NCBI RefSeq assembly: GCF_006345805.1
Contig: NC_043010.1
Span: forward strand, 35,154,001 to 35,218,000
Direction of reading: 5' to 3'
Source: Octopus sinensis
Lineage: Eukaryota
DNA: 64,000 nucleotides
The notes beneath the pieces are model-generated. The model ran no database searches. It was not told the origin of the DNA and saw only the letters and a program-made list of their open reading frames with translations. The position numbers and the translations under genes were made by a program. Each line of letters opens with the position of its first letter. The first letter of the stretch is position 1. This document shows, in pieces, positions 1-64,000 of this stretch.

Positions 1-224
1 GGAAATTTTACTAGTGAATGTGTTAAATTATAAGGGACAGAAAAAAAAATGACTTTCCCCAGACACAGCAGAATATGCTTCAACACACAAATTCATATAA
101 AGAATCTTGCAAACCAAATCCAAAAACGAAATATTCTATATATGTTTTTTTGGTTATCTTCATATCCATGTTAACATGGATGTCTTGTTAGAAGACTGAA
201 TACTGGATTACTAGTATTGAGAGA

Positions 225-397
225 TCTTCTCATAGAGGTGCTTGCTACATAAAAGCACACACATAGATCATAGTAGACAAGAATCTTCTATCATAGACAC
301 CAGAACTCATTGTGTTCTGATACCGGTGAGAGACGAATCTCATCTGCTATAATCTATGTGTCTGCTTTTATGTATCAAGTGCCAATATGAGAGAATC
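225..397. repeat. Imperfect palindromic (foldback/MITE-like) repeat
   Basis: Arm tctcatagaggtgcttgctacataaaagcacacacatagatc...cagaac (from 228) is the reverse complement of gttctg...ctatgtgtctgcttttatgtatcaagtgccaatatgaga (to 392). Arms are about 80 bp with a short loop. Confidence 0.7.
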
Positions 398-570
398 GTT
401 CAAGGCTAATAATGCAGTGCTCAGTGTTTTAACAAGATATCCAGTGTTAAGGTGGATATAAAGATTACATTTTGATATTATATTGTTTCTGTCAGTAACA
501 ATAATTTTGTGGTTATTTATTTTCATATCTATATTCTTCATTTAATGTATTGAAACATCTGTGTATATCT

Positions 571-780
571 AAGGCAATGAGCTGGCAGAGCCATTCACAT
601 GCCAGATAAAATGCTTAGTGCCTTTTCTTCCGTCTTTATGTTCTGAGTCCAAATTCCACCAAGGTTGACTTTGCCTTTCGTCTTTTCAGGGTCGATAAAA
701 TAATTACCAGTTAAGTACCGGGGTCAACTTAGACCCTCTCTTGAAATTGCTGGCCTTGGGCCAAAATTTGAAACCAATAT
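571..780 (+). mobile_element. SINE-like repeat family B
   Basis: Shared body ggcNNtgagctggcag...aaatgcttag...gagttcaaatt...gactttgcctttcatcc...gataaattaagtacc. It recurs at about 7880-8120, 26745-27090, 33140-33345, 37140-37340 and 59690-59925. Confidence 0.75.
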
Positions 781-1282
781 CTGTGTTTGTGCAAGTATGT
801 GTTTATGCTTGTGGACTTGTGAGTGTTTGCATGTGAATGTGTGTGCTTGCATGTGTGTGTACTCGTCAGTGTTTGTGTGTGCAAGTGTGTGAGAGTTTGT
901 GTGTGTATGTGTGTGTGTACTTGTGAGTGTTTGTGCATGTGTTTGTATTTGAATGTGTGTGTTTGAGTGTGTGTCTGTATTTGTGAGTGTTTGTCTGTGC
1001 GTGTATGCTGTGTAGATGCCCCCAGGAGAGAAGTGGGCTGGTCCACTACAAATAAATAGTGGATTGTCACAGTCAGTAGCCCTGTGATACATCAGTGGTG
1101 CTGAGGAGTCGTAGCTTACGCAGTGAAAAATGATTTTGAAGAAAAAATCACAGTGAAAAAATGTTTCTGAAGTAGGATTTGAACTAACACAAAACTACAT
1201 ACAGTCAAAAATAATATACAAACAGTGAAAAGCGATATATACCCAGTGAAATTGAAAAAAGATTTATTTTGAAAAAAAAAAA

Positions 1283-1301
1283 ATGGTTCTGTGTAGAACG
1301 A

Positions 1302-1357
<56 letters not shown>

Positions 1358-1630
1358 GTCCGTTTGAAGGATTTATAAGTCAGGTTGCTATATGTAGTAA
1401 TGCTACCAGTAATAATGTTAGACTTGGTACTACCTGCAGGCATTTTGAAAAAAAAAACTATGGTTCTGTGTGAAACAAAAAATAATAATAATCCATGCGA
1501 AGGATTAAATAATTCTGTGAGCAACAAAGAATTTACAATGATACAAGAAGAATAAAAAAGCTATGGTTCTGTGTGGAATGACAAAATTAATAATAACTCT
1601 GTGTGAAGGATTTAATAATTCTGTGTGCAA
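1283..1630 (+). repeat. Three diverged tandem units (atggttctgtgt...aataataat...gaaggattta) with an (AAT)n expansion in the first
   Basis: atggttctgtgt occurs at about 1283, 1461 and 1563, each followed by gaaggatt(t/a)a. The (AAT)n run is at about 1302-1356. Confidence 0.7.
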
Positions 1631-2499
1631 CCAAGAATTTATGATGATTCATTTAAAGCGAGTCATGCAAGATTTCAAACATAAGCAGACATCATCTGTT
1701 GAAATTGAAAATAACCAGTTGCTAAGAAGGTTAAAAGGAACAAAGAGGATGCAATCTATTTTGTGATCGAGAATACTAAACCAGTCCTTGGAAAGACTTG
1801 AGATGAAATGTCAACTTGTGAAGGAAAAGTCGTAGAAATGGGAAATAAATAAATACTTCTGTGTGTTTAGAAAAAACAAAAAATTTCAAAAGGGGGGCTG
1901 TTCTGTGGATGCCCCTAGGAGAGAAGAGGGCTGGTCTACTATGAATAAATAGTGGATTGTCACAGCCAGTAGTGTCGTTCGGTGAAGGTATGCTGTTCGA
2001 ACCTGCGATACATCAGTGTATGTGTGTGTGTGTACTTCTGAGTGTTTATGTATGCTTGTGTGTGTTTGTGTGTATGTGTGTGTACTTGTGAGTGTTTGTG
2101 TGTGCATATGTGTGTTTACGTGCCCATGTACTTGTGACTGTGTGTGTGTATGTGTGTTTACATGCACATGTACTTGTGACTGTGTGTGTGTTTGTGTGTG
2201 CATGGGTGTATGAATTTGTGATTTTTGTTAAGCTGAGGCTATGGTTGAAGTAACATACCAAAAACACTATATTCAGTGAGTTCAATCACTTGAATTAAGT
2301 TAATTGATAAGTAACCTTCTTAACTACACATCCATAACTTCGCATACCCATGGGCTTTGTTAGGCTGACCTGCTCCAAATAGCATTGCAAAATGAGCAGA
2401 ATTTGTAAACAAACAAATAAAGTACTAACTCAAAACAAGTTGTCATAATATAACCTATTTGCCTCTTTGCTCTTTCTCACCCAGTCTCATCATCATCAT

Positions 2500-2541
<42 letters not shown>

Positions 2542-2592
2542 CATATGCATATATATACATATATCTACATATATATATATACATACATATAC

Positions 2593-2623
<31 letters not shown>

Positions 2624-3011
2624 TGTATAACTAATGTAGGATAAAATTTTTATCAATGGCCAGCATATCAAAAAATACCTTTAAAGGTTAAATTTATAAA
2701 TAACTTACAAAAATTCTAATGCCAAATATGCCGAAAAAAAGACAAAATTGTCCATAACCATTATAATTTATGCGACTCGAAACAAACTGATAGAAATTTC
2801 TAAAAAATCCGTTATTACCGTATTGATTTCAATTTCGGGGTTAATTCATAAGAATTTTCCCCTCTTCAGCGATAAATATGTAAGACATAAATGGAATACT
2901 TACTCATACCCATGGAAAAAGCAAGCACTAAGTCCTGAGCAGACCTAAGTACCCCAAATATATCCAAAATAGAAAATCTTCGGCACAAATAACTTTTGTA
3001 AGTTATTTATA

Positions 3012-3084
<73 letters not shown>

Positions 3085-3129
3085 TATATATATACATATA
3101 TACATATATATACATATATATATGCATAT

Positions 3130-3198
<69 letters not shown>

Positions 3199-3199
3199 T

Positions 3200-6195
3200 A
3201 ATAATAATTGTGTACAGTGCTCAGGTGCACTACAACTCATCTAAAGTGTATATATAATCAGGTGTAGTTTCGGCGGATTTCGGAAAGCATGAGGGCCTTA
3301 AAAGATGCAGTGTCATGGCAGTCAACAACTGACGCAGGCAGTTTATTCCATGCTTCAGCAACTCTGAGCGTGAAAAAATGTTTCCGAAAGTCATGGGAGC
3401 TGTATTGTTTTCTGACTTTGTAGGCATGTCCACGTGTGTTAGACACATGGAGATCAAAAAGGTGTTCAGTGTTGTTGTTGGTGAGGTGGTTGATAACTTT
3501 GTGGGTGTTTACCAAGTCCGTCGCCAAACGCCGGAGCTTCAGTGAATCCATGCCCAGAGAAACAAGGCGTTCAGAATATGGTAGGTGTCTGATGGAGGGT
3601 ATGCGTTTGGTTGCACGTCTCTGGACAGATTCCAGGAGGTCAATGTTCTGTGCAAGATAGGGGTTCCAAACTGATGATGCGAATTCCAAGTGTGGTCGTA
3701 CCATAGCTGTATACAGTTTTAAATAGATGGCTGGAGAGCGGCTAACAAAAGACCTTCTGAGTGATGCTAAGACACCCTCGGCCTTCCTGACAATCTTAGA
3801 GATATGCTTTGACCAACGCAAATCACTGCTGACAGTGATGCCTAGGTCACGCTCGCAAGAGGATTTCTTGATATCAGTGTTGTGGAGGGAGTATGTGAAC
3901 GCAGGGTTTTTTCTCCCAAAATGCATGGTGGTACACTTGTCCACAGCCAGTTTCAGTTGCCAGTCTGTGATCCATTGCTGCATTGTGTCTAGGTCTGATT
4001 GCAGGAAAGAGTTGTAGACATCAGGATCTCTCCTCTTGATTTCAAGGTACAGCTTGATGTCGTCTGCATATTTCAATACTGTGGCATTCTTTAAATTGGC
4101 ATCTATGTCGTTAATGTATGCCACAAACAAGAGGGGACCAAGGACAGATCCCTGTGGTACACCCGATGACATCTCATATGGTGTAGAGTGCTGTCCTAGA
4201 ACTGTGACTACCTCCTTTTGGCTGAGGATGAAGGATTTCAACCAGTTAAAAAGGTCATCCCCCACACCCATTGCAGAGAGTTTCACCATAAGCCTTTTGT
4301 GTGGCACAGAGTTGAAAGCCTTAGCAAAGTCAAGGTAGACAACATCCACCCATGAGCCACTGTCAGTAATCTGAGTAATGTCCTCAAGGAACTCGACAAG
4401 CTGGTCACTGCAGCTGGAGTTAGGAACAAATCCATATTGTGAGGGTCGGATGAGACTGTGAGAGCTCCAGAAGTTCCAGAGTGTTTCTCTGACACACGAT
4501 TCCATCAGTTTTGCAATACAGCTAGTGAGACTGACTGGGCGATAGTTGACAGGTGATGTGCGGTCGCCCTTTTTGAACAGAGGAATGACACTGGCAGTTT
4601 TCCACTGCTCCGGAGTAGCACCATTGTTGAGACAGTACTGGAAGAAAATAGAAAGCTGGTGTAAAAGGAAGTGCCTGCCACGTTTGAGAAGCAGGTATGT
4701 AACTCCATCGAGACCAGGGGAGGCATAGTTGCGCTTATTTTGAAGGTGACGTCGCAGCATTGCAGGTGTAAATTCCATAGTTGTTATGGAGTTTGCTGTT
4801 AGTGATGGTGAAGATGGTACATTTTGACTTTCAACAGTGAATATGTTTGCATAGCACTCGGCAATGAGTTCTGCGCATTCCTTGGGGTCGTCAGTGATCT
4901 GGTTTGTGTGAGGGTTGCAAAGAGGGCCCACTGGAGAGTGAGGTCTCTGCTTTGAGTGCACATATTTCCAGAAAACCTTGCTGTCAGGATTGGCTGCTAT
5001 GCACTGTTCAAATTCAAGCACTGCCTTTTTTGTCACTTGCTTGAGATGGTTGGAGGATTTATTCCGCTTCTTCCTGTTGGTGTCTGATTTATGCAATCTG
5101 TATTCCCGTTCAGCAGTCCGACGTTCCCTCCTGGCAAGTCGGACCGCTGAAGTTTCCCAAATTGCCCTTTTGGGGCGGTTCTTCTTTTTTGGTTTACGTA
5201 GCACTGATGCTGCACATGCTGCCCATATTGAGTCCAGGATACTCTGGAGTATAGTATTCACATCTCCAGAGTTGTAGAATTCACGCCAGTTTGGGTGCTG
5301 TAGTTCAGTGTGGTACAGGTTCCAATCTGCTCTCTTCCAATCGAAGGAAGCAGATTGGAGATGGTTCAGGTTTTTGTTGCCCGCAAGAGCCAGATTGGCG
5401 ATGATCATAGCATGATCAGAGTCACCTAGAGGTTCCTCCGTAGTGCAATTGATAACCGCTTCAGGAGTTGTGGTGAAGAGCAGGTCCAAGGTGTTGTCGC
5501 CTCTTGTTGGAGAGGTGACTACTTGTGACCAGTTTGAGTCCAGCACAAGCTCAACAAAATCGTTTGCACTCTGTGGCCAATGGAAGGTCTCCCAATCGAT
5601 CTCAGGATGATTGAAATCGCCTGCAATAAACACATAAGTGGCTGTTTTCCTGGCAGCAGCTCGGAGGACATTGCAAAGCTGTGTGTCCCGATGGTAACTT
5701 GGGGGACGATAAACAACGCCAAGCAGGAGTGTTGACATGGTCATACGCACGTCACAGAAAAAAACTTCTTCTTGTGATTCGTTCAAATCGGCACAAGGAA
5801 TTACCAAAAAATTTGAACGAACATAGACCATCACACCACCACCACGGCGGTTAGTGCGGTCCTTACGGAAGAGGTTGTACCCCGTAATGTTGAAAACCCC
5901 ATCACAGAGTAAGGAATGCGCCCATGTTTCCGTGACAGTGATGAAGTCAGGGTCAACACTTCTGACGTAGGCGTTGAACAAATGTATTTTGTTGCATAAA
6001 CTGCGAGCATTTAAGGACAACAATTTGTACCCTGCTCGCAGTTTATGATGGTGTGTAGAGGATGGCAGGTTGTTCTGGCTTAGTTTCCCTGAGTTGCTGT
6101 AGTCTTTTTAGTTATTGTGGGTAGAGAGCACTCAGACCAGCTGGTATCTCTCTTCCACGTTTCAGCAGTCTTGACAAATCTCCAGATTTGTCCAT
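3200..6195 (-). mobile_element. 5'-truncated CR1-group LINE (end of ORF1, full ORF2, short 3' UTR with (ATT)n tail)
   Basis: ORF2 carries APE and RT domains. The 3' UTR is about 50 bp with a gtgc-acctga-gcac stem-loop and an attattattatt tail. A probable ORF1 tail (KSGDLSRLLKRGREIPAGLSALYPQ*) ends at 6112. (TA)n tracts flank both ends. Confidence 0.92.
3258..6023 (-). CDS. LINE ORF2: apurinic-like endonuclease plus reverse transcriptase (921 aa; frame stays open upstream to 6107)
   Basis: APE motifs NARSL, VTETW, YRPP, GDFNHP, LDL, SDH. RT motifs NYRPVSL, QYGF, YLDFAKAF, GVPQGSVLGPLLF, KYADD, ERDLG. CR1-type C-terminus (VRPHLEFASSVW, VQRRATK, RVAEAWNKLP). Confidence 0.95.
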   Translation of the reverse strand: MLSLNARSLCNKIHLFNAYVRSVDPDFITVTETWAHSLLCDGVFNITGYNLFRKDRTNRRGGGVMVYVRSNFLVIPCADLNESQEEVFFCDVRMTMSTLLLGVVYRPPSYHRDTQLCNVLRAAARKTATYVFIAGDFNHPEIDWETFHWPQSANDFVELVLDSNWSQVVTSPTRGDNTLDLLFTTTPEAVINCTTEEPLGDSDHAMIIANLALAGNKNLNHLQSASFDWKRADWNLYHTELQHPNWREFYNSGDVNTILQSILDSIWAACAASVLRKPKKKNRPKRAIWETSAVRLARRERRTAEREYRLHKSDTNRKKRNKSSNHLKQVTKKAVLEFEQCIAANPDSKVFWKYVHSKQRPHSPVGPLCNPHTNQITDDPKECAELIAECYANIFTVESQNVPSSPSLTANSITTMEFTPAMLRRHLQNKRNYASPGLDGVTYLLLKRGRHFLLHQLSIFFQYCLNNGATPEQWKTASVIPLFKKGDRTSPVNYRPVSLTSCIAKLMESCVRETLWNFWSSHSLIRPSQYGFVPNSSCSDQLVEFLEDITQITDSGSWVDVVYLDFAKAFNSVPHKRLMVKLSAMGVGDDLFNWLKSFILSQKEVVTVLGQHSTPYEMSSGVPQGSVLGPLLFVAYINDIDANLKNATVLKYADDIKLYLEIKRRDPDVYNSFLQSDLDTMQQWITDWQLKLAVDKCTTMHFGRKNPAFTYSLHNTDIKKSSCERDLGITVSSDLRWSKHISKIVRKAEGVLASLRRSFVSRSPAIYLKLYTAMVRPHLEFASSVWNPYLAQNIDLLESVQRRATKRIPSIRHLPYSERLVSLGMDSLKLRRLATDLVNTHKVINHLTNNNTEHLFDLHVSNTRGHAYKVRKQYSSHDFRKHFFTLRVAEAWNKLPASVVDCHDTASFKALMLSEIRRNYT

Positions 6196-6225
6196 ATATA
6201 TATATATACATACATATACATATAT

Positions 6226-6279
<54 letters not shown>

Positions 6280-6384
6280 GAAGGTTTGAAAATGCAATTT
6301 TAAAAGATGTTTATTCACTTGACCCATTTCACTTTTTTAGAAAAAGATTGTCAAAAGAAACATGTATAATCTTTGTTGTGTTAA

Positions 6385-6775
6385 GTACAGGTCATCACAA
6401 AAAATTACAATACATATATACATTCTTTGATAATAATAAGAAAATGTTAAAAACAGTTTACAGAAAAAATCTTGAGAAATTATTAAAAAGTTCATAGAAA
6501 ATATTAGGATTTCATTAAAAATCATGTTTTTCTAAATATATCTCCTTCTGTGTATATATATACAACCAAAATATGACCTTTTTGAACTTATAATTTTCTG
6601 TGTATATATATATATAGATACTTCCAAACAAACATGACTTTTAATGAAATCCTAATATTTTAATGAACTTTTTAATATTTTCCCAAGATTTTTCTTTGCA
6701 AACTGTTTTTAACATGTTCTTATTATCATCAAAGAATGTATATATGTATTGTAATTCTTTGTGACAACCAGTACA
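6385..6775. mobile_element. Palindromic MITE, Tc1/mariner-like (TA-flanked)
   Basis: About 145-bp inverted arms (tacaggtcatcacaaaaaattac... / ...gtaattctttgtgacaaccagta) with a spacer of about 100 bp. Confidence 0.65.
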
Positions 6776-6779
6776 CTCT

Positions 6780-7760
6780 GTTTTTTCGTTGTTTAAGAAA
6801 AATGTCCAGTTCCTTGGTTTTGTGTTTTATGTTTTCGTTTCTCATTGTGTTCAACGGTTTTTTGGTGTCTTGTACCCATATATGCATGTAGATGTAGGTA
6901 CGTACATATATGTATGTATATATGTATATGTTTTATTTATTACTTTGTTATTACACGACAGAACGCACGCATCCATTTCTAAGTAAGTTTGTTCTTAATA
7001 TTAATACTGATGCACACTCTTAACCTTTCTGTCCCGCTCCCTTTCTCAGCCTTCCTTCTTTCTGGTTTCCTTTTCTTCTACCTTACTGTCTCTCCCTCCT
7101 TCTCTCTCATTCTTCATTCTTTCTGGTTTTTTCTACAACCATTCCTCTTTTTTCTCTCCCCTTCCCTTTCTCTTACTCCTCCTCCCCTGTCCCATCGCTG
7201 GTCAGCGATGAGGAAACTACTGTCTTTTCTGACCTTGCTTCACCCGAGTGTAGACGGCATTTTCTGTGGCTCCTTCGCTGTTCTCAAAAATAGCATTCGT
7301 AATATTTTATCTCGTTCGGCTTAACAGCCCTTCTTGTCTGTGTTACTGTTATTCTACTTGTCCTATCTTTTACTGATTATATTTTGTACTGTCGTTACTG
7401 TCCTGTTTTTGTTACCATTTTTACCCCTCCGCAAAAAAATCTCAAATTTTATTTAATTTGATTTTCGCGGGAAGGAATGTTTCAGCCGAAGTCGCGTCTT
7501 GCCTTCACCTTCGAAACGCAGAGTAGATGAAACCATGGTGACTGAAGAAGGGGAATTTTCCTTGTGTTATTTGTCCTGTACTCTATATTTTCGTTGTTTA
7601 AGAAAAATGTCCAGTTCCTTGGTTTTGTGTTTATGTTTTCGTTTCTCATTGTGTTCGACGGTTTTTTGGTGTCCTGTACCCATATATGCATGCATATATA
7701 CATGTAGATGTAGGTACATACATATATGTATGTATATATGCATATGTTTTATTTATTAAT
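6780..7760 (+). mobile_element. Partial-tandem repeat resembling Penelope-like pseudo-LTR arrangement (tentative); related copy at about 10395-10860
   Basis: 6780-6960 is a direct copy of 7588-7757, separated by a pyrimidine-rich stretch. It contains cgaaacg...ctgaagaagggg, and the 10560-10780 copy shares this architecture. No RT or GIY-YIG coding sequence is seen. Confidence 0.4.
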
Positions 7761-8282
7761 TTGTTATATATATATATATATATACTAGCTGAACTCATGA
7801 AAAATTCACAGAAAATATAAAAAATGTAAGCTTCTGTAAATTGTGTGCTGGTGTCATGAGAAATATTTTTATATTGCGACAGAGAGCTGACGGAAACATT
7901 AGCACACCAGACGAAATGCTTAGCGGTATTTCGTCTGTCTTAGCGGTATTTCATCTGTCTTAGCGGTATTTCGTCTGAGTTCAAATTCTGCCAAGGTTGA
8001 CTTTGCCTTTCATCCTTTTGGGGTCAATAAATTAAGTACCAGTTGCGTAATGAAGTCGATCTAATCGACTGGCCCTCTCCCACAAAAATTTCAGGACTTG
8101 GAACTGTAGTAGAAAAGTATATTGTGACAGTTACAGAATATAGAAAGAAGTGTAAAACCGATAACTATATAATCCAACCAAAATATCTTAGTTAAGCAAA
8201 CATAAACAGAATTACTATTTAGCCTTCAAATACATCGTACATATTCAGAGAACCCTCTTGATTTAGTGGTACAAAACGTTGT

Positions 8283-8520
8283 ATTCTTTTATTCTTTTAC
8301 TTGTTTCAGTCATTTGACCATGGCCATGCTGGAGCACTGCCCTTTAGTTGAAGAACGTGACCCCTGAACTTATTCCCTGGACTTTTTCCTTGTAAGTGGT
8401 TATTCTATCAAACTCTTCTGCTGAACAGCTAAGTTTCAGGGATGCAAACACACCAACATCGGTTGTCACACAATGGTGGGAGGGGGACAAACACAGACAC
8501 ACACTCACACACACATAAGT
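8283..8520 (-). mobile_element. tRNA-derived SINE family A, 3' portion
   Basis: Matches the 3' end of family A (ttttacttgtttcagtcatttgacc..ggccatgctggagcac...). Confidence 0.8.
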
Positions 8521-8530
8521 ATATACATAT

Positions 8531-8578
<48 letters not shown>

Positions 8579-8579
8579 C

Positions 8580-8902
8580 TGGTTTGGAGGTGGTGGTGAT
8601 GCTGGCTGGTGCGATCTTGTGGTTTGCTGGTATGCTGAGAGAGATCCAGCTCTGTTTCTCCTATTTTCTAAGTACATCTGCCTTTGCTCTTGACTCATGT
8701 GTTCTTGATTCTGTAGATCTCTATCTCTCTTATTTTGAATCCTCTGCCATAGGATACATTCCCTCTCCTCTTGGCTTATTTCATTTCTTCTCTGTCTCCT
8801 CCTCACGCGATTTTGATTCCTTATTTCCAGCCGCTGTTCCTCACGCAACAGTTCTCTCCTATGCTGATGCTCTTGTGCTGTTTCCTTCATGTGATTATTC
8901 AT
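8580..8902 (-). pseudogene. Arg/Glu/Gln-rich coding remnant with about 23-aa periodic units, STPR-like (Helitron Rep/helicase N-terminus?)
   Basis: Units LREEQRLEIRNQNRVRRRQRRNE (23 aa), ISQEEREC... and MSQEQRQMYLENRRNR. The ORF then runs into a microsatellite and SINE. Confidence 0.45.
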
Positions 8903-9724
8903 ATTTTAAAACTTGTTATTAAAACAATAAATCTCCAAAATGATTCAGAGTGGTTCAATTGAAAAGCATATATTAGACAGTTTTTGTTTAAAAGGTGAAA
9001 ATATTTCTGAAATACTTACCTAATATGCAAGAACACATTATATAGGATACAGTAATTAATTATATTGCAGGTAAGTAAAAAGTAAAGGGGAAAAAATAGA
9101 ATTAATATATTTGATTTTGTTCAGTTCTATGAATTTAATTTTTTAAAATGCTTTCATCAATTGCTTGATACAAGAAAAAATAAATTGGAAAAATCCTGAC
9201 CAAAACAGAGAAATTCCAACTTTATAAAAAATATAGAAAGAAAAAGTTGCATTTATTTCCACCATGTGACACTTATTATCGCACACACTCACACACGCAC
9301 ACATATATTTATATATGTGTATATGTTTGTGTGTTTATGTGTGTGTGTGTGTGTGTGTGTGTCTTTTAGTTTTTGTTTACTTATACACATCAACAAACAA
9401 GCCAATTGAACAACTTTGTGTGGTTGTTCAGTTTGCTAGAAATAACAGCCAAATCTCTCTCATACTGTGCTCCTGTTAGTATTAAGGAAAGGGAAAATAG
9501 AATTAATATTTTTGATCTTGTCCGGCTCGAGGAATTTTTCTTTTAAATGCTTTCATCCATTACTTGATAGAAGAAAAAAGAAATTGGAAAAATCCTGACC
9601 AAAACAGAGAAATTCTAACAAAAATATAGAAAGAGAAAGAAAATGTATTCAAAAGCCAAAAGATGTTTTTTAGCTGAGGTGTAATTTTATAATTAAAACA
9701 AATTCAAAATTAAAAAATAAAAAT

Positions 9725-10260
9725 GCAGCTTCTTGAGATCCAGAGTGAATTGCAGAAGGTCCTCAACTCTAACTTACAGAAAATGTCAGTGGTTTAATCG
9801 TGGAGAAGAGCTAGCTCAGCAGCCCAGAAGTGGTCTGCATCTAAGGAAGATTCTTTTGAATGTTTAGTTGGATATGCATGGAATAGTTTATCATGATCTG
9901 CTTGATAATAATCACCAGTAGCTCCTGGTGTACACTGCCAACAACCAACACACTTGAAAGCAGCTTTACAGCAAAAACATCCATCATAACAAACACACGA
10001 GTCATCCTTCATCGTGATAATAATGCACTAAAGACCAAAGATCTCCTAGGAAAATATGCATGGGAAATTATACATAACCCACCATATTCTTCATATCTTA
10101 CATCTCTTTACAATTTTACAGAATCATTTGCATGGATTAAGACTTATTTCAAGAGCAGAAGTTAAAAACTAGTTAATTTCCTTTTCCACTTCTAAGCTTA
10201 AGGATTTTATCAATGTGGAATCAAAAAGCTTATTGACAGATGAAAAGAAGTCATAGAGAA
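9725..10260 (+). mobile_element. Decayed mariner transposase fragment (catalytic domain)
   Basis: Frameshifted motifs resembling WWDMHGIVYHDLL, VILHRDN and WEIIHNPPYSS (HPPYSPDL box). Confidence 0.75.
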
Positions 10261-10351
10261 GAATGATGACTATATTAACAATAAAATAGATCGGATATTG
10301 CTTTTTTTAAATGTTTTATTGAACCTTAAAAAACAAAACTTTTGTTACAAC

Positions 10352-10391
<40 letters not shown>

Positions 10392-10984
10392 AGAAAAAAA
10401 GGCTCTTTCGTTCGTCCTCTTGTGTATTTGATTTCCTGTATTGTATTCTCTTTTTATTTTCTCGTTTTGTAATTAATTGTATTTTTTGTACATGTATTTT
10501 TATTTTTGCAGTTTTATTGTTACGTCTTGTTCGTGTTCGTACTCATTTTGCCCCGCTGCTTGGAATTTTATTTTAATTTTCTCGCAGGAAGGCCTATTGG
10601 ATTAGTGTTCTGTCTCTGCCTTCAAAACATGCCTGACTCCACTAGCGACAGCTGATGACGGGGGTTTTGTCCTTGTGTAGCTCGTCCTGTAATTGTTTTT
10701 CGTTTTCTTGTTTTTTGTTTTTTCCATTTCTACGTCTTATTGTGATGTCCTGTACTCACGTATAATTATTTATATATGCATGTATATATACATGTAGATG
10801 TAGGTACGTACATATATGTTTGTATGTATGCATATATTTTTATTTATCACCTATATATATATATATATATTTCCCTCCTCTCTGTTAGGAAGCACAAGAA
10901 CCTATACACACGGAAACTTCTGCCTACCAAATTCAATCATAAGGCTTCAATATACATATATGTATGTATGTATGTATGTATGTA

Positions 10985-11400
10985 TAAAAGAAAAAGAAAA
11001 TGGAGATTGGGAAGGTAATAATTGTTTATTAATAACAAATCAATCATCATCCCTTACAGCTGTTTCAATTAAAATTCAGTGAATCAATTAAATATTAAAT
11101 TCACATGCCCTGAGCATAATATCTTCAGAGGGAAAAAAAATATACCCTTGGATGTTTTATATTTGTGTTTATGGATTCATTATATCAGTCTGATATAATG
11201 AATCCATAAACACATATTTCAAACATCTAAGGGTATAATATCTTTTTACCCTCTAAAGATATTATGCTCAGGGCATGTGAATTTAAGATTTAATTAATTC
11301 ACTGAGTTTTAATTGAAACAGCTGTAAGGAATGATGATTGATTTGTTATTAATAAACAATTATTACCTTCCCAATCTCCATTTTCTTTTTCCTCTTTTAT
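10985..11400. mobile_element. Palindromic foldback MITE, about 205-bp imperfect arms
   Basis: Centre tatcag-t-ctgata at 11189. The arm aaagaaaatggagattgggaagg... mirrors ...ccttcccaatctccattttcttt. Confidence 0.8.
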
Positions 11401-11728
11401 ATGAATATAAACCATATGGTTTTATATATATATATATCTCTTATTTTAAAGAAATCGATTCCCCCAAAATATTAGGTATTGAACCAGTGTTTCCTTGCAA
11501 GAAACCATCTCTTCATGAGGCTAACATAACCTCTAATTGAAAATATATATATATATATATATTTCATAGCTGCACTTGTTTGGGAAGAGTTACTTGACAT
11601 CTTGTGCACTTGAAACTGAAACAATTATATCATGGGGCAATCATTTTTAGACATCACACAACTGTTATATTCAATTGTAAAGTGTCAAAATAGATTTCAA
11701 GGAATTGCATCAGTAAGTCATAAAAATA

Positions 11729-12900
11729 TTGGGTCCTCCTATAAATAATGCAATTTTTTTCAATTGCATCAATTAAAGGTCGGTGGATGACAAGATAAAC
11801 TACTTGCAACAACTTGCTATAAAAGCAGGTAGTAATTTTACCTTGATCTTATTCTTAGTGCAAGTTTTGAAGAGTGCAGTTCGATTTTAACAGTTATTTT
11901 TTTCAAAGCTATAATGGAAGTGACAAAGGAGCATATTCAGCATATTTTACATTATGAGTTCAATAAAGGCAACAACGCAATGGAAAATGCAAGGAATATC
12001 AATGCAGTATATAGGGATCGGACAATAAGCGTAACCCAGTGTCAATGGTTGTTCCAGAAATTCCAAGCCAGAAACTACAGCCTAAAAGACAGGCCTTGTC
12101 CTTGAAGATTTGTAGAGCTCAACAAGGATGTTCTGCAAACCCTGGTGGAACAAAATCCCATCGTAACTGTTGAGAAGCTTGGATTTGATCATTCAACCAT
12201 TCGTCGATATGTGTGTGCCATCAGAGAAGTCAGCAAATTGGATCAATGGGTTCCTCACGTATTTTCTGGGTCTAATCACATGCAGAAAGTGAATGTGTGC
12301 TCTTTTTTGCTGTCATGTCTCACGAATCAAAATTTTTTGGACCGAATAGCAACTGGTGATGTGACATAGGTTCTCTATAAAAATGTCAAGCCCTGAAGAC
12401 AATGGGTAAGGAAAGGAGAAACGCTGGCACCCCACCTACGTAAGGTGTTGTTATCAGTTTGGTGGGATATGAAAGGTTTAGTCCACTTTGAACTTTTAAA
12501 CCCAAACCAGACAATAACAAAGGAGATCTACTGCAAGCAGCTTGAGTGGCTTAAGTCAGAGCTAGAAGTAAAATGACCATCTTTGGTTTCAAGACAAAAG
12601 GTGTTCTTCCATCACGATAGTGCTTGGTCACATACAGCGAGGATGACATTCCAAGGGCTGGAGCAATTTGAATGAGAAACGATGCCCCACCCATCATATT
12701 CACTGGACATTGACCCATATCATTATCATTTATCCTGCAGTCTTCAAAATCATTTGGATGGAAAAAATATGAATTATGTAGATGAGGTTAGAACAGTACT
12801 GGAGGAGTATTTTCCTCATGGACAAGTAAATTTTGGAAAAGGAACTTTGCAAGTCTACCAGATAGATGGAAAAGCATTGTAGAAAATGAAGGAGAGTATG
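11729..12900 (+). mobile_element. Mariner (Mos1-like, D,D34D) element, near full-length pseudogene; 5' TIR present, 3' TIR missing
   Basis: TA followed by ttgggtcctcctataaataatgc. Coding remnants MEVTKEHIQHILHYEFNKG, WVPH, RIATGD, VLLSVWWD, FFHHD and PHPSYSLDI carry multiple stops and frameshifts. Confidence 0.9.
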
Positions 12901-12907
12901 CTATATT

Positions 12908-13513
12908 AAACAGTAACAGTACAGAATCATAAAATATATTTGCCAACTAAATGTGGCAGTCCCATAGAGGGTGATGTTACTTTTGATTTTAGCCCCAGAA
13001 AGACATCTCCTCCCGCTGGCTAACGACACATTGTCTGTGTCCGATTAGTATTTGTGAGGGAAAGTCATCGCTCTCATCTCTAGCTTTATGTGATACACAC
13101 AAACCCAAGTTTCTGGGTAGTTACTTGTCTTCAGTGTGTGATAATCATCAGCTAGTTATGAAAACTCATTCCACTCGCAAAATACCATAAGCTTTTTCCA
13201 GCGACAAACTGTCACTGATCTCGGAAAAGGAGAAATAATCTATGTTAAATCTCTGAGTGAGAGGTAAACAGTAAGAGTATGGAATCATAAAATATATTTG
13301 CCTACTAAATGTGGCAGTCCCACAGAGAACAATGTTACTGTTGTTTTTAGCCTCAGGAAGACATCTCCTCCAGCTGGCTAACGACACACTGTCTGTGTCT
13401 GATTAATATATGTGAGGGGAGGTCATCGCTCTCATCTCTAGCCTTACGTGATGCACACAAACCCAGATGTTTGAGTAATTACCTGTTTTCATCATGTGAT
13501 AATCACCAGCTAG
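12908..13513 (+). repeat. Pair of about 250-bp direct repeats (12908-13155 and 13265-13513)
   Basis: Both read gaatcataaaatatatttgcc..ctaaatgtggcagtccc...gctggctaacgacaca...gtgataatca(t/c)cagctagt. Confidence 0.8.
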
Positions 13514-14934
13514 TGATTATGGTCCTGAGTTCAATTCCTGGTGATGCATTGTGTCCTTGAGCAACACACTCTATCTTCATGTTGCTCCAGTCCACTCAGG
13601 TGATAAAAATGTGTAGAACCTGTATTTCAAAGGAACAGCTTTGTCACACTGTGTATCACACTGAATCTCCCCCGAGAACTACCTTAAGGGTACATATGTC
13701 AGTGGAGTGCTCACCCACTTGGAAGTTAATTTCACAAGTAAGCTGTTCCATTTATCAGACCAACTGGAACCCTCATCATCGTAACCAATGGAGTGCCAGT
13801 TTCTCCTCTTCATCAAAGAGTTACTCACAAAAGATCACAATGAAAATTTATAAATATTTATGAATAGTTTGGGATCAATCATGACAGAAGTCTCTAGTAA
13901 AGGAACAACACAGAAGGAAAGATTTGACATATATTTTTTTTTTAAATCTGATTGTACCACCTCACAGCTTCATAAATTTTTTCAGTGACAAATTTTTTTG
14001 GGGGGTCTTCTACTACAGTTTGGCTTAATTAGACAAATCTCCTCAATGGCCAATTAGCTTCACAATCGGTCTCATGACATTGCACTCAAAATTGACCCAA
14101 ATAGTCAGAGAAAAACAATTGGTTCTATATCCAATGGGATAAAAAGCATTCATGACAAGTGTGAAATAGCTTATAAAGTGCTCAACAGAGGAATAAATCC
14201 TGAGGAGCTTTACTTATGAACAATAACATACACACACATGTTCCTATCTATCTGTCTGTTTATCTATCTATCGATATCATCTACATGGATGTGCATGTGC
14301 GTGTGTGTATAAATGTATATTCAAAAACACATTGGATAAACTAACACCAATATCAGACTAGCCAGCCCTTCAAGGATATACTCAGGAAAGATCAGCCACT
14401 ACAAACTCAATCATAGACCAACTTCTGGTCATAAAGTGACAACAAAACAGAAAGAAAATAAATTAAAGTGATGCTCCAGCATGGCTGAAACCATTAAAAG
14501 GATAAAAGACTATATAAATGCATACCTAAAACAAAAACAAAATACAAAAAAAAAAAGAGATCAATCAAAATGATTAGTTTAATTTTGAGAGAAATGGAAA
14601 GGGTTGGTGGTTATAAAGCTTCCAAGGAGGAAATAGAGGAGGAAACTGAACAGAGATTGGAAAAGGAAGAAGAAATAAATAAATTAAAAAGTGCAATTAT
14701 GGTGAGAAAGCCATGTGGAGTTGATTTATATGATGGCCATTGACTGACTGGAAGTCGGATGGTTGGCTGCATATAGTATTTTAAGACAAGAGTAAATGCA
14801 AGAAGTTTAGAGAGTATGCGTGATGTGGAACTAGTTTTTTTTAATGTATGCTTGGATTTTTGAATGCCATGTGTTTAGTGTGTATGTGATTGCATGTGCG
14901 TTCAAGTGCAAACGTGTTTGTTTATACCTGTCAT

Positions 14935-15323
14935 ATAGGCGTAGGAGTGGCTGTGTGGTAAGTAGCTTGCTTACAAACCACATGGTTCCAGGTTCAATCC
15001 CACTGTGTGGCACCTTGGGCAAGTGTCTTCTACCATAGCCTCGGGCCGACCAAAGCCTTGTGAGTGGATTTGGTGGACGGGAACTGAAAGAAGCCCATCA
15101 TATATATGTATGTGCGTGTATATGTTTGTGTGTCTGTTTGTCCCCCCAACATCGCTTGACAACCGATGCTGGTGTGTTTATGTCCCCATAACTTAGCAGT
15201 TCGGCAAAAGAGACTGATGGAATAAGTACTAGGTATACAAAGAATAAGTTCTGAGGTCGATTTGCCCGACTAAAGGCAGTGCTCCAGCATGGCCACAGTC
15301 ACATGACTGAAACAAGTAAAAGA
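14935..15323 (+). mobile_element. tRNA-derived SINE family A, full length
   Basis: Head ggcgtaggagtggctgtgtggtaag (A box) and ggttcaatccc (B box), internal (TA)/(TG) tract, tail catggccacagtc...aagtaaaaga. Further copies or fragments at about 17819-18200(-), 21185-21340(-), 23315-23460(-), 23690-23840(-), 25050-25220(+), 36088-36443(+), 40405-40640(-), 45253-45576(-), 51620-51785(-), 51789-52219(+), 54845-55000(-) and 63728-63800(-). Confidence 0.9.
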
Positions 15324-15809
15324 GGCAGGCACTCTGTAGTTTAATTGATAATAAAATTTGTCAGTAAGCAATAGATAAGTTGTCTAAACCCAGGCAGTGA
15401 ATGTGCTGCTCTTGTCTCTCTGAAATTGGTACTAATGTCCATTAGAATGACTTGTTTTTTAACTAATATATTTGAAGGCATAAAAGACATACAGGCATAT
15501 TAGACATACCCCAATTTCAGCAGCATATTCTCAGGATAAAAAAATTTTAGCGCATTAAACCTTTTGGAAGGCCAAATTTTGCATGTAGGGTCCAGGGTGG
15601 ATTTCTTAAGATTTGTTTTGTTTTGAAAAAAATGTCTTATATGCCATCAAATCCAATAGATTTTTCTCTCTTTATTTTTCTTTTAGCTAAGATCGTTTAC
15701 TGTTTAGCTAAATATAAGCCACTTTCAACTCAATTAGCCTAGTCTTTGATAAATTGTCCACAGTATTTAAAACCGATGTCATCTAACTTTAGAGGTTTTT
15801 GACTATAGT

Positions 15810-16037
15810 TAACTCTTTAGCATTTAAATGAGCCATATCATACCTAAATAGTCTACTTTGTTTTATATTCAAACTGGCCCAGATTCAGCTTTTCACGCCT
15901 ACCCTACAATGTTATTCTAAAAATAAACAATCGCTTCATCAAAATCTTGAAGCTACATGACCCTGCATGAATAATTTGAAACAATGTGAATCAACAAGCA
16001 TTTCTTTTGACAGAGTAATCTGAATACTAAAGGGTCA
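15810..16037. mobile_element. piggyBac-type MITE (decayed)
   Basis: Ends ttaactctttagcatt... and ...aatactaaagggtca, approximating a TTAA target with ccctttagcatt TIRs. Confidence 0.55.
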
Positions 16038-16051
16038 TATTTTATTACATA

Positions 16052-17455
16052 CTAGCATTATGACCCGTCATTGCCAGGTCATAGTGCTAGTGCATGTATA
16101 TATGTGTATATATATGTGTACATATTACATGTACATCTATATATATATATATCTACACATAAAATACAAAATACAAAGTTATATCTTGATATCGCTAGTG
16201 ATAACAATACTCAAAATATATAGCAGACTGGAATTGTAGGCCCGTCTCTTGCAATTTCGATCAATTGTATCTTGTCCTCCCTCTTGTATAGAAGTGTGGC
16301 TACAATCCAGCCTACCTCTACTTCTGGGGGGACATTTTAAATTTTTATCCGGGACATCCTACGTCCCAGATATAAAGGTAAAAATAAAATATTTCCACTT
16401 TGCAAGGTTCGAGTCGAGTACTCCCTTGCACACTCCATTGACTCAAACCTTGCTTTTATTGTGGCGAATTTACCGCCTCTGGTTAGATATCTTTCATAGT
16501 CGCACCAAGACACTTTTCGATAGTGCTTTCCTCCAGGTGTTCAAATCTTTTTTTTTCTCTACATTGTATACTTTATAGACAATAGTCTTTTCTTTAATTT
16601 AATTTTTTATTTCGTTTGGTGGTGTTATCCTAGATTCACTGTCTTTGTCGGTGATCAATGCGAAATAGGTTTGTATTTCTTCCATTTTAATTTTAATGAG
16701 TCCACGCCTGCCGACGGCTGCAGCGAAATTCATTTTTGGACTTTCTTCTATCGAAGGCATTCTAACAAAAATGCTTCCGTGTAAACGGTGGAAATATTGT
16801 CAATTTCTCCAAACAGGACACAATTCAATTTTTAAACAATAACCAAAGCTCCTTCTCCCAAAGGGGGAGGGTTACAGTTTACAATTATTTAACAAATGCA
16901 ACACAACAATGTTTCCCTTACAAGGAACCAACAAACGTGATAACAATAGTTAAACAATAATAATAACAACAAACCTTACGGTGAATCAAAAAGCAGTATG
17001 CAGTTGATTTAATTTAATTTATTCCCATTCATGTGAAACCACTTATTCAAGTTCAAGTCATTGATGCAATTTTATACCAATTGCTATTTTTACTTTTGTT
17101 ATGGTACGATTATATTATACTTTAGTTTGATTTTAATTATTACTTACTACATATAATTCAATTGTTATTATTATCTCTAATTTTTATTGTTAAAGTGAAA
17201 GTATCTGACATAAAATAGAGAAATGTTTTTGTTTCACTTTTAACACGTAATACTGAAGTAGTGGAGAAGATATGATATTGCTATGGGCTCACCGCCCTAG
17301 GCAAGAAGTTGAATATTTTTTTTGCCCATGAAACTACATGGACCCTAAGTAAGGCATGTGTAAAATTTGAATGAAATTGGTTGTGTAGTTCTCAAGTTTT
17401 AGGGAAACACACAGACAGACAGACACACATTCTCAGTTTTAAATATATATAGAGA
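16052..17455 (-). mobile_element. Non-autonomous Helitron
   Basis: On the minus strand it starts a|TCTCTATATATATTTAAAACTGAGAATGTGTGTCTGTCTGTCTG. It ends with hairpin gacctggcaatgacgggtc followed by CTAG|t, consistent with A/T insertion and no TSD. Confidence 0.75.
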
Positions 17456-17691
17456 TAACCTCATGGGAAGGGGTTTTTTATACTTTTAGTTATGTTGTTG
17501 TTTAGCCCCCAGATCAATCTTGATCAAAAGCAATCAAACTATAACTATTTTGTTTTCTATTCAGTTATTCAAACATAGTATCCTTTCTAAGGTTGCATTA
17601 TCATTATTTAACATGCCCTTCCTGTTTTAAAAACAGTAGTATGTGAAGAGGATCTAGCAGTTATTTTTAGCAGTTCAGAGGACACTTAGAG

Positions 17692-18293
17692 CAGTAGTTC
17701 TCAACCCTTTTTTACCTATGAACCCATTTCGTTCCTATTTTACCCAAGGTTGGGAGACTCTCATATTCATTCAACATCTAAAAACTCCTGTTATATTTTT
17801 ATGATTAAATATTAAGAATTACTCTTTTACTTGTTTCAGTCATTTGACTGTGGCCATGCTGGAGCACTGCCTTTAGTTGAACAAATCAATCCCAGGACCT
17901 TCTTATTCATTGTAAGCCTAGTACTTATTCTGTTGGTCTCTTTGCTGAACTGCTAAATTACAGGGACGTAAACACACTAACACCAGTTATCAAGTGATGG
18001 TGGGAGGACGGATAGACACACAAACACACACACATTTATATGATGGGCTTCTTTCAGTTTCCATCTTCCAAGTTCACATCCACTAATAAGGCTTTGGTTG
18101 GCCTGGGGTTATAGTAGACAACACTTGCCCAAGGTGCCACACAGTGGGACTGAACCCGGAACCATGTGGTTGGGAAGCAAACTTCTTATTACACAGACAC
18201 TTGTATAAAAAAAAACTATTAAATAGTTTGTGCATTGTAGAAATATAAGTAGTTTATTACAAATATCATATGGACTCTGGTTGAGAACCACTG
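17692..18293. mobile_element. hAT (Charlie-like) MITE with nested SINE A
   Basis: TIRs cagtagttctcaacc / ggttgagaaccactg. Degenerate 8-bp TSD acttagag / actgaggg. Confidence 0.75.
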
Positions 18294-18761
18294 ACTGAGG
18301 GCCTTCCTTATTTGCCCTGCTAGTGAGTAATTCTGAATTAAAGCTAAGCAGTTTTCTGAAACAACATTGATATATTTTTGCGTGTGTTTTGGTTAAGAAA
18401 TTAATGGAGGATTACAAGTGTGATCTGAAGAATACTTAGCTTCTATTTTTAGCAGGCTGAAAACTCATGCAGCGGTTTCCTCATTGATTCAGATTTCTTA
18501 GGGTTTTTAATTATTATTTAGTTAAACGTTCTTTTAAGCTAGTCTGATCTGTTTTTAAAATATTTTCACCTAAGAAATTTTATCTCTTAACTAAGTTTGC
18601 CAAACAAAAAAAAATGTGCCTAAAGTGAAGCCTAAATGGTTTCACCCACATTTTTTTATTTTTTTTATGGAAAAATAAAATTAAACTAGACAAAACTAAT
18701 CGCCTTCAATGTGTTTCCTTCTACAATTTTCTTCTTTTTTTCTGCCAAGTTCATTTTAAAT

Positions 18762-18866
18762 TTATTCTGCCAAAGACCTATAATTGGTATCTTTGACAAA
18801 TTTCGACAGATATGTACAGCTCAGTTCCATTTTAATATTCTTGTCAACAAAATAATCCAGGGCACC
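18762..18866 (-). CDS. NATD1: NATD1 coding exon 3 (last): GALDYFVDKNIKMELSCTYLSKFVKDTNYRSLAE*
   Basis: Strong acceptor (long T tract, tttcag|GGT), phase 0 matching the exon 2 donor. Aligns by eye with the human NATD1 C-terminus ([27 protein letters not shown]). Candidate AATAAA at 18655-18660. Confidence 0.9.
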   Translation of the reverse strand, partial: GALDYFVDKNIKMELSCTYLSKFVKDTNYRSLAE

Positions 18867-19474
18867 CTGAAAATTATAAAGAAAAAAAAAAACAGATAGA
18901 AACATATAGGTCAAAAAGAAAATTGAAAGAAAAAGCAAAGTAAGAAAATTTATTAAATAAGAACATTTTCAGACATAAGTACAAGGTCAGAAATTTTGAG
19001 AGAGGCACCAGCAATCCACAGAACTTGACTGGTATTTTATTTTATCCAATCAAAAAGAAAGACCCTTGATGGGTTTAAAATACAGAACACAAAAGGATAC
19101 AATCCTGAAAGGCATTTTGTCTACTACTCTAACAGTTCCACCTAAGAATTAATGATATAAAAAACATAGTGGCCAGTTAAAAGATACCAAATGCATGAGA
19201 AAGATTATTTAAAACACTGTTGTTGAATCTAATCCATTGGAGGATTAAAAGAGGAAGAGTGAGTTTGAGTGTTGTAAAGCCAAAAGGGATTCAACTTGAT
19301 GCAATTATATATGATAATTCACCTTTCAGAACTGTCTTTTTTCTCATGAGATCATAATCCTGAAATAGATTAGGTAAGAGCAAAAACAGATAGACAGACA
19401 GCTATACATGTATGCATGTATGCATACATACGTGCATGCATACATACATATATACATAAATACATATATACATA

Positions 19475-20010
19475 CATGGTGGCTGCCCCCTCGTTATCGA
19501 GTATGGCCATTGCACGAAGCTTAATCAATGTTGTTATCATGCAATGCCTGTGCAAGAAGGTTTTATTTTAAAGTGAGGAAAGGCTGTGCACTGAGTCAAT
19601 CCCACTCACTAAGCAACAGCAGCCATAAGCCGAAAAGAAGAACAAGTCAACATCATCGGTAACCACTGAGCCGCAGGTTTTATGTCGGAGTTATCCCAGT
19701 TACCTGAGTTACCATCTCCTAGAAGGATGCCCTAACAAAGGCTAGGAGTCCTTCACTCCTAATGGTTTAATCATGCGATCGAGTGCTACTGGTAACATGT
19801 AACCCAGTACAACCTGTTGCATGATTGGGTCTTCAGCGACTAAACCGGCAACCCCACCAAGCTTGCTTGGTGAGGAGGGTGTTTATTGGACACCCTGCGG
19901 GATGAAAGACAAAACCTGTCAATGGGCAGAGGAACTCTTGAGAGTCAACGGCCATCCAATAAATGTCTTAAAGCTGTATCATGCGCGGGGACATAGAAAT
20001 AATCAGACTG
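19475..20010 (+). mobile_element. GC-richer repeat resembling a LINE 5' region (tentative)
   Basis: Non-microsatellite, CpG-containing block bounded by (CATA)n tracts. No recognisable protein motif. Confidence 0.3.
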
Positions 20011-20011
20011 A

Positions 20012-20042
<31 letters not shown>

Positions 20043-20317
20043 CTTGATGACCTCACTGGTGCTGGTGCCATGTGAAAAGTATCCAGTATGCTCTATGAAG
20101 TGGTTGGCATTAGGAAGGGTATCTAGCAGAAGAAACCACACCAAAGGAGACACTGGAGCTTGGTCCAGTCCTCTATTCTGCCAACTCCTACTGAATCATC
20201 CAATCCATGCCAGCATGAAATGGAAGTTAAGTGATGAAAATGACAACAACAATGATGATGACATGCACCAGAGCCAACGCTGTAATGGCTTGCATTAAGT
20301 TATCTTCCCTGTAGCAG

Positions 20318-20785
20318 GACGTGACAAATTTAACTCTTACAACAAACATGAGGGCCCAGTTTTTCGGCGACAACTTATCGGGCGACTTCTCCAAGCAACT
20401 TCTCACCGACGATGATGGTACAGCTCCCTTTGATGCAGCTGGAGAGATGGCTGTCTCACACATAGGCACACCTGTGGACACTGTGGAAGACCTTACAACT
20501 GCTATTTTTCTCGATCTGCACATAAACTACCAAAACCTGAATTGGCTGTGCGAAAGAGCCATATTAGCTCCCAAAAACACATTTGTTGCGAAACTGAATG
20601 AAAACCTACATTGAAGCCTTCCTGGAAACCTTCACACCTACAAGTCTGTGGACATTGTTGTAGACCAAGAAGAGGCTGTTAATTTTCCCACAGAATTCCT
20701 CAATTCCTTGGACCCCTCTGGACTACCACTTCATCAACTGTACCTCAAAATTGGAGTTCCAGTCATGCTGGTGAGGAACCTGGAG
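20318..20785 (+). pseudogene. Helitron PIF1-like helicase fragment
   Basis: LTLTTNMRA, WLCERAILAPKN, (stop) SLPGNLHTYKSVD and NFPTEFLNSLDPSGLPLHQLYLKIGVPVMLVRNL are typical Helitron helicase blocks. Confidence 0.9.
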
Positions 20786-21999
20786 AGAAAGAGGGAGATG
20801 ATGCACAACTTTTCTGGACAGAAATTTCTGTGGCCAGCATACTGAACACTATCATTTTTGTTTTATTTTTTGCTTTCTTTAATACACACACACACACATA
20901 TATGAAATACACTTTAATTGAAATACAGTTTATCCATGGATGTTAGTGTGCCAGTGTGTCACACTTTTTCAACTTTACTCCTAGGCTAACATATCATACT
21001 ATTTTGGAATCAGGCTGACTCCATGAGTAAACTAAAAACATTCTGAGCCGAATCCAGACCTGCAATCCTGAAATTTTGGATTCCTATGTTTTCATTATTT
21101 TGATTATATTTGGCAATTTCTTTTTATCTGATTTTTAGCAATAAATATGATCATATATATACAACAAATATATATATATATACAACAGACTTCTTTCAAT
21201 TTCTGTTTACCAAATCCACTCACAAGGCTTTGGTCAACCCAGGGCTATAGTAAAAAACACCTGCTCAAGGTGCCACACAGAGGGACTGAACCGGGAACCA
21301 TGTGGTCAGGAAACAAGCTCCTTACCACACAACCATGCCTAATGTTAAAAATATCCCATGCAAGTTGGAAAAATAATAATAAAAGGAAGAAAATAAGCAA
21401 TCTCTTTTATATTACAGTTAATTAATTCCAAAGTTCATCATTACTACAAGACCATTTCAAAATACAATAGGTATTCAACCACAAATTATCTCAATGAAAT
21501 TATTTCAAAATATATTGTTATGTATTACAAAATATTGTATCATATAAAAAATTCTTTACTACAATCAAATCGTTTCAAGAGTATGGATTCCAAAGTACAT
21601 TTTAACATTCAAATCATTTCAAAATTCATCATTAAACACTCCTAAACAGATATTTCCCAAAATACATAATTAAAACTTCCTAAGTACGTAATTACAAACT
21701 GGTTTCACTTCTTGAAAGAGATATTTATTGCAATATATACGTGTAATGGCTATATACGTATATGTATATATGTCTCCTCTGTTTTTAATCATTCAAGTTC
21801 TTCCCCTGAAGGAGTTGGTTTCTAACAAAGATACAAAGTTCAATGTTTGGAATTCAGATAACAAAAACGTCACATTTTAAAGCTGAGAAAAGTCTTGTAT
21901 AGTTTTACTTTTCCATTTACAGATTGCATTGGTAATGAGTGAACCAGTTGGTTGATTTCTTTTTGTTTGTTTCTATGTATGTTTGCGTGTGTGTGTGTA

Positions 22000-22033
<34 letters not shown>

Positions 22034-22066
22034 TAAGAAAGTTTGTTTGGTAAAGCACGTGGGTGA

Positions 22067-22606
22067 ATATATAAGAAAATAGTAAAGTGTGAAAAAACGA
22101 CAGAAGGCTTAAATGTTAAAAAATATATATATTTGTGTCAAAATGTCTGGAGAATATTGGAAAAATTTTTTTTCCCTTTCCTTAAAATGACATAATTTAA
22201 AAAATTTTTAAAGAAATTACCGGTTTCGCGTGTAGCTTTTCAAATTTCTTGTGACGTTATGTTTATATTGCATGGAATTATCGTTGTTTTTATTTCCAGG
22301 AGATTTCTAAATAAGGGGAGGTAGTGAGTGATTTTTTCCACCGGAAAAAATCACTCACTACCTCCCCTTATTTAGAAATCTCCTGGAAATAAAAACAACG
22401 ATAATTCCATGCAATATAAACATAACGTCACAAGAAATTTGAAAAGCTACACGCGAAACCGGTAATTTCTTTAAAAATTTTTTAAATTATGTCATTTTAA
22501 GGAAAGGGAAAAAAAATTTTTCCAATATTCTCCAGACATTTTGACACAAATATATATATTTTTTAACATTTAAGCCTTCTGTCGTTTTTTCACACTTTAC
22601 TATTTT

Positions 22607-22615
<9 letters not shown>
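22067..22615. repeat. Perfect palindrome: 273-bp arms, 3-nt spacer (acc, 22340-22342)
   Basis: Manual comparison found no mismatch or indel. Mirror positions sum to 44682 at both centre and ends. Confidence 0.95.
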
Positions 22616-22641
<26 letters not shown>

Positions 22642-22649
22642 GAGCAAAA

Positions 22650-23204
22650 GGCACACACACCCCCTCCATCCAATGGACAGTGCTGAGTTGTCAAACATTC
22701 AAGCCAAATTTTCTCAAAACAACTTGTCCGACCATCCCATAATTAAGCATGCCTTCATTTCAATAAAATTTCTGGTTTTGTTAAACGATGTTAAGGCAAA
22801 AAAAAAAAAACTTCTTGAGAAACCAAATAGTCTTTCCTTCCTTCATGCCAAGTTTGAAGAAAATATCTCTTTTGCATCTTACTTGTTTGGTCTCTTAAAT
22901 ATACTGTATTTTGTGGCATTATTTCAAGCCAGCCAGCTTTTTTTGCGCAAACTTCACATGCATGTTTCTCACATACGCATAGTATCGATCACAACAGCTG
23001 ATGTACTTGCACATACAAATGCACGTTCCCACGGCTTTATCGATCGCATTCTCACCTGGAATCAATTTTTGTAATTTTTTCAAGACTTATACACACCCTG
23101 ATACCATTGGTATCTACATATCAAATTTGAGCGCAATCGGATGGAGGATGCCCGAGATCCTAGAAGACACAAACACAGACAGAATGGATTTTATATAATA
23201 GATA
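22650..23204 (-). mobile_element. Helitron-type non-autonomous element, 5' portion
   Basis: Minus strand starts a|TCTATTATATATAAAATCC...CTGTCTGTGTTTGTG, the same architecture as 16052-17455. The 3' end is lost at a (TA)n tract. Confidence 0.55.
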
Positions 23205-23853
23205 TATATTAGCTGGCCTTGTGCCATCAAAAATAATGGCTAATGGTAGTATTTTATATATAAACTAGCAGAGATATCCGGTTGTGCTTGGGATTAAAAT
23301 GGCATAATTCTTTATTGTTTTACTTGTTTCAGTCATGTGACTGCAGCCATGCTGGAGCACCGCCTTTAGTTGAACAACTCAACCCCAGGAATTATACTTT
23401 GTAAACCTAGTAGCCATTCTATCGGTGTCTTTTGCTGAAACGCTAAGTTACAGGGATGTAAATAAAGTTACAGGGATGCAAAAAAACCAATTTTTTTTCT
23501 TAGTGAAAATCGTGCGAGTGTTAATCTACAAATTTAACAGCATTTTTTCCATTCATTTCTGTTTATGAACATGTATGCATGCACAAAACATGCAATAGGT
23601 GTATGTACTTACGTGTGTGTATGTGTGTTCGTAAGTGTTGCCCATATATATTTATATTATATTATACTAAATATAATATATATAATGTCTTTTACTCTCT
23701 TTTACTTGTTTCAGTCATTTGACTGCGGCCATGCTGGAGCACCACCTTTTAGTCGAGCAAATCAACCCCAGGACTTATTCTTCATAAGTCTAGTACTTAT
23801 TCTATCGGTCTCTTTTGCTGAACCGCTAAGTAACAGGGACAAAATCAAGATGC

Positions 23854-23925
23854 CTCCCCGGCGGGGAATTGAACCCCGGTCTCCCGCGTGACAAGCTAGG
23901 ATACTTACCACTATACTACCAAGGA
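23854..23925 (-). tRNA. tRNA-Asp(GTC), probable pseudogene
   Basis: 72-nt sequence TCCTTGGTAGTATAGTGGTAAGTATCCTAGCTTGTCACGCGGGAGACCGGGGTTCAATTCCCCGCCGGGGAG with intact A/B boxes. The anticodon stem has an A.G mismatch. A TTTT run follows about 9 nt downstream. Confidence 0.85.
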
Positions 23926-24507
23926 CAGTTATATATAATATAACCAATTTCAATGGACTTCGCCCAAATTTGACGTCGATATTACTTAGTTTGGTTTGAA
24001 ATAAAGAACTTGATTAGCTTAATAATCGTAACTTAATCCCGGGCAAGGCCAGGTTATACTGCTAGTATAATATATATTACGGAGATGTACTCGCATAGCA
24101 AGTAATTTGATCTGAGATCGTGTGCTGAAACGAAAACAACTGCAGCATGGAATGTGTTTATAAGCCATTTAAGAAACACACAAAAGCCGTTGAAGTGAAT
24201 CAAACGGCTTTTGTGTGTTTCTTAAATGGCTTATAAACACCTTCCACGCTGCAATTGTTATAATATATATATAAAACATATAATATATATATAATATATG
24301 ATATATGTATATCATATATAATATTTTATTATATATATAAAATAAAATCATTATCATTGTCATTATCATTTAACATCTGTTAATCCAAATCGTGATGAAT
24401 AAAAAAAGAAGCTAGAGTGTGACCACAGTCAACCAGCTGGAACAAATATTTGAATGTTTCGAACTATTACCACTTATATCTATATATGTAGCCAATATCT
24501 GGATTTA

Positions 24508-25020
24508 TTGGGTTGTCAGATAAATTTATTTGCTTCTTTAATGTTATTTGAATTAACAAGAAAATATTTTCATTGTAGTGTTTTATGGGTTTTATAGCTT
24601 TATTCAAACAACCTTTGTTTATTGTTCTTGAAATTTGAATAAATTTTATGGTTTTTTTAGACATATGATGGAAAAATAACCATTTTCAACATCTGTTTCT
24701 CTTTGCTTTCAACCAAAGCTCTAAAGCTGTCAGAACCACTTGAGACATTTGTGTTGTCTGCGGAGAAGGTGCTATTACTGAAAGAATTCATGCTTTGAGG
24801 AGGAGAAATTCAACCTCACATAATCTTCAACGCTTCATATTCTGGCCAACCTTTTCAGTACATTAAGAATCAATTGAATGAACTCATCTACAAGGACCAG
24901 TGCCAATCCACTAGGGTATTGGTGTAGAAGATGGGATTCTGTCATGATACCATCACCCATCATCTTCATTTGGTGAGTAAAGTGCAAAGACTCAGTGCAT
25001 GCGTGTCACATGCTCAGAAT
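24508..25020 (+). mobile_element. Mariner element 5' half, decayed
   Basis: TA followed by ttgggttgtcagataa. Remnants HFQHLFLFAFNQ, ICVVCGEGAITE, SGQP, NELIYKDQCQSTR and KVQRLSACVSH (WVPH box). Confidence 0.75.
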
Positions 25021-25212
25021 GAAAGAGACAAATTTTAACATTCCTCTATAGGTGCAGGCATGGCTGTGTGGTAAGAAGCTTGCTTCTCAATCACATGGTT
25101 CCAGGTTCAGTCACACAATGTGGCACCTTGGGCAAGTGTTTTCTATTACAGCCTCGGGCCAACCAAAACCTTGTTAGTGGATTTGGTAGATGGAAACTGA
25201 AAGAACCCTGTC

Positions 25213-25283
<71 letters not shown>

Positions 25284-25385
25284 ATCCAAACAAGAAAGCA
25301 CAAAAAAAACACAACAACGCGAGGCCATGGAAAAAATATGGTATTATTGGACGCTCAGGAAAGAAGGAAAGAAGGAGGGTTTAAC

Positions 25386-25428
<43 letters not shown>

Positions 25429-27539
25429 TATATATATCATCATCACCATCATCATCATCATCGTTGGTTAACGTCTGTTTTCTATGCTGGCATGGGTCGG
25501 ACGGTTTAACTGAGGTCTAGAGAGCCACCAACTACACCAAGTTCCAATCTGATCTGGCAGTGTTTCTACAGCTGGATGCCCTTCCTAATGCCAACCACCC
25601 TAAGTGTGTAGTGGGTGCTTTTTTGTGCCACTGGCACAAGAGCCAGTCGTGTGTGTGTGTGTGTGTCTGTGTTCATATGTGTGTGTGTGTATGTATTCAT
25701 GAGTGTGTGTGTCTGTGTTTGCTCCACCAATCATCGCTTGACAACCAATGCTAGTGTGTTTATGTCCCCATAACTCAGATATTTGGGCCTCCAACCAAGC
25801 TTTTCACGATACCCTTAAAACTAAGAACTACTCCCTCATATGTATGTGCCACAAGATACTGTTGTCCAATGCTCACTAATTCTGCCAAGTTTACAGAAAT
25901 GAATATGGCAGTTTACAGCATTAGATTAGGGCTAATAATTGCCTTTAATTCTGATAATGGATGATATGCAATGAACAATGGTGTGTATGTAAAAGTTCAA
26001 TGTACATTAAACTCAGCACACACTCATATACACACAGTATTCACCACAAATGGGTTGCATAACTCAACAAAATGATTTCACCAGAATAACAAAATTGTAA
26101 AGAAATATCAAACAGGTTCTTTGATTGACATAGGTGATTATTAAAAGTGAAGTACACAAACCACAACAGTGGGAAATCTTTTAGAAAAACATAAATTTCA
26201 AAACAGGAGCAGATATATCTATAACTTTCTCTAACCCGAAAAACAGGATTACCAACAAACATTCTAATTCACTACCATCTCCCTAACGTTTTCTTTATCT
26301 TTCCCATTCCTTCCTTCACCTCAGTAAGTTGGAGGATATTTTCTGATTGGTTACTTAAAACCACAGCCACGTTGATATTAACAGTCAAGTTTCCTTGAAT
26401 AGGTTAGTTATGACAATTACCATTATTTAATTGGCCTGACATGCTGCTATTTTTACATTTGGAAATATTCTCAGTCTCTTTGTCACATGCAGACACCATC
26501 AAGGATGGGAAACATATTTTAGTGTTAAGATCAGAATCAAATTCAAAGTGTATAACAACCTGTGGCTGCACATGTGTGCTGAGAAATATATATATGCATG
26601 TATGTAAGTATGTAAATAGGCATGGGCATGGTTGTATAGTAGGAAGTTTCCCTGTTCAATCCCACTGTGGGCAAGTGTCTACTATTAAAGCTTCAGGTAG
26701 ACCAAAAACTTGTGAATGGATTTGACAGATAGAAACTGCCGCAAACTGGCAAAAATGTTAGCACGCCAGGTGAAATGCTTAGCGGTATTTCGTCTGCGTT
26801 ACGTTGTGAGTTCAAATTCCGCCGAGGTCAACTTTGCCTTTCATCCTTTCGGGGTCGATAAATTAAGTACCAGTTACGCACTGGGGTCGATGTAATCGAC
26901 TTAATATCTATGTCTGTCCTTGTTTGTCCCCTCTGTGTTTAGCCCCTTGTGGGTAATAAAGAAGTAGGTATTTCATACCAGTTATGCACTGGGGTCGATA
27001 TGATTGACTTAACCCGTTTGTCTGTCCTTGTTTGTCCCCTCTGTGTGTAGACACTTATGGGCCTTAAAGAAATAAGAAACTGAAAGAGGCCTATTGTGTG
27101 TGTGTATGTATGTGTGTGTGTGTGTGTGCACATGCGTGTATGTGAGTCTTTGTGTCTGTGTTTGTCCTCCTCACCACCACTCGACAGGTGGTATTGGTTT
27201 GTTTATGTCCTTTTAACTTAGTAGTACAGCAAAAGAGACTGATAGAATAAGTACCAGGCTTTAAAAAAAACTAAGTACTAAGGTCAGTTCATTTGACTAA
27301 TATTCTTGAAAGCAAAACTCCAGCTTGGCCTGCAGTCTAATGACTGAAATAATTAAAAGATAAAAGATATATATATTTATAGTGCAGGAATTTATTAGTC
27401 TTGTGAGACCATGGATTTGTACCTGTAAGGAAAATTTTGCTTTTGTCTTGGCAGAGCAGTATTTGTTGTAACTATAGAGATATAGAAACCTAACATTTAA
27501 AAATCATGGCAGCAGTAATAGCACCTGTTCAGGTGTTGC

Positions 27540-27905
27540 ATTTCTGACATTTGCTTTTCTTCATCAAACCCTTGTCTATTTCCAGTTTCCAGGAAGAATG
27601 ATCACCACCAATGTCACTTCACCTTTCATTGTCCACATAGAGAGACTTCATGTCACTCTTGAAGCAAAGACAGGGGTCATCACTATGTTACCTTACACAA
27701 TGCAAGTTCAACATAACATACAATAGGTCTTTTGGGATCCTCCCATCTGACATTTGGTGTACATGGCCCAGCCAGAGGAAACATCATTGTTGCATTAGGA
27801 TGAGGCACTGGGTATCTGTACACGAGCCAGGACTTCATTGTTGGACATTGAGTCAGTCCACTTGATGTTTAGAATCTGTTTTAGGCAGTGTAGGTGGAAA
27901 TTCAT
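27540..27905 (-). mobile_element. Old RTE/BovB-like LINE fragment (C-terminal ORF2); second piece at about 28560-28770
   Basis: FHLHCLKQILNIKWTDSMSNNEVLAR followed by frameshifted LWLGHVHQM.DGRIPKDLLY. The second piece reads like the ITINSCKLEVV...LSL block. Confidence 0.7.
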
Positions 27906-28140
27906 GCCAAATCAGACAGGGGTCTGGTGCAGCTTCCCAGCTCTAGTTAAACTGTCCAACCCATGCTAGCATGGACAGATGATGATGATGATGATGATTA
28001 TGCTCTTATCCAAAGCAGGTCCTCCAGATCTCACAGCCCACAAAGCAGTGTCCTAAGGAGTAGGCAAAATAGACAACAACTTTGATGCATGCTGTTAGCT
28101 TACTGTTCTCCCAGACCCTCCTTGTCAAGCCTAACTAATA

Positions 28141-28557
28141 CTCTTTTACTCTTTTACTTATTTCAGTCATTTGACTGTGGCCATGCTGGAGCACTGCCTT
28201 TAGTCAAGCAAATCGATCCCAGGACTTATTCTTTGTAAGCCTAGTACTTATTCTATCGGTCTCTTTTGCCTAACCGCTAAGTTATGGGGACGTAAACACA
28301 CCAGCATCGGTTGTCAAGCGATGTTGGCGGAGACAAACACAGACACACAAACATATATATACACACATACATATATATATATACATATATACGACAGGCT
28401 TCTTTTCAGTTTCCGTCTACCAGATCCACTCACAAGACTTTGGTCGACCTGAGGCTATAATAGAAGACACTTGCCCAAGGTGCCACGCAGTGGGACTGAA
28501 CCCAGAACCTGTGGTTGGTAAGCAAGCTACTTACCAGACAGCCACTCCTACGCCTAT
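28141..28557 (-). mobile_element. tRNA-derived SINE family A, full length
   Basis: Complete reverse complement of the family A consensus. Confidence 0.9.
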
Positions 28558-28838
28558 GTTGAGGTTTCTTTTACAATTCATCAGTTGACTTCTAGAGAGA
28601 GTTTGTTTGCGATGGTGAAGCCAAAGCACGTAAATACAAAGACTACCTCCAGTTTGCAGCTGTTGATGGTAATTGTAGAGGAGTACCCAACACTTTGGCC
28701 TTGCACTTTTGCCTCAGTGAATAATTTCCAGCAAGAAGCATACTTATGGTTTGTGAAAATTTAACAACACTGCAATCACTAACATAGAGAGTGCAGTACA
28801 TATATATATATTTAACAAAGTAACCATAGACTCATCCA

Positions 28839-28876
<38 letters not shown>

Positions 28877-29319
28877 GTGTGCATGCGTGTGTGTGCGTGC
28901 GTGTGTATGCATGCGTGTGTGTGCGTGCGTGCATGTGTGTATCTATGTATGGATGGACAGACGGATAGAGAGACAGACAGACAAACAGATGGATGGATGG
29001 ATGGATGGATGGATGGATGGATGGATAGATATAGATATAGACATCCCTATATATATAGATAGATATAGATATAAATCTAAATGTAGGCTATGACACAGAA
29101 CCACACATAAACACACATATCTCATCAATTTCAAGAATCACCACTAAAATCATGTGACAATATTTTCACAAAAAAAGATACCATCACTATATTTGGGTGA
29201 GGAAGAAGTACAAAAGTTGCTTTTATCAAATCATTAGTCAACACTTTCTCATAATCTTCTTCACCACTTCCAACAACATTTAGGGTTTCTTTTTCAGTGG
29301 GTTGATGGGTTAGTGCTGT

Positions 29320-30025
29320 GGTTCTCAACTGGGGTCCATATAAGATTTTGGGGGGTCCACACAACAAAGGAGTAAATTGAGAACCAACAATAGTGTATTA
29401 GGGGCCCCTGAAAAATTTTTTCTTTTGATGTATGAGTATGTATTGCAAGAAAAGGGTTTCTTTAACCTACACAGGTTAACGTGTGGAGAACAAAATAGGA
29501 ATTTTGAAAGAAGTTTCTACTAAATATAGGCATAGGAGTGGCTGTGTGGTAAGTAGCTTGCTTACCAACCACATGATTCCAGGTTCACCTTGGGCAAGTG
29601 TCTTCTACTATAGCCTCAGGCTGACCAAAGCCTTGTGAGTGGATTTGGTAGACAGAAACTAAAAGAAGCCCGTCGTATATATGTAAAAGTATATATATAT
29701 ATATATGTATGCATGTATGTATGTGTGTGTGTTTGTCCCCGCAACATCGCTTGACAACTGATGGTGGTGTGTTTACGTCCCCGTAACTAAGCGGTTCGGC
29801 AAAAGCTACTGATAGAATAAGTACTAGGCATACAAAGAATAAGTCCTGGGGTTGATTTGCTTGACTAAAGGCGGTGCTCCAGCATGGCCACAGTCAAATA
29901 ACTGAAACAAGTAAAAGAATAAAAGAAAAATTAGTTTTTAAACATCGAATGTCTATGGGTGGGGAGGCACCAGAATAAAATAGTAATCAAAGGGGTCCAT
30001 AGATAAAAAATGGTCAAGAATCCCT
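29320..30025. mobile_element. hAT MITE with nested full-length SINE A (29526-29926, +)
   Basis: Ends ctgtggttctcaact... and ...ggtcaagaatccctg. Same family as 17692-18293 and 38185-39047. Confidence 0.7.
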
Positions 30026-31920
30026 GGGTTAGTAGGTGAATAGGAAGATAGGTGGGTGTTTGTGTGGATGGGTGGGTAGATAGATAGGTAGGTTATTATG
30101 TAGGTAGGTAGGGTGAGAGGAAGATGGATAAGTAGGATAGAAAGTAGATATGTGGTAGTTAGATGTATTGGTACATGCAAGGCTTGTAGGTATGAAAGTA
30201 TCCTCATCTGTTATGATTTCTTACACAGCATTGGATTGACAGAATCAGTGGAGCAACAGACAAAACGTCTTGCAATATTTGTTCCAGCTTTAAAGTGGCA
30301 AGCTGACAGAACTGGTAGCACATTGGACAAAATGTTTAGTAACATTTTGTCCGTCTTTACGTTCATCATCATCTTCATCGTTTAATGTCCGCTTTCCATG
30401 CTAGCATGGATTGGACGATTTGACTGAGGTCTGGCAAACCAGATATCTGCACCAGACTCCAATCTGATCTGGCAGAGTTTCTACAGCTGGATGCCCTTCC
30501 TAATGCCAACCACTCCGAGAGTGTAGTGGGTGCTTTTACGTTCCACCGCACCCACTACACTCTCGGAGTGGTTGGTGTTAGGAAGGGCATCTTAGTTCAA
30601 ATTCCACTGAGGTTAAGTTAGCCCAGTGGTCCCCAAACCGTGCACTGCAGTGCACCGGTGCACCACAAGATGTAATTAGGTATACCTTGAAAAAGTAAGA
30701 TCATATTTCAAAATATGAAAAATACAAACCGAAGTTCACTAGAAAATTCATATATAATGTCAAAGTAGCAAAAAACTAAATACTAAGTTCTAAACTAAGA
30801 ATGAGAGGTGGTTGTGTCATTCAATTCATTTAGGCTAATTATGGTATGATTGTTACTCAATTTTGAATCTGAAATTTTATAAAGATAAGAACTAGATTAG
30901 CATCAATCTGTTCTCAAAATTGACGTCTTATGGACATATTCACTTCACGACTGTTTTAGTTTATTTTGGCCGTATCCTCAGCAGTTTTCATTTCAATAAT
31001 AAATATGAAAAATAAGCTATTGAACTAGAATATACAATGTTGAACTAAATCTTTTAATACATCCTCACATATTGCGGCTGTATTTCAGTTTTTTCACTCA
31101 TATAGTGGTGAGAATTTTCATCTTTACAATTAATTTTGAAAAAGTTCTCAAAAGAGTCCAATAATATGTGACACGCTGCCACTTTTCACAGCTCATTGGT
31201 TACTTGTCTCAGTCTCAGTTTGACTCTGTTAGTATTCTGTGCTCTTTGTGTGAGACAATTCATATTAACAGACTAAATTACCTACAAAATGGAAAAGTTT
31301 ATTAAGAGGAAACATAACAGTGATGGTTAAGAATCTGAAAGTGAACGTTTTTCAAAAACAACTAAGTGTAGTGATAATGTGAAAGCTCAACCCAGTCATA
31401 AATATTACAATAGCTATTTAAAGTTTGGGTTTCATTGGACTGGCAATGAGGATCTAATGAAGGCATGTTAAAAGTAGGCTGTTGGAGTGTTGCTTATCTG
31501 AACAAATTTGTGTTGATATGGATTCCCAGCACAAGCACTTACTTCTACGCACTCAAGTCAGATGGCTCTCAAAAGGTAAGGTGCTATGTCGCATACATGA
31601 ACTCTAGAAGGAACTGCATGCATTTTTTAAAGAAGAAAAACACAAACACTTCTTGTAATATCTACAATGTGAATTTTGGGTTTCCAAGCTGGAATATTTA
31701 ACAGAGATACTTGCATAACTTAATAGTGTCAACACAAGTATGCAAGATAGAGTTGAAAACATTTTCACTTTGACAGATAAGCTGGCTTCATTTGAAAAAA
31801 AAGTTGTAATCTGGATAAATAGAGCTGAAGGTGGTAACTTTGAAATGTTTCCCTTGATACGTAAAAGCTGCAGAAAATAAATGACTCCTATTGTATTTGA
31901 ACATTTGATAAATCTCTCTT

Positions 31921-32345
31921 TTACTCTTTTACTTGTTTCAGTCATTTGACTGTGGCCATGCTGGAGCATGCTAGAGCAAATCGACTGTGGCCATGCTGGA
32001 GCAAATGGCCTTTAGTCGAGCAAATTGACCCCAGGACTTATTCTTTGTAAGCCTAGTACTTATTCTATCTTTTGCCGAACCGCTAAGTTACGGGGACATA
32101 AACACACCAGCATCGGTTGTCAAGCGATGTTGGAGGGACAAACACAGACACACAAACATATACACACACATACATATGTATATATGTATATGACAGGCTT
32201 CTTTCGGTTTCTGTCTACCAAATACACTCACAAGGCTTTGGTCAGCTCGAGGCTATAGTAGAAGACAGTTGCCCAACGTGCCATACAGTAGGACTGAACC
32301 CTGAACTATGTGGTAGGTAAGCAAGCTACTTACCATACAGCCACA
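31921..32345 (-). mobile_element. SINE family A nested in the hAT element
   Basis: Full reverse-complement copy with a small internal duplication of gactgtggccatgctggagca. Confidence 0.85.
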
Positions 32346-32617
32346 GAAAAAATAAACTTTTATTTTCCATTATTGAACACAGAAGCGTATGATTGGGTTC
32401 AAAATCCCTTCGTAAAAATATGTGAAGAAGAGGAATTAACATCTATATCCAGTGATTGTGGACTTAAAATCAAGTATGCTGAGTAACCTATTGATACATT
32501 TTGGATTGCTATAATAGGAGAATACCCTTAAGTAGCAAAAAAAGCTTTATCCATTTTGATACTGTTTTCCACATTGTATTTATGTGAGTTGGGATTTTCA
32601 ATCCACAATAACATTAA

Positions 32618-32838
32618 CCCTTTTGATACCAACCTGGCTGAAACCGCCTCTGGCTCTTTAGTACAAATGTCTTGTTTTCATAAGTTTTGAATTAAAATCT
32701 TCCACCAAACCTTAGTCACAATTTATGTTCCTAACACTAGCTAAATGATAACTAAGTTATTTTACTAAATTCTTTGTTATATTTAAAGTAATTGAAAGAA
32801 ACACAGAGCATCTCAAAATAAATACAGTAACAAAAGGG
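32618..32838. mobile_element. piggyBac-type MITE nested in the hAT element; second copy at 53288-53506
   Basis: TTAA|cccttttgatacc ... gtaacaaaaggg|TTAA. The 53288 copy has one target mutated to tgaa. Confidence 0.85.
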
Positions 32839-33861
32839 TTAAATGCAAAGAAAGAGAGATGCTCCATTGCATCGAAGAAGAAATATTAAAAACATTTCCA
32901 AAAAACATCAAGCGCATGTTTCTCATTAATAATCTTGTCTCATTTATTGAATAAAGAGTAAGTACATGCAATTTTCCTGTATTTCAAATTATCTATATAT
33001 TACTTTATAGTTTATGCTATGGTAATATGTATAAAACCCCTTTGAATAAATTTTAGAATTTATGTAAAAAGTGCACCAAAATATTTTGACTTCTTGTAAG
33101 GTGTGCCATGAGTAAAAAAAAGTTTAGGAACCACTGACTTTCATCCCTTCATAAGTTGATAAAATAAGTACCAGTTGAGCACTGGGTCAATGTAAATGAC
33201 TTACCCACCTTCCCACCCAGAATTGCTGGCCTTGTGCCAAATTTAAAACCAATCTTTTTTCCAGCTCTAAGGTGGTAGAATTGGTAGCACACCAGGCAAA
33301 ATGCTTAGCAGCATTTCGTCTGTCTTTACATTCTGAGTTCAAATTATAGTGACAAAAGCAGTATTAATACCAAAAGATATTATTTATCCCCACTTAAAAG
33401 TGGATGTTGTGTTAGAACACAGAATACTGTGAGAGTTATCATGAGAGAACCTCTCATATGGACTTGTGGTGCGTATAAGTATTCTTGTTTATATCACTAG
33501 CAGGAGATAATCCATTACTATCACCACTGCCAACACTACCAGATGCCGTGATTGCAGCCTTCCTTGGCTTTATCAATGGTAGATGCCCAAAAGCTGGAAA
33601 TAGCCGCAATCCCTCCACCAGTGATATACACTGTGATATACACCAGTGATATACACCAGTAATATACTTTTTTACAATAGGACAAATTTATATTATTTGC
33701 TCTCAACCAAAGCAAGGCTCTATAACCTCACTACCTCCTCCTGATTAAAAAAAAAAGTATGGAGTGGGTCTCTAATAAACCAGCCTCTCAGTCCACAAAA
33801 AAAAGTATCTCAGTACCTAAATAGGCACTGATATCACAAATAGCCATTGGGCTTATTCCTT

Positions 33862-34198
33862 GACCCCCTTCGGTCATGAATGACCATGGGATTGATTGCA
33901 CCTAGAAAGTTACCCTCCAAGGTACAAGTCCGGGCAAGGTTGTTTGTGGAAGGCCAGCAGTCACCTATGCATACCAGCCTCCCCTCTCCACACCACTGAT
34001 GTTATCCAAGGGAAAGGCAAAGGCCAATACAGCTTGGCACCAGTGATGTCGCAACTTATTTCTACAGCTGAGTGAACTGGAGTAATGTGAAATAAAGTGT
34101 CTTGCTCAAGAACACAACATGCAGCCCGGTGCGGGAATTGAACTCACAACCTCACAATCATAAGCTCGATGCTCTAACCACTGAGCCATGCTCCTTCA
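33862..34198 (-). mobile_element. tRNA-derived SINE family D; second copy at about 55735-56057 (+)
   Basis: Head ggctcagtggttagagcatcgagc...gagttcaattccc (A/B boxes). The body ends catgaccgaagggggtc. Confidence 0.8.
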
Positions 34199-34315
34199 CA
34201 CTGGGCTTATTACAAAACAATTAGTAGCAACAGAAGCGGTTAATATTTATCACCCCTTAAAAGTAGACGTTGCATTAGAACACAAAATATTGCAATAGTT
34301 ACCATGAAATATATA

Positions 34316-34354
<39 letters not shown>

Positions 34355-34662
34355 ATGTGTGTGTGTGTTTGTGCGTGTGTGTGAGTGTGTGTGCGTGTGC
34401 ATGCATGCACGTTCTTGTCTCTCCTTTTCTTAATATTGTTCAATGGTTGTAAATGATTGTCCCAGTCATACAAGCAGTATCATTCATTTCCAATATCCCA
34501 AGAGAACATGTCTGGTTATGGAGAAATGTTACCTTGCTCAGAATCAGGTGAAGGTTGACAAACAGAAAGAGCTTCCAGCTTAGAAAGTTTGCCTCAATAA
34601 ACCCTGCCCAACCCATGCAATGACACAACAAACGAAAATTAATTCAAATGAAAACTAGTTCA

Positions 34663-34739
34663 AAACAAGCAATAAGTGAAAGAATACTTTAGCTATGACT
34701 TCAACGATCCCTTTTCCACGAAAGTGGTCTGGTACTTCA
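34663..34739 (-). pseudogene. NATD1: Tandem partial duplicate of NATD1 exon 2 (3' half plus donor site)
   Basis: 77 bp with 2 mismatches to 34835-34911, offset 172 bp. It retains AAA|gtattc. Confidence 0.9.
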
Positions 34740-34859
34740 TTGGCTCAAATTTATGTTAAAAGGATGACGACAATGATGGTGGTGGTGGTGGGAGGGTGAT
34801 GACAAAGATGACATAACAAACAAATATTAATTCTAAACAAGCAATAAGTGAAAGAATAC

Positions 34860-34984
34860 TTTAGCTATGACTTTAGCGATCCCTTTTCCACGAAAGTGGT
34901 CTGGTACTTCAGTATGATAGAGATCTACTTGGTTGTCTTTGATCCATTCATACTCAAGGATGGCCTGACTTGGTTCTTTGTGAT
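34860..34984 (-). CDS. NATD1: NATD1 coding exon 2: (N)[41 protein letters not shown]
   Basis: ttttcatcag|AT...AAA|gtattc, phase 1 in and phase 0 out. Signature VDLxHTEVPDxxRGxGIAK matches human NATD1 ([23 protein letters not shown]). Confidence 0.93.
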
Positions 34985-35199
34985 CTGATGAAAAGAAACA
35001 AAAATCAATGGAATAAAAATGGAATGCAACTGGTTATTTAGGTAATGGGGTAAAAAAGGATAAATGATAAGGAAAGTAAGTTGATCCCTGACATGAAAAT
35101 GAAAACTGAAAAATGAAAATGAAAACTGTAAAATGAAAATGGAAATTGAAAAATAAAATTAAGAATTAAAGAGAAAAGGAAAAATATTTTTTAAAATAT

Positions 35200-35365
35200 T
35201 CAAATGAAACAACAGAAAAATTATAAGAAAAATATTAAAATGAAACAATGGAAAAATTATATGAAACAATGGAAAAATTATAAGAAAAATATTAAAATGA
35301 AACAATGGAAAAATTATATGAAACAATGGAAAAATTATAAGAAAAATATTAAAATGAAACAAGGG
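35200..35365. repeat. AT-rich minisatellite with alternating 21- and 36-bp units
   Basis: atgaaacaatggaaaaattat alone or followed by aagaaaaatattaaa, repeated. Confidence 0.85.
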
Positions 35366-37539
35366 AAAAATTATAGCAAAAACTTGAATAATTATTTTAG
35401 AATTTTTTTTTTAATTTAAAGAAATGTTGACAAATAAAAAAGGAAATGGAAAATCAAAACCAAACCCTTATTGTAATAGAGCTAAACTAAGTATATCGTT
35501 GTATGTAACTAAAACACTGCCAGCTCTCCCTCTCAATCTATCACACAAGCCCTAAGTAACACATGCATTACATGGCTTCTCACACAAACTTGTCTTCTCT
35601 CTGAAGGACTGAGACAGACAGACACAGTGACAGAGGGGAAAATGAAAAACAAAGAGAATTGCTTTCTAGCAGGTGAAAATATCTTCTGGTCTACTGGGTG
35701 TATAACTGTCTGGCTATATTTTTCTTGATATAAAGGTGATATCAATATATGTCAGTTGGTCCTAGTCCTCAACATAGGAGTTTCTGCATGGTCAAAAAAC
35801 ATGCTGGAAATAACAGTCAATTCTCTTTCAAATCATGTCCCACTGTCTTCAATAACAGATGTATTGAGCAATGTAGTCCCTGATATACAAAAGATGGGAT
35901 GGTCACAAAAGGATTATTTCTTATAGGTATATTTGATCGAGGAAATTCTGGAGGTAAAACAGCGAACAAACAAGTTTACTTCTGGCCAATGAAGAATGGT
36001 CTCTGCACAATCACTCAACCTATTAAAAATTGCAGACAAATTTCCTTCAAATCACCAAGTGCATATTGGACAATATATAGCCCTACATAGGTGTGGCTGT
36101 GTGGTAAGAAGCTTGCTTCTAACCACATGGTTTTAGGTTCAGTCTCACTGCATGGCACCTTGGTCAAGTGTCTTCTACTATTGCTTCAGGTTGTGAGTGC
36201 ATTTGGTAGATGGAAACTGAAAGAAACTCATCGTATGTGCGTGTGTGTGTGTTTGTATCCCACCATCACTTGATAACTGGTGATGGTGTGCTTACAGCCC
36301 TGTAACTTAGTGGTTCAGCAAAAGAAACTGATTGAATGAGTACCAGGTTTGGAAAAATAAGTACTGATGTTGATTCATTTGACTAAATTTTTTCAAGGTG
36401 GTGCCCCAGCATGGCCACAGTCTAATGACTGAAACAAGTAAAACAATACACACACAAACTGTTTTATGGAGATAATATTTCATCACTGAATTAAAAATAA
36501 TAAGAGAGGTCATGTCAATACTGATTAAAGTCAACAGGGGTAGTGTTGCCTCCATCGCCTCCAAATAAATCACATGAGACAGTCTATTCTAAACTCCATT
36601 TGAGCCTACCATTGGCTATAAAAACTCACCTCCTCCTCGTCTCAGAGTCTGTTGGTTCCAGACCTTCTAAGGTCGAACCACTGACCACATTACAGTGACC
36701 TCCATCTTCATCGCCACCATCATGTCTCTCACCAAGGTCATCAACATCTCTACACAGCACCAACAACACTGCACTGGTTCTAACATATCGCAATTTGTGA
36801 GCTTTCCTCACCAGGGTTAACAGAAAACATACAACTGATGCAGATGCATGTAGATATATGGATAAGTGTCCACCAACCACTTCCATTTATCATTCAGCTT
36901 GTGGCTGGCATTAAAGACATTTAAAGTTACCACCTTGTTCCATGTATTTCTTTATACCGTGTTCCTGTCAAACAATATTATAGCCTTCTGAGTAAAGTCA
37001 CATTAGATGGAATACAACCTATCTTTCTAAATAGCATTTGGTGATAGTGGAAGGGAATGTGAAAGTAAAAATAGAAAGCTAATGAAGAAAATTAGAAGTG
37101 CTGAAGTCAGACCACAATATGCTAAGCCTTGTAAAAGTGGCAAGCTGGCAGAAATGTTATCACACCAGACAAAATATTTAGCAGCCTTTCTTCTGGCTTT
37201 ACATTCTGAGGTCAGATGTTGGCAAGATTGACTTTGCTTTTCATCCATTTGGAGTCAATGAGATAAGTACTAGTTCAATGTAATTGACTAGCCACTCCCC
37301 TCAAAATTACAGGCTTTGTGCCAAGAGTAGAAAGAATATGGTAAGCCTTGCAGAAGAGGTGACAAAAAGATTTGAGATGAATGGTTACAAGTTGTGCAGC
37401 ATATTCATCAAACAGACATGGGTGTCTCTACATGGCTGCTCAACTTGCTAGAAATAGAAGTCAGATTTCCTTCAGCTCACACCCTACTGTCTTAAAAAGG
37501 TAAGGACATGTTAGAGAATATAGTCCTACATACTTAAAG

Positions 37540-37970
37540 TGAAGGAAAGTTATGGAAGAGGGAGACCCAGAAAGACATGGGACAAAGTACTGAAGACCAA
37601 TCTCAAAACACTGAGCCTTACAAAGGAGATGACAGAAAACTGGGATATGTGGTGCATTGTTGTATACAACAAGACCCACCCACCACAGCAGAATATCCTA
37701 AAACTAAGATGTCATGTAAAAATCATTGGTGTGGGTGCTGGTATCATATAAAAAGCACTGGTGCTGGTGTCACATAAACAGCACTGGTGCTGGTGTCATG
37801 TAGGAAGCGCACTCTGTAAAGTGGTTGGTGTTAGGAAGGGTATCCAGCTGTAGAAACCAAGGCAAAACAGACAATAGAACCTGGTGCAGCCTCTGGTTTT
37901 GCCAGTTCCTGTCAAGCCATCCAGCATAGAAAACAAGTGTTAAATGATGTTGATGATGATGATGATGACA
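37540..37970 (+). mobile_element. RTE LINE 3' fragment (ORF2 end plus 3' UTR with (GAT)n tail)
   Basis: GRGRPRKTWDKV coding end, then a UTR matching 58840-59010. Other 3' fragments at about 20060-20265(+), 25440-25650(-), 27905-27998(+), 30360-30533(-), 44310-44490(-) and 51960-52025(+). Confidence 0.8.
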
Positions 37971-38184
37971 CTGCAAAAAGGTTGAGAATGTCACAGCTGA
38001 AATGTAGATGTAGAGGCACCTTCATCTATTTTGCCATGCTTGTTATGGAGGTTGTTATTCACAGCAGCAACTTTCATAGCAAGCATTAATTTATTCTTAA
38101 GCATCATGTTGACCTGATCAAATAGAACTATGATCAAAGATGTTCTATCCTGTGGGGTGGCAGTCACAGATAGCATATCTAGGT

Positions 38185-39047
38185 TAGTGATTCTCAACCA
38201 TTTTTTATTTATGAACCCCTTTGATAACTATTTTACTCTGGTGGACCCCATTACAGATACTTCTTTCAAAATCCCTATTTTGTTTCTCCCACATTCACTT
38301 TTGTAGGTTTATGACAACACTCTCTGACAGAACATGTTTCAGTGGCCAAAAACATAACTACGGAGATGTACTTGCATAGCAAGTGACCTGATCTGAGATC
38401 GTGTGCTGGAACGAAAACAATTGCAGCGGGGAAGGTGTTTATAAGCCATTTGAGAAACACACAAAAACCGTTAGATTCACTTCAACATTTAAATTTAATT
38501 TATCAAAATATTTTCGTCGCTTTCAGACCTCGACAAAATTCTGACAAAATTCTGTTTCTTGTAATAAATACATCTAAGGCAATTTTTTTCACGGACCCTT
38601 AAAATACTGCTGTAGATCCCCAATTTACCATTTTGCTTATATGGAGGTAATTATTCTGGAGGTAAAACAGCAAACAAGTTTACTTCTGGCCAATGAACAA
38701 TGGTCTCTGCACAGTCACTCAACCTATTAAAAATTGCAGACAAATTTCCTTCAAATCACCAAGTGCCCTTTTAAATTAGTAAAGATCATATTGGACAATA
38801 TATAGTTTTCATTTTCATGTCAGGGATCAACTTACTTTCCTTATCATTTATCCTTTTTTACCCCATTACCTAAATAACCAGTTGCGTTCCATTTTTATTC
38901 CATTGATTTTTGTTTCTTTTCATCAGATCACAAAGAACCAAGTCAGGCCATCCTTGAGTATGAATGGATCAAAGACAACCAAGTAGATCTCTATCATACT
39001 GAAGTACCTGGAGGAGGGGTCATATAAACCCTTGTTGGGAACCACTG
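38185..39047. mobile_element. hAT MITE carrying later insertions
   Basis: Ends tagtgattctcaacc / gttgggaaccactg. Interrupted by another repeat (about 38355-38525) and by locally templated sequence (38653-39008). Confidence 0.7.
38804..39008 (+). pseudogene. NATD1: Inverted copy of NATD1 intron-1 3' end (123 nt) plus first 82 nt of exon 2
   Basis: Reverse complement of 34903-35107: 205 bp, one mismatch seen, no indel. Confidence 0.95.
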
Positions 39048-39522
39048 ATGTACATTAGCCACTGTCCTCTTCCTTAAAGATTTGTGGTGGTGTGGTGAGT
39101 TAGATCTGGTTATTTCTCGCAGGCCGACTGGCAGCGTACCTACACTATTATATAAAGATGAACGTAGTAACAAAAGGTAATAGATTTGGATACGTTACAA
39201 TGGGTTATTGAAAGGATGTGTAATTTTGCAGTGGGCTCATTTACTTTCAATTATCCTCGATTTGCAAAGTTTCAGTGTCCTGTGTGGTATCACGATACTC
39301 CTGATGATCGAACCACATCATTTATGATCTTAAACCCCGATCTTCAGATACTTACAACCTTCAAGCGGACTTTAACTGCTTCCACGTCTTATGAAAAGCC
39401 GGTACTTGCTGCAGGTGTCCCCAACATAAACACTGAAGGACTAAAGGGCTCCACTCGTCAGGAACATTAATATCCGAGAAGGTAACTTCCATGACCCTGA
39501 ACTTCTGCGAGCTATAAACTCC

Positions 39523-39768
39523 GGTACTACTTAAGAAGAGTGGTCCCGGTGCGCGCACTCGCATGCTCGAGCTAGCTAGTCGTGACTAATCGATCCTTTG
39601 CGTTTTATTTACTGTTTTAAAAAAAAATTATTTACTTTATGTAAAAAAATTATTTATTTTGCGTTTTATTTACTTTGCTAGGTAGTCGTTGTAGGATCGA
39701 CTAGTCACGACTAGCTGGCGCGGATGCGCGAGTGCGCGCACTCGGGACCACTCTTCTTAAGTAGTACC
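39523..39768. mobile_element. MITE with about 75-bp TIRs and 9-bp TSD (Mutator/MULE-type)
   Basis: TIR ggtactacttaagaagagtggtcccg.... Exact TSD ataaactcc at 39514-39522 and 39769-39777. Confidence 0.9.
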
Positions 39769-40050
39769 ATAAACTCCGACGGACAAAACCACTTAAGGTC
39801 ATCCCAATAACTACGTTGTAATTATAACTATAGCAAACATACACACATATCCTGAAAATGCCTACTGGTCGCTCCAGATCGAAAAACAGCAGACAATATC
39901 TTCCTTGTACCTAGAGTTCTAGAACAGACGAAACAGAAAAAAAGACGGGATGGTCACAGCTGGACACCTTTGATCAGGATTAAACAACATCAGCAACAAA
40001 CATATCGTTAGTAACAATAATCCTTTCTACTATAGGCACAAGCCACTTAC

Positions 40051-40198
40051 TTGGAGGTTGTGGCGGTAAATCTATTATAAATTTATTCATATTAGGTTTA
40101 TGGACAACGGTAAAATCGTCAGGTAAAGCTGCGGCCATAGTCTTCGCTCTGGAAGCTAAAAGTCGTGTAACCATTCGGGGTCCAGTTAGCAAAGACAT
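40051..40198 (-). CDS. NATD1: NATD1 coding exon 1 (in-frame ATGs at 40198, 40174, 40138)
   Basis: MSLLTGPR-MVTRLLASRAKT-MAAALPDDFTVVHKPNMNKFIIDLPPQPP, followed by consensus donor CCAA|gtaagt in phase 1, matching exon 2. FTVVH...KFII corresponds to the human IRVEH...QFTV strands. Confidence 0.85.
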
Positions 40199-40722
40199 TG
40201 TTGAGAATAAATGAACGTTTGTTTACGTTTCAGAGACAGATGCATTTGTCGGTAGACACGTGAAACAGAGACAAGTATATTACAAGGATACTCAGCTGAA
40301 CAGCACACCAATCCGACATTGCCCACGTCTCTCTCTCTCTCTTTCTCAGTCCTTCAGAAAGAAGATGGGCGGTGTAAGAACCAATATAATGCGTCCTTTT
40401 TTTTTACTTTTTTCCTTATTTTACTTGTTTCAGTCATTAGACTGCGGTCATACTGGGGCACCGCCTTGAAGACTTTTTAGTTGAATGTATTGACCCCAGT
40501 ATTTGTTTTAAAGCCTGGTACTTATTTTACCGATCTTTTTTGTCGAACCGCTAAGTTATGGTGGCGTAAACACACTAGCACTCGTTGTCAAGTGGTGATG
40601 GTGGGGAGGGACAAACACAGACGCAAAGACACGCCCACGCACACACAGCTATATGTGTGTGTATGTGTGTGTATGTGTGTGTGTGTGTGTGTGTGGTGTG
40701 TGTGTGTGTGTGTGTGTGTGTG

Positions 40723-41031
40723 AAGGCGCGTGGCTTAATGGTTAGGGCATTGGGCTCTAGATCGCAAGGTCACGAGTTCGATTCCTGGCAACGCATTGTG
40801 TCCTTGAGCAAGACACTTTATTTCACGTTGTTCCAGTCCACTTAGCTATCAAAAAAGAGTTGTACCTGTATTTCAAAGGGCCGGCCTTGTCAAACTGAAT
40901 CTCCCTGAGAACTACATTAAGGGTACACGTGTCTGTGGATTGCTCAGTCACTTGCACGTTAATTTCATGAGCAGGCTGTTCCGTTGATCGTATCAGCTGG
41001 GACCCTCGTCGTGGTAACCGACGGAGTGCTC
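40723..41031 (+). mobile_element. tRNA-derived SINE family C; related pieces at about 13517-13798 and 55203-55400
   Basis: Head ggcgcgtggcttaatggttagggc...gagttcgattcct, then tgtgtccttgagcaagacactt, ending gtaaccgacggagtgc. Confidence 0.8.
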
Positions 41032-41158
41032 CTAATATATATATATGAAAGCATATATATATGCATGAAAGCAAATAACCTTGTTGCCTTAACATTGTCC
41101 TTAAATAACCTTGTTGCCATTGTTTTTTTGTTATCGTTATTTTCATTATTATTATCTT

Positions 41159-41276
41159 ATCACAAAGAACCAAGTCAGACCATTCTTGAGTATGAATGGA
41201 TTGAAAATAACCAAGTAGATCTTTATCACACTGAAGTACTAGACCATTTTCATGGAAAAGGAATTGCCAAAGTCAT
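41159..41276 (+). pseudogene. NATD1: Older inverted copy of NATD1 exon 2, upstream of exon 1
   Basis: [39 protein letters not shown]; 14 substitutions in 118 nt. The acceptor AG is absent and the donor is replaced by a (CAT)n tract. Confidence 0.9.
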
Positions 41277-41329
41277 CATCATCATCATCACCATCATCAT
41301 CATCGTGATGTATAGGAAGAAAAAAGACA

Positions 41330-42735
41330 GAAACGAAGAGAGAATTACGGTAGTCTTACCTATCGGTCCAGAGAAAGGGTCACTTTCAACATCTTCATGC
41401 TGTCATGATCTCCAAGGTTCACTCCACGCCCACATGTGCTATCCAATGCTCTACCTTCTCGCACATCCACTCTGATGTGCTGTTCGCCACCGACTGGGTC
41501 TCGTGCTTCAATGAATGCCACATGTCCACCATGGCACTTCCAGTGGGATCCACAGGCTCCACTTCCAACAGAACATGCCTACTCCCTCACATCCGATCCT
41601 CCCCTACAACACAGCTTGGCTCATAATGCACCTCTGATCTGAAGATCATTCAGCCAACCTGCCCACGCCCTCTTCAATCGTGTAGTGTCCAGCAGTTTCC
41701 AACACATAGAAAACAGTTCCTGCATGCTCGTCTTGAGCCCATTTTTGGGATCTCGTTCCCTCTCCGAAACATCAACACGCCAGCCTTGTCTCTCCGTAGC
41801 TTGAGTCGCAGGGCAGCTCCTCCTTCCATTGCCTCCGGTAGTTTGGCAGTTAGTTCAAAACTCTTCAGGTGGCTTATGACCTCCTTTGCCAACACAATGC
41901 TCTCATCCACCAGGAAGTCATCAATATAGGAGTTGGTGGCTCTTTTCATTTTGTCAGCCTTTCCCAGGATGGTCTTGAGAATTGTCACCATAATCTTCGG
42001 TGCTGAATTCAGCCTGAATCCCAACCTGGTCAGGCAATATGTCCATCCCTTATACCTTACCAACTGATATTTCCACAGTCTCTCAGCCACATGCACCTGC
42101 AGGTATGCTGACTTCAAGTTGACGATTGTGGAGACCCCCGTCGTCTGCCTCCACTCTCTCCAGGTTTCGCTACAAATGTCCGTAGCTTCACTGCCCATAT
42201 GGCACAATACATGGTCATTCAGCTCCTGGAAATCCAATACTGGTCTGACTTTATGTTTCGCTGGCTGCACCACCGCTATCAGCAGTAGCACTCCAGTTTT
42301 CGCTTCCTCCTTCCAAGGAATCAGAGCACTTTCCTTGATCCATTAGTCCACCTCGCCCTTGAACTCACTTCTGGCATCCCCATTCAGGATATGCTGATAG
42401 CAGCCTACTGTGTTCTTCAATGTTGGAGGATCTCCCTTCCAGTGCCATTCCATTGTCCACTGCCGGCCATCGAACACAGCTCAAAAATCTTTGTCTTTGA
42501 TGGTGTGTGCAGCATATTTGTCTTCACAGCTCTCACCACTCTCCTGTCGCAAATTCACAGCACATAGTGCCCCTGCATCACCAAACACTACACCGGCTTC
42601 ATTGACCATAACACCTCCCAAGTGGACAATGGCATCCATCCCCATCATGACATCAATCCCGTCCACTACACGATCAATTACAATAGCCTGCAACCTCAGT
42701 CTTGTTTTCCACCACACCTTTGCAAATGACGTTGG
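41330..42735 (-). mobile_element. Ty3/Gypsy-like LTR retrotransposon pol fragment (protease C-terminus plus RT)
   Basis: IDVMMGMDAI (protease flap region), then KVRPVLDFQELN, IVNLKSAYLQ, YCLTRLGFRLNSAP and SYIDDFLV, with stops and frameshifts around them. Confidence 0.8.
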
Positions 42736-43299
42736 GGGGGGCGGAGCTTTTTATGGAAAAATTTTTGGAAGTTTATGAATTCCCCCTACCCCACTTCCAG
42801 CTAGAAAAAAATCTTTCATGTCTTCTTTTCGATGTTAGTATGAGACCAAACGAATTCTGCAGAGATAAGTAGTGTTATGGGATTATATATCCTAAGCTGT
42901 TTAGATCCCAAATTTTCATATATTGTCAGAGGATAGTGGTCTACTAATCCTCTGAAATGCTAACAACCAACAAATTGACAACGAAAGAATTCCATAACTT
43001 TTTCACATTTGATGAATACAAATTTGAAAAAGTTTCTACAACTTGTAGTGGGAAAAGGTGTAGCACAAGATGTTGAGGTCACAGAGGAAATAGGCATGTG
43101 AATGACTTCAAAGTAAACAGAGGAAAAACATTGGTTTGTAGTTTAAATAATTTATCTAAATGACACTTGCATTTACTTGTTGTATACACAAACATTTCAC
43201 TACATCACATCATTACCTACTGCTTTGAGCTGGTGAAGAAATTAACAGGGTACATACTGTAGATATGATAGGGTAGAACCAAACATGTTTTGTGTCTGT

Positions 43300-44290
43300 G
43301 TGTGCATTAATCATTCAGAGGTGTCTGTTTAGATTCTGCGATATTATCTGTCGTTCACGTTGAATATCTGAGAAATTACTGGCTGGCTATCTTGTGGCAT
43401 ATCTCTCTCTCTCCATTCCTGACTTGACTGACTGTCCCTTGACTGTATTTATAGAAGTTGGGACAGCTAGGACAGTCATGCCACCTAATTTAAGTAGGTC
43501 ACCTCCTGTCCACTTGAACCCTAAATGACACAGGTGAGTTTGAAGGTCAAAGGGAAACAATCCATCATTTTTTGACAGGACAAAGAAATTTCTTTTGCAC
43601 CTTTTTGATCACTGGTGGATCAGACGAGTGAGAACTCCTAGATTCAGTAGTAGTATAAGGGTCTAGCTTGATCCTGCCTGAGATTTGAAACCAAATCCAC
43701 CGGCTTGTTGCTTGTCAAAACAAGCAGGAAATCCTCCACACTAGATGATTGATGAGGAAACACTCCACCACCTACGACCTGTACTGGTCAAGGAAAGGTC
43801 AGTCCTTTGCTTAAGGTTTGACCTACATTACTGACCATAGTCTATATAACAGAGAGAATTTCCTATCCCTTCCTCTTATGTGTCAGCTATGACCAAGGAG
43901 TAAAACCCACTTTTGCATCAGCCTTAACCAAGAGCAACACTTCCCTTCGCCCTTTCCTAGACATGCGAAGAGAGGCTTTTGGCCACAAGAAAGACGATGC
44001 TGCTTTTATCCTTTCTAGTCAGCACCATGCATTCCTTACTCTTTCCCTCTCTACTAACAGACAACATTTTTCTACATATCAACTACTAACCAGCAAGGCA
44101 TCTTTGTCGTCACTATCACTAGAATGGCTACTGTCTCTTTAACAACCTGTTTGGGTAAATGATGCTTACTGGTACTCTGATCTGAGAACCTTCAAGTGAT
44201 ACATCTATACGCTACCTTTAGAAGTGGGCCGCATCATATTGAATTGATATGACACATCACATCCTGCCCACTACAAACTCTAGTGACGCC
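43300..44290 (-). mobile_element. Heavily decayed LTR-retrotransposon remnant (RNase H-like piece plus TATA-containing LTR-like segment)
   Basis: Weak IVFLVAKSL...REVLLLVKA...LLGH similarity to RNase H. ctataaata on the minus strand near 43450. Confidence 0.3.
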
Positions 44291-44769
44291 TTTGTTGAAA
44301 CACAGCCTTTATTTCATCATCATCATCATCTAACATCTGTTATCCATGCTGGCATAGGTTGGACACTTTGACAGGAGCTGGTCAATTGGAGAGCTGTCTG
44401 TTTTGGCTGTGTTTCTATAGCTGAATGCCCTTCCTAATGCCACCTACTTCAGAAAGTGTATTGTGTTCTTTTATGTGGCACTGGTACAAATGGATATGAA
44501 AATAAACAGATCAACACACAGACGCATAGGTACATAGGTTATAAGAACAGACAAGCACACATACGCAAATGGAGACTGAAACACATGACCATATATATAC
44601 ACACACACTTTACTCCACACAAGGACACATGTGGAGATATGGGTCCACACATATAGAGATGCACGTCCATACATACAAACATGGTACATAGTTGCAAAAC
44701 ACACACACACATAGACATGCACACACAAGGAGACAGAGGTACATACATATACAAACACACGCACACACA

Positions 44770-44815
<46 letters not shown>

Positions 44816-45208
44816 GAAAATACACAAACACGGACATGCAAGCATATGAATATGCAGAATACATACATACAGATGCACACACATACAAACATATTTACAT
44901 ATGTATACACATACATATATAGATACGCACACATGCATACATACATACATACATACGTACATGCATAGGCACACACACACACACAGACCCACACATATGT
45001 GCACAAACAAACAAAAAGGAACACAGTGTAAATAACAGACAGAGTCAAGACTATTGCAAAGGTTTCAAGACACAACGAAAATTTTAGGAAAATAAAAATA
45101 AGAAATAAGTGGAAATTTTACCAGTGAGTGTGTTAAATTATAAGGCACAAAAAGAAAATAACTCTCCCCAGATACAGCAGAATATTTACATATGTATACA
45201 CATTTTTA

Positions 45209-45244
<36 letters not shown>

Positions 45245-46809
45245 ACTAATATATTCTTTGTAAGCCTAGTACTTATTCTATCGGTCTCTTTTGCCAAACC
45301 GCTAAGTTATGGGGACGTAAACACACCAGCATCGGTTGTCAAGCGATGTTGGTGGGGACAACACAGACAAACATACACACACACACACACACATATATAT
45401 ATTCATATATACGACGGGCTTCTTTCAGTTTCCGTCTACCAAATCCACTCACAAGGCTTTGGTCGGCCTGAGGCTATAGTAGAAGATACTTGCCCAAGGT
45501 GTCACGCAGTGGGACTGAACCTGGAACCATGTGGTACGTAAGCAAGCTACTTACCACACAGCCACTCCTATGCCTATTATGTAACGTTTATTTCACAATG
45601 TACAGCTGCTTCTCTGGAGGACTTGTTATTAATAAGAACTCATTTATCCACTGTTCCTTGATTTAACACTTACAATAATTTTATGGGGTTTTGGGGGGGT
45701 TTTCTTTTTACTTAATGTGTTTTACACTGTGTAGGACAAAATAAAACCAGGATTCATAAAAAAAAATAGAAACCTGCAAGAGTTCACAAAGAATGAACAA
45801 AGTACAACTCTGTAGCAAAGACATATCAACTGTAAACTGACATGCAAAAATGTTGCAATGGACCGGCACTGTCAGACACTTCAGGATCAAAATAGAACCA
45901 AGTCTATTGAACAGTCTGTACAACACACTATTTCTCATCAACCAATGCACAACGTTTGGTACATGCACCTTATACTTGCCATCCATGATGGAGGTATTCT
46001 CCTTGATTACTTTCAAGTTGTTGCACTTGACAAGACATGGATAATGTTTTCTTAGAAGTAAGCTGTATAAAACATGGCTTGTCATCAGGTAGGCCACGTT
46101 ACTAAAAACATTCAAGGTAATTTTTGTTTGGTGTGCTATTCAGGAAGTCCCACAATCTATAGGTTGCTCATGACCAAATTAAATGCATACTTCTCAAAAC
46201 AAACACAACAATAAAGTGTTTCTTCAGTAACATTTTTTAATTCAAGGTTTCAGATTTCCCCCTAAGCAGTGTTTACATTGTTTGACATTCTTTTGTTATG
46301 AACAACTCTCTCTTGGCTTGACCAACACCTGCACAACACCTTATTTTATTTTGGTGACCAAGTTAGTACACGCCAGCACAATTTGTCCTCGTTAGTCAAA
46401 AGACACCTGCTGTTCTTTTTGTTTGTATTTCTAATCATGTAACATTTTCTCTTTTTTTTTTGTCTGTTTTGTTGCACATATTCACTTGCTTTATTCCAAA
46501 AATTGAATGCCCTTAGCTTAGATTTTTGGGGCCTACCAATTTTGAACAGCCTCAGGTGTAACAGGCCAAAACTGTAATGATGATTGGAAGCTTGACTGAT
46601 GAAAGAAAGCCACAAATGTTTCGTCCTGGTTTTTCCTGTCCATCTTTGTATCGTCTATCTGTCCATATGTGTTTATTGTTGTCTGTTATATTCTTATTCT
46701 CTTTTTTTTATTTATATATATATTGGTGCCCCAGCATGGCTGCGGCCTTCGGGCTAAAACATTTTTAAGGATTTATATGTATATGTGTGTATGTGTATAT
46801 ATATATATT

Positions 46810-48483
46810 CATTATCATCATTATCATCATTTAATGTTCATTGTCCATGCTGGCATGGGTCGGAATGTTTGACTGGGGCTGGTAAGTTGGAAGGCTGCAC
46901 CAGACTCCAGTATGATTTGACATGGCTTTCTATGGCTGGATGCCCTTCCTAATGCCAACTACTCTAAGAGTGTAATTGGTGCTGTTACATACCAGCAGCA
47001 TGGGTGCCATTTGCATGACATCAGTATCTGCTATGACTGTAATTTTGCTTGGCTTGATAGGTCTTCTTCTCAAGCACAACATAAAACCAAAGGTCTCGGT
47101 TATTGTCTCCTTGAGGCCCAACGCTTGACAGTAACTCAGCCATTGCCTCCATGAGGCCCAATGCTTGAAAGGTGCTCTTTACGTGCCACCGACATGGTTG
47201 CCAGTTACATGATACTAGCATCGGCCATGACTATGGTTTAACTTGTCCTTGGCTGTCACAGCCCATGTTTCACTGCCATGTAGCATAGCTGTTCACACAC
47301 AGACATCATATGATCTGCCTTTACTCTGAGAAAGAGGCCCTTTGTTGCCAACAGAGGTAGGAGCTCTCTGAACTTTGCCTAGCCTAATCTTATTCTCACA
47401 GCTATGCTCTCGGGGCATCCACCTCCACTACTAACTTGGTCACCTAAATAACAGAAGCTATCTACTTGCTCTAACTTGCCTCTCAGGCAGTCTATTTTCT
47501 GCACATTTTCAGCCTTTATTTTACCTGCGCATCTTCCACATACAAAATCTAGTTTCCCTGTTAACTTTCCTCTGATATTGCTGCACCTTTTATGTGTCCA
47601 AAGCTTACATCAAGTGCATCTTCTACCTGTGCCTTTTCTACAGTTTGAGTAGGGCCATCTACCTGAAGGGATTTGTGATTTATCCGCTTTCCTACTTATT
47701 AAGACTTTGGTTTTTGTTACATTAGCTCTAAGGCCCTTCGATTCTAGACCTTGCTGCCATACCTGGAACTTCTTCTCTAGTTCTGGCAGTAATTCAGCAA
47801 TAAGAATGAGGTCATCAGCATAGAGGAGCTCCCAGGAGCAGCCTGTCTTAAATTTCTCTGTTATTGCCTGAAGAACTATGATGAACAAGAGGGGACTAAG
47901 TACCGATCTTTGGTGAACCCCTACTTGTACCTTGAATTCTTCACTGTATTCATTGCCAACCCTCACCTTACTGGTAGCATCCCTGTACATAACTTGTACA
48001 GCTCTCACCACCACTCATCTATCCCTAGTTTCAACATTGACCACCAGATAAGGGATCAGGGGACCCTGTTGAAGGCTTTCTCCAAGTCAACAAAGGCCAA
48101 CTACAGAGGTTTATTTTTGGCTAGGTATTTCTCCTGCAGCTGCCTTACTAGAAATATAGCATCAGTGATGCTTCTCCTTGTTACAAAACCAAACTGCATC
48201 TCGTCTAGGTTAACTTTGTCCTTAATTAGTTGGGCTACGACTCTCTTTGTAACTTTTATCTCCTGATCCAAAAATTTGATACCTCTGTAATTATTTCTAT
48301 CTAAGATATAACCTTTACCTTTGTAGCAGTTGACTATGGTGCTGCTATACCAGTCATTAAGTATGACTCCTTCATGGACCACCTGATTTACAATACAGAT
48401 GACTAGACCATAACCCACACTGCCAGATATTTTAAGCATGTCAGCAGTGATTTCTGATGGGCTGGGGGCTTTCCCTGTCTTCT
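46810..48483 (-). mobile_element. 5'-truncated, decayed RTE LINE (same family as 56583-59012)
   Basis: MLKISGSVGYG, NYRGIK, MQFGF, GVHQRSVLSPLLF and WELLYADDL, followed by the family 3' UTR and (GAT)n-like tail at about 46810. Confidence 0.9.
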
Positions 48484-50404
48484 CATCAATCTATACTGTA
48501 ATGGAGAAAGTTGCTTATTAATTAGGTATGTAACAATTACTAAAAGTTCTAAAAGACAGCAATTATTAAAGGGTTGACCATCTGGAAATATTTTTATAAG
48601 TTCATGTTCTATGAAATTTCCTATAATTTTGATTTCTCAAGATAATTGAAATGTTTATACTCTAATTTCTTATATGTTTAAATATGTTTAAATATTCATT
48701 GCATTCATTTTGACCAATTCTTCACAAATTTAAATATTCATTGCATTCACTGCGGAGTATTCCATTTTTATTTGCAAAGTCTCACATTCTCTTTTAATGT
48801 TTTCATTTCAAGTTTTAATTCGATATTTGGAAAACCGACAGTTTAATTCTATTAATGTATATGTAATGTAAAAACATTATTAATTGAATGAAAATTTTTT
48901 TAAATACCCATATAATTTTAATAAAAAAATTTAAAAGGGATTTTGTTGTTATGGCTGTTTGGAACACTATAAGCCTTACAATAATAACTATCCAGACCGA
49001 TTTTGGCCTTTTCCCCTTTTCACTTTCAGATGTATTGATGTTTTTTCAATATTTTTTTCCCATTAAACACATTTTATGGAATGATGATGCTGAAGTAACA
49101 CACGTGTGGTCCATTGGTGGAAAAAAAAACTAAATAAATTGTAATCTAAATTTTTACCCCCACCATCACTTTGAAACCGCAACCTGTTCACTGACAAAAC
49201 TTCGTGCTGCATCACTTTTATGAAGCTTTGTCAGTGAACAGGTTGCGGTTTCAAAGCAACGAAAATATTTTGACACAAATTAAATTTAAATGTTGAAGTG
49301 AAACTAATGGTTTTTGTATGTTTTTGAATGGCTTACAAACATCTCCCATGCTGCAATTGTTTTTGTTCCAGCACACAATCTCAGATCAAGTCACTTGCTA
49401 TATAAGTATATCACTGTAATTTTTTTTAAATCACTATGGATAAATGCCAGTAGTGACCTTTACAGACTCTCCAATATTTTAATTTTTAAACAGAAACAAT
49501 CGGGGACTGGGTTGCAAAAATATTTATAATTTCTCAAATTTTCTTTTTTATAGCTTATAAATGTATTTATGGGGGCAAAATATTGAAAATATCAATACAT
49601 GCAAGAGTGATAAAGTAACGAGGAGGGTTGTCTTTAGATGTGCTAGAAATAACAGCCAAATTGCCCTTAAATTACTCACTTTTCCCTCTGAAAATAATAA
49701 GAATTTCTTTTTAATTTTCTTACTGAAAATGTTCTTCCCATGGTTTTGAAATAATCTATGCCATTTGAAAGGGATTTGTATAAATTTTCATCAAAAGATA
49801 CCCATTTTCCTGAAAGTTATGAGGGAAAAAAGTCAGATCGTGTGAATTTTCCAAAACACCTCTCTCCATCCCCTTGGAAAAATTCTTTCCCATAAATCCC
49901 TATATACTCTGAAGCCACAACATCTAAGTGGTATTTGTAGAAAATTTTGTTAAAAAGAATCCATTTTTCTGGATGTTATGTCGGGAACATATACATCTGT
50001 AGTAATGCCCATTCATTAGGTTGAGGAAAAAGTTTGTGTGCCATGTTAAGCATTATTTTTAAAATAGTGCTTAACACAGTACACAGACTATTTCCTCAGC
50101 CTAGTATTTATACAATTTTTTTCTTTTCATGTTTATTTCATTCATTGTTTGTAATATTCTCTCTCTCCTTCTCTATTTCTCTCTCTCTCACACACACACT
50201 GCAAAGCTTACAGATGGGCTGCTGAATTGTATGTTGCTTGAAAGAGAAGGTAAAACTTGACAAATTGCTTCTCCCTCTGTTGTTGGACTAAAACTGTTAT
50301 TGTTTAAAAGAGAGAGATTATGACTGTGATAAAATAATGAAAGCAATATTTACTAAGCAAGTGAGCACTATTAAACAAAGAAATAATTAGACATAAAATA
50401 TAGA

Positions 50405-50498
50405 GCCCGCATAGCTCAGTCAGTAGAGCATCAGACTTTTATGACTGAATCTTCACAGAGTCATCTGAGGGTCGTGGGTTCAAGTCCCCCTGCAGGTG
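50405..50498 (+). tRNA. tRNA-Lys(TTT) with a 21-nt intron at position 37/38 (50442-50462), probable pseudogene
   Basis: GCCCGCATAGCTCAGTCAGTAGAGCATCAGACTTTTA[tgactgaatcttcacagagtc]ATCTGAGGGTCGTGGGTTCAAGTCCCCCTGCAGGTG. The D-loop GG is changed to AG, and there are mismatches in the acceptor and T stems. Confidence 0.85.
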
Positions 50499-50854
50499 AA
50501 GCATTTGTTTTATAGGCGTAGGAGTGGCTGTGTGGTAAGACTAAAACTCTTCAAAACAGTGCTCCAGCATGGCCACAGTCAAATGACTGAAACAAGTAAA
50601 AGAATAAAAGAGTGTGCATGTAAATGAAAGAACATAAAGATAAGTACTTCCTTCAAAATTTTATTTCATATTTCAAAAAATATTCTGACAGTGGACATTC
50701 AAAAGAAAGCCAAGCTTGGCTTACCGACTGATGATCAGAAATGAGAAACTCTGAGTACTGGAAATCAGAGCCTCTCAGTTAAATGTATCAAACAATACTC
50801 TAAATTTGTAATGAGCCCTGTCATTTGTTGCTTCTAGTAAATCAACAGATATAT

Positions 50855-51032
50855 ATAGGTGTAGGAGTGGCTGTGTGGTAAGTAGCTTGCTTACAAACCT
50901 CATGGTTCCGGGTTCAGTCCCACTATGTGGCACCTTGGGCAAGTATCTTCTACTATAGCCTCGGGCTGACCAAAGCCTTGTGAGTGGATTTGGTAGATGG
51001 AAACTGAAAGAAGCCCATCGTATATATGTATA

Positions 51033-51075
<43 letters not shown>

Positions 51076-51293
51076 TGTGTGTGTGTATATATATGTATAT
51101 ATATATGTGTGTATATATATGTATATATATGTGTATATATATGTATATATATATATGTGTGTATATATATGTATATATATGTGTATATATATGTATATAT
51201 ATATATGTGTATATATATGTATATATATATGTGTATATATATATGTATATATAAGTATATATATGTGTGTATATATATGTATATATAAGTATA

Positions 51294-51348
<55 letters not shown>

Positions 51349-51409
51349 GTATATATATATAAATGTGTATATATATATGTATATATATATATATAATATA
51401 TATATATAT

Positions 51410-51444
<35 letters not shown>

Positions 51445-51535
51445 ATATATATGTATATATATATTTATATGTATGTATATATGTATGTATGTATGTGTGT
51501 GCATACGTTTGTGTCTGTGTTTGTCCCCCCACATA
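50855..51535 (+). mobile_element. SINE family A with internal (TA)/(TATG)/(TG) tract expanded to about 480 bp; 3' part missing
   Basis: Family A head at about 50855-51020, compound microsatellite to about 51500, then tttgtgtctgtgtttgtccccc. Confidence 0.85.
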
Positions 51536-52390
51536 TTGAGTTCTAACACTCAATATATATATTGCTATGCCTAAGCGAATTCTTAAAATATTTACATAGA
51601 TAGGAAGAGAGATAGATAGATATGATGAGCTTCTTTAAATTTCTGCCAACCAAATCCACTCACAATATTCTGGTCAGCTGAGGGCTAGAGTAGAAGACAC
51701 TGGCTCAAGGTGCCATGTAGTGGGACTGAATTCAGAACTATGCATGTGGTTGGGAAGCAAAATTCTTACCACACAGCCATGCTTGGTCCTAGGTGCAGGA
51801 GTGGCTGTGTGGTAAGAAGCTTGCTTCCCAACAACATGGCTCCGAGTTTAGGCCCACTACATGAAACCTTGGGCAAGTGTCTTCTACTATGGCCTTGAGC
51901 CGACCAAAGCCTTGTGAGTGGATTTGGTAAATGGAAACTGAAAGAAGTCAGTCCTCAATCAAACCATCTAACCCATGCCAGCATGGAAAGTGGATATTAA
52001 ACCATGATGATGATAATGATGATGTTTGTGTTTGCCCCACCTCCCAATCACTTGACAACCGATGTTGATGTGTTTACATCCCCGTAACTTAACACTTCGG
52101 TAAAAGGGACTGATAGAATAAGTTCTAAGCTTACAAAGAATAAGTCCTGGAATCAATTTGTTCAACTAAAGGCAGTGCTCGAGCATGGCCACAGTCAAAT
52201 GACTGAAATGAGTAAAAGAGTATCTAATCATACACACACACACACACACACATATATAAATTTTCTTCCTCTTCTCTCTCACTCACTCTTTCTTTTTATA
52301 ATCAATATTCCTGAGATAATGACACAAATGTTGAATAAAACCAGTGAACCACTGATGTCCACCAGTTTCTATTGTCCATATAAATATATA

Positions 52391-52903
52391 TGTATATATA
52401 TAAAACTGTAGTTGTGTGAGTGTCTGTCCCCTTCGATTTAGATTCCTAACTACTCCCAGATTTTGCGGTGCAGTTTAACCAAATTCGGGTATCTTATAGT
52501 CGTGATTCATATCGAGCCCATCTGAGTATTAGCGCGCGTCTACGATGAGTCTACGATTTTAAAAATAATTTAACATCATTTTTTATTCCATTTTAATGCA
52601 TAATTTTTCATGTGTCGATGGCGGCGGAGTTGGCGTCCATGGTCACACCTGCACCTGTTTGCTTCTCCCCCTTCTTCCCTCCCCCGTGAAGCTGTGGGGA
52701 AGGGAGTGTAAGGAAATCAAGGTCGTAAAGCGTTGTCAAGGAGACCAGTGTTCTTTTAGAACAACGACTTCATGGCTTGAAGACACCAAAACAGAAATGG
52801 CTAAGAAAGCCCGAATTGGCATCTATAAGGGAAGTAACTCTCTAAAAATGCTTATATAGTTATTTCCCTTACAAACCCGAGCAACGCCGGGCGATACTGC
52901 TAG
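52391..52903 (+). mobile_element. Non-autonomous Helitron
   Basis: Starts (t)gtatatatataaaactg...gtgtctgtcc. Ends with hairpin cccgagcaacgccggg, then cgatactgCTAG|t. A similar 3' end is at about 24035-24064. Confidence 0.8.
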
Positions 52904-54232
52904 TGTATAATAAAAAAAAGCACAAACAATTTTCAAAGAAATATTGTTTTTTTTGTAAAAAATAAAAAAAGAAAAAGAAAAAAAAAAAGAAGTGGGTGAT
53001 GATAATTTATATTGGTTGATGGCAAAAATGGGTAACCAGTAGCACTCAGGTTACATACAGTCCTTTATAGCTTTTAGTAAGACATATATAAATATCAAGA
53101 TTATATAAACATAACTGTTTACTAAAATTTCATAGCATATTCCGTTGGTCTAATAAAGTAAATTTGAACAATTTTGTTTCTTTCTCTCTCACTCACACTT
53201 TCTCTCTATTAAGATTTTAGAATTTGCTTAGGGTAATATATAGTGATCCCTGTATTACAGACAAGGTTTATTCAATTAATACTTTAACCCTTTTGATACC
53301 AACCTGCTTGAAACTGCCTCTGACTCTGTAGTAGAAATGTCTTGTTTTCAAAAGTTCTGAATTAAAATCTTCCACCAAAGCTTAGTCGCAATTTATGTTC
53401 CTAACACTAGTTTAGTGATAAGTTATTTTACTAAATTCTTTGTCATATTTAAAATTAATTGTAAAAAAACACAGAGCATCTCAACAGAAATATGGTAACA
53501 AAAGGGTGAATGGTGTAGCTCAATATATGATGAGCAACATCTCAGAAGGCTTGCTGCTAAAATAAAGGTTGCTGATGCTTGATCTTCGAACTGAGGCAGA
53601 GTAAAGACAGTAAGACAGGTAAAGCAGATGGTATAAAACAGAGGTAGTAAGAAGTCAACAAGTTCAATTGAACAAAGACTGTTGTAGTGACTGTAAAAGA
53701 CACAAATCAAATGTGAGCAAATGGCTGAAAGATATTAATATAGGAAGACTTTCTTATCATGTGATGACAGTCATTTTTTTTATGGATGTCAATTTGTCTT
53801 CAAAATAAATGTGTGTGTGTGTGTGTGTGCATATGTGGAGTGAATAGTAACATAATCTTAAACCTATGAAAGATACTCCAGTATATAGGGATCAGTACAT
53901 GTTCGGGTTTTAAATAAGATTTTTTGCCTCTCATAAACAAACATTAGCAAGATGATATGTGTCAGATAACCATGAAAGATCATACAAAACATTGTAAAAC
54001 CAAAGTGTCTGTTTCTGCAGTGTTCATCCATCATCATGAACTCATCCTTACTCACTATCTGATCATCACCAAAGGTTGTAAGACAAATGGTAGCAATTGT
54101 AGAGGACATAGTATGGCCCTTGCTGGATATTGCATTTATTATTAAGAAGATAATAGCATTGTCTGTTCCTGTTAACTGACTCTGTGGTTAGTATGTCCAG
54201 CTCTTTGAACCTTCCCTGCAGTCACCAGTCCA

Positions 54233-54537
54233 TCAATTCAGTAACTCCAATTCAGATATATTTCTTTCTTGGAAAATAATATCAAGTGCCTTCTCCATTG
54301 GTTCATTGGTCCCGGCAAGATTTCTGACAACTTTCTTTGCCCATACAAAATACTGTTGGACCCTTTCTTCAGTCCAGCCAACTGGTGTACTTCGGTTCAA
54401 ATCACGAAGGTTGTATAGTTTGTCTGCCAGTTTCACCAACTTTGCACGGTGGCTGCTATTCTTTGCATGTTCGATTTGCAGTTTCTTACGCTCTGCCTTG
54501 GCTAGACTTTTGTCGTCTGTTACTTCAGCAACAATTC
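54233..54537 (-). CDS. HDDC3: HDDC3/MESH1 last coding exon
   Basis: ttgacag|GA ATT...; IVAEVTDDKSLAKAERKKLQIEHAKNSSHRAKLVKLADKLYNLRDLNRSTPVGWTEERVQQYF... matches human MESH1 (EVTDDK...AKLVKLADKLYNLRDLNR). Confidence 0.95.
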
Positions 54538-55034
54538 CTGTCAACAAAAGAGAGAAAATAGACAGTGAGAGATAGATAAAGGTATTATAAGGTATACAAG
54601 CACCTTCAGGGACTTGTGGTCAAGAATTTGCAATGACATGGTTTTGAATTTGGATTCACCGCATGGCACATTGGGCATGTTATGACACATTACTACTAGA
54701 TTGAATTTGGTAAAGGAAAACTCTGCAAAACATTGCCATATGGATGTATGCTAGAATTGCATATTTGTGTGTTTGTGTATGTTTTGTGTGTGTATGTGTC
54801 TGTATCTGTGATCATGTTGGTATTTTTGCTTACCTCCCTTACTGCTGTTTATATCCCATAGTTTATCAGTTGGACAAATAGAGATCAATAATATAATTAC
54901 AAGACTTGAAAACAAGGACTGGTGTAAATATGATTGACTAAATATTTTTAAAAGCAGTGTCCCAGGATGGTTGCACTCCAGTGACTGAAAGCAATAAAAG
55001 TGTAAAGAATAACACACACACACACATACGTATG

Positions 55035-55195
55035 CATGCATGCATGCATGCATGTATGTATGTATGTATGTATGTATGTATGTATGTATGTATGTATGTA
55101 TGTATGTATGTATGTATGTATGTATGTATGTATGTATGTATGTATGTATGTATGTATGTATGTATGTGTGTGTATATATATATATATATATATAC
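55035..55195. repeat. (TGCA)n/(TATG)n/(TA)n compound microsatellite
   Basis: Directly visible; representative of many such tracts in the window. Confidence 0.95.
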
Positions 55196-56059
55196 ATAAA
55201 TAAGTGGAGGCACATGGCCTAGTGGTTAGAGCAGCGGACTCGTGGTCAAGGGATTGTGGGTTCGTATCTCAGACCGGGCAATGTGTGTGTTTATGAGCAA
55301 AACACCTAAGCTCTACGCAGTTCTGCTGACTCTTTCCTCCTGCATCTTGCAGCTCACCTGCAATGGACTGGCGTCCTGTTCAGGTGGGGAACATATACGC
55401 CAGTCTATTGTAGACACTGTGAATTTGAGCTTAAGATCATACTGGTTTCATGAGCCTACACTGCCACACTGGCTCAACATGACTTGGCAGAGGATGCAGT
55501 TTTTATACTCATATCCAGGAGTAGTTAAGTTGATTCCATCAACCACAATACACAACTGTTACTTGTTTTAATCACCTTGAAAGGATGAAAAGCAAAGTCA
55601 GCCTCAGCAGTATTTGGACTCAAAATGTAGACAGATGAAATACTGCTGAGCATTTTGACTAAGGTGCTAATGATTCTACCAGCTTACCTATGCATATATA
55701 TGTGTATGTGTGTGTGTGTGTGAATGCGCATGTCTCAGTGGTTAGAGCATCAAGCTTACGATCATGAGGTTGTTAGCTTGAATCCCAGACCGGGCTGCGT
55801 ATTGTGTTCTTGAGCAAGACACTTTATTTCACATTGCTCCTGTTCACTCAGGTGTTGAAATGAGTCGCAACGTTGCAGGTGCCAAGCTGTATCGGCCTTT
55901 GCCTTTCCCTTGGATAACACTGGTGGCATGGAGAGGAGAGGTCGGTATGCATTGGCGACTGCTGGTCTTCCATAAAAACAACCTTGCCCGGACTTATGCC
56001 TAGGAGGGTAACTTTCTAGGTGCAATCCCATAGTCAGTCATGACTGAAGGGGGTCTCAG

Positions 56060-56111
<52 letters not shown>

Positions 56112-56582
56112 TTATGAGAGGTAATGGTGTCAAGAAGACCCTAAGGTGTCAGGTAATGCTGAGTCAGTGCTAGCGACAGACTATAGTTAAGCTCCAGTTT
56201 CGGTGATTATGCAAATGAGGTGTCCAACATAGGTCATATATCAGCATGTGTATATATAAAAAAATTAACAGAATGAGATAAAAATCCACGGCTGTGAAAG
56301 ATTTCAGAACAATTATAAATTAGAAGCTGTTTCTGGGATATTTTATATATCCCTTCATCTCACATCCATTTTCACTTCACTCTCTATTTCATATCTTATC
56401 TAGAATAACTATTGCTTAACCAATTTCTCACACCATCTCCGATGAAGGGATATATAAAATATCCCGGAAACAGCTGTAAAACCTATTTATAAATGTTCTG
56501 AAATCTTTTACAGCTTTGGATTTTTAACTCATTCTTGTTAATTTATATATATATATAAGAATATGTCTATATATATATATAG

Positions 56583-59012
56583 GTTGCTGAATAAAGAAAA
56601 TGAATGGGATAAAGAGAGTCTGCCGAATGTTGACCCAACAGAGGGACCAGCTATCCGAGTTGATAGTTCCGTGGTAGCTAAGGCAATTAGAAGCATGAAG
56701 ACAGGGAAAGCCCCAGGCCCATCAGGAATTACTGCAGAGATGCTCAAAATATCTGGCAGTGTCGGCTATAACCTAGTCACCCGTATAGTCAACCAGGTGA
56801 TACACGAAGGAGTCATACCCAATGACTGGTGTAGCAGCATACTAGTCAACTGCTACAAAGGTAAAGGTGATGCCCTGGATACAAATAATTACAGAGGTAT
56901 CAAGCTGTTGGATCAGGTAATGAAGGTTATGGAGAGGGTCATAGCCCAACTAATTAGAGAGAGAGAGTTAGTTTAGATGAGATGCAGTTTGGGTTCGTGC
57001 CAGGGAAAAGCACCACTGATGCTATATTCCTGGTAAGGCAGCTGCAGGAGAAATACCTAGCCAAAGATAAGCCCCTGTACCTGGCTTTCGTTGACATGGA
57101 GAAAGCCTTTGATAGGGTCCCCCGATCCCTCATCTGGTGGTCAATGAGGAAACTAGGGATAGATGAATGGCTGGTGAGGGCTGTGCAAGCCATGTACAGA
57201 GATGCCGTAAGTAAGGTTAGGGTTGGCAACATGTACACAGAAGAATTCAAAGTAGAGGTTGGGGTCCACTAGGGTTCAGTACTCAGCCCCCTCCTATTTA
57301 TCATAGTCCTCCAGGCAATTGTGGAGGAATTCAAGACAGGCTGCCCCTGGGAGCTCCTCTATGCTGACGACCTCGCTCTAATTGCTGAGTCACTATCAGA
57401 ACTGGAGCAGAAGTTCCAGGTGTGGAAGGAGGGTTTAGAATCGAGGGGCCTTAGAGTCAACCTAGCTAAAACCAAAGTACTAATAAGTAGAAAGGTAGAC
57501 AATCCACAAATATCCTCAGGAAGATGGCCCTGCTCGATCTGTAGAAAAGGTGTAGGTAGAAACTCTATAAGATGTACCCAGTGTAAGCTATGGACACATA
57601 AGAGGTGCAGCAATGTCAAAGGTAGGCTAACTGGGAAGATAGTTTTTGTATGTGGCAGATGCTCGGGAGCATTGACCTCCGAAAATCTGCAGAAAACAAC
57701 TTCCGTCACTTTCCGGGGGGAAAAACTAGAAGTAGTTGATAGCTTCCGCTATCTAGGTGACCAAGTCAGTAGTGGGGGTGGGTGCGCTGAAAGTGTAACT
57801 GCTAGAATAAGAATAGCCTGGGCAAAGTTTAGGGAGCTCTTACCTCTGCTGGTGACTAAAGGCCTCTCGCTCAGAGTAAAAGGCAGACTGTATGATGCAT
57901 GTGTACGAACAGCTATGCTACATGGCAGTGAAACATGGGCCGTGACTGCTGAGGACATGCGTAAGCTCGTGAGGAATGAAGCCAGTATGCTCCGATGGAT
58001 GTGTAATGTCAGTGTACTTACTCGACAGAGCGTTAGTACCTTGAGAGAAATGTTGTACCTAAGAAGCATCAGTTGTGGTGTGCAAGAGAGACGATTGCGC
58101 TGGTATGGTCATGTGGCGAGAATGGATGAAGATAGGTGTGTGAGAAAGTGCCAATCCCTAGCAGTTGAGGGAACCCGTGGAAGAGGTAGACCCAGGAAAA
58201 CCTGGGACGAGGTGGTGAAGCACGACCTTCGGACATTAGGTCTCACCATGGAAATGACTAGAGACCGAGACCTATGGAAGTATGCTGTGCGTGAGAAGAC
58301 CCGGCAAGACTAGTGAAGCCATATCCCGTGGCCCCTACCTGGGACGTAGTCAGTCCACCTGTGCATACCTTCCTTATTGTGACACTTGAGAAGATCTGTT
58401 GAGGCAAGTGAAAATCAAAATCAAAATCAAAATCAAAACCAAATCAAAATAGATGTACATCAATGGAATTTGTATCCTATTTGTATCCTTTATGGTACCA
58501 GTGCCGGTGGCACATAAGAAAGCCATCTGAACGTGACCGTAGCCAGTACCGCATCGACTGGCCTCCGTGCTGAAGGCACGTAACAAACACCATCCGAGCA
58601 TGGCTGTTCGCCAGCCTCGTCTGGCACCTGTGCCGGTGACACATAAGAAAACACCATCCGAGCGTGGCCGTCTGCCAGCCTCGTCTGGCACCTGTGTCGG
58701 TGGCACATAAAAAACACCATCCGAGCGTGGCCGTCTGCCAGCCTCGTCTGGCACCTGTGTCGGTGGCACATAAAAAATACCATCCGAGCGTGGCCGTCTG
58801 CCAGCCTCGTCTGGCACCTGTGTCGGTGGCACATAAAATCACCCACTACACTCTCGGAGTGGTTGGCATTAGGAAGGGCATCCAGCTGTAGAAACACTGC
58901 CAGATCTGACTGGCCTGGTGCAGCCTTCGGGCTTGCCAGACCCCAGTTGAACCGTCCAACCCATGCTAGCATGGAAAGCGGACGTTAAACGATGATGATG
59001 ATGATGATGATG
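56583..59012 (+). mobile_element. Young 5'-truncated RTE-clade LINE with PHD-like finger, about 700-bp 3' UTR and (GAT)n tail
   Basis: RT motifs KAPGPSGI, NYRGIKLL, QFGF, FVDMEKAFDRV, GVH*GSVLSPLLF, LLYADD, FRYLG. One frameshift in a (GA)n run near 56960 and one nonsense codon at 57270-57272. Flanking direct repeat aag(a/g)atatgtctatat acts as TSD. Confidence 0.93.
58500..58835. repeat. 63-bp tandem array (about 4-5 units) inside the RTE 3' UTR
   Basis: (a)caccatccgag recurs at 58587, 58651, 58714 and 58777. Confidence 0.9.
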
Positions 59013-60132
59013 AAGGATATGTCTATATGTGTATATATATATATATAGTGTTGGGAACTGCTCAAGCATTGAACCTGATACCTTAGGTATAAATATTTTT
59101 CAAATTAAAGATAAGAAATCAGAGAAATTCAACAATTCAAAAACATTTCAATACAAACCAAGCCAAAAGGAGTAATTATAATATATTTAATGCATCTCTC
59201 ATTAAAAAGTTCAATATCAAAACAGCACTAAAAATATTCAATATCGAAACAATACTAAAAATTTCAAAATTACAGACACACCAAAAATATTAAAGATATA
59301 ATAGACATTATATGTTCAACAAATTATGCAAATCTATGAAAATAAATCAACAATGGTGACAAGCTGGTATTTTATAAATAATGTAGAAATAATTTACAGA
59401 AACATGTCATTGCACAGAGAACACTGACATATTTTTCACATATCTTTCTGCATGTATCTGTGTCTGGTGAGCAATAATATTTCTGTGCATATATGTGTGA
59501 TGTGTATGTACATAAGCTTGTGTCATTGTATGTGTGTATAAGGTTTGTCTATGTGAATGCTTATGTGTAAAGATGTGTATGTGTGTATAAGTATCTATAT
59601 GTTTGTGTTTGCATGTGTATGGTGTATGAGTATGCTTGTATGTATGTTAACGTTTGTATGTACCAGTGTGTATATAATATAAACGTGATATAAGGTGGTG
59701 AGCTGACAGAAACATTAGCATGTTAGGTGCCAGGTGAAATGCTTAGCAGTATTTTGTCTGTCTTCACGTTCTGAGTTCAAATTCTGCCATGGTCAACTTT
59801 GCCTTTCATCCTTTTGAGGTCGATAAATTAAGTACCAGTTGCATGCTGGGGGCCATCTAATCGATGACCACCACCCCACCCCCCACCCCCGCTCCCAAAA
59901 AATTTCAGGCCTTATACCTAGAAAAGAATATAAATGTGATATGAATATATTAATTAGGTACAGGCCTGGTGGTGTGGTCAAGATGTTTACTTTATAGCCA
60001 AGGGGCTCTTGGCTTGATCCTACTGTACAGCACCCTGGGCAAGTGTCACCTGCTTTAGCCTTAGTCTGAGCAATATTTTCTGAGTGGAATTTGGTATATG
60101 GGAGCTGTGCAGAAGTTCATTAGATATAACAT

Positions 60133-61472
60133 ATATGGCTGACCCAGAAAGACATGGGATGAAGTGGTAAGGACTGATCTCAGGAGGTTGGACCTCACTG
60201 AGGAAATGACTATGGACTGAGATGTCTGGCAGTATGATATTCTTGAGAAAACCCACCCATATCAGCGAAACTGAGTTCTAGAAGTACTGTGTGTCCTGCC
60301 CACACTCTACCACAACGAACCAAACTACGTCTCTACATCTCTTCTCTTCCTCACATTTCTGCTTCCTGTACTACGATTACCTACCACTCTCCAATTTTGT
60401 CCTCTTGATCTGGTGCCATTGTATGATTGCTTTCTGCTTGCTCCCGACCTGTGCGTTCTACCCAGATGCCTTGTCTCACTCTATTATTGCCATCTGCTAG
60501 CCCCCAACTTGAGTGTTCCATCCATACATAACAAGAAAACTTTTCCCATACCCCACCTCAACAAACCAATCTACATCTCCTTTTTCTCACATTTCCCCCT
60601 TCATTCACTATGTTCTGCTGTATCATTGCTATCTGGTACCCCTCCAACTCTAGATATACCCAGGTCTTTCGCCACTTACTTGCACTCTCTTTGCAATACC
60701 CTGTCACTTATATTATGGCATTTGAACCTTAAGGGTATATCCTGGCACTTATCACTATCTATATCTTTCTCTTCCTTTACTCAACCATCTCATTTATACT
60801 CTGATCCCCGTTTCTTGTGAGTATGCCTGGCATTTTGCTACCATCTCCCACTATCTCTCACTCTTTCTCCTGCACTTCCTTAAGGTTGGGCAACCATGTA
60901 TTTTCTTTGTGGCAGCACACCTGTCTCTGTATTCATTCCTGATCTTTCTCTCTCCAGCTGGGTAATCTTGTACTTCCTCTACAGCAAGACACCTGTACCT
61001 GTCTCACTATAACCTTTTCATCATCACCTCCTCCAATGCCTGCCTCTCCTCTTAAAAGTTTTTGTCTTGCAAGTACTTGGTGACCCTGTTAGTGCAGGTG
61101 CCACATAAAAACACCCAGTCCACACTGTAAAGTGGTTGGTATTCAGAAGGATATTCAGCTGTAAAAACCTTGCCAAAACTGATCTTGCCTGTGCTTGTGC
61201 CACGTAAAATGCACTACTCATCCCACCTGTGCTTGTGCCATGTAAAAACACTACTCACCTCACCTGTGCTTGTGCCACATAAAAAGCACTAAGTCCACTC
61301 TATTGAGTGGTTGGTATTAGGAAAGGCGTCCAGCTGTAAAAATCCTGCCAAAACAGTCACAGAAGTCTGGTGCAGGCTTCGGCCTGGCCAGCTCTTGTGG
61401 TACTATTCCACACATGCTGGCATCGAACATGGACGTTAAATGGTGATGATGATAATGATGATGATGATGATA
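60133..61472 (+). mobile_element. RTE LINE 3' fragment with long pyrimidine-rich UTR
   Basis: RPRKTWDEVVRTDL coding end. The UTR ends atggacgttaaatggtgatgatgat. Confidence 0.7.
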
Positions 61473-61611
61473 TCATTGGGCTGTTCGATGAAGACAAGCA
61501 GGCTGAAACTTCAAACTCACTGTCACTCTTGTTAAATCATTTATATATATATCTACCCATAATAACAAGCAATAGTGTGTGTATGTGTGTGTGTGTGTGC
61601 GTGTGCATGTG

Positions 61612-62460
61612 GGAAACTGGCTGTAAGTGCCTTGAGAGAAAAACTGAATATAAGAGACATCAGATGTGTGCAAAAGAGGCAACTGCACTGGTATGGTTAT
61701 GTGATGCATATGGATGAGAACAGCTGCCTAAAGAAGTACCAATCTCTGTCTGTGGAGGAAACCTGTGGAAGACATGGGACGTGGTGGGGAAGCATGACCT
61801 TTGAGCGATGGGTCTCATGGAGGCGATGACAAGTGATCATGACCCTTGGCAATTTGCTGTGCTTGAAAAGACTCATCAAGCCAAGTGAAAATATAGTTGT
61901 GGTCGGTGCCAGTGACACATATGAGCACCCATGCTGGTGACACATAAAAGCAGCCATACTGGTGACACGTTAAGGCACCCATGCTGGTGACACATTAAGA
62001 CACCCATGCTGGTGACATGTTAAGGCACCCATGCTGGTGACACATTAAGGCACCCATGCTGGTGACACGTTAAGGCATCCATGCTGGTGACACGTAAAGG
62101 CACCCATACTGGTGACACGTAAAGGCACCCATGCTGGTGACACGTTAAGGCACCCATGCTGGTGACACGTTAAGGCATCCATGCTGGTGACACGTTAAGG
62201 CACCCATACTGGTGACACGTAAAGGCACCCATGCTGGTGACACGTTAAGGCACCCATGCTAGTGACACATGAAAGCAGCCATACTGATGACACATAAAAG
62301 GCACCCACTATACTCTTGGAGTGGTTGGCATTAGAAAAGGCATTCAGCTATAGAAAGCAAGCCAAAATCAGACTGGAACCTGGTGCAGCTCTCCAGCTTA
62401 CCACTTTCAGTCAAACTGTTTAACCCTTTACCAACATGGAAAGCAGACATTAACTGTTAT
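61612..62460 (+). mobile_element. RTE LINE 3' fragment containing a 25-bp tandem array (about 15 units, 61925-62295)
   Basis: LREKLNIRDIRCVQKRQLHWYGYV coding end. Unit aaggcacccatgctggtgacacgtt with period 25. Confidence 0.85.
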
Positions 62461-62635
62461 GGTTCTAATATAAACACTATTAGACAGCATAAGAAACAAT
62501 GTTTGACAGAAAAGAGGTACAGGCCTTTTGATGGGAATTGCCAAAGAGTCAGTTTTAGCAAGAGTAATGTTAATCTCTTCCAACAGGTAATCAAGTAATA
62601 CCAACACATGTGGTAAACTGAGTATAGAACTTTAC

Positions 62636-62717
62636 CTGCCACTTCTTCACCAAAATGATCTTCAATTTCTTGCAGAGTGGTGTCTGTATCTTCTACTGTG
62701 TCATGAAGTAGTGCTGC
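62636..62717 (-). CDS. HDDC3: HDDC3/MESH1 internal exon: AALLHDTVEDTDTTLQEIEDHFGEEVA(G)
   Basis: tttgcag|GCA...G|gtaaag. Contains the HD motif and the ED dyad; phases match both neighbours. Confidence 0.95.
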
Positions 62718-63840
62718 CTGCAAAGAAAGAAATATATATTTGGTCTTTGATATATATTTGTGTGTATATGTGTATATGTATATATATATATACATATTTA
62801 TGGAAAGAAACAAGATTAAAAGACACAAATTTATTTTACAAGACTAAAGAATATATTAGAATCATAATAGCAAAAGTATTACACAATATTGTACAAAATA
62901 AGATTATTTTGTTCCAACATAATTGGTTTCACTATCACTTTTCAAATTATGAGTTTTGGATGAATTTCTGAATGTCTAATACAGAAATTCATCCAAAACT
63001 CTTAATTTGAAAAGGATAGCAAAACTGGTTATTCGGTTGGAAGAAAAAAAATCTTGTTTTGTACAATATTGTGTAATACTTTTGCTATTATCTTGTAAAA
63101 CAAATCTTGTGTTTTTTAATCTTATTTCTTTCTGTATATATTCAACTACGTGTAATCACCCACCATACTTTCTACATTATATACATATATATATAAATAT
63201 ACATATTATGTAAGGAAATATATACTAGGAATTCCCTTTTCTGGCTGGTAAATCAGTGTTTAAATATATATATATATCCTTTAGGATGCCTTCTAAGTGT
63301 TACCCACCATTCTTGTCTTTTTGACCTTAAGGTTATATTTTCTCACTTCTTATTTATTTCATCTTTGTCCATCATCTTAAATTACATTTATTCACTTTCG
63401 TATATCCACTCTGTATTGTTTTGCTTGCTCTCAACCCTATATTCTCTGCAACTTTCGTGGACACTGCCAGCATGAGAAGTTCTCAGTCTTATTTTTAATG
63501 GTGCAAAACTGAGTTGTACCATTTGGTTGACAACTGATAAAGAATTAGGGACCTTTTGTGTCTGTCTCCCGTCTGCTTGCACACTCAGTATATGGCATGT
63601 ATTTTTTATGTGTCGTTTGTTTATTTACAATAATTTTTTTTTTATTTATTAAGTAATGAAATGAAAACACACCCCGACTTTTGTCAACAGTAAGTTTCGC
63701 ATATATATATATATATATATCTTATATCTCTTTTACGTGTTTCAGTCATTTGACTGCGGCCATACTGGAGCACTGCTTTTAGTTGAGTAAATCGACCCCA
63801 GAAAAATATATTAAAATAAACAAATAAATCAAGTGATTAC

Positions 63841-63896
63841 CTGGATGACCAGTGGGTCAGTAATACCTCCTTCGTTGGTCAGTATGTAGGACACAC
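63841..63896 (-). CDS. HDDC3: HDDC3/MESH1 internal exon: (G)VSYILTNEGGITDPLVIQ
   Basis: cacttag|GT...CAG|gtaatc. Aligns to human GVARILTHEAGITDIVVLQ. Not in the supplied ORF track. Confidence 0.9.
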
Positions 63897-64000
63897 CTAA
63901 GTGACAAATAGAATGCAAAATCAATATCCATTTTGAATATATATTCTTAATGGAAATAGGCTACTTATAAGAAGTACAAAAGCTAACAAATGTCAAGAAC

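What the first reader, a model, noticed from the sequence alone, without database searches (positions are those of the whole stretch)
34903..39008. NATD1 intron 1 carries a near-perfect antisense copy of the exon 2 splice acceptor
Seen: 38804-39008 is the reverse complement of 34903-35107 (205 bp, one mismatch). It covers the branch region, polypyrimidine tract, AG and two thirds of exon 2, and both copies lie in the same pre-mRNA about 3.7 kb apart. Inference: they could pair into a long duplex that masks the acceptor (exon skipping) or acts as an editing-complementary sequence. Established: coleoid cephalopods have extensive ADAR A-to-I recoding that depends on such duplexes. Skipping the 125-nt exon would shift the frame.
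Basis: partly seen in the sequence, partly recalled or inferred. Interest (0 to 1): 0.75.

Follow-up and report, generated by a model that had tools for sequence, protein, structure and literature searches.

The report
Young inverted exon copy in octopus NATD1
In two closely related octopus species, a 354-base insert in the first intron of the NATD1 gene carries a backwards copy of the next exon's start and splice site, so the unspliced RNA can fold into a 205-base-pair double strand; this is real and testable, but no effect on editing or splicing has been shown.

Summary
Window 38804-39008 is the reverse complement of 34903-35107 (205 nt, 1 mismatch, BLAST E 1e-103). The window is Octopus sinensis chromosome CM016872.1/NC_043010.1.

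NATD1 lies on the minus strand. The source arm is the last 123 nt of intron 1 plus the first 82 of 125 nt of exon 2. The copy sits in intron 1, 3,696 nt upstream.

It is not an assembly error. The independent O. vulgaris assembly has the same insert, the same junctions and the same mismatch. O. bimaculoides has a clean empty site.

The insert is composite, about 354 nt. It joins the inverted exon-2 piece to a direct copy of another intron-1 piece. There are short microhomologies at the junctions, and no terminal inverted repeats or poly(A). Its most likely origin is microhomology-mediated template switching.

The two arms are predicted to pair (-362 kcal/mol; 204 of 205 cognate pairs in the minimum-energy fold of the whole intron). 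That would make a strong ADAR substrate and would bury the acceptor.

No RNA data could be reached, so editing and exon skipping remain untested. Sequence divergence fits neutrality, and the annotated proteins include exon 2. Verdict: a real, young structural variant and a good natural experiment, with no demonstrated regulatory role.

The parts
38804..39008 (+). Inverted copy (arm 1). It reads as the intron-1 end plus exon-2 sense on the + strand, so it is antisense within the minus-strand NATD1 pre-mRNA. It lies in intron 1.
   Evidence: 204/205 identical to the reverse complement of 34903-35107; translation [28 protein letters not shown], then diverges
34903..35107 (-). Source arm (arm 2): the last 123 nt of intron 1 (polypyrimidine tract, AG) plus the first 82 nt of exon 2.
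   Evidence: orthologous sequence is present in O. bimaculoides
34860..34984 (-). NATD1 exon 2, 125 nt, acceptor ttttcatcag|AT, donor AAA|gtattc.
40051..40198 (-). NATD1 exon 1, coding part (ATG at 40198; donor CAA|gtaagt).
18762..18866 (-). NATD1 exon 3, coding part including the stop codon.
   Evidence: stop coordinate matches NC_043010.1:35172762-64
38653..39006 (.). The whole lineage-specific composite insert, about 354 nt. It is absent from the orthologous site in O. bimaculoides (L001 about 11368-11398).
38653..38805 (-). Module 2 of the insert: a direct-orientation copy of another intron-1 segment, abutting arm 1 through a shared CT.
   Evidence: D3; 2 mismatches plus a 4-nt indel against its source in O. 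vulgaris
35945..36080 (-). Source of module 2. It is the 5' part of a 690-bp segment (35400-36089) that is itself absent from O. bimaculoides. O. sinensis has since lost 21 nt here.
38656..38662 (+). Heptamer CTGGAGG at one end of the insert. It also occurs in the module-2 source.
39008..39014 (+). The same heptamer CTGGAGG at the other end. This is microhomology, or an ambiguous 7-bp target duplication.
35093..35159 (.). 20-nt tandem repeat (ATGAAAATGAAAACTGAAAA) in which the distal breakpoint of the copied arm (35107) falls. A 57-nt minisatellite follows at 35204-35375.
34645..34739 (-). Older partial tandem copy of the 3' third of exon 2 plus the donor and the start of intron 2. Its start corresponds to 34911, within 9 nt of the arm end at 34903.
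   Evidence: (D4); present in O. vulgaris, absent in O. bimaculoides
41159..41276 (+). Old inverted copy of exon 2 (88% identity, no stop codons), about 1 kb upstream of the start codon. It is shared with O. bimaculoides in truncated form.

Best explanation
The feature is a real, young structural variant of the Octopus vulgaris / O. sinensis lineage. About 354 nt were inserted into NATD1 intron 1. The insert was stitched from two nearby pieces of the same gene: an inverted copy of the intron-1 end plus exon-2 nt 1-82, joined to a direct copy of an intron-1 segment about 1 kb upstream of exon 2.

Most likely origin (inferred): one replication or repair event with serial, microhomology-guided template switches of the FoSTeS/MMBIR or templated-insertion type. 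It probably began in the AT-rich tandem repeats next to exon 2.

Consequence (inferred from folding and from established ADAR and splicing biology, not shown): once exon 2 is transcribed, the two arms zip into a 205-bp almost perfect intramolecular dsRNA with a 3.7-kb loop. The duplex buries the branch region, polypyrimidine tract, AG and two thirds of exon 2.

In a coleoid nucleus this should be promiscuously A-to-I edited on both arms. The arms hold 59 A (sense) and 76 A (antisense). Of these, 32 lie in the exon, and 23 of those would recode if edited. The duplex should also delay or reduce exon-2 splicing in a fraction of transcripts. Skipping gives a frameshift and an early stop.

I judge it a neutral or mildly deleterious by-product that has not had time to decay, not an adapted regulatory element.
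For: Real and lineage-specific:
- The same insert, junction 27-mer and arm mismatch are in the independently made O. vulgaris assembly (ONT/Illumina/Omni-C against PacBio/Hi-C).
- O. bimaculoides has a clean empty site with collinear flanks and no gap there.
- Argonauta has no extra exon-2 copies.

Composite make-up and junctions:
- The modules and their sources are defined.
- Junction overlaps are GG, CT and CCTCCAG.
- There are no terminal inverted repeats and no poly(A). Intron sequence is retained, so it is not a processed retrocopy.
- The distal breakpoint lies in a tandem repeat.
- Both modules are about 99% identical to their sources, which fits one event.

Young and neutral-looking:
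- The arms differ at 1 of 205 positions in O. sinensis and 2 of 205 in O. vulgaris; the first difference is shared.
- The 2.8-kb loop differs between the two species by about 5 substitutions.

Pairing: -361.8 kcal/mol, and 204 of 205 cognate pairs in the global minimum-energy fold.

Coding consequences.

Precedents:
- An intragenic inverted duplication with junction microhomology caused exon skipping, attributed to a pre-mRNA hairpin (PMC6549551).
- Inverted intronic Alu pairs base-pair, are edited and shift a downstream exon from constitutive to alternative (PMC2533698).
- In O. vulgaris most editing lies in introns and UTRs where hairpins occur (PMC9699675).
Against: - No RNA evidence of pairing, editing or skipping was available.
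- Folding is thermodynamic and ignores co-transcriptional splicing, RNA-binding proteins and helicases. A 3.7-kb separation is long for an editing duplex.
- The annotated proteins in both species contain an unedited exon 2, so any masking is incomplete.
- Two of the three junction microhomologies are only 2 nt, which is weak evidence for a mechanism.
- The 7-nt repeat at the insert ends could instead be a target-site duplication.
- Exon 2 has been copied three separate times (41159-41276, 34645-34739 and this copy), and two copies share a breakpoint within 9 nt. A purely random origin does not explain this.
- Neutrality is inferred from very few substitutions.
Confidence: 0.6

Rival explanations
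1. A newly born functional element. The inverted copy serves as an editing-complementary sequence that gives the O. vulgaris complex species-specific recoding of NATD1. Alternatively it acts as a regulated switch that lowers NATD1 output through exon-2 skipping and nonsense-mediated decay.
For: - A stable duplex covers the coding sequence and the acceptor.
- 23 of the 32 exonic A positions would recode if edited.
- The copy has been retained in two species since before their split about 2.5 Mya.
- An inverted copy of the same exon has arisen twice, and the older one keeps an open frame in O. sinensis.
Against: - The two species are about 99.8% identical in neutral intron sequence, so retention carries no information.
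- O. bimaculoides lacks the copy and has truncated the older one.
- Perfect long duplexes give promiscuous rather than selective editing (established ADAR biochemistry).
- There is no covariation to examine.
Confidence: 0.1
2. Silent passenger. The arms never meet in vivo, because intron 1 is coated, folded locally or processed too quickly. The insert then has no effect on editing or splicing.
For: - The arms are 3.7 kb apart and each can form local structure (-36 and -28 kcal/mol).
- Normal exon-2-containing proteins are annotated in both species.
- In O. vulgaris, editing was reported to alter splice sites only very rarely (PMC9699675).
Against: - The energy gain from pairing is about 300 kcal/mol.
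- Inverted Alu pairs at kilobase distances do pair and are edited (PMC2533698).
- Intron 1 cannot be spliced before the acceptor arm is transcribed, so both arms coexist in the RNA.
Confidence: 0.2
3. RNA-templated origin by twin priming. A reverse transcriptase copied a fragment of unspliced NATD1 pre-mRNA into a staggered nick. This gave an inverted upstream piece and a direct downstream piece flanked by a 7-bp target duplication.
For: Read on the + strand, the insert is [antisense of pre-mRNA 36080..35945][sense pre-mRNA 35107..34903]. That is the twin-priming order. It is flanked by CTGGAGG on both sides, and the internal priming site carries the complementary heptamer.
Against: - There is no poly(A) and no LINE tail.
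- About 840 nt of template are skipped between the two pieces.
- The left heptamer is fully explained as part of the copied source.
- The O. bimaculoides empty site (CCAGG|GAT) fits a break without duplication at least as well.
Confidence: 0.15
4. Assembly artefact, or a transposable element that captured an exon fragment.
For: - The O. sinensis assembly is PacBio-based and does contain one suspicious perfect palindrome elsewhere in this gene (22067-22615).
- The insert is flanked by a 7-nt direct repeat.
Against: - An identical insert and identical junctions are in the independent O. vulgaris assembly.
- There are no terminal inverted repeats, no poly(A) and no further copies in the window or in the four loci examined.
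- Both modules derive from within 4 kb of the insertion site.
Confidence: 0.04

Closest known systems
Intragenic inverted duplications made by microhomology-mediated template switching, for example the MANBA inverted duplication that causes exon skipping (PMC6549551)
   Same: A piece of a gene is duplicated and inserted in inverted orientation within the same gene. The junctions carry microhomology. A long pre-mRNA hairpin is predicted, and in MANBA it was blamed for the exon skipping.
   Different: - This one is 354 nt rather than 13 kb.
- It is composite, with two templates, one inverted and one direct.
- It is present in both reference genomes of two wild species rather than being a disease allele.
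- Its splicing effect is unknown.
Inverted intronic Alu pairs in primates (PMC2533698; PMC13019027)
   Same: Two inverted repeats a few kb apart in one pre-mRNA form dsRNA. That dsRNA is A-to-I edited and can change splicing of a neighbouring exon.
   Different: - The arms here are not transposable elements.
- One arm is the exon and its acceptor, so editing would hit coding sequence and the splice signals directly.
- The duplex is almost perfect, whereas Alu pairs are typically 10-20% mismatched.
Editing-site complementary sequences (ECS) of ADAR targets such as the GRIA2 Q/R site (established knowledge; the term is used in the reviews found)
   Same: An intronic sequence complementary to an exon lies in the same transcript and must act before splicing.
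   Different: - Classical ECS duplexes are short and imperfect, are conserved, and direct editing of specific adenosines.
- This one is 205 bp, perfect and about as young as the species pair.
- It lies upstream rather than in the downstream intron that holds the GRIA2 ECS.
- No editing has been observed.
Splice-site sequestration by engineered hairpins (Solnick 1985, as cited in PMC6549551)
   Same: A splice site is buried in a stem formed with a complementary sequence placed in the intron.
   Different: The present case is natural, its loop is 3.7 kb, and no outcome has been measured.
L1 twin-priming inversions (established knowledge; Ostertag and Kazazian 2001, recalled, not checked here)
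   Same: The insert has an inverted upstream segment followed by a direct downstream segment of one template, with short direct repeats at its ends.
   Different: There is no LINE sequence and no poly(A). About 840 nt of template are skipped, and the direct repeat is explained equally well as microhomology.

Membership tests
ADAR editing-site complementary sequence (ECS) | Sequence complementary to the exon around the edited site | tested here: met
   204 of 205 complementary positions, covering exon 2 nt 1-82
ADAR editing-site complementary sequence (ECS) | Located in the same pre-mRNA as its target | tested here: met
   The copy lies between the exon 1 donor (40050) and the exon 2 acceptor (34985) on the transcribed strand
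ADAR editing-site complementary sequence (ECS) | A-to-I editing of the paired exon observed in RNA | not testable with these tools
   No reads were available and no entry was found in the supplements searched. One published pipeline kept only uniquely mapping reads, which would tend to hide identical arms.
ADAR editing-site complementary sequence (ECS) | Pairing conserved or covarying across species | tested here: not met
   Absent in O. bimaculoides and Argonauta. O. sinensis and O. vulgaris are too similar (about 99.8%) to inform.
Microhomology-mediated template-switch duplication (FoSTeS/MMBIR, templated insertion) | Inserted sequence copied from nearby loci in cis, possibly several and in either orientation | tested here: met
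   Both modules originate 2.6-4 kb from the insertion site in the same intron/exon; one is inverted and one direct
Microhomology-mediated template-switch duplication (FoSTeS/MMBIR, templated insertion) | Microhomology at each junction | tested here: inconclusive
   Overlaps are GG, CT and CCTCCAG. The 2-nt overlaps are expected by chance fairly often.
Microhomology-mediated template-switch duplication (FoSTeS/MMBIR, templated insertion) | No transposon hallmarks | tested here: met
   No terminal inverted repeats, no poly(A) and no other copies in the window or loci. The 7-nt terminal repeat is explained by the source sequence.
Transposable element or processed retrocopy | Terminal repeats or poly(A), loss of introns, multiple genomic copies | tested here: not met
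   The insert contains 123 nt of intron. It has no terminal inverted repeats and no poly(A), and there is a single copy in about 160 kb examined. The whole genome was not searchable.
L1-type twin-priming insertion | Inverted 5' piece plus direct 3' piece of one RNA, target-site duplication, poly(A) | tested here: inconclusive
   The topology fits and a 7-nt direct repeat is present, but there is no poly(A) or LINE tail and the repeat is ambiguous
Splice-site-masking pre-mRNA hairpin | The splice site lies inside a stable stem | tested here: met
   The AG, the polypyrimidine tract and 123 nt of intron are paired in the minimum-energy fold of the full intron. This is a prediction only.
Splice-site-masking pre-mRNA hairpin | Altered splicing that depends on the stem | not testable with these tools
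   No junction counts were available. The annotated proteins include exon 2.
Assembly artefact | Absent from independent assemblies or reads | tested here: not met
   Present with identical junctions in O. vulgaris GCA_951406725.2, which was made with different technology from a different animal

The most novel reading that the evidence does not exclude
This is a snapshot of how an editing-complementary sequence is born. One template-switch event placed a perfect antisense copy of an exon and its acceptor into the upstream intron, between the O. bimaculoides split and the O. vulgaris / O. sinensis split. As a result, NATD1 mRNA in the O. vulgaris complex, but not in O. bimaculoides, would carry dense A-to-I recoding confined to exon 2 nt 1-82, with or without a frame-shifting exon-2-skipped isoform. 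The duplex could later decay into a selective editing site.
Probability: 0.2. Interest if true: 0.7.

Novelty: new member of a known kind. Interest (0 to 1): 0.45.

Why it matters
Little is documented about how exon-complementary intronic sequences that guide ADAR first arise. Cephalopods are the animals in which recoding matters most.

This locus offers a dated, clean comparison. Two species carry a perfect 205-bp exon/acceptor duplex, and a close relative has the empty site. Public RNA-seq exists for both sides. If the arms are edited, the locus measures what a brand-new perfect duplex does to a coding exon and its splice site in vivo. If they are not, it sets a limit on long-range pairing in octopus pre-mRNA.

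It also flags a technical blind spot. Reads that lie wholly inside the two near-identical arms would map to both arms, so pipelines that keep only unique mappers would discard them.

Tried and rejected
- **One large inversion (34740-39008).** This was considered to explain the breakpoint shared by the inverted copy and the partial tandem copy. It is rejected because O. bimaculoides is collinear and in the same orientation across 38645-34803.
- **Processed retrocopy.** Rejected for the young copy, which carries 123 nt of intron. Also rejected for the old copy at 41159-41276, because the O. bimaculoides version extends into intron-like sequence.
- **Refreshing of an old inverted copy by gene conversion.** Rejected because the O. 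bimaculoides site is empty.
- **Transposon capture.** No terminal inverted repeats or poly(A), no open reading frame suggestive of a transposable element among ORFs of 90 aa or more (not searched against any library), and no further copies.
- **A true 7-bp target duplication.** This could not be established, because the module-2 source carries the same heptamer.
- **Searches for RNA evidence.** No paper mentions NATD1 together with octopus. The Cell 2017 cephalopod editing paper is not held. The supplements of three other papers hold no site-level data for this gene.
- **Look-up of the spliced window protein.** The cluster member P0005 was used instead.
- **O. vulgaris locus L003.** It never appeared in /data, so it was analysed only with get_sequence, the DNA search and DNA alignment.
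- **Rfam.** It found nothing in the region.
Full report
**Observation.** The inverted repeat is exactly as described. The arms are 34903-35107 and 38804-39008, 205 nt each and 3,696 nt apart. Identity is 99.5% with E 9.6e-104, and there is one mismatch. In the 64-kb window only one other inverted repeat reaches 80 nt at 95% identity or more, an unrelated palindrome at 22067-22615.

**Identity of the locus.**
- The exon-2 and exon-3 peptides hit Pfam PF14542. They also hit cephalopod NATD1 proteins.
- tblastn with the O. bimaculoides protein places exon 1 coding sequence at 40198-40051, exon 2 at 34984-34860 (125 nt) and exon 3 at 18866-18762. All are on the minus strand with GT/AG borders.
- The spliced product equals O. 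sinensis XP_029645125.1.
- The reverse complement of the O. sinensis locus L002 is identical to window 8762-50198. The window is therefore CM016872.1/NC_043010.1 35,154,001-35,218,000. A published stop-codon coordinate for LOC115219160 agrees.
- The source arm is intron 1 positions -123 to -1 plus exon 2 nt 1-82. The copy lies in intron 1 and is antisense in the pre-mRNA.
- Skipping exon 2 shifts the frame, with a stop after 8 codons.

**Is it real, and how old is it?**
- The O. vulgaris locus (L003, GCA_951406725.2) has the antisense copy, exon 2 and the partial tandem copy at matching spacing. It also has the exact left-junction 27-mer.
- That assembly was built from ONT, Illumina and Omni-C data from a different animal. 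The O. sinensis assembly is PacBio plus Hi-C.
- A five-way alignment shows that the single arm difference is shared by both species. The source arm and O. bimaculoides have A at intron position -41, and the copy has G (sense-equivalent). O. vulgaris has one further change in its copy.
- The insertion therefore predates the split of the two species, put at about 2.5 Mya in PMC10700109.
- O. bimaculoides (L001) is collinear through intron 1. Window 39026 to 38645 collapses there to about 30 nt of readable sequence, with no assembly gap at that point.
- Argonauta hians has only the three exons.
- Across 2.8 kb of the loop, O. sinensis and O. vulgaris differ by about five substitutions and three indels. 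One or two differences in 205 nt, and retention in both species, are what neutrality predicts. Nothing can be said about selection.

**Anatomy of the insert.**
- In gene orientation the insert reads: left flank ...GACCCCTCCTCCAG(G); then the antisense arm (39008 to 38804); then, through a shared CT, a direct copy of intron-1 sequence 36080 to 35945 (38805 to 38653) that ends ...TTTTACCTCCAGAAT; then right flank AATTACCTCCATATAAGC.
- Homology with the second source stops abruptly after CCTCCAGAAT.
- In O. vulgaris the second module matches its source with 2 mismatches and one 4-nt indel. O. sinensis has since deleted 21 nt from the source. Both modules are therefore the same age, which fits a single event.
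- The second source lies in a 690-bp segment (35400-36089) that O. bimaculoides also lacks.
- Junction overlaps are GG, CT and the heptamer CCTCCAG. The heptamer occurs at both ends of the insert but is also part of the second source, so it cannot be shown to be a target-site duplication.
- There are no terminal inverted repeats and no poly(A). No further copy occurs in the window or in the four loci held.
- The distal breakpoint of the copied arm (35107) falls in the first unit of a 20-nt tandem repeat, and a 57-nt minisatellite follows.
- I conclude that the most likely origin is a replication or repair event with serial microhomology-guided template switches. This is the mechanism proposed for the MANBA intragenic inverted duplication.
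- An RNA-templated twin-priming event has the same topology and cannot be excluded. The absence of poly(A), the 840-nt skip and the ambiguous duplication make it less likely.

**Predicted behaviour of the RNA.**
- Cofolding the arms gives -361.8 kcal/mol, against -36.4 and -27.9 kcal/mol for each arm alone.
- In the minimum-energy structure of the whole 5,190-nt intron 1 plus exon 2, 204 of 205 arm positions pair with their cognate partner.
- The stem contains the AG, the polypyrimidine tract and any branch point within 123 nt.
- The sense arm has 59 A and the antisense arm has 76 A. Of the 32 A in the paired part of exon 2, 23 would change the amino acid if read as G.
- From established ADAR biochemistry, long perfect duplexes are deaminated promiscuously, while selective editing needs imperfect helices. 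The expectation is therefore hyper-editing rather than a defined recoding site. Editing of the acceptor A would also destroy the AG.
- Precedents support an effect on splicing. Inverted intronic Alus pair, are edited and make a downstream exon alternative (PMC2533698). The MANBA inverted duplication causes exon skipping (PMC6549551).
- These steps are inference. No reads or site tables for this gene were reachable.
- One large O. vulgaris editing survey retained only uniquely mapping reads. That would tend to discard reads lying wholly inside the near-identical arms.
- The annotated proteins in both species include exon 2, so masking cannot be complete.

**Other copies of exon 2.**
- An older copy lies at 41159-41276 on the + strand. 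It is 88% identical, has no stop codons and lies about 1 kb upstream of the start codon. O. bimaculoides has a truncated version with intron-like sequence attached, so it is an old genomic inverted duplication that is not conserved intact.
- A partial tandem copy of the 3' third of exon 2 plus the donor lies at 34645-34739. It is about 92-95% identical, is present in O. vulgaris and is absent in O. bimaculoides.
- Its start corresponds to 34911, within 9 nt of the arm end at 34903. It is clearly more diverged than the inverted copy. I treat them as separate events and leave the shared breakpoint unexplained. A break-prone neighbourhood next to the AT-rich tandem repeats is my best guess.

**Comparison with known systems.** The feature works like an intronic inverted repeat or a splice-site-masking hairpin, and it could work like an ECS. 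It meets the sequence-level criteria of an ECS (complementarity, same pre-mRNA). It fails the conservation criterion, and the defining criterion of observed editing is untested. I therefore do not file it as an ECS. It fits the class of small intragenic inverted or templated duplications.

**Verdict.** The element is a young, probably neutral structural variant of the O. vulgaris complex. Its value is as a natural experiment with an empty-site relative. Interest 0.45; novelty: new member of a known kind.

Noticed in passing
window 22067-22615 (NATD1 intron 2): A near-perfect 549-bp palindrome with 273-nt arms and a 3-nt spacer, flanked by (TA)n. In O. vulgaris the flanks are only about 88 nt apart and the palindrome is absent. 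It is also absent from the O. bimaculoides and Argonauta loci. It is either an O. sinensis-specific foldback insertion or a long-read (missed-adapter) assembly artefact.
   Followed up: partly
window 39523-39768 (intron 1): A 246-bp insertion resembling a miniature inverted-repeat element. It has terminal inverted repeats of about 78 nt (GGTACTACTTAAGAAGAGTGGTCCCG...) and a 9-bp target duplication GGAGTTTAT. The site is empty in O. bimaculoides (L001 about 10428-10436). It contrasts usefully with the exon-copy insert, which has no such hallmarks.
   Followed up: partly
window 41159-41276 (+); L001 6339-6567: An older inverted copy of exon 2, 88% identical, open-frame in O. sinensis and lying upstream of the start codon. 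It is shared with O. bimaculoides, where it is truncated and joined to sequence orthologous to window 47398. If the transcription start lies further upstream, it would be a second, imperfect antisense partner for exon 2. The start site could not be determined.
   Followed up: partly
window 34645-34739: A partial tandem copy of the 3' third of exon 2 with an intact donor (AAA|gtattc). It sits near the start of a 5.6-kb stretch (34802-29217) absent from O. bimaculoides. Its start is within 9 nt of the inverted copy's breakpoint, and this coincidence is unexplained.
   Followed up: partly
window 35400-36089: A 690-bp segment with an A-rich 3' end, absent from O. bimaculoides and inserted right after a SINE-like repeat. 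Its 5' part is the source of the insert's second module. Its nature (transposable element or templated insertion) is unknown.
   Followed up: partly
window 39009/39008 and about 38836/38835 (gene orientation): The left flank plus the antisense arm create an acceptor-like CCCCTCCTCCAG|G and a donor-like AAA|GTAAGT 172 nt apart. This is a possible frame-shifting pseudo-exon. It was judged by eye only and not scored.
   Followed up: no
window 36088-36443 and many other places (e.g. 14942-15321, 17825-18200, 28139-28556, 45252-45572, 50856-51045): A SINE-like repeat family of about 350 nt with more than a dozen copies at 74-87% identity in both orientations. It gives several imperfect inverted pairs inside NATD1 introns (e.g. 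36385-36446 with 40416-40477).
   Followed up: no
window 23854-23925 (-) and 50405-50498 (+): Two tRNA-like hits from Rfam and ARAGORN. One is tRNA-Asp (GTC). The other is aberrant at 94 nt with an odd anticodon loop. They may be genuine tRNA genes or tRNA-derived repeats.
   Followed up: no
window about 53585-63184 (-); L001 1-4010: The upstream neighbour is an HD-domain gene (PF13328/PF01966, HDDC3/MESH1-like) in the same orientation as NATD1. In Argonauta the neighbour is on the opposite strand.
   Followed up: no
L003 (O. vulgaris) gene range 10001-34622; window exon 3: O. vulgaris has a second annotated NATD1 isoform ending ...NYRYAFI instead of ...NYRSLAE. This implies an internal donor in exon 3 and a further downstream exon. 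The 3' UTR carries a miRNA site (Ovu-Novel-30) conserved between octopus species, according to a supplement of PMC9699675.
   Followed up: no
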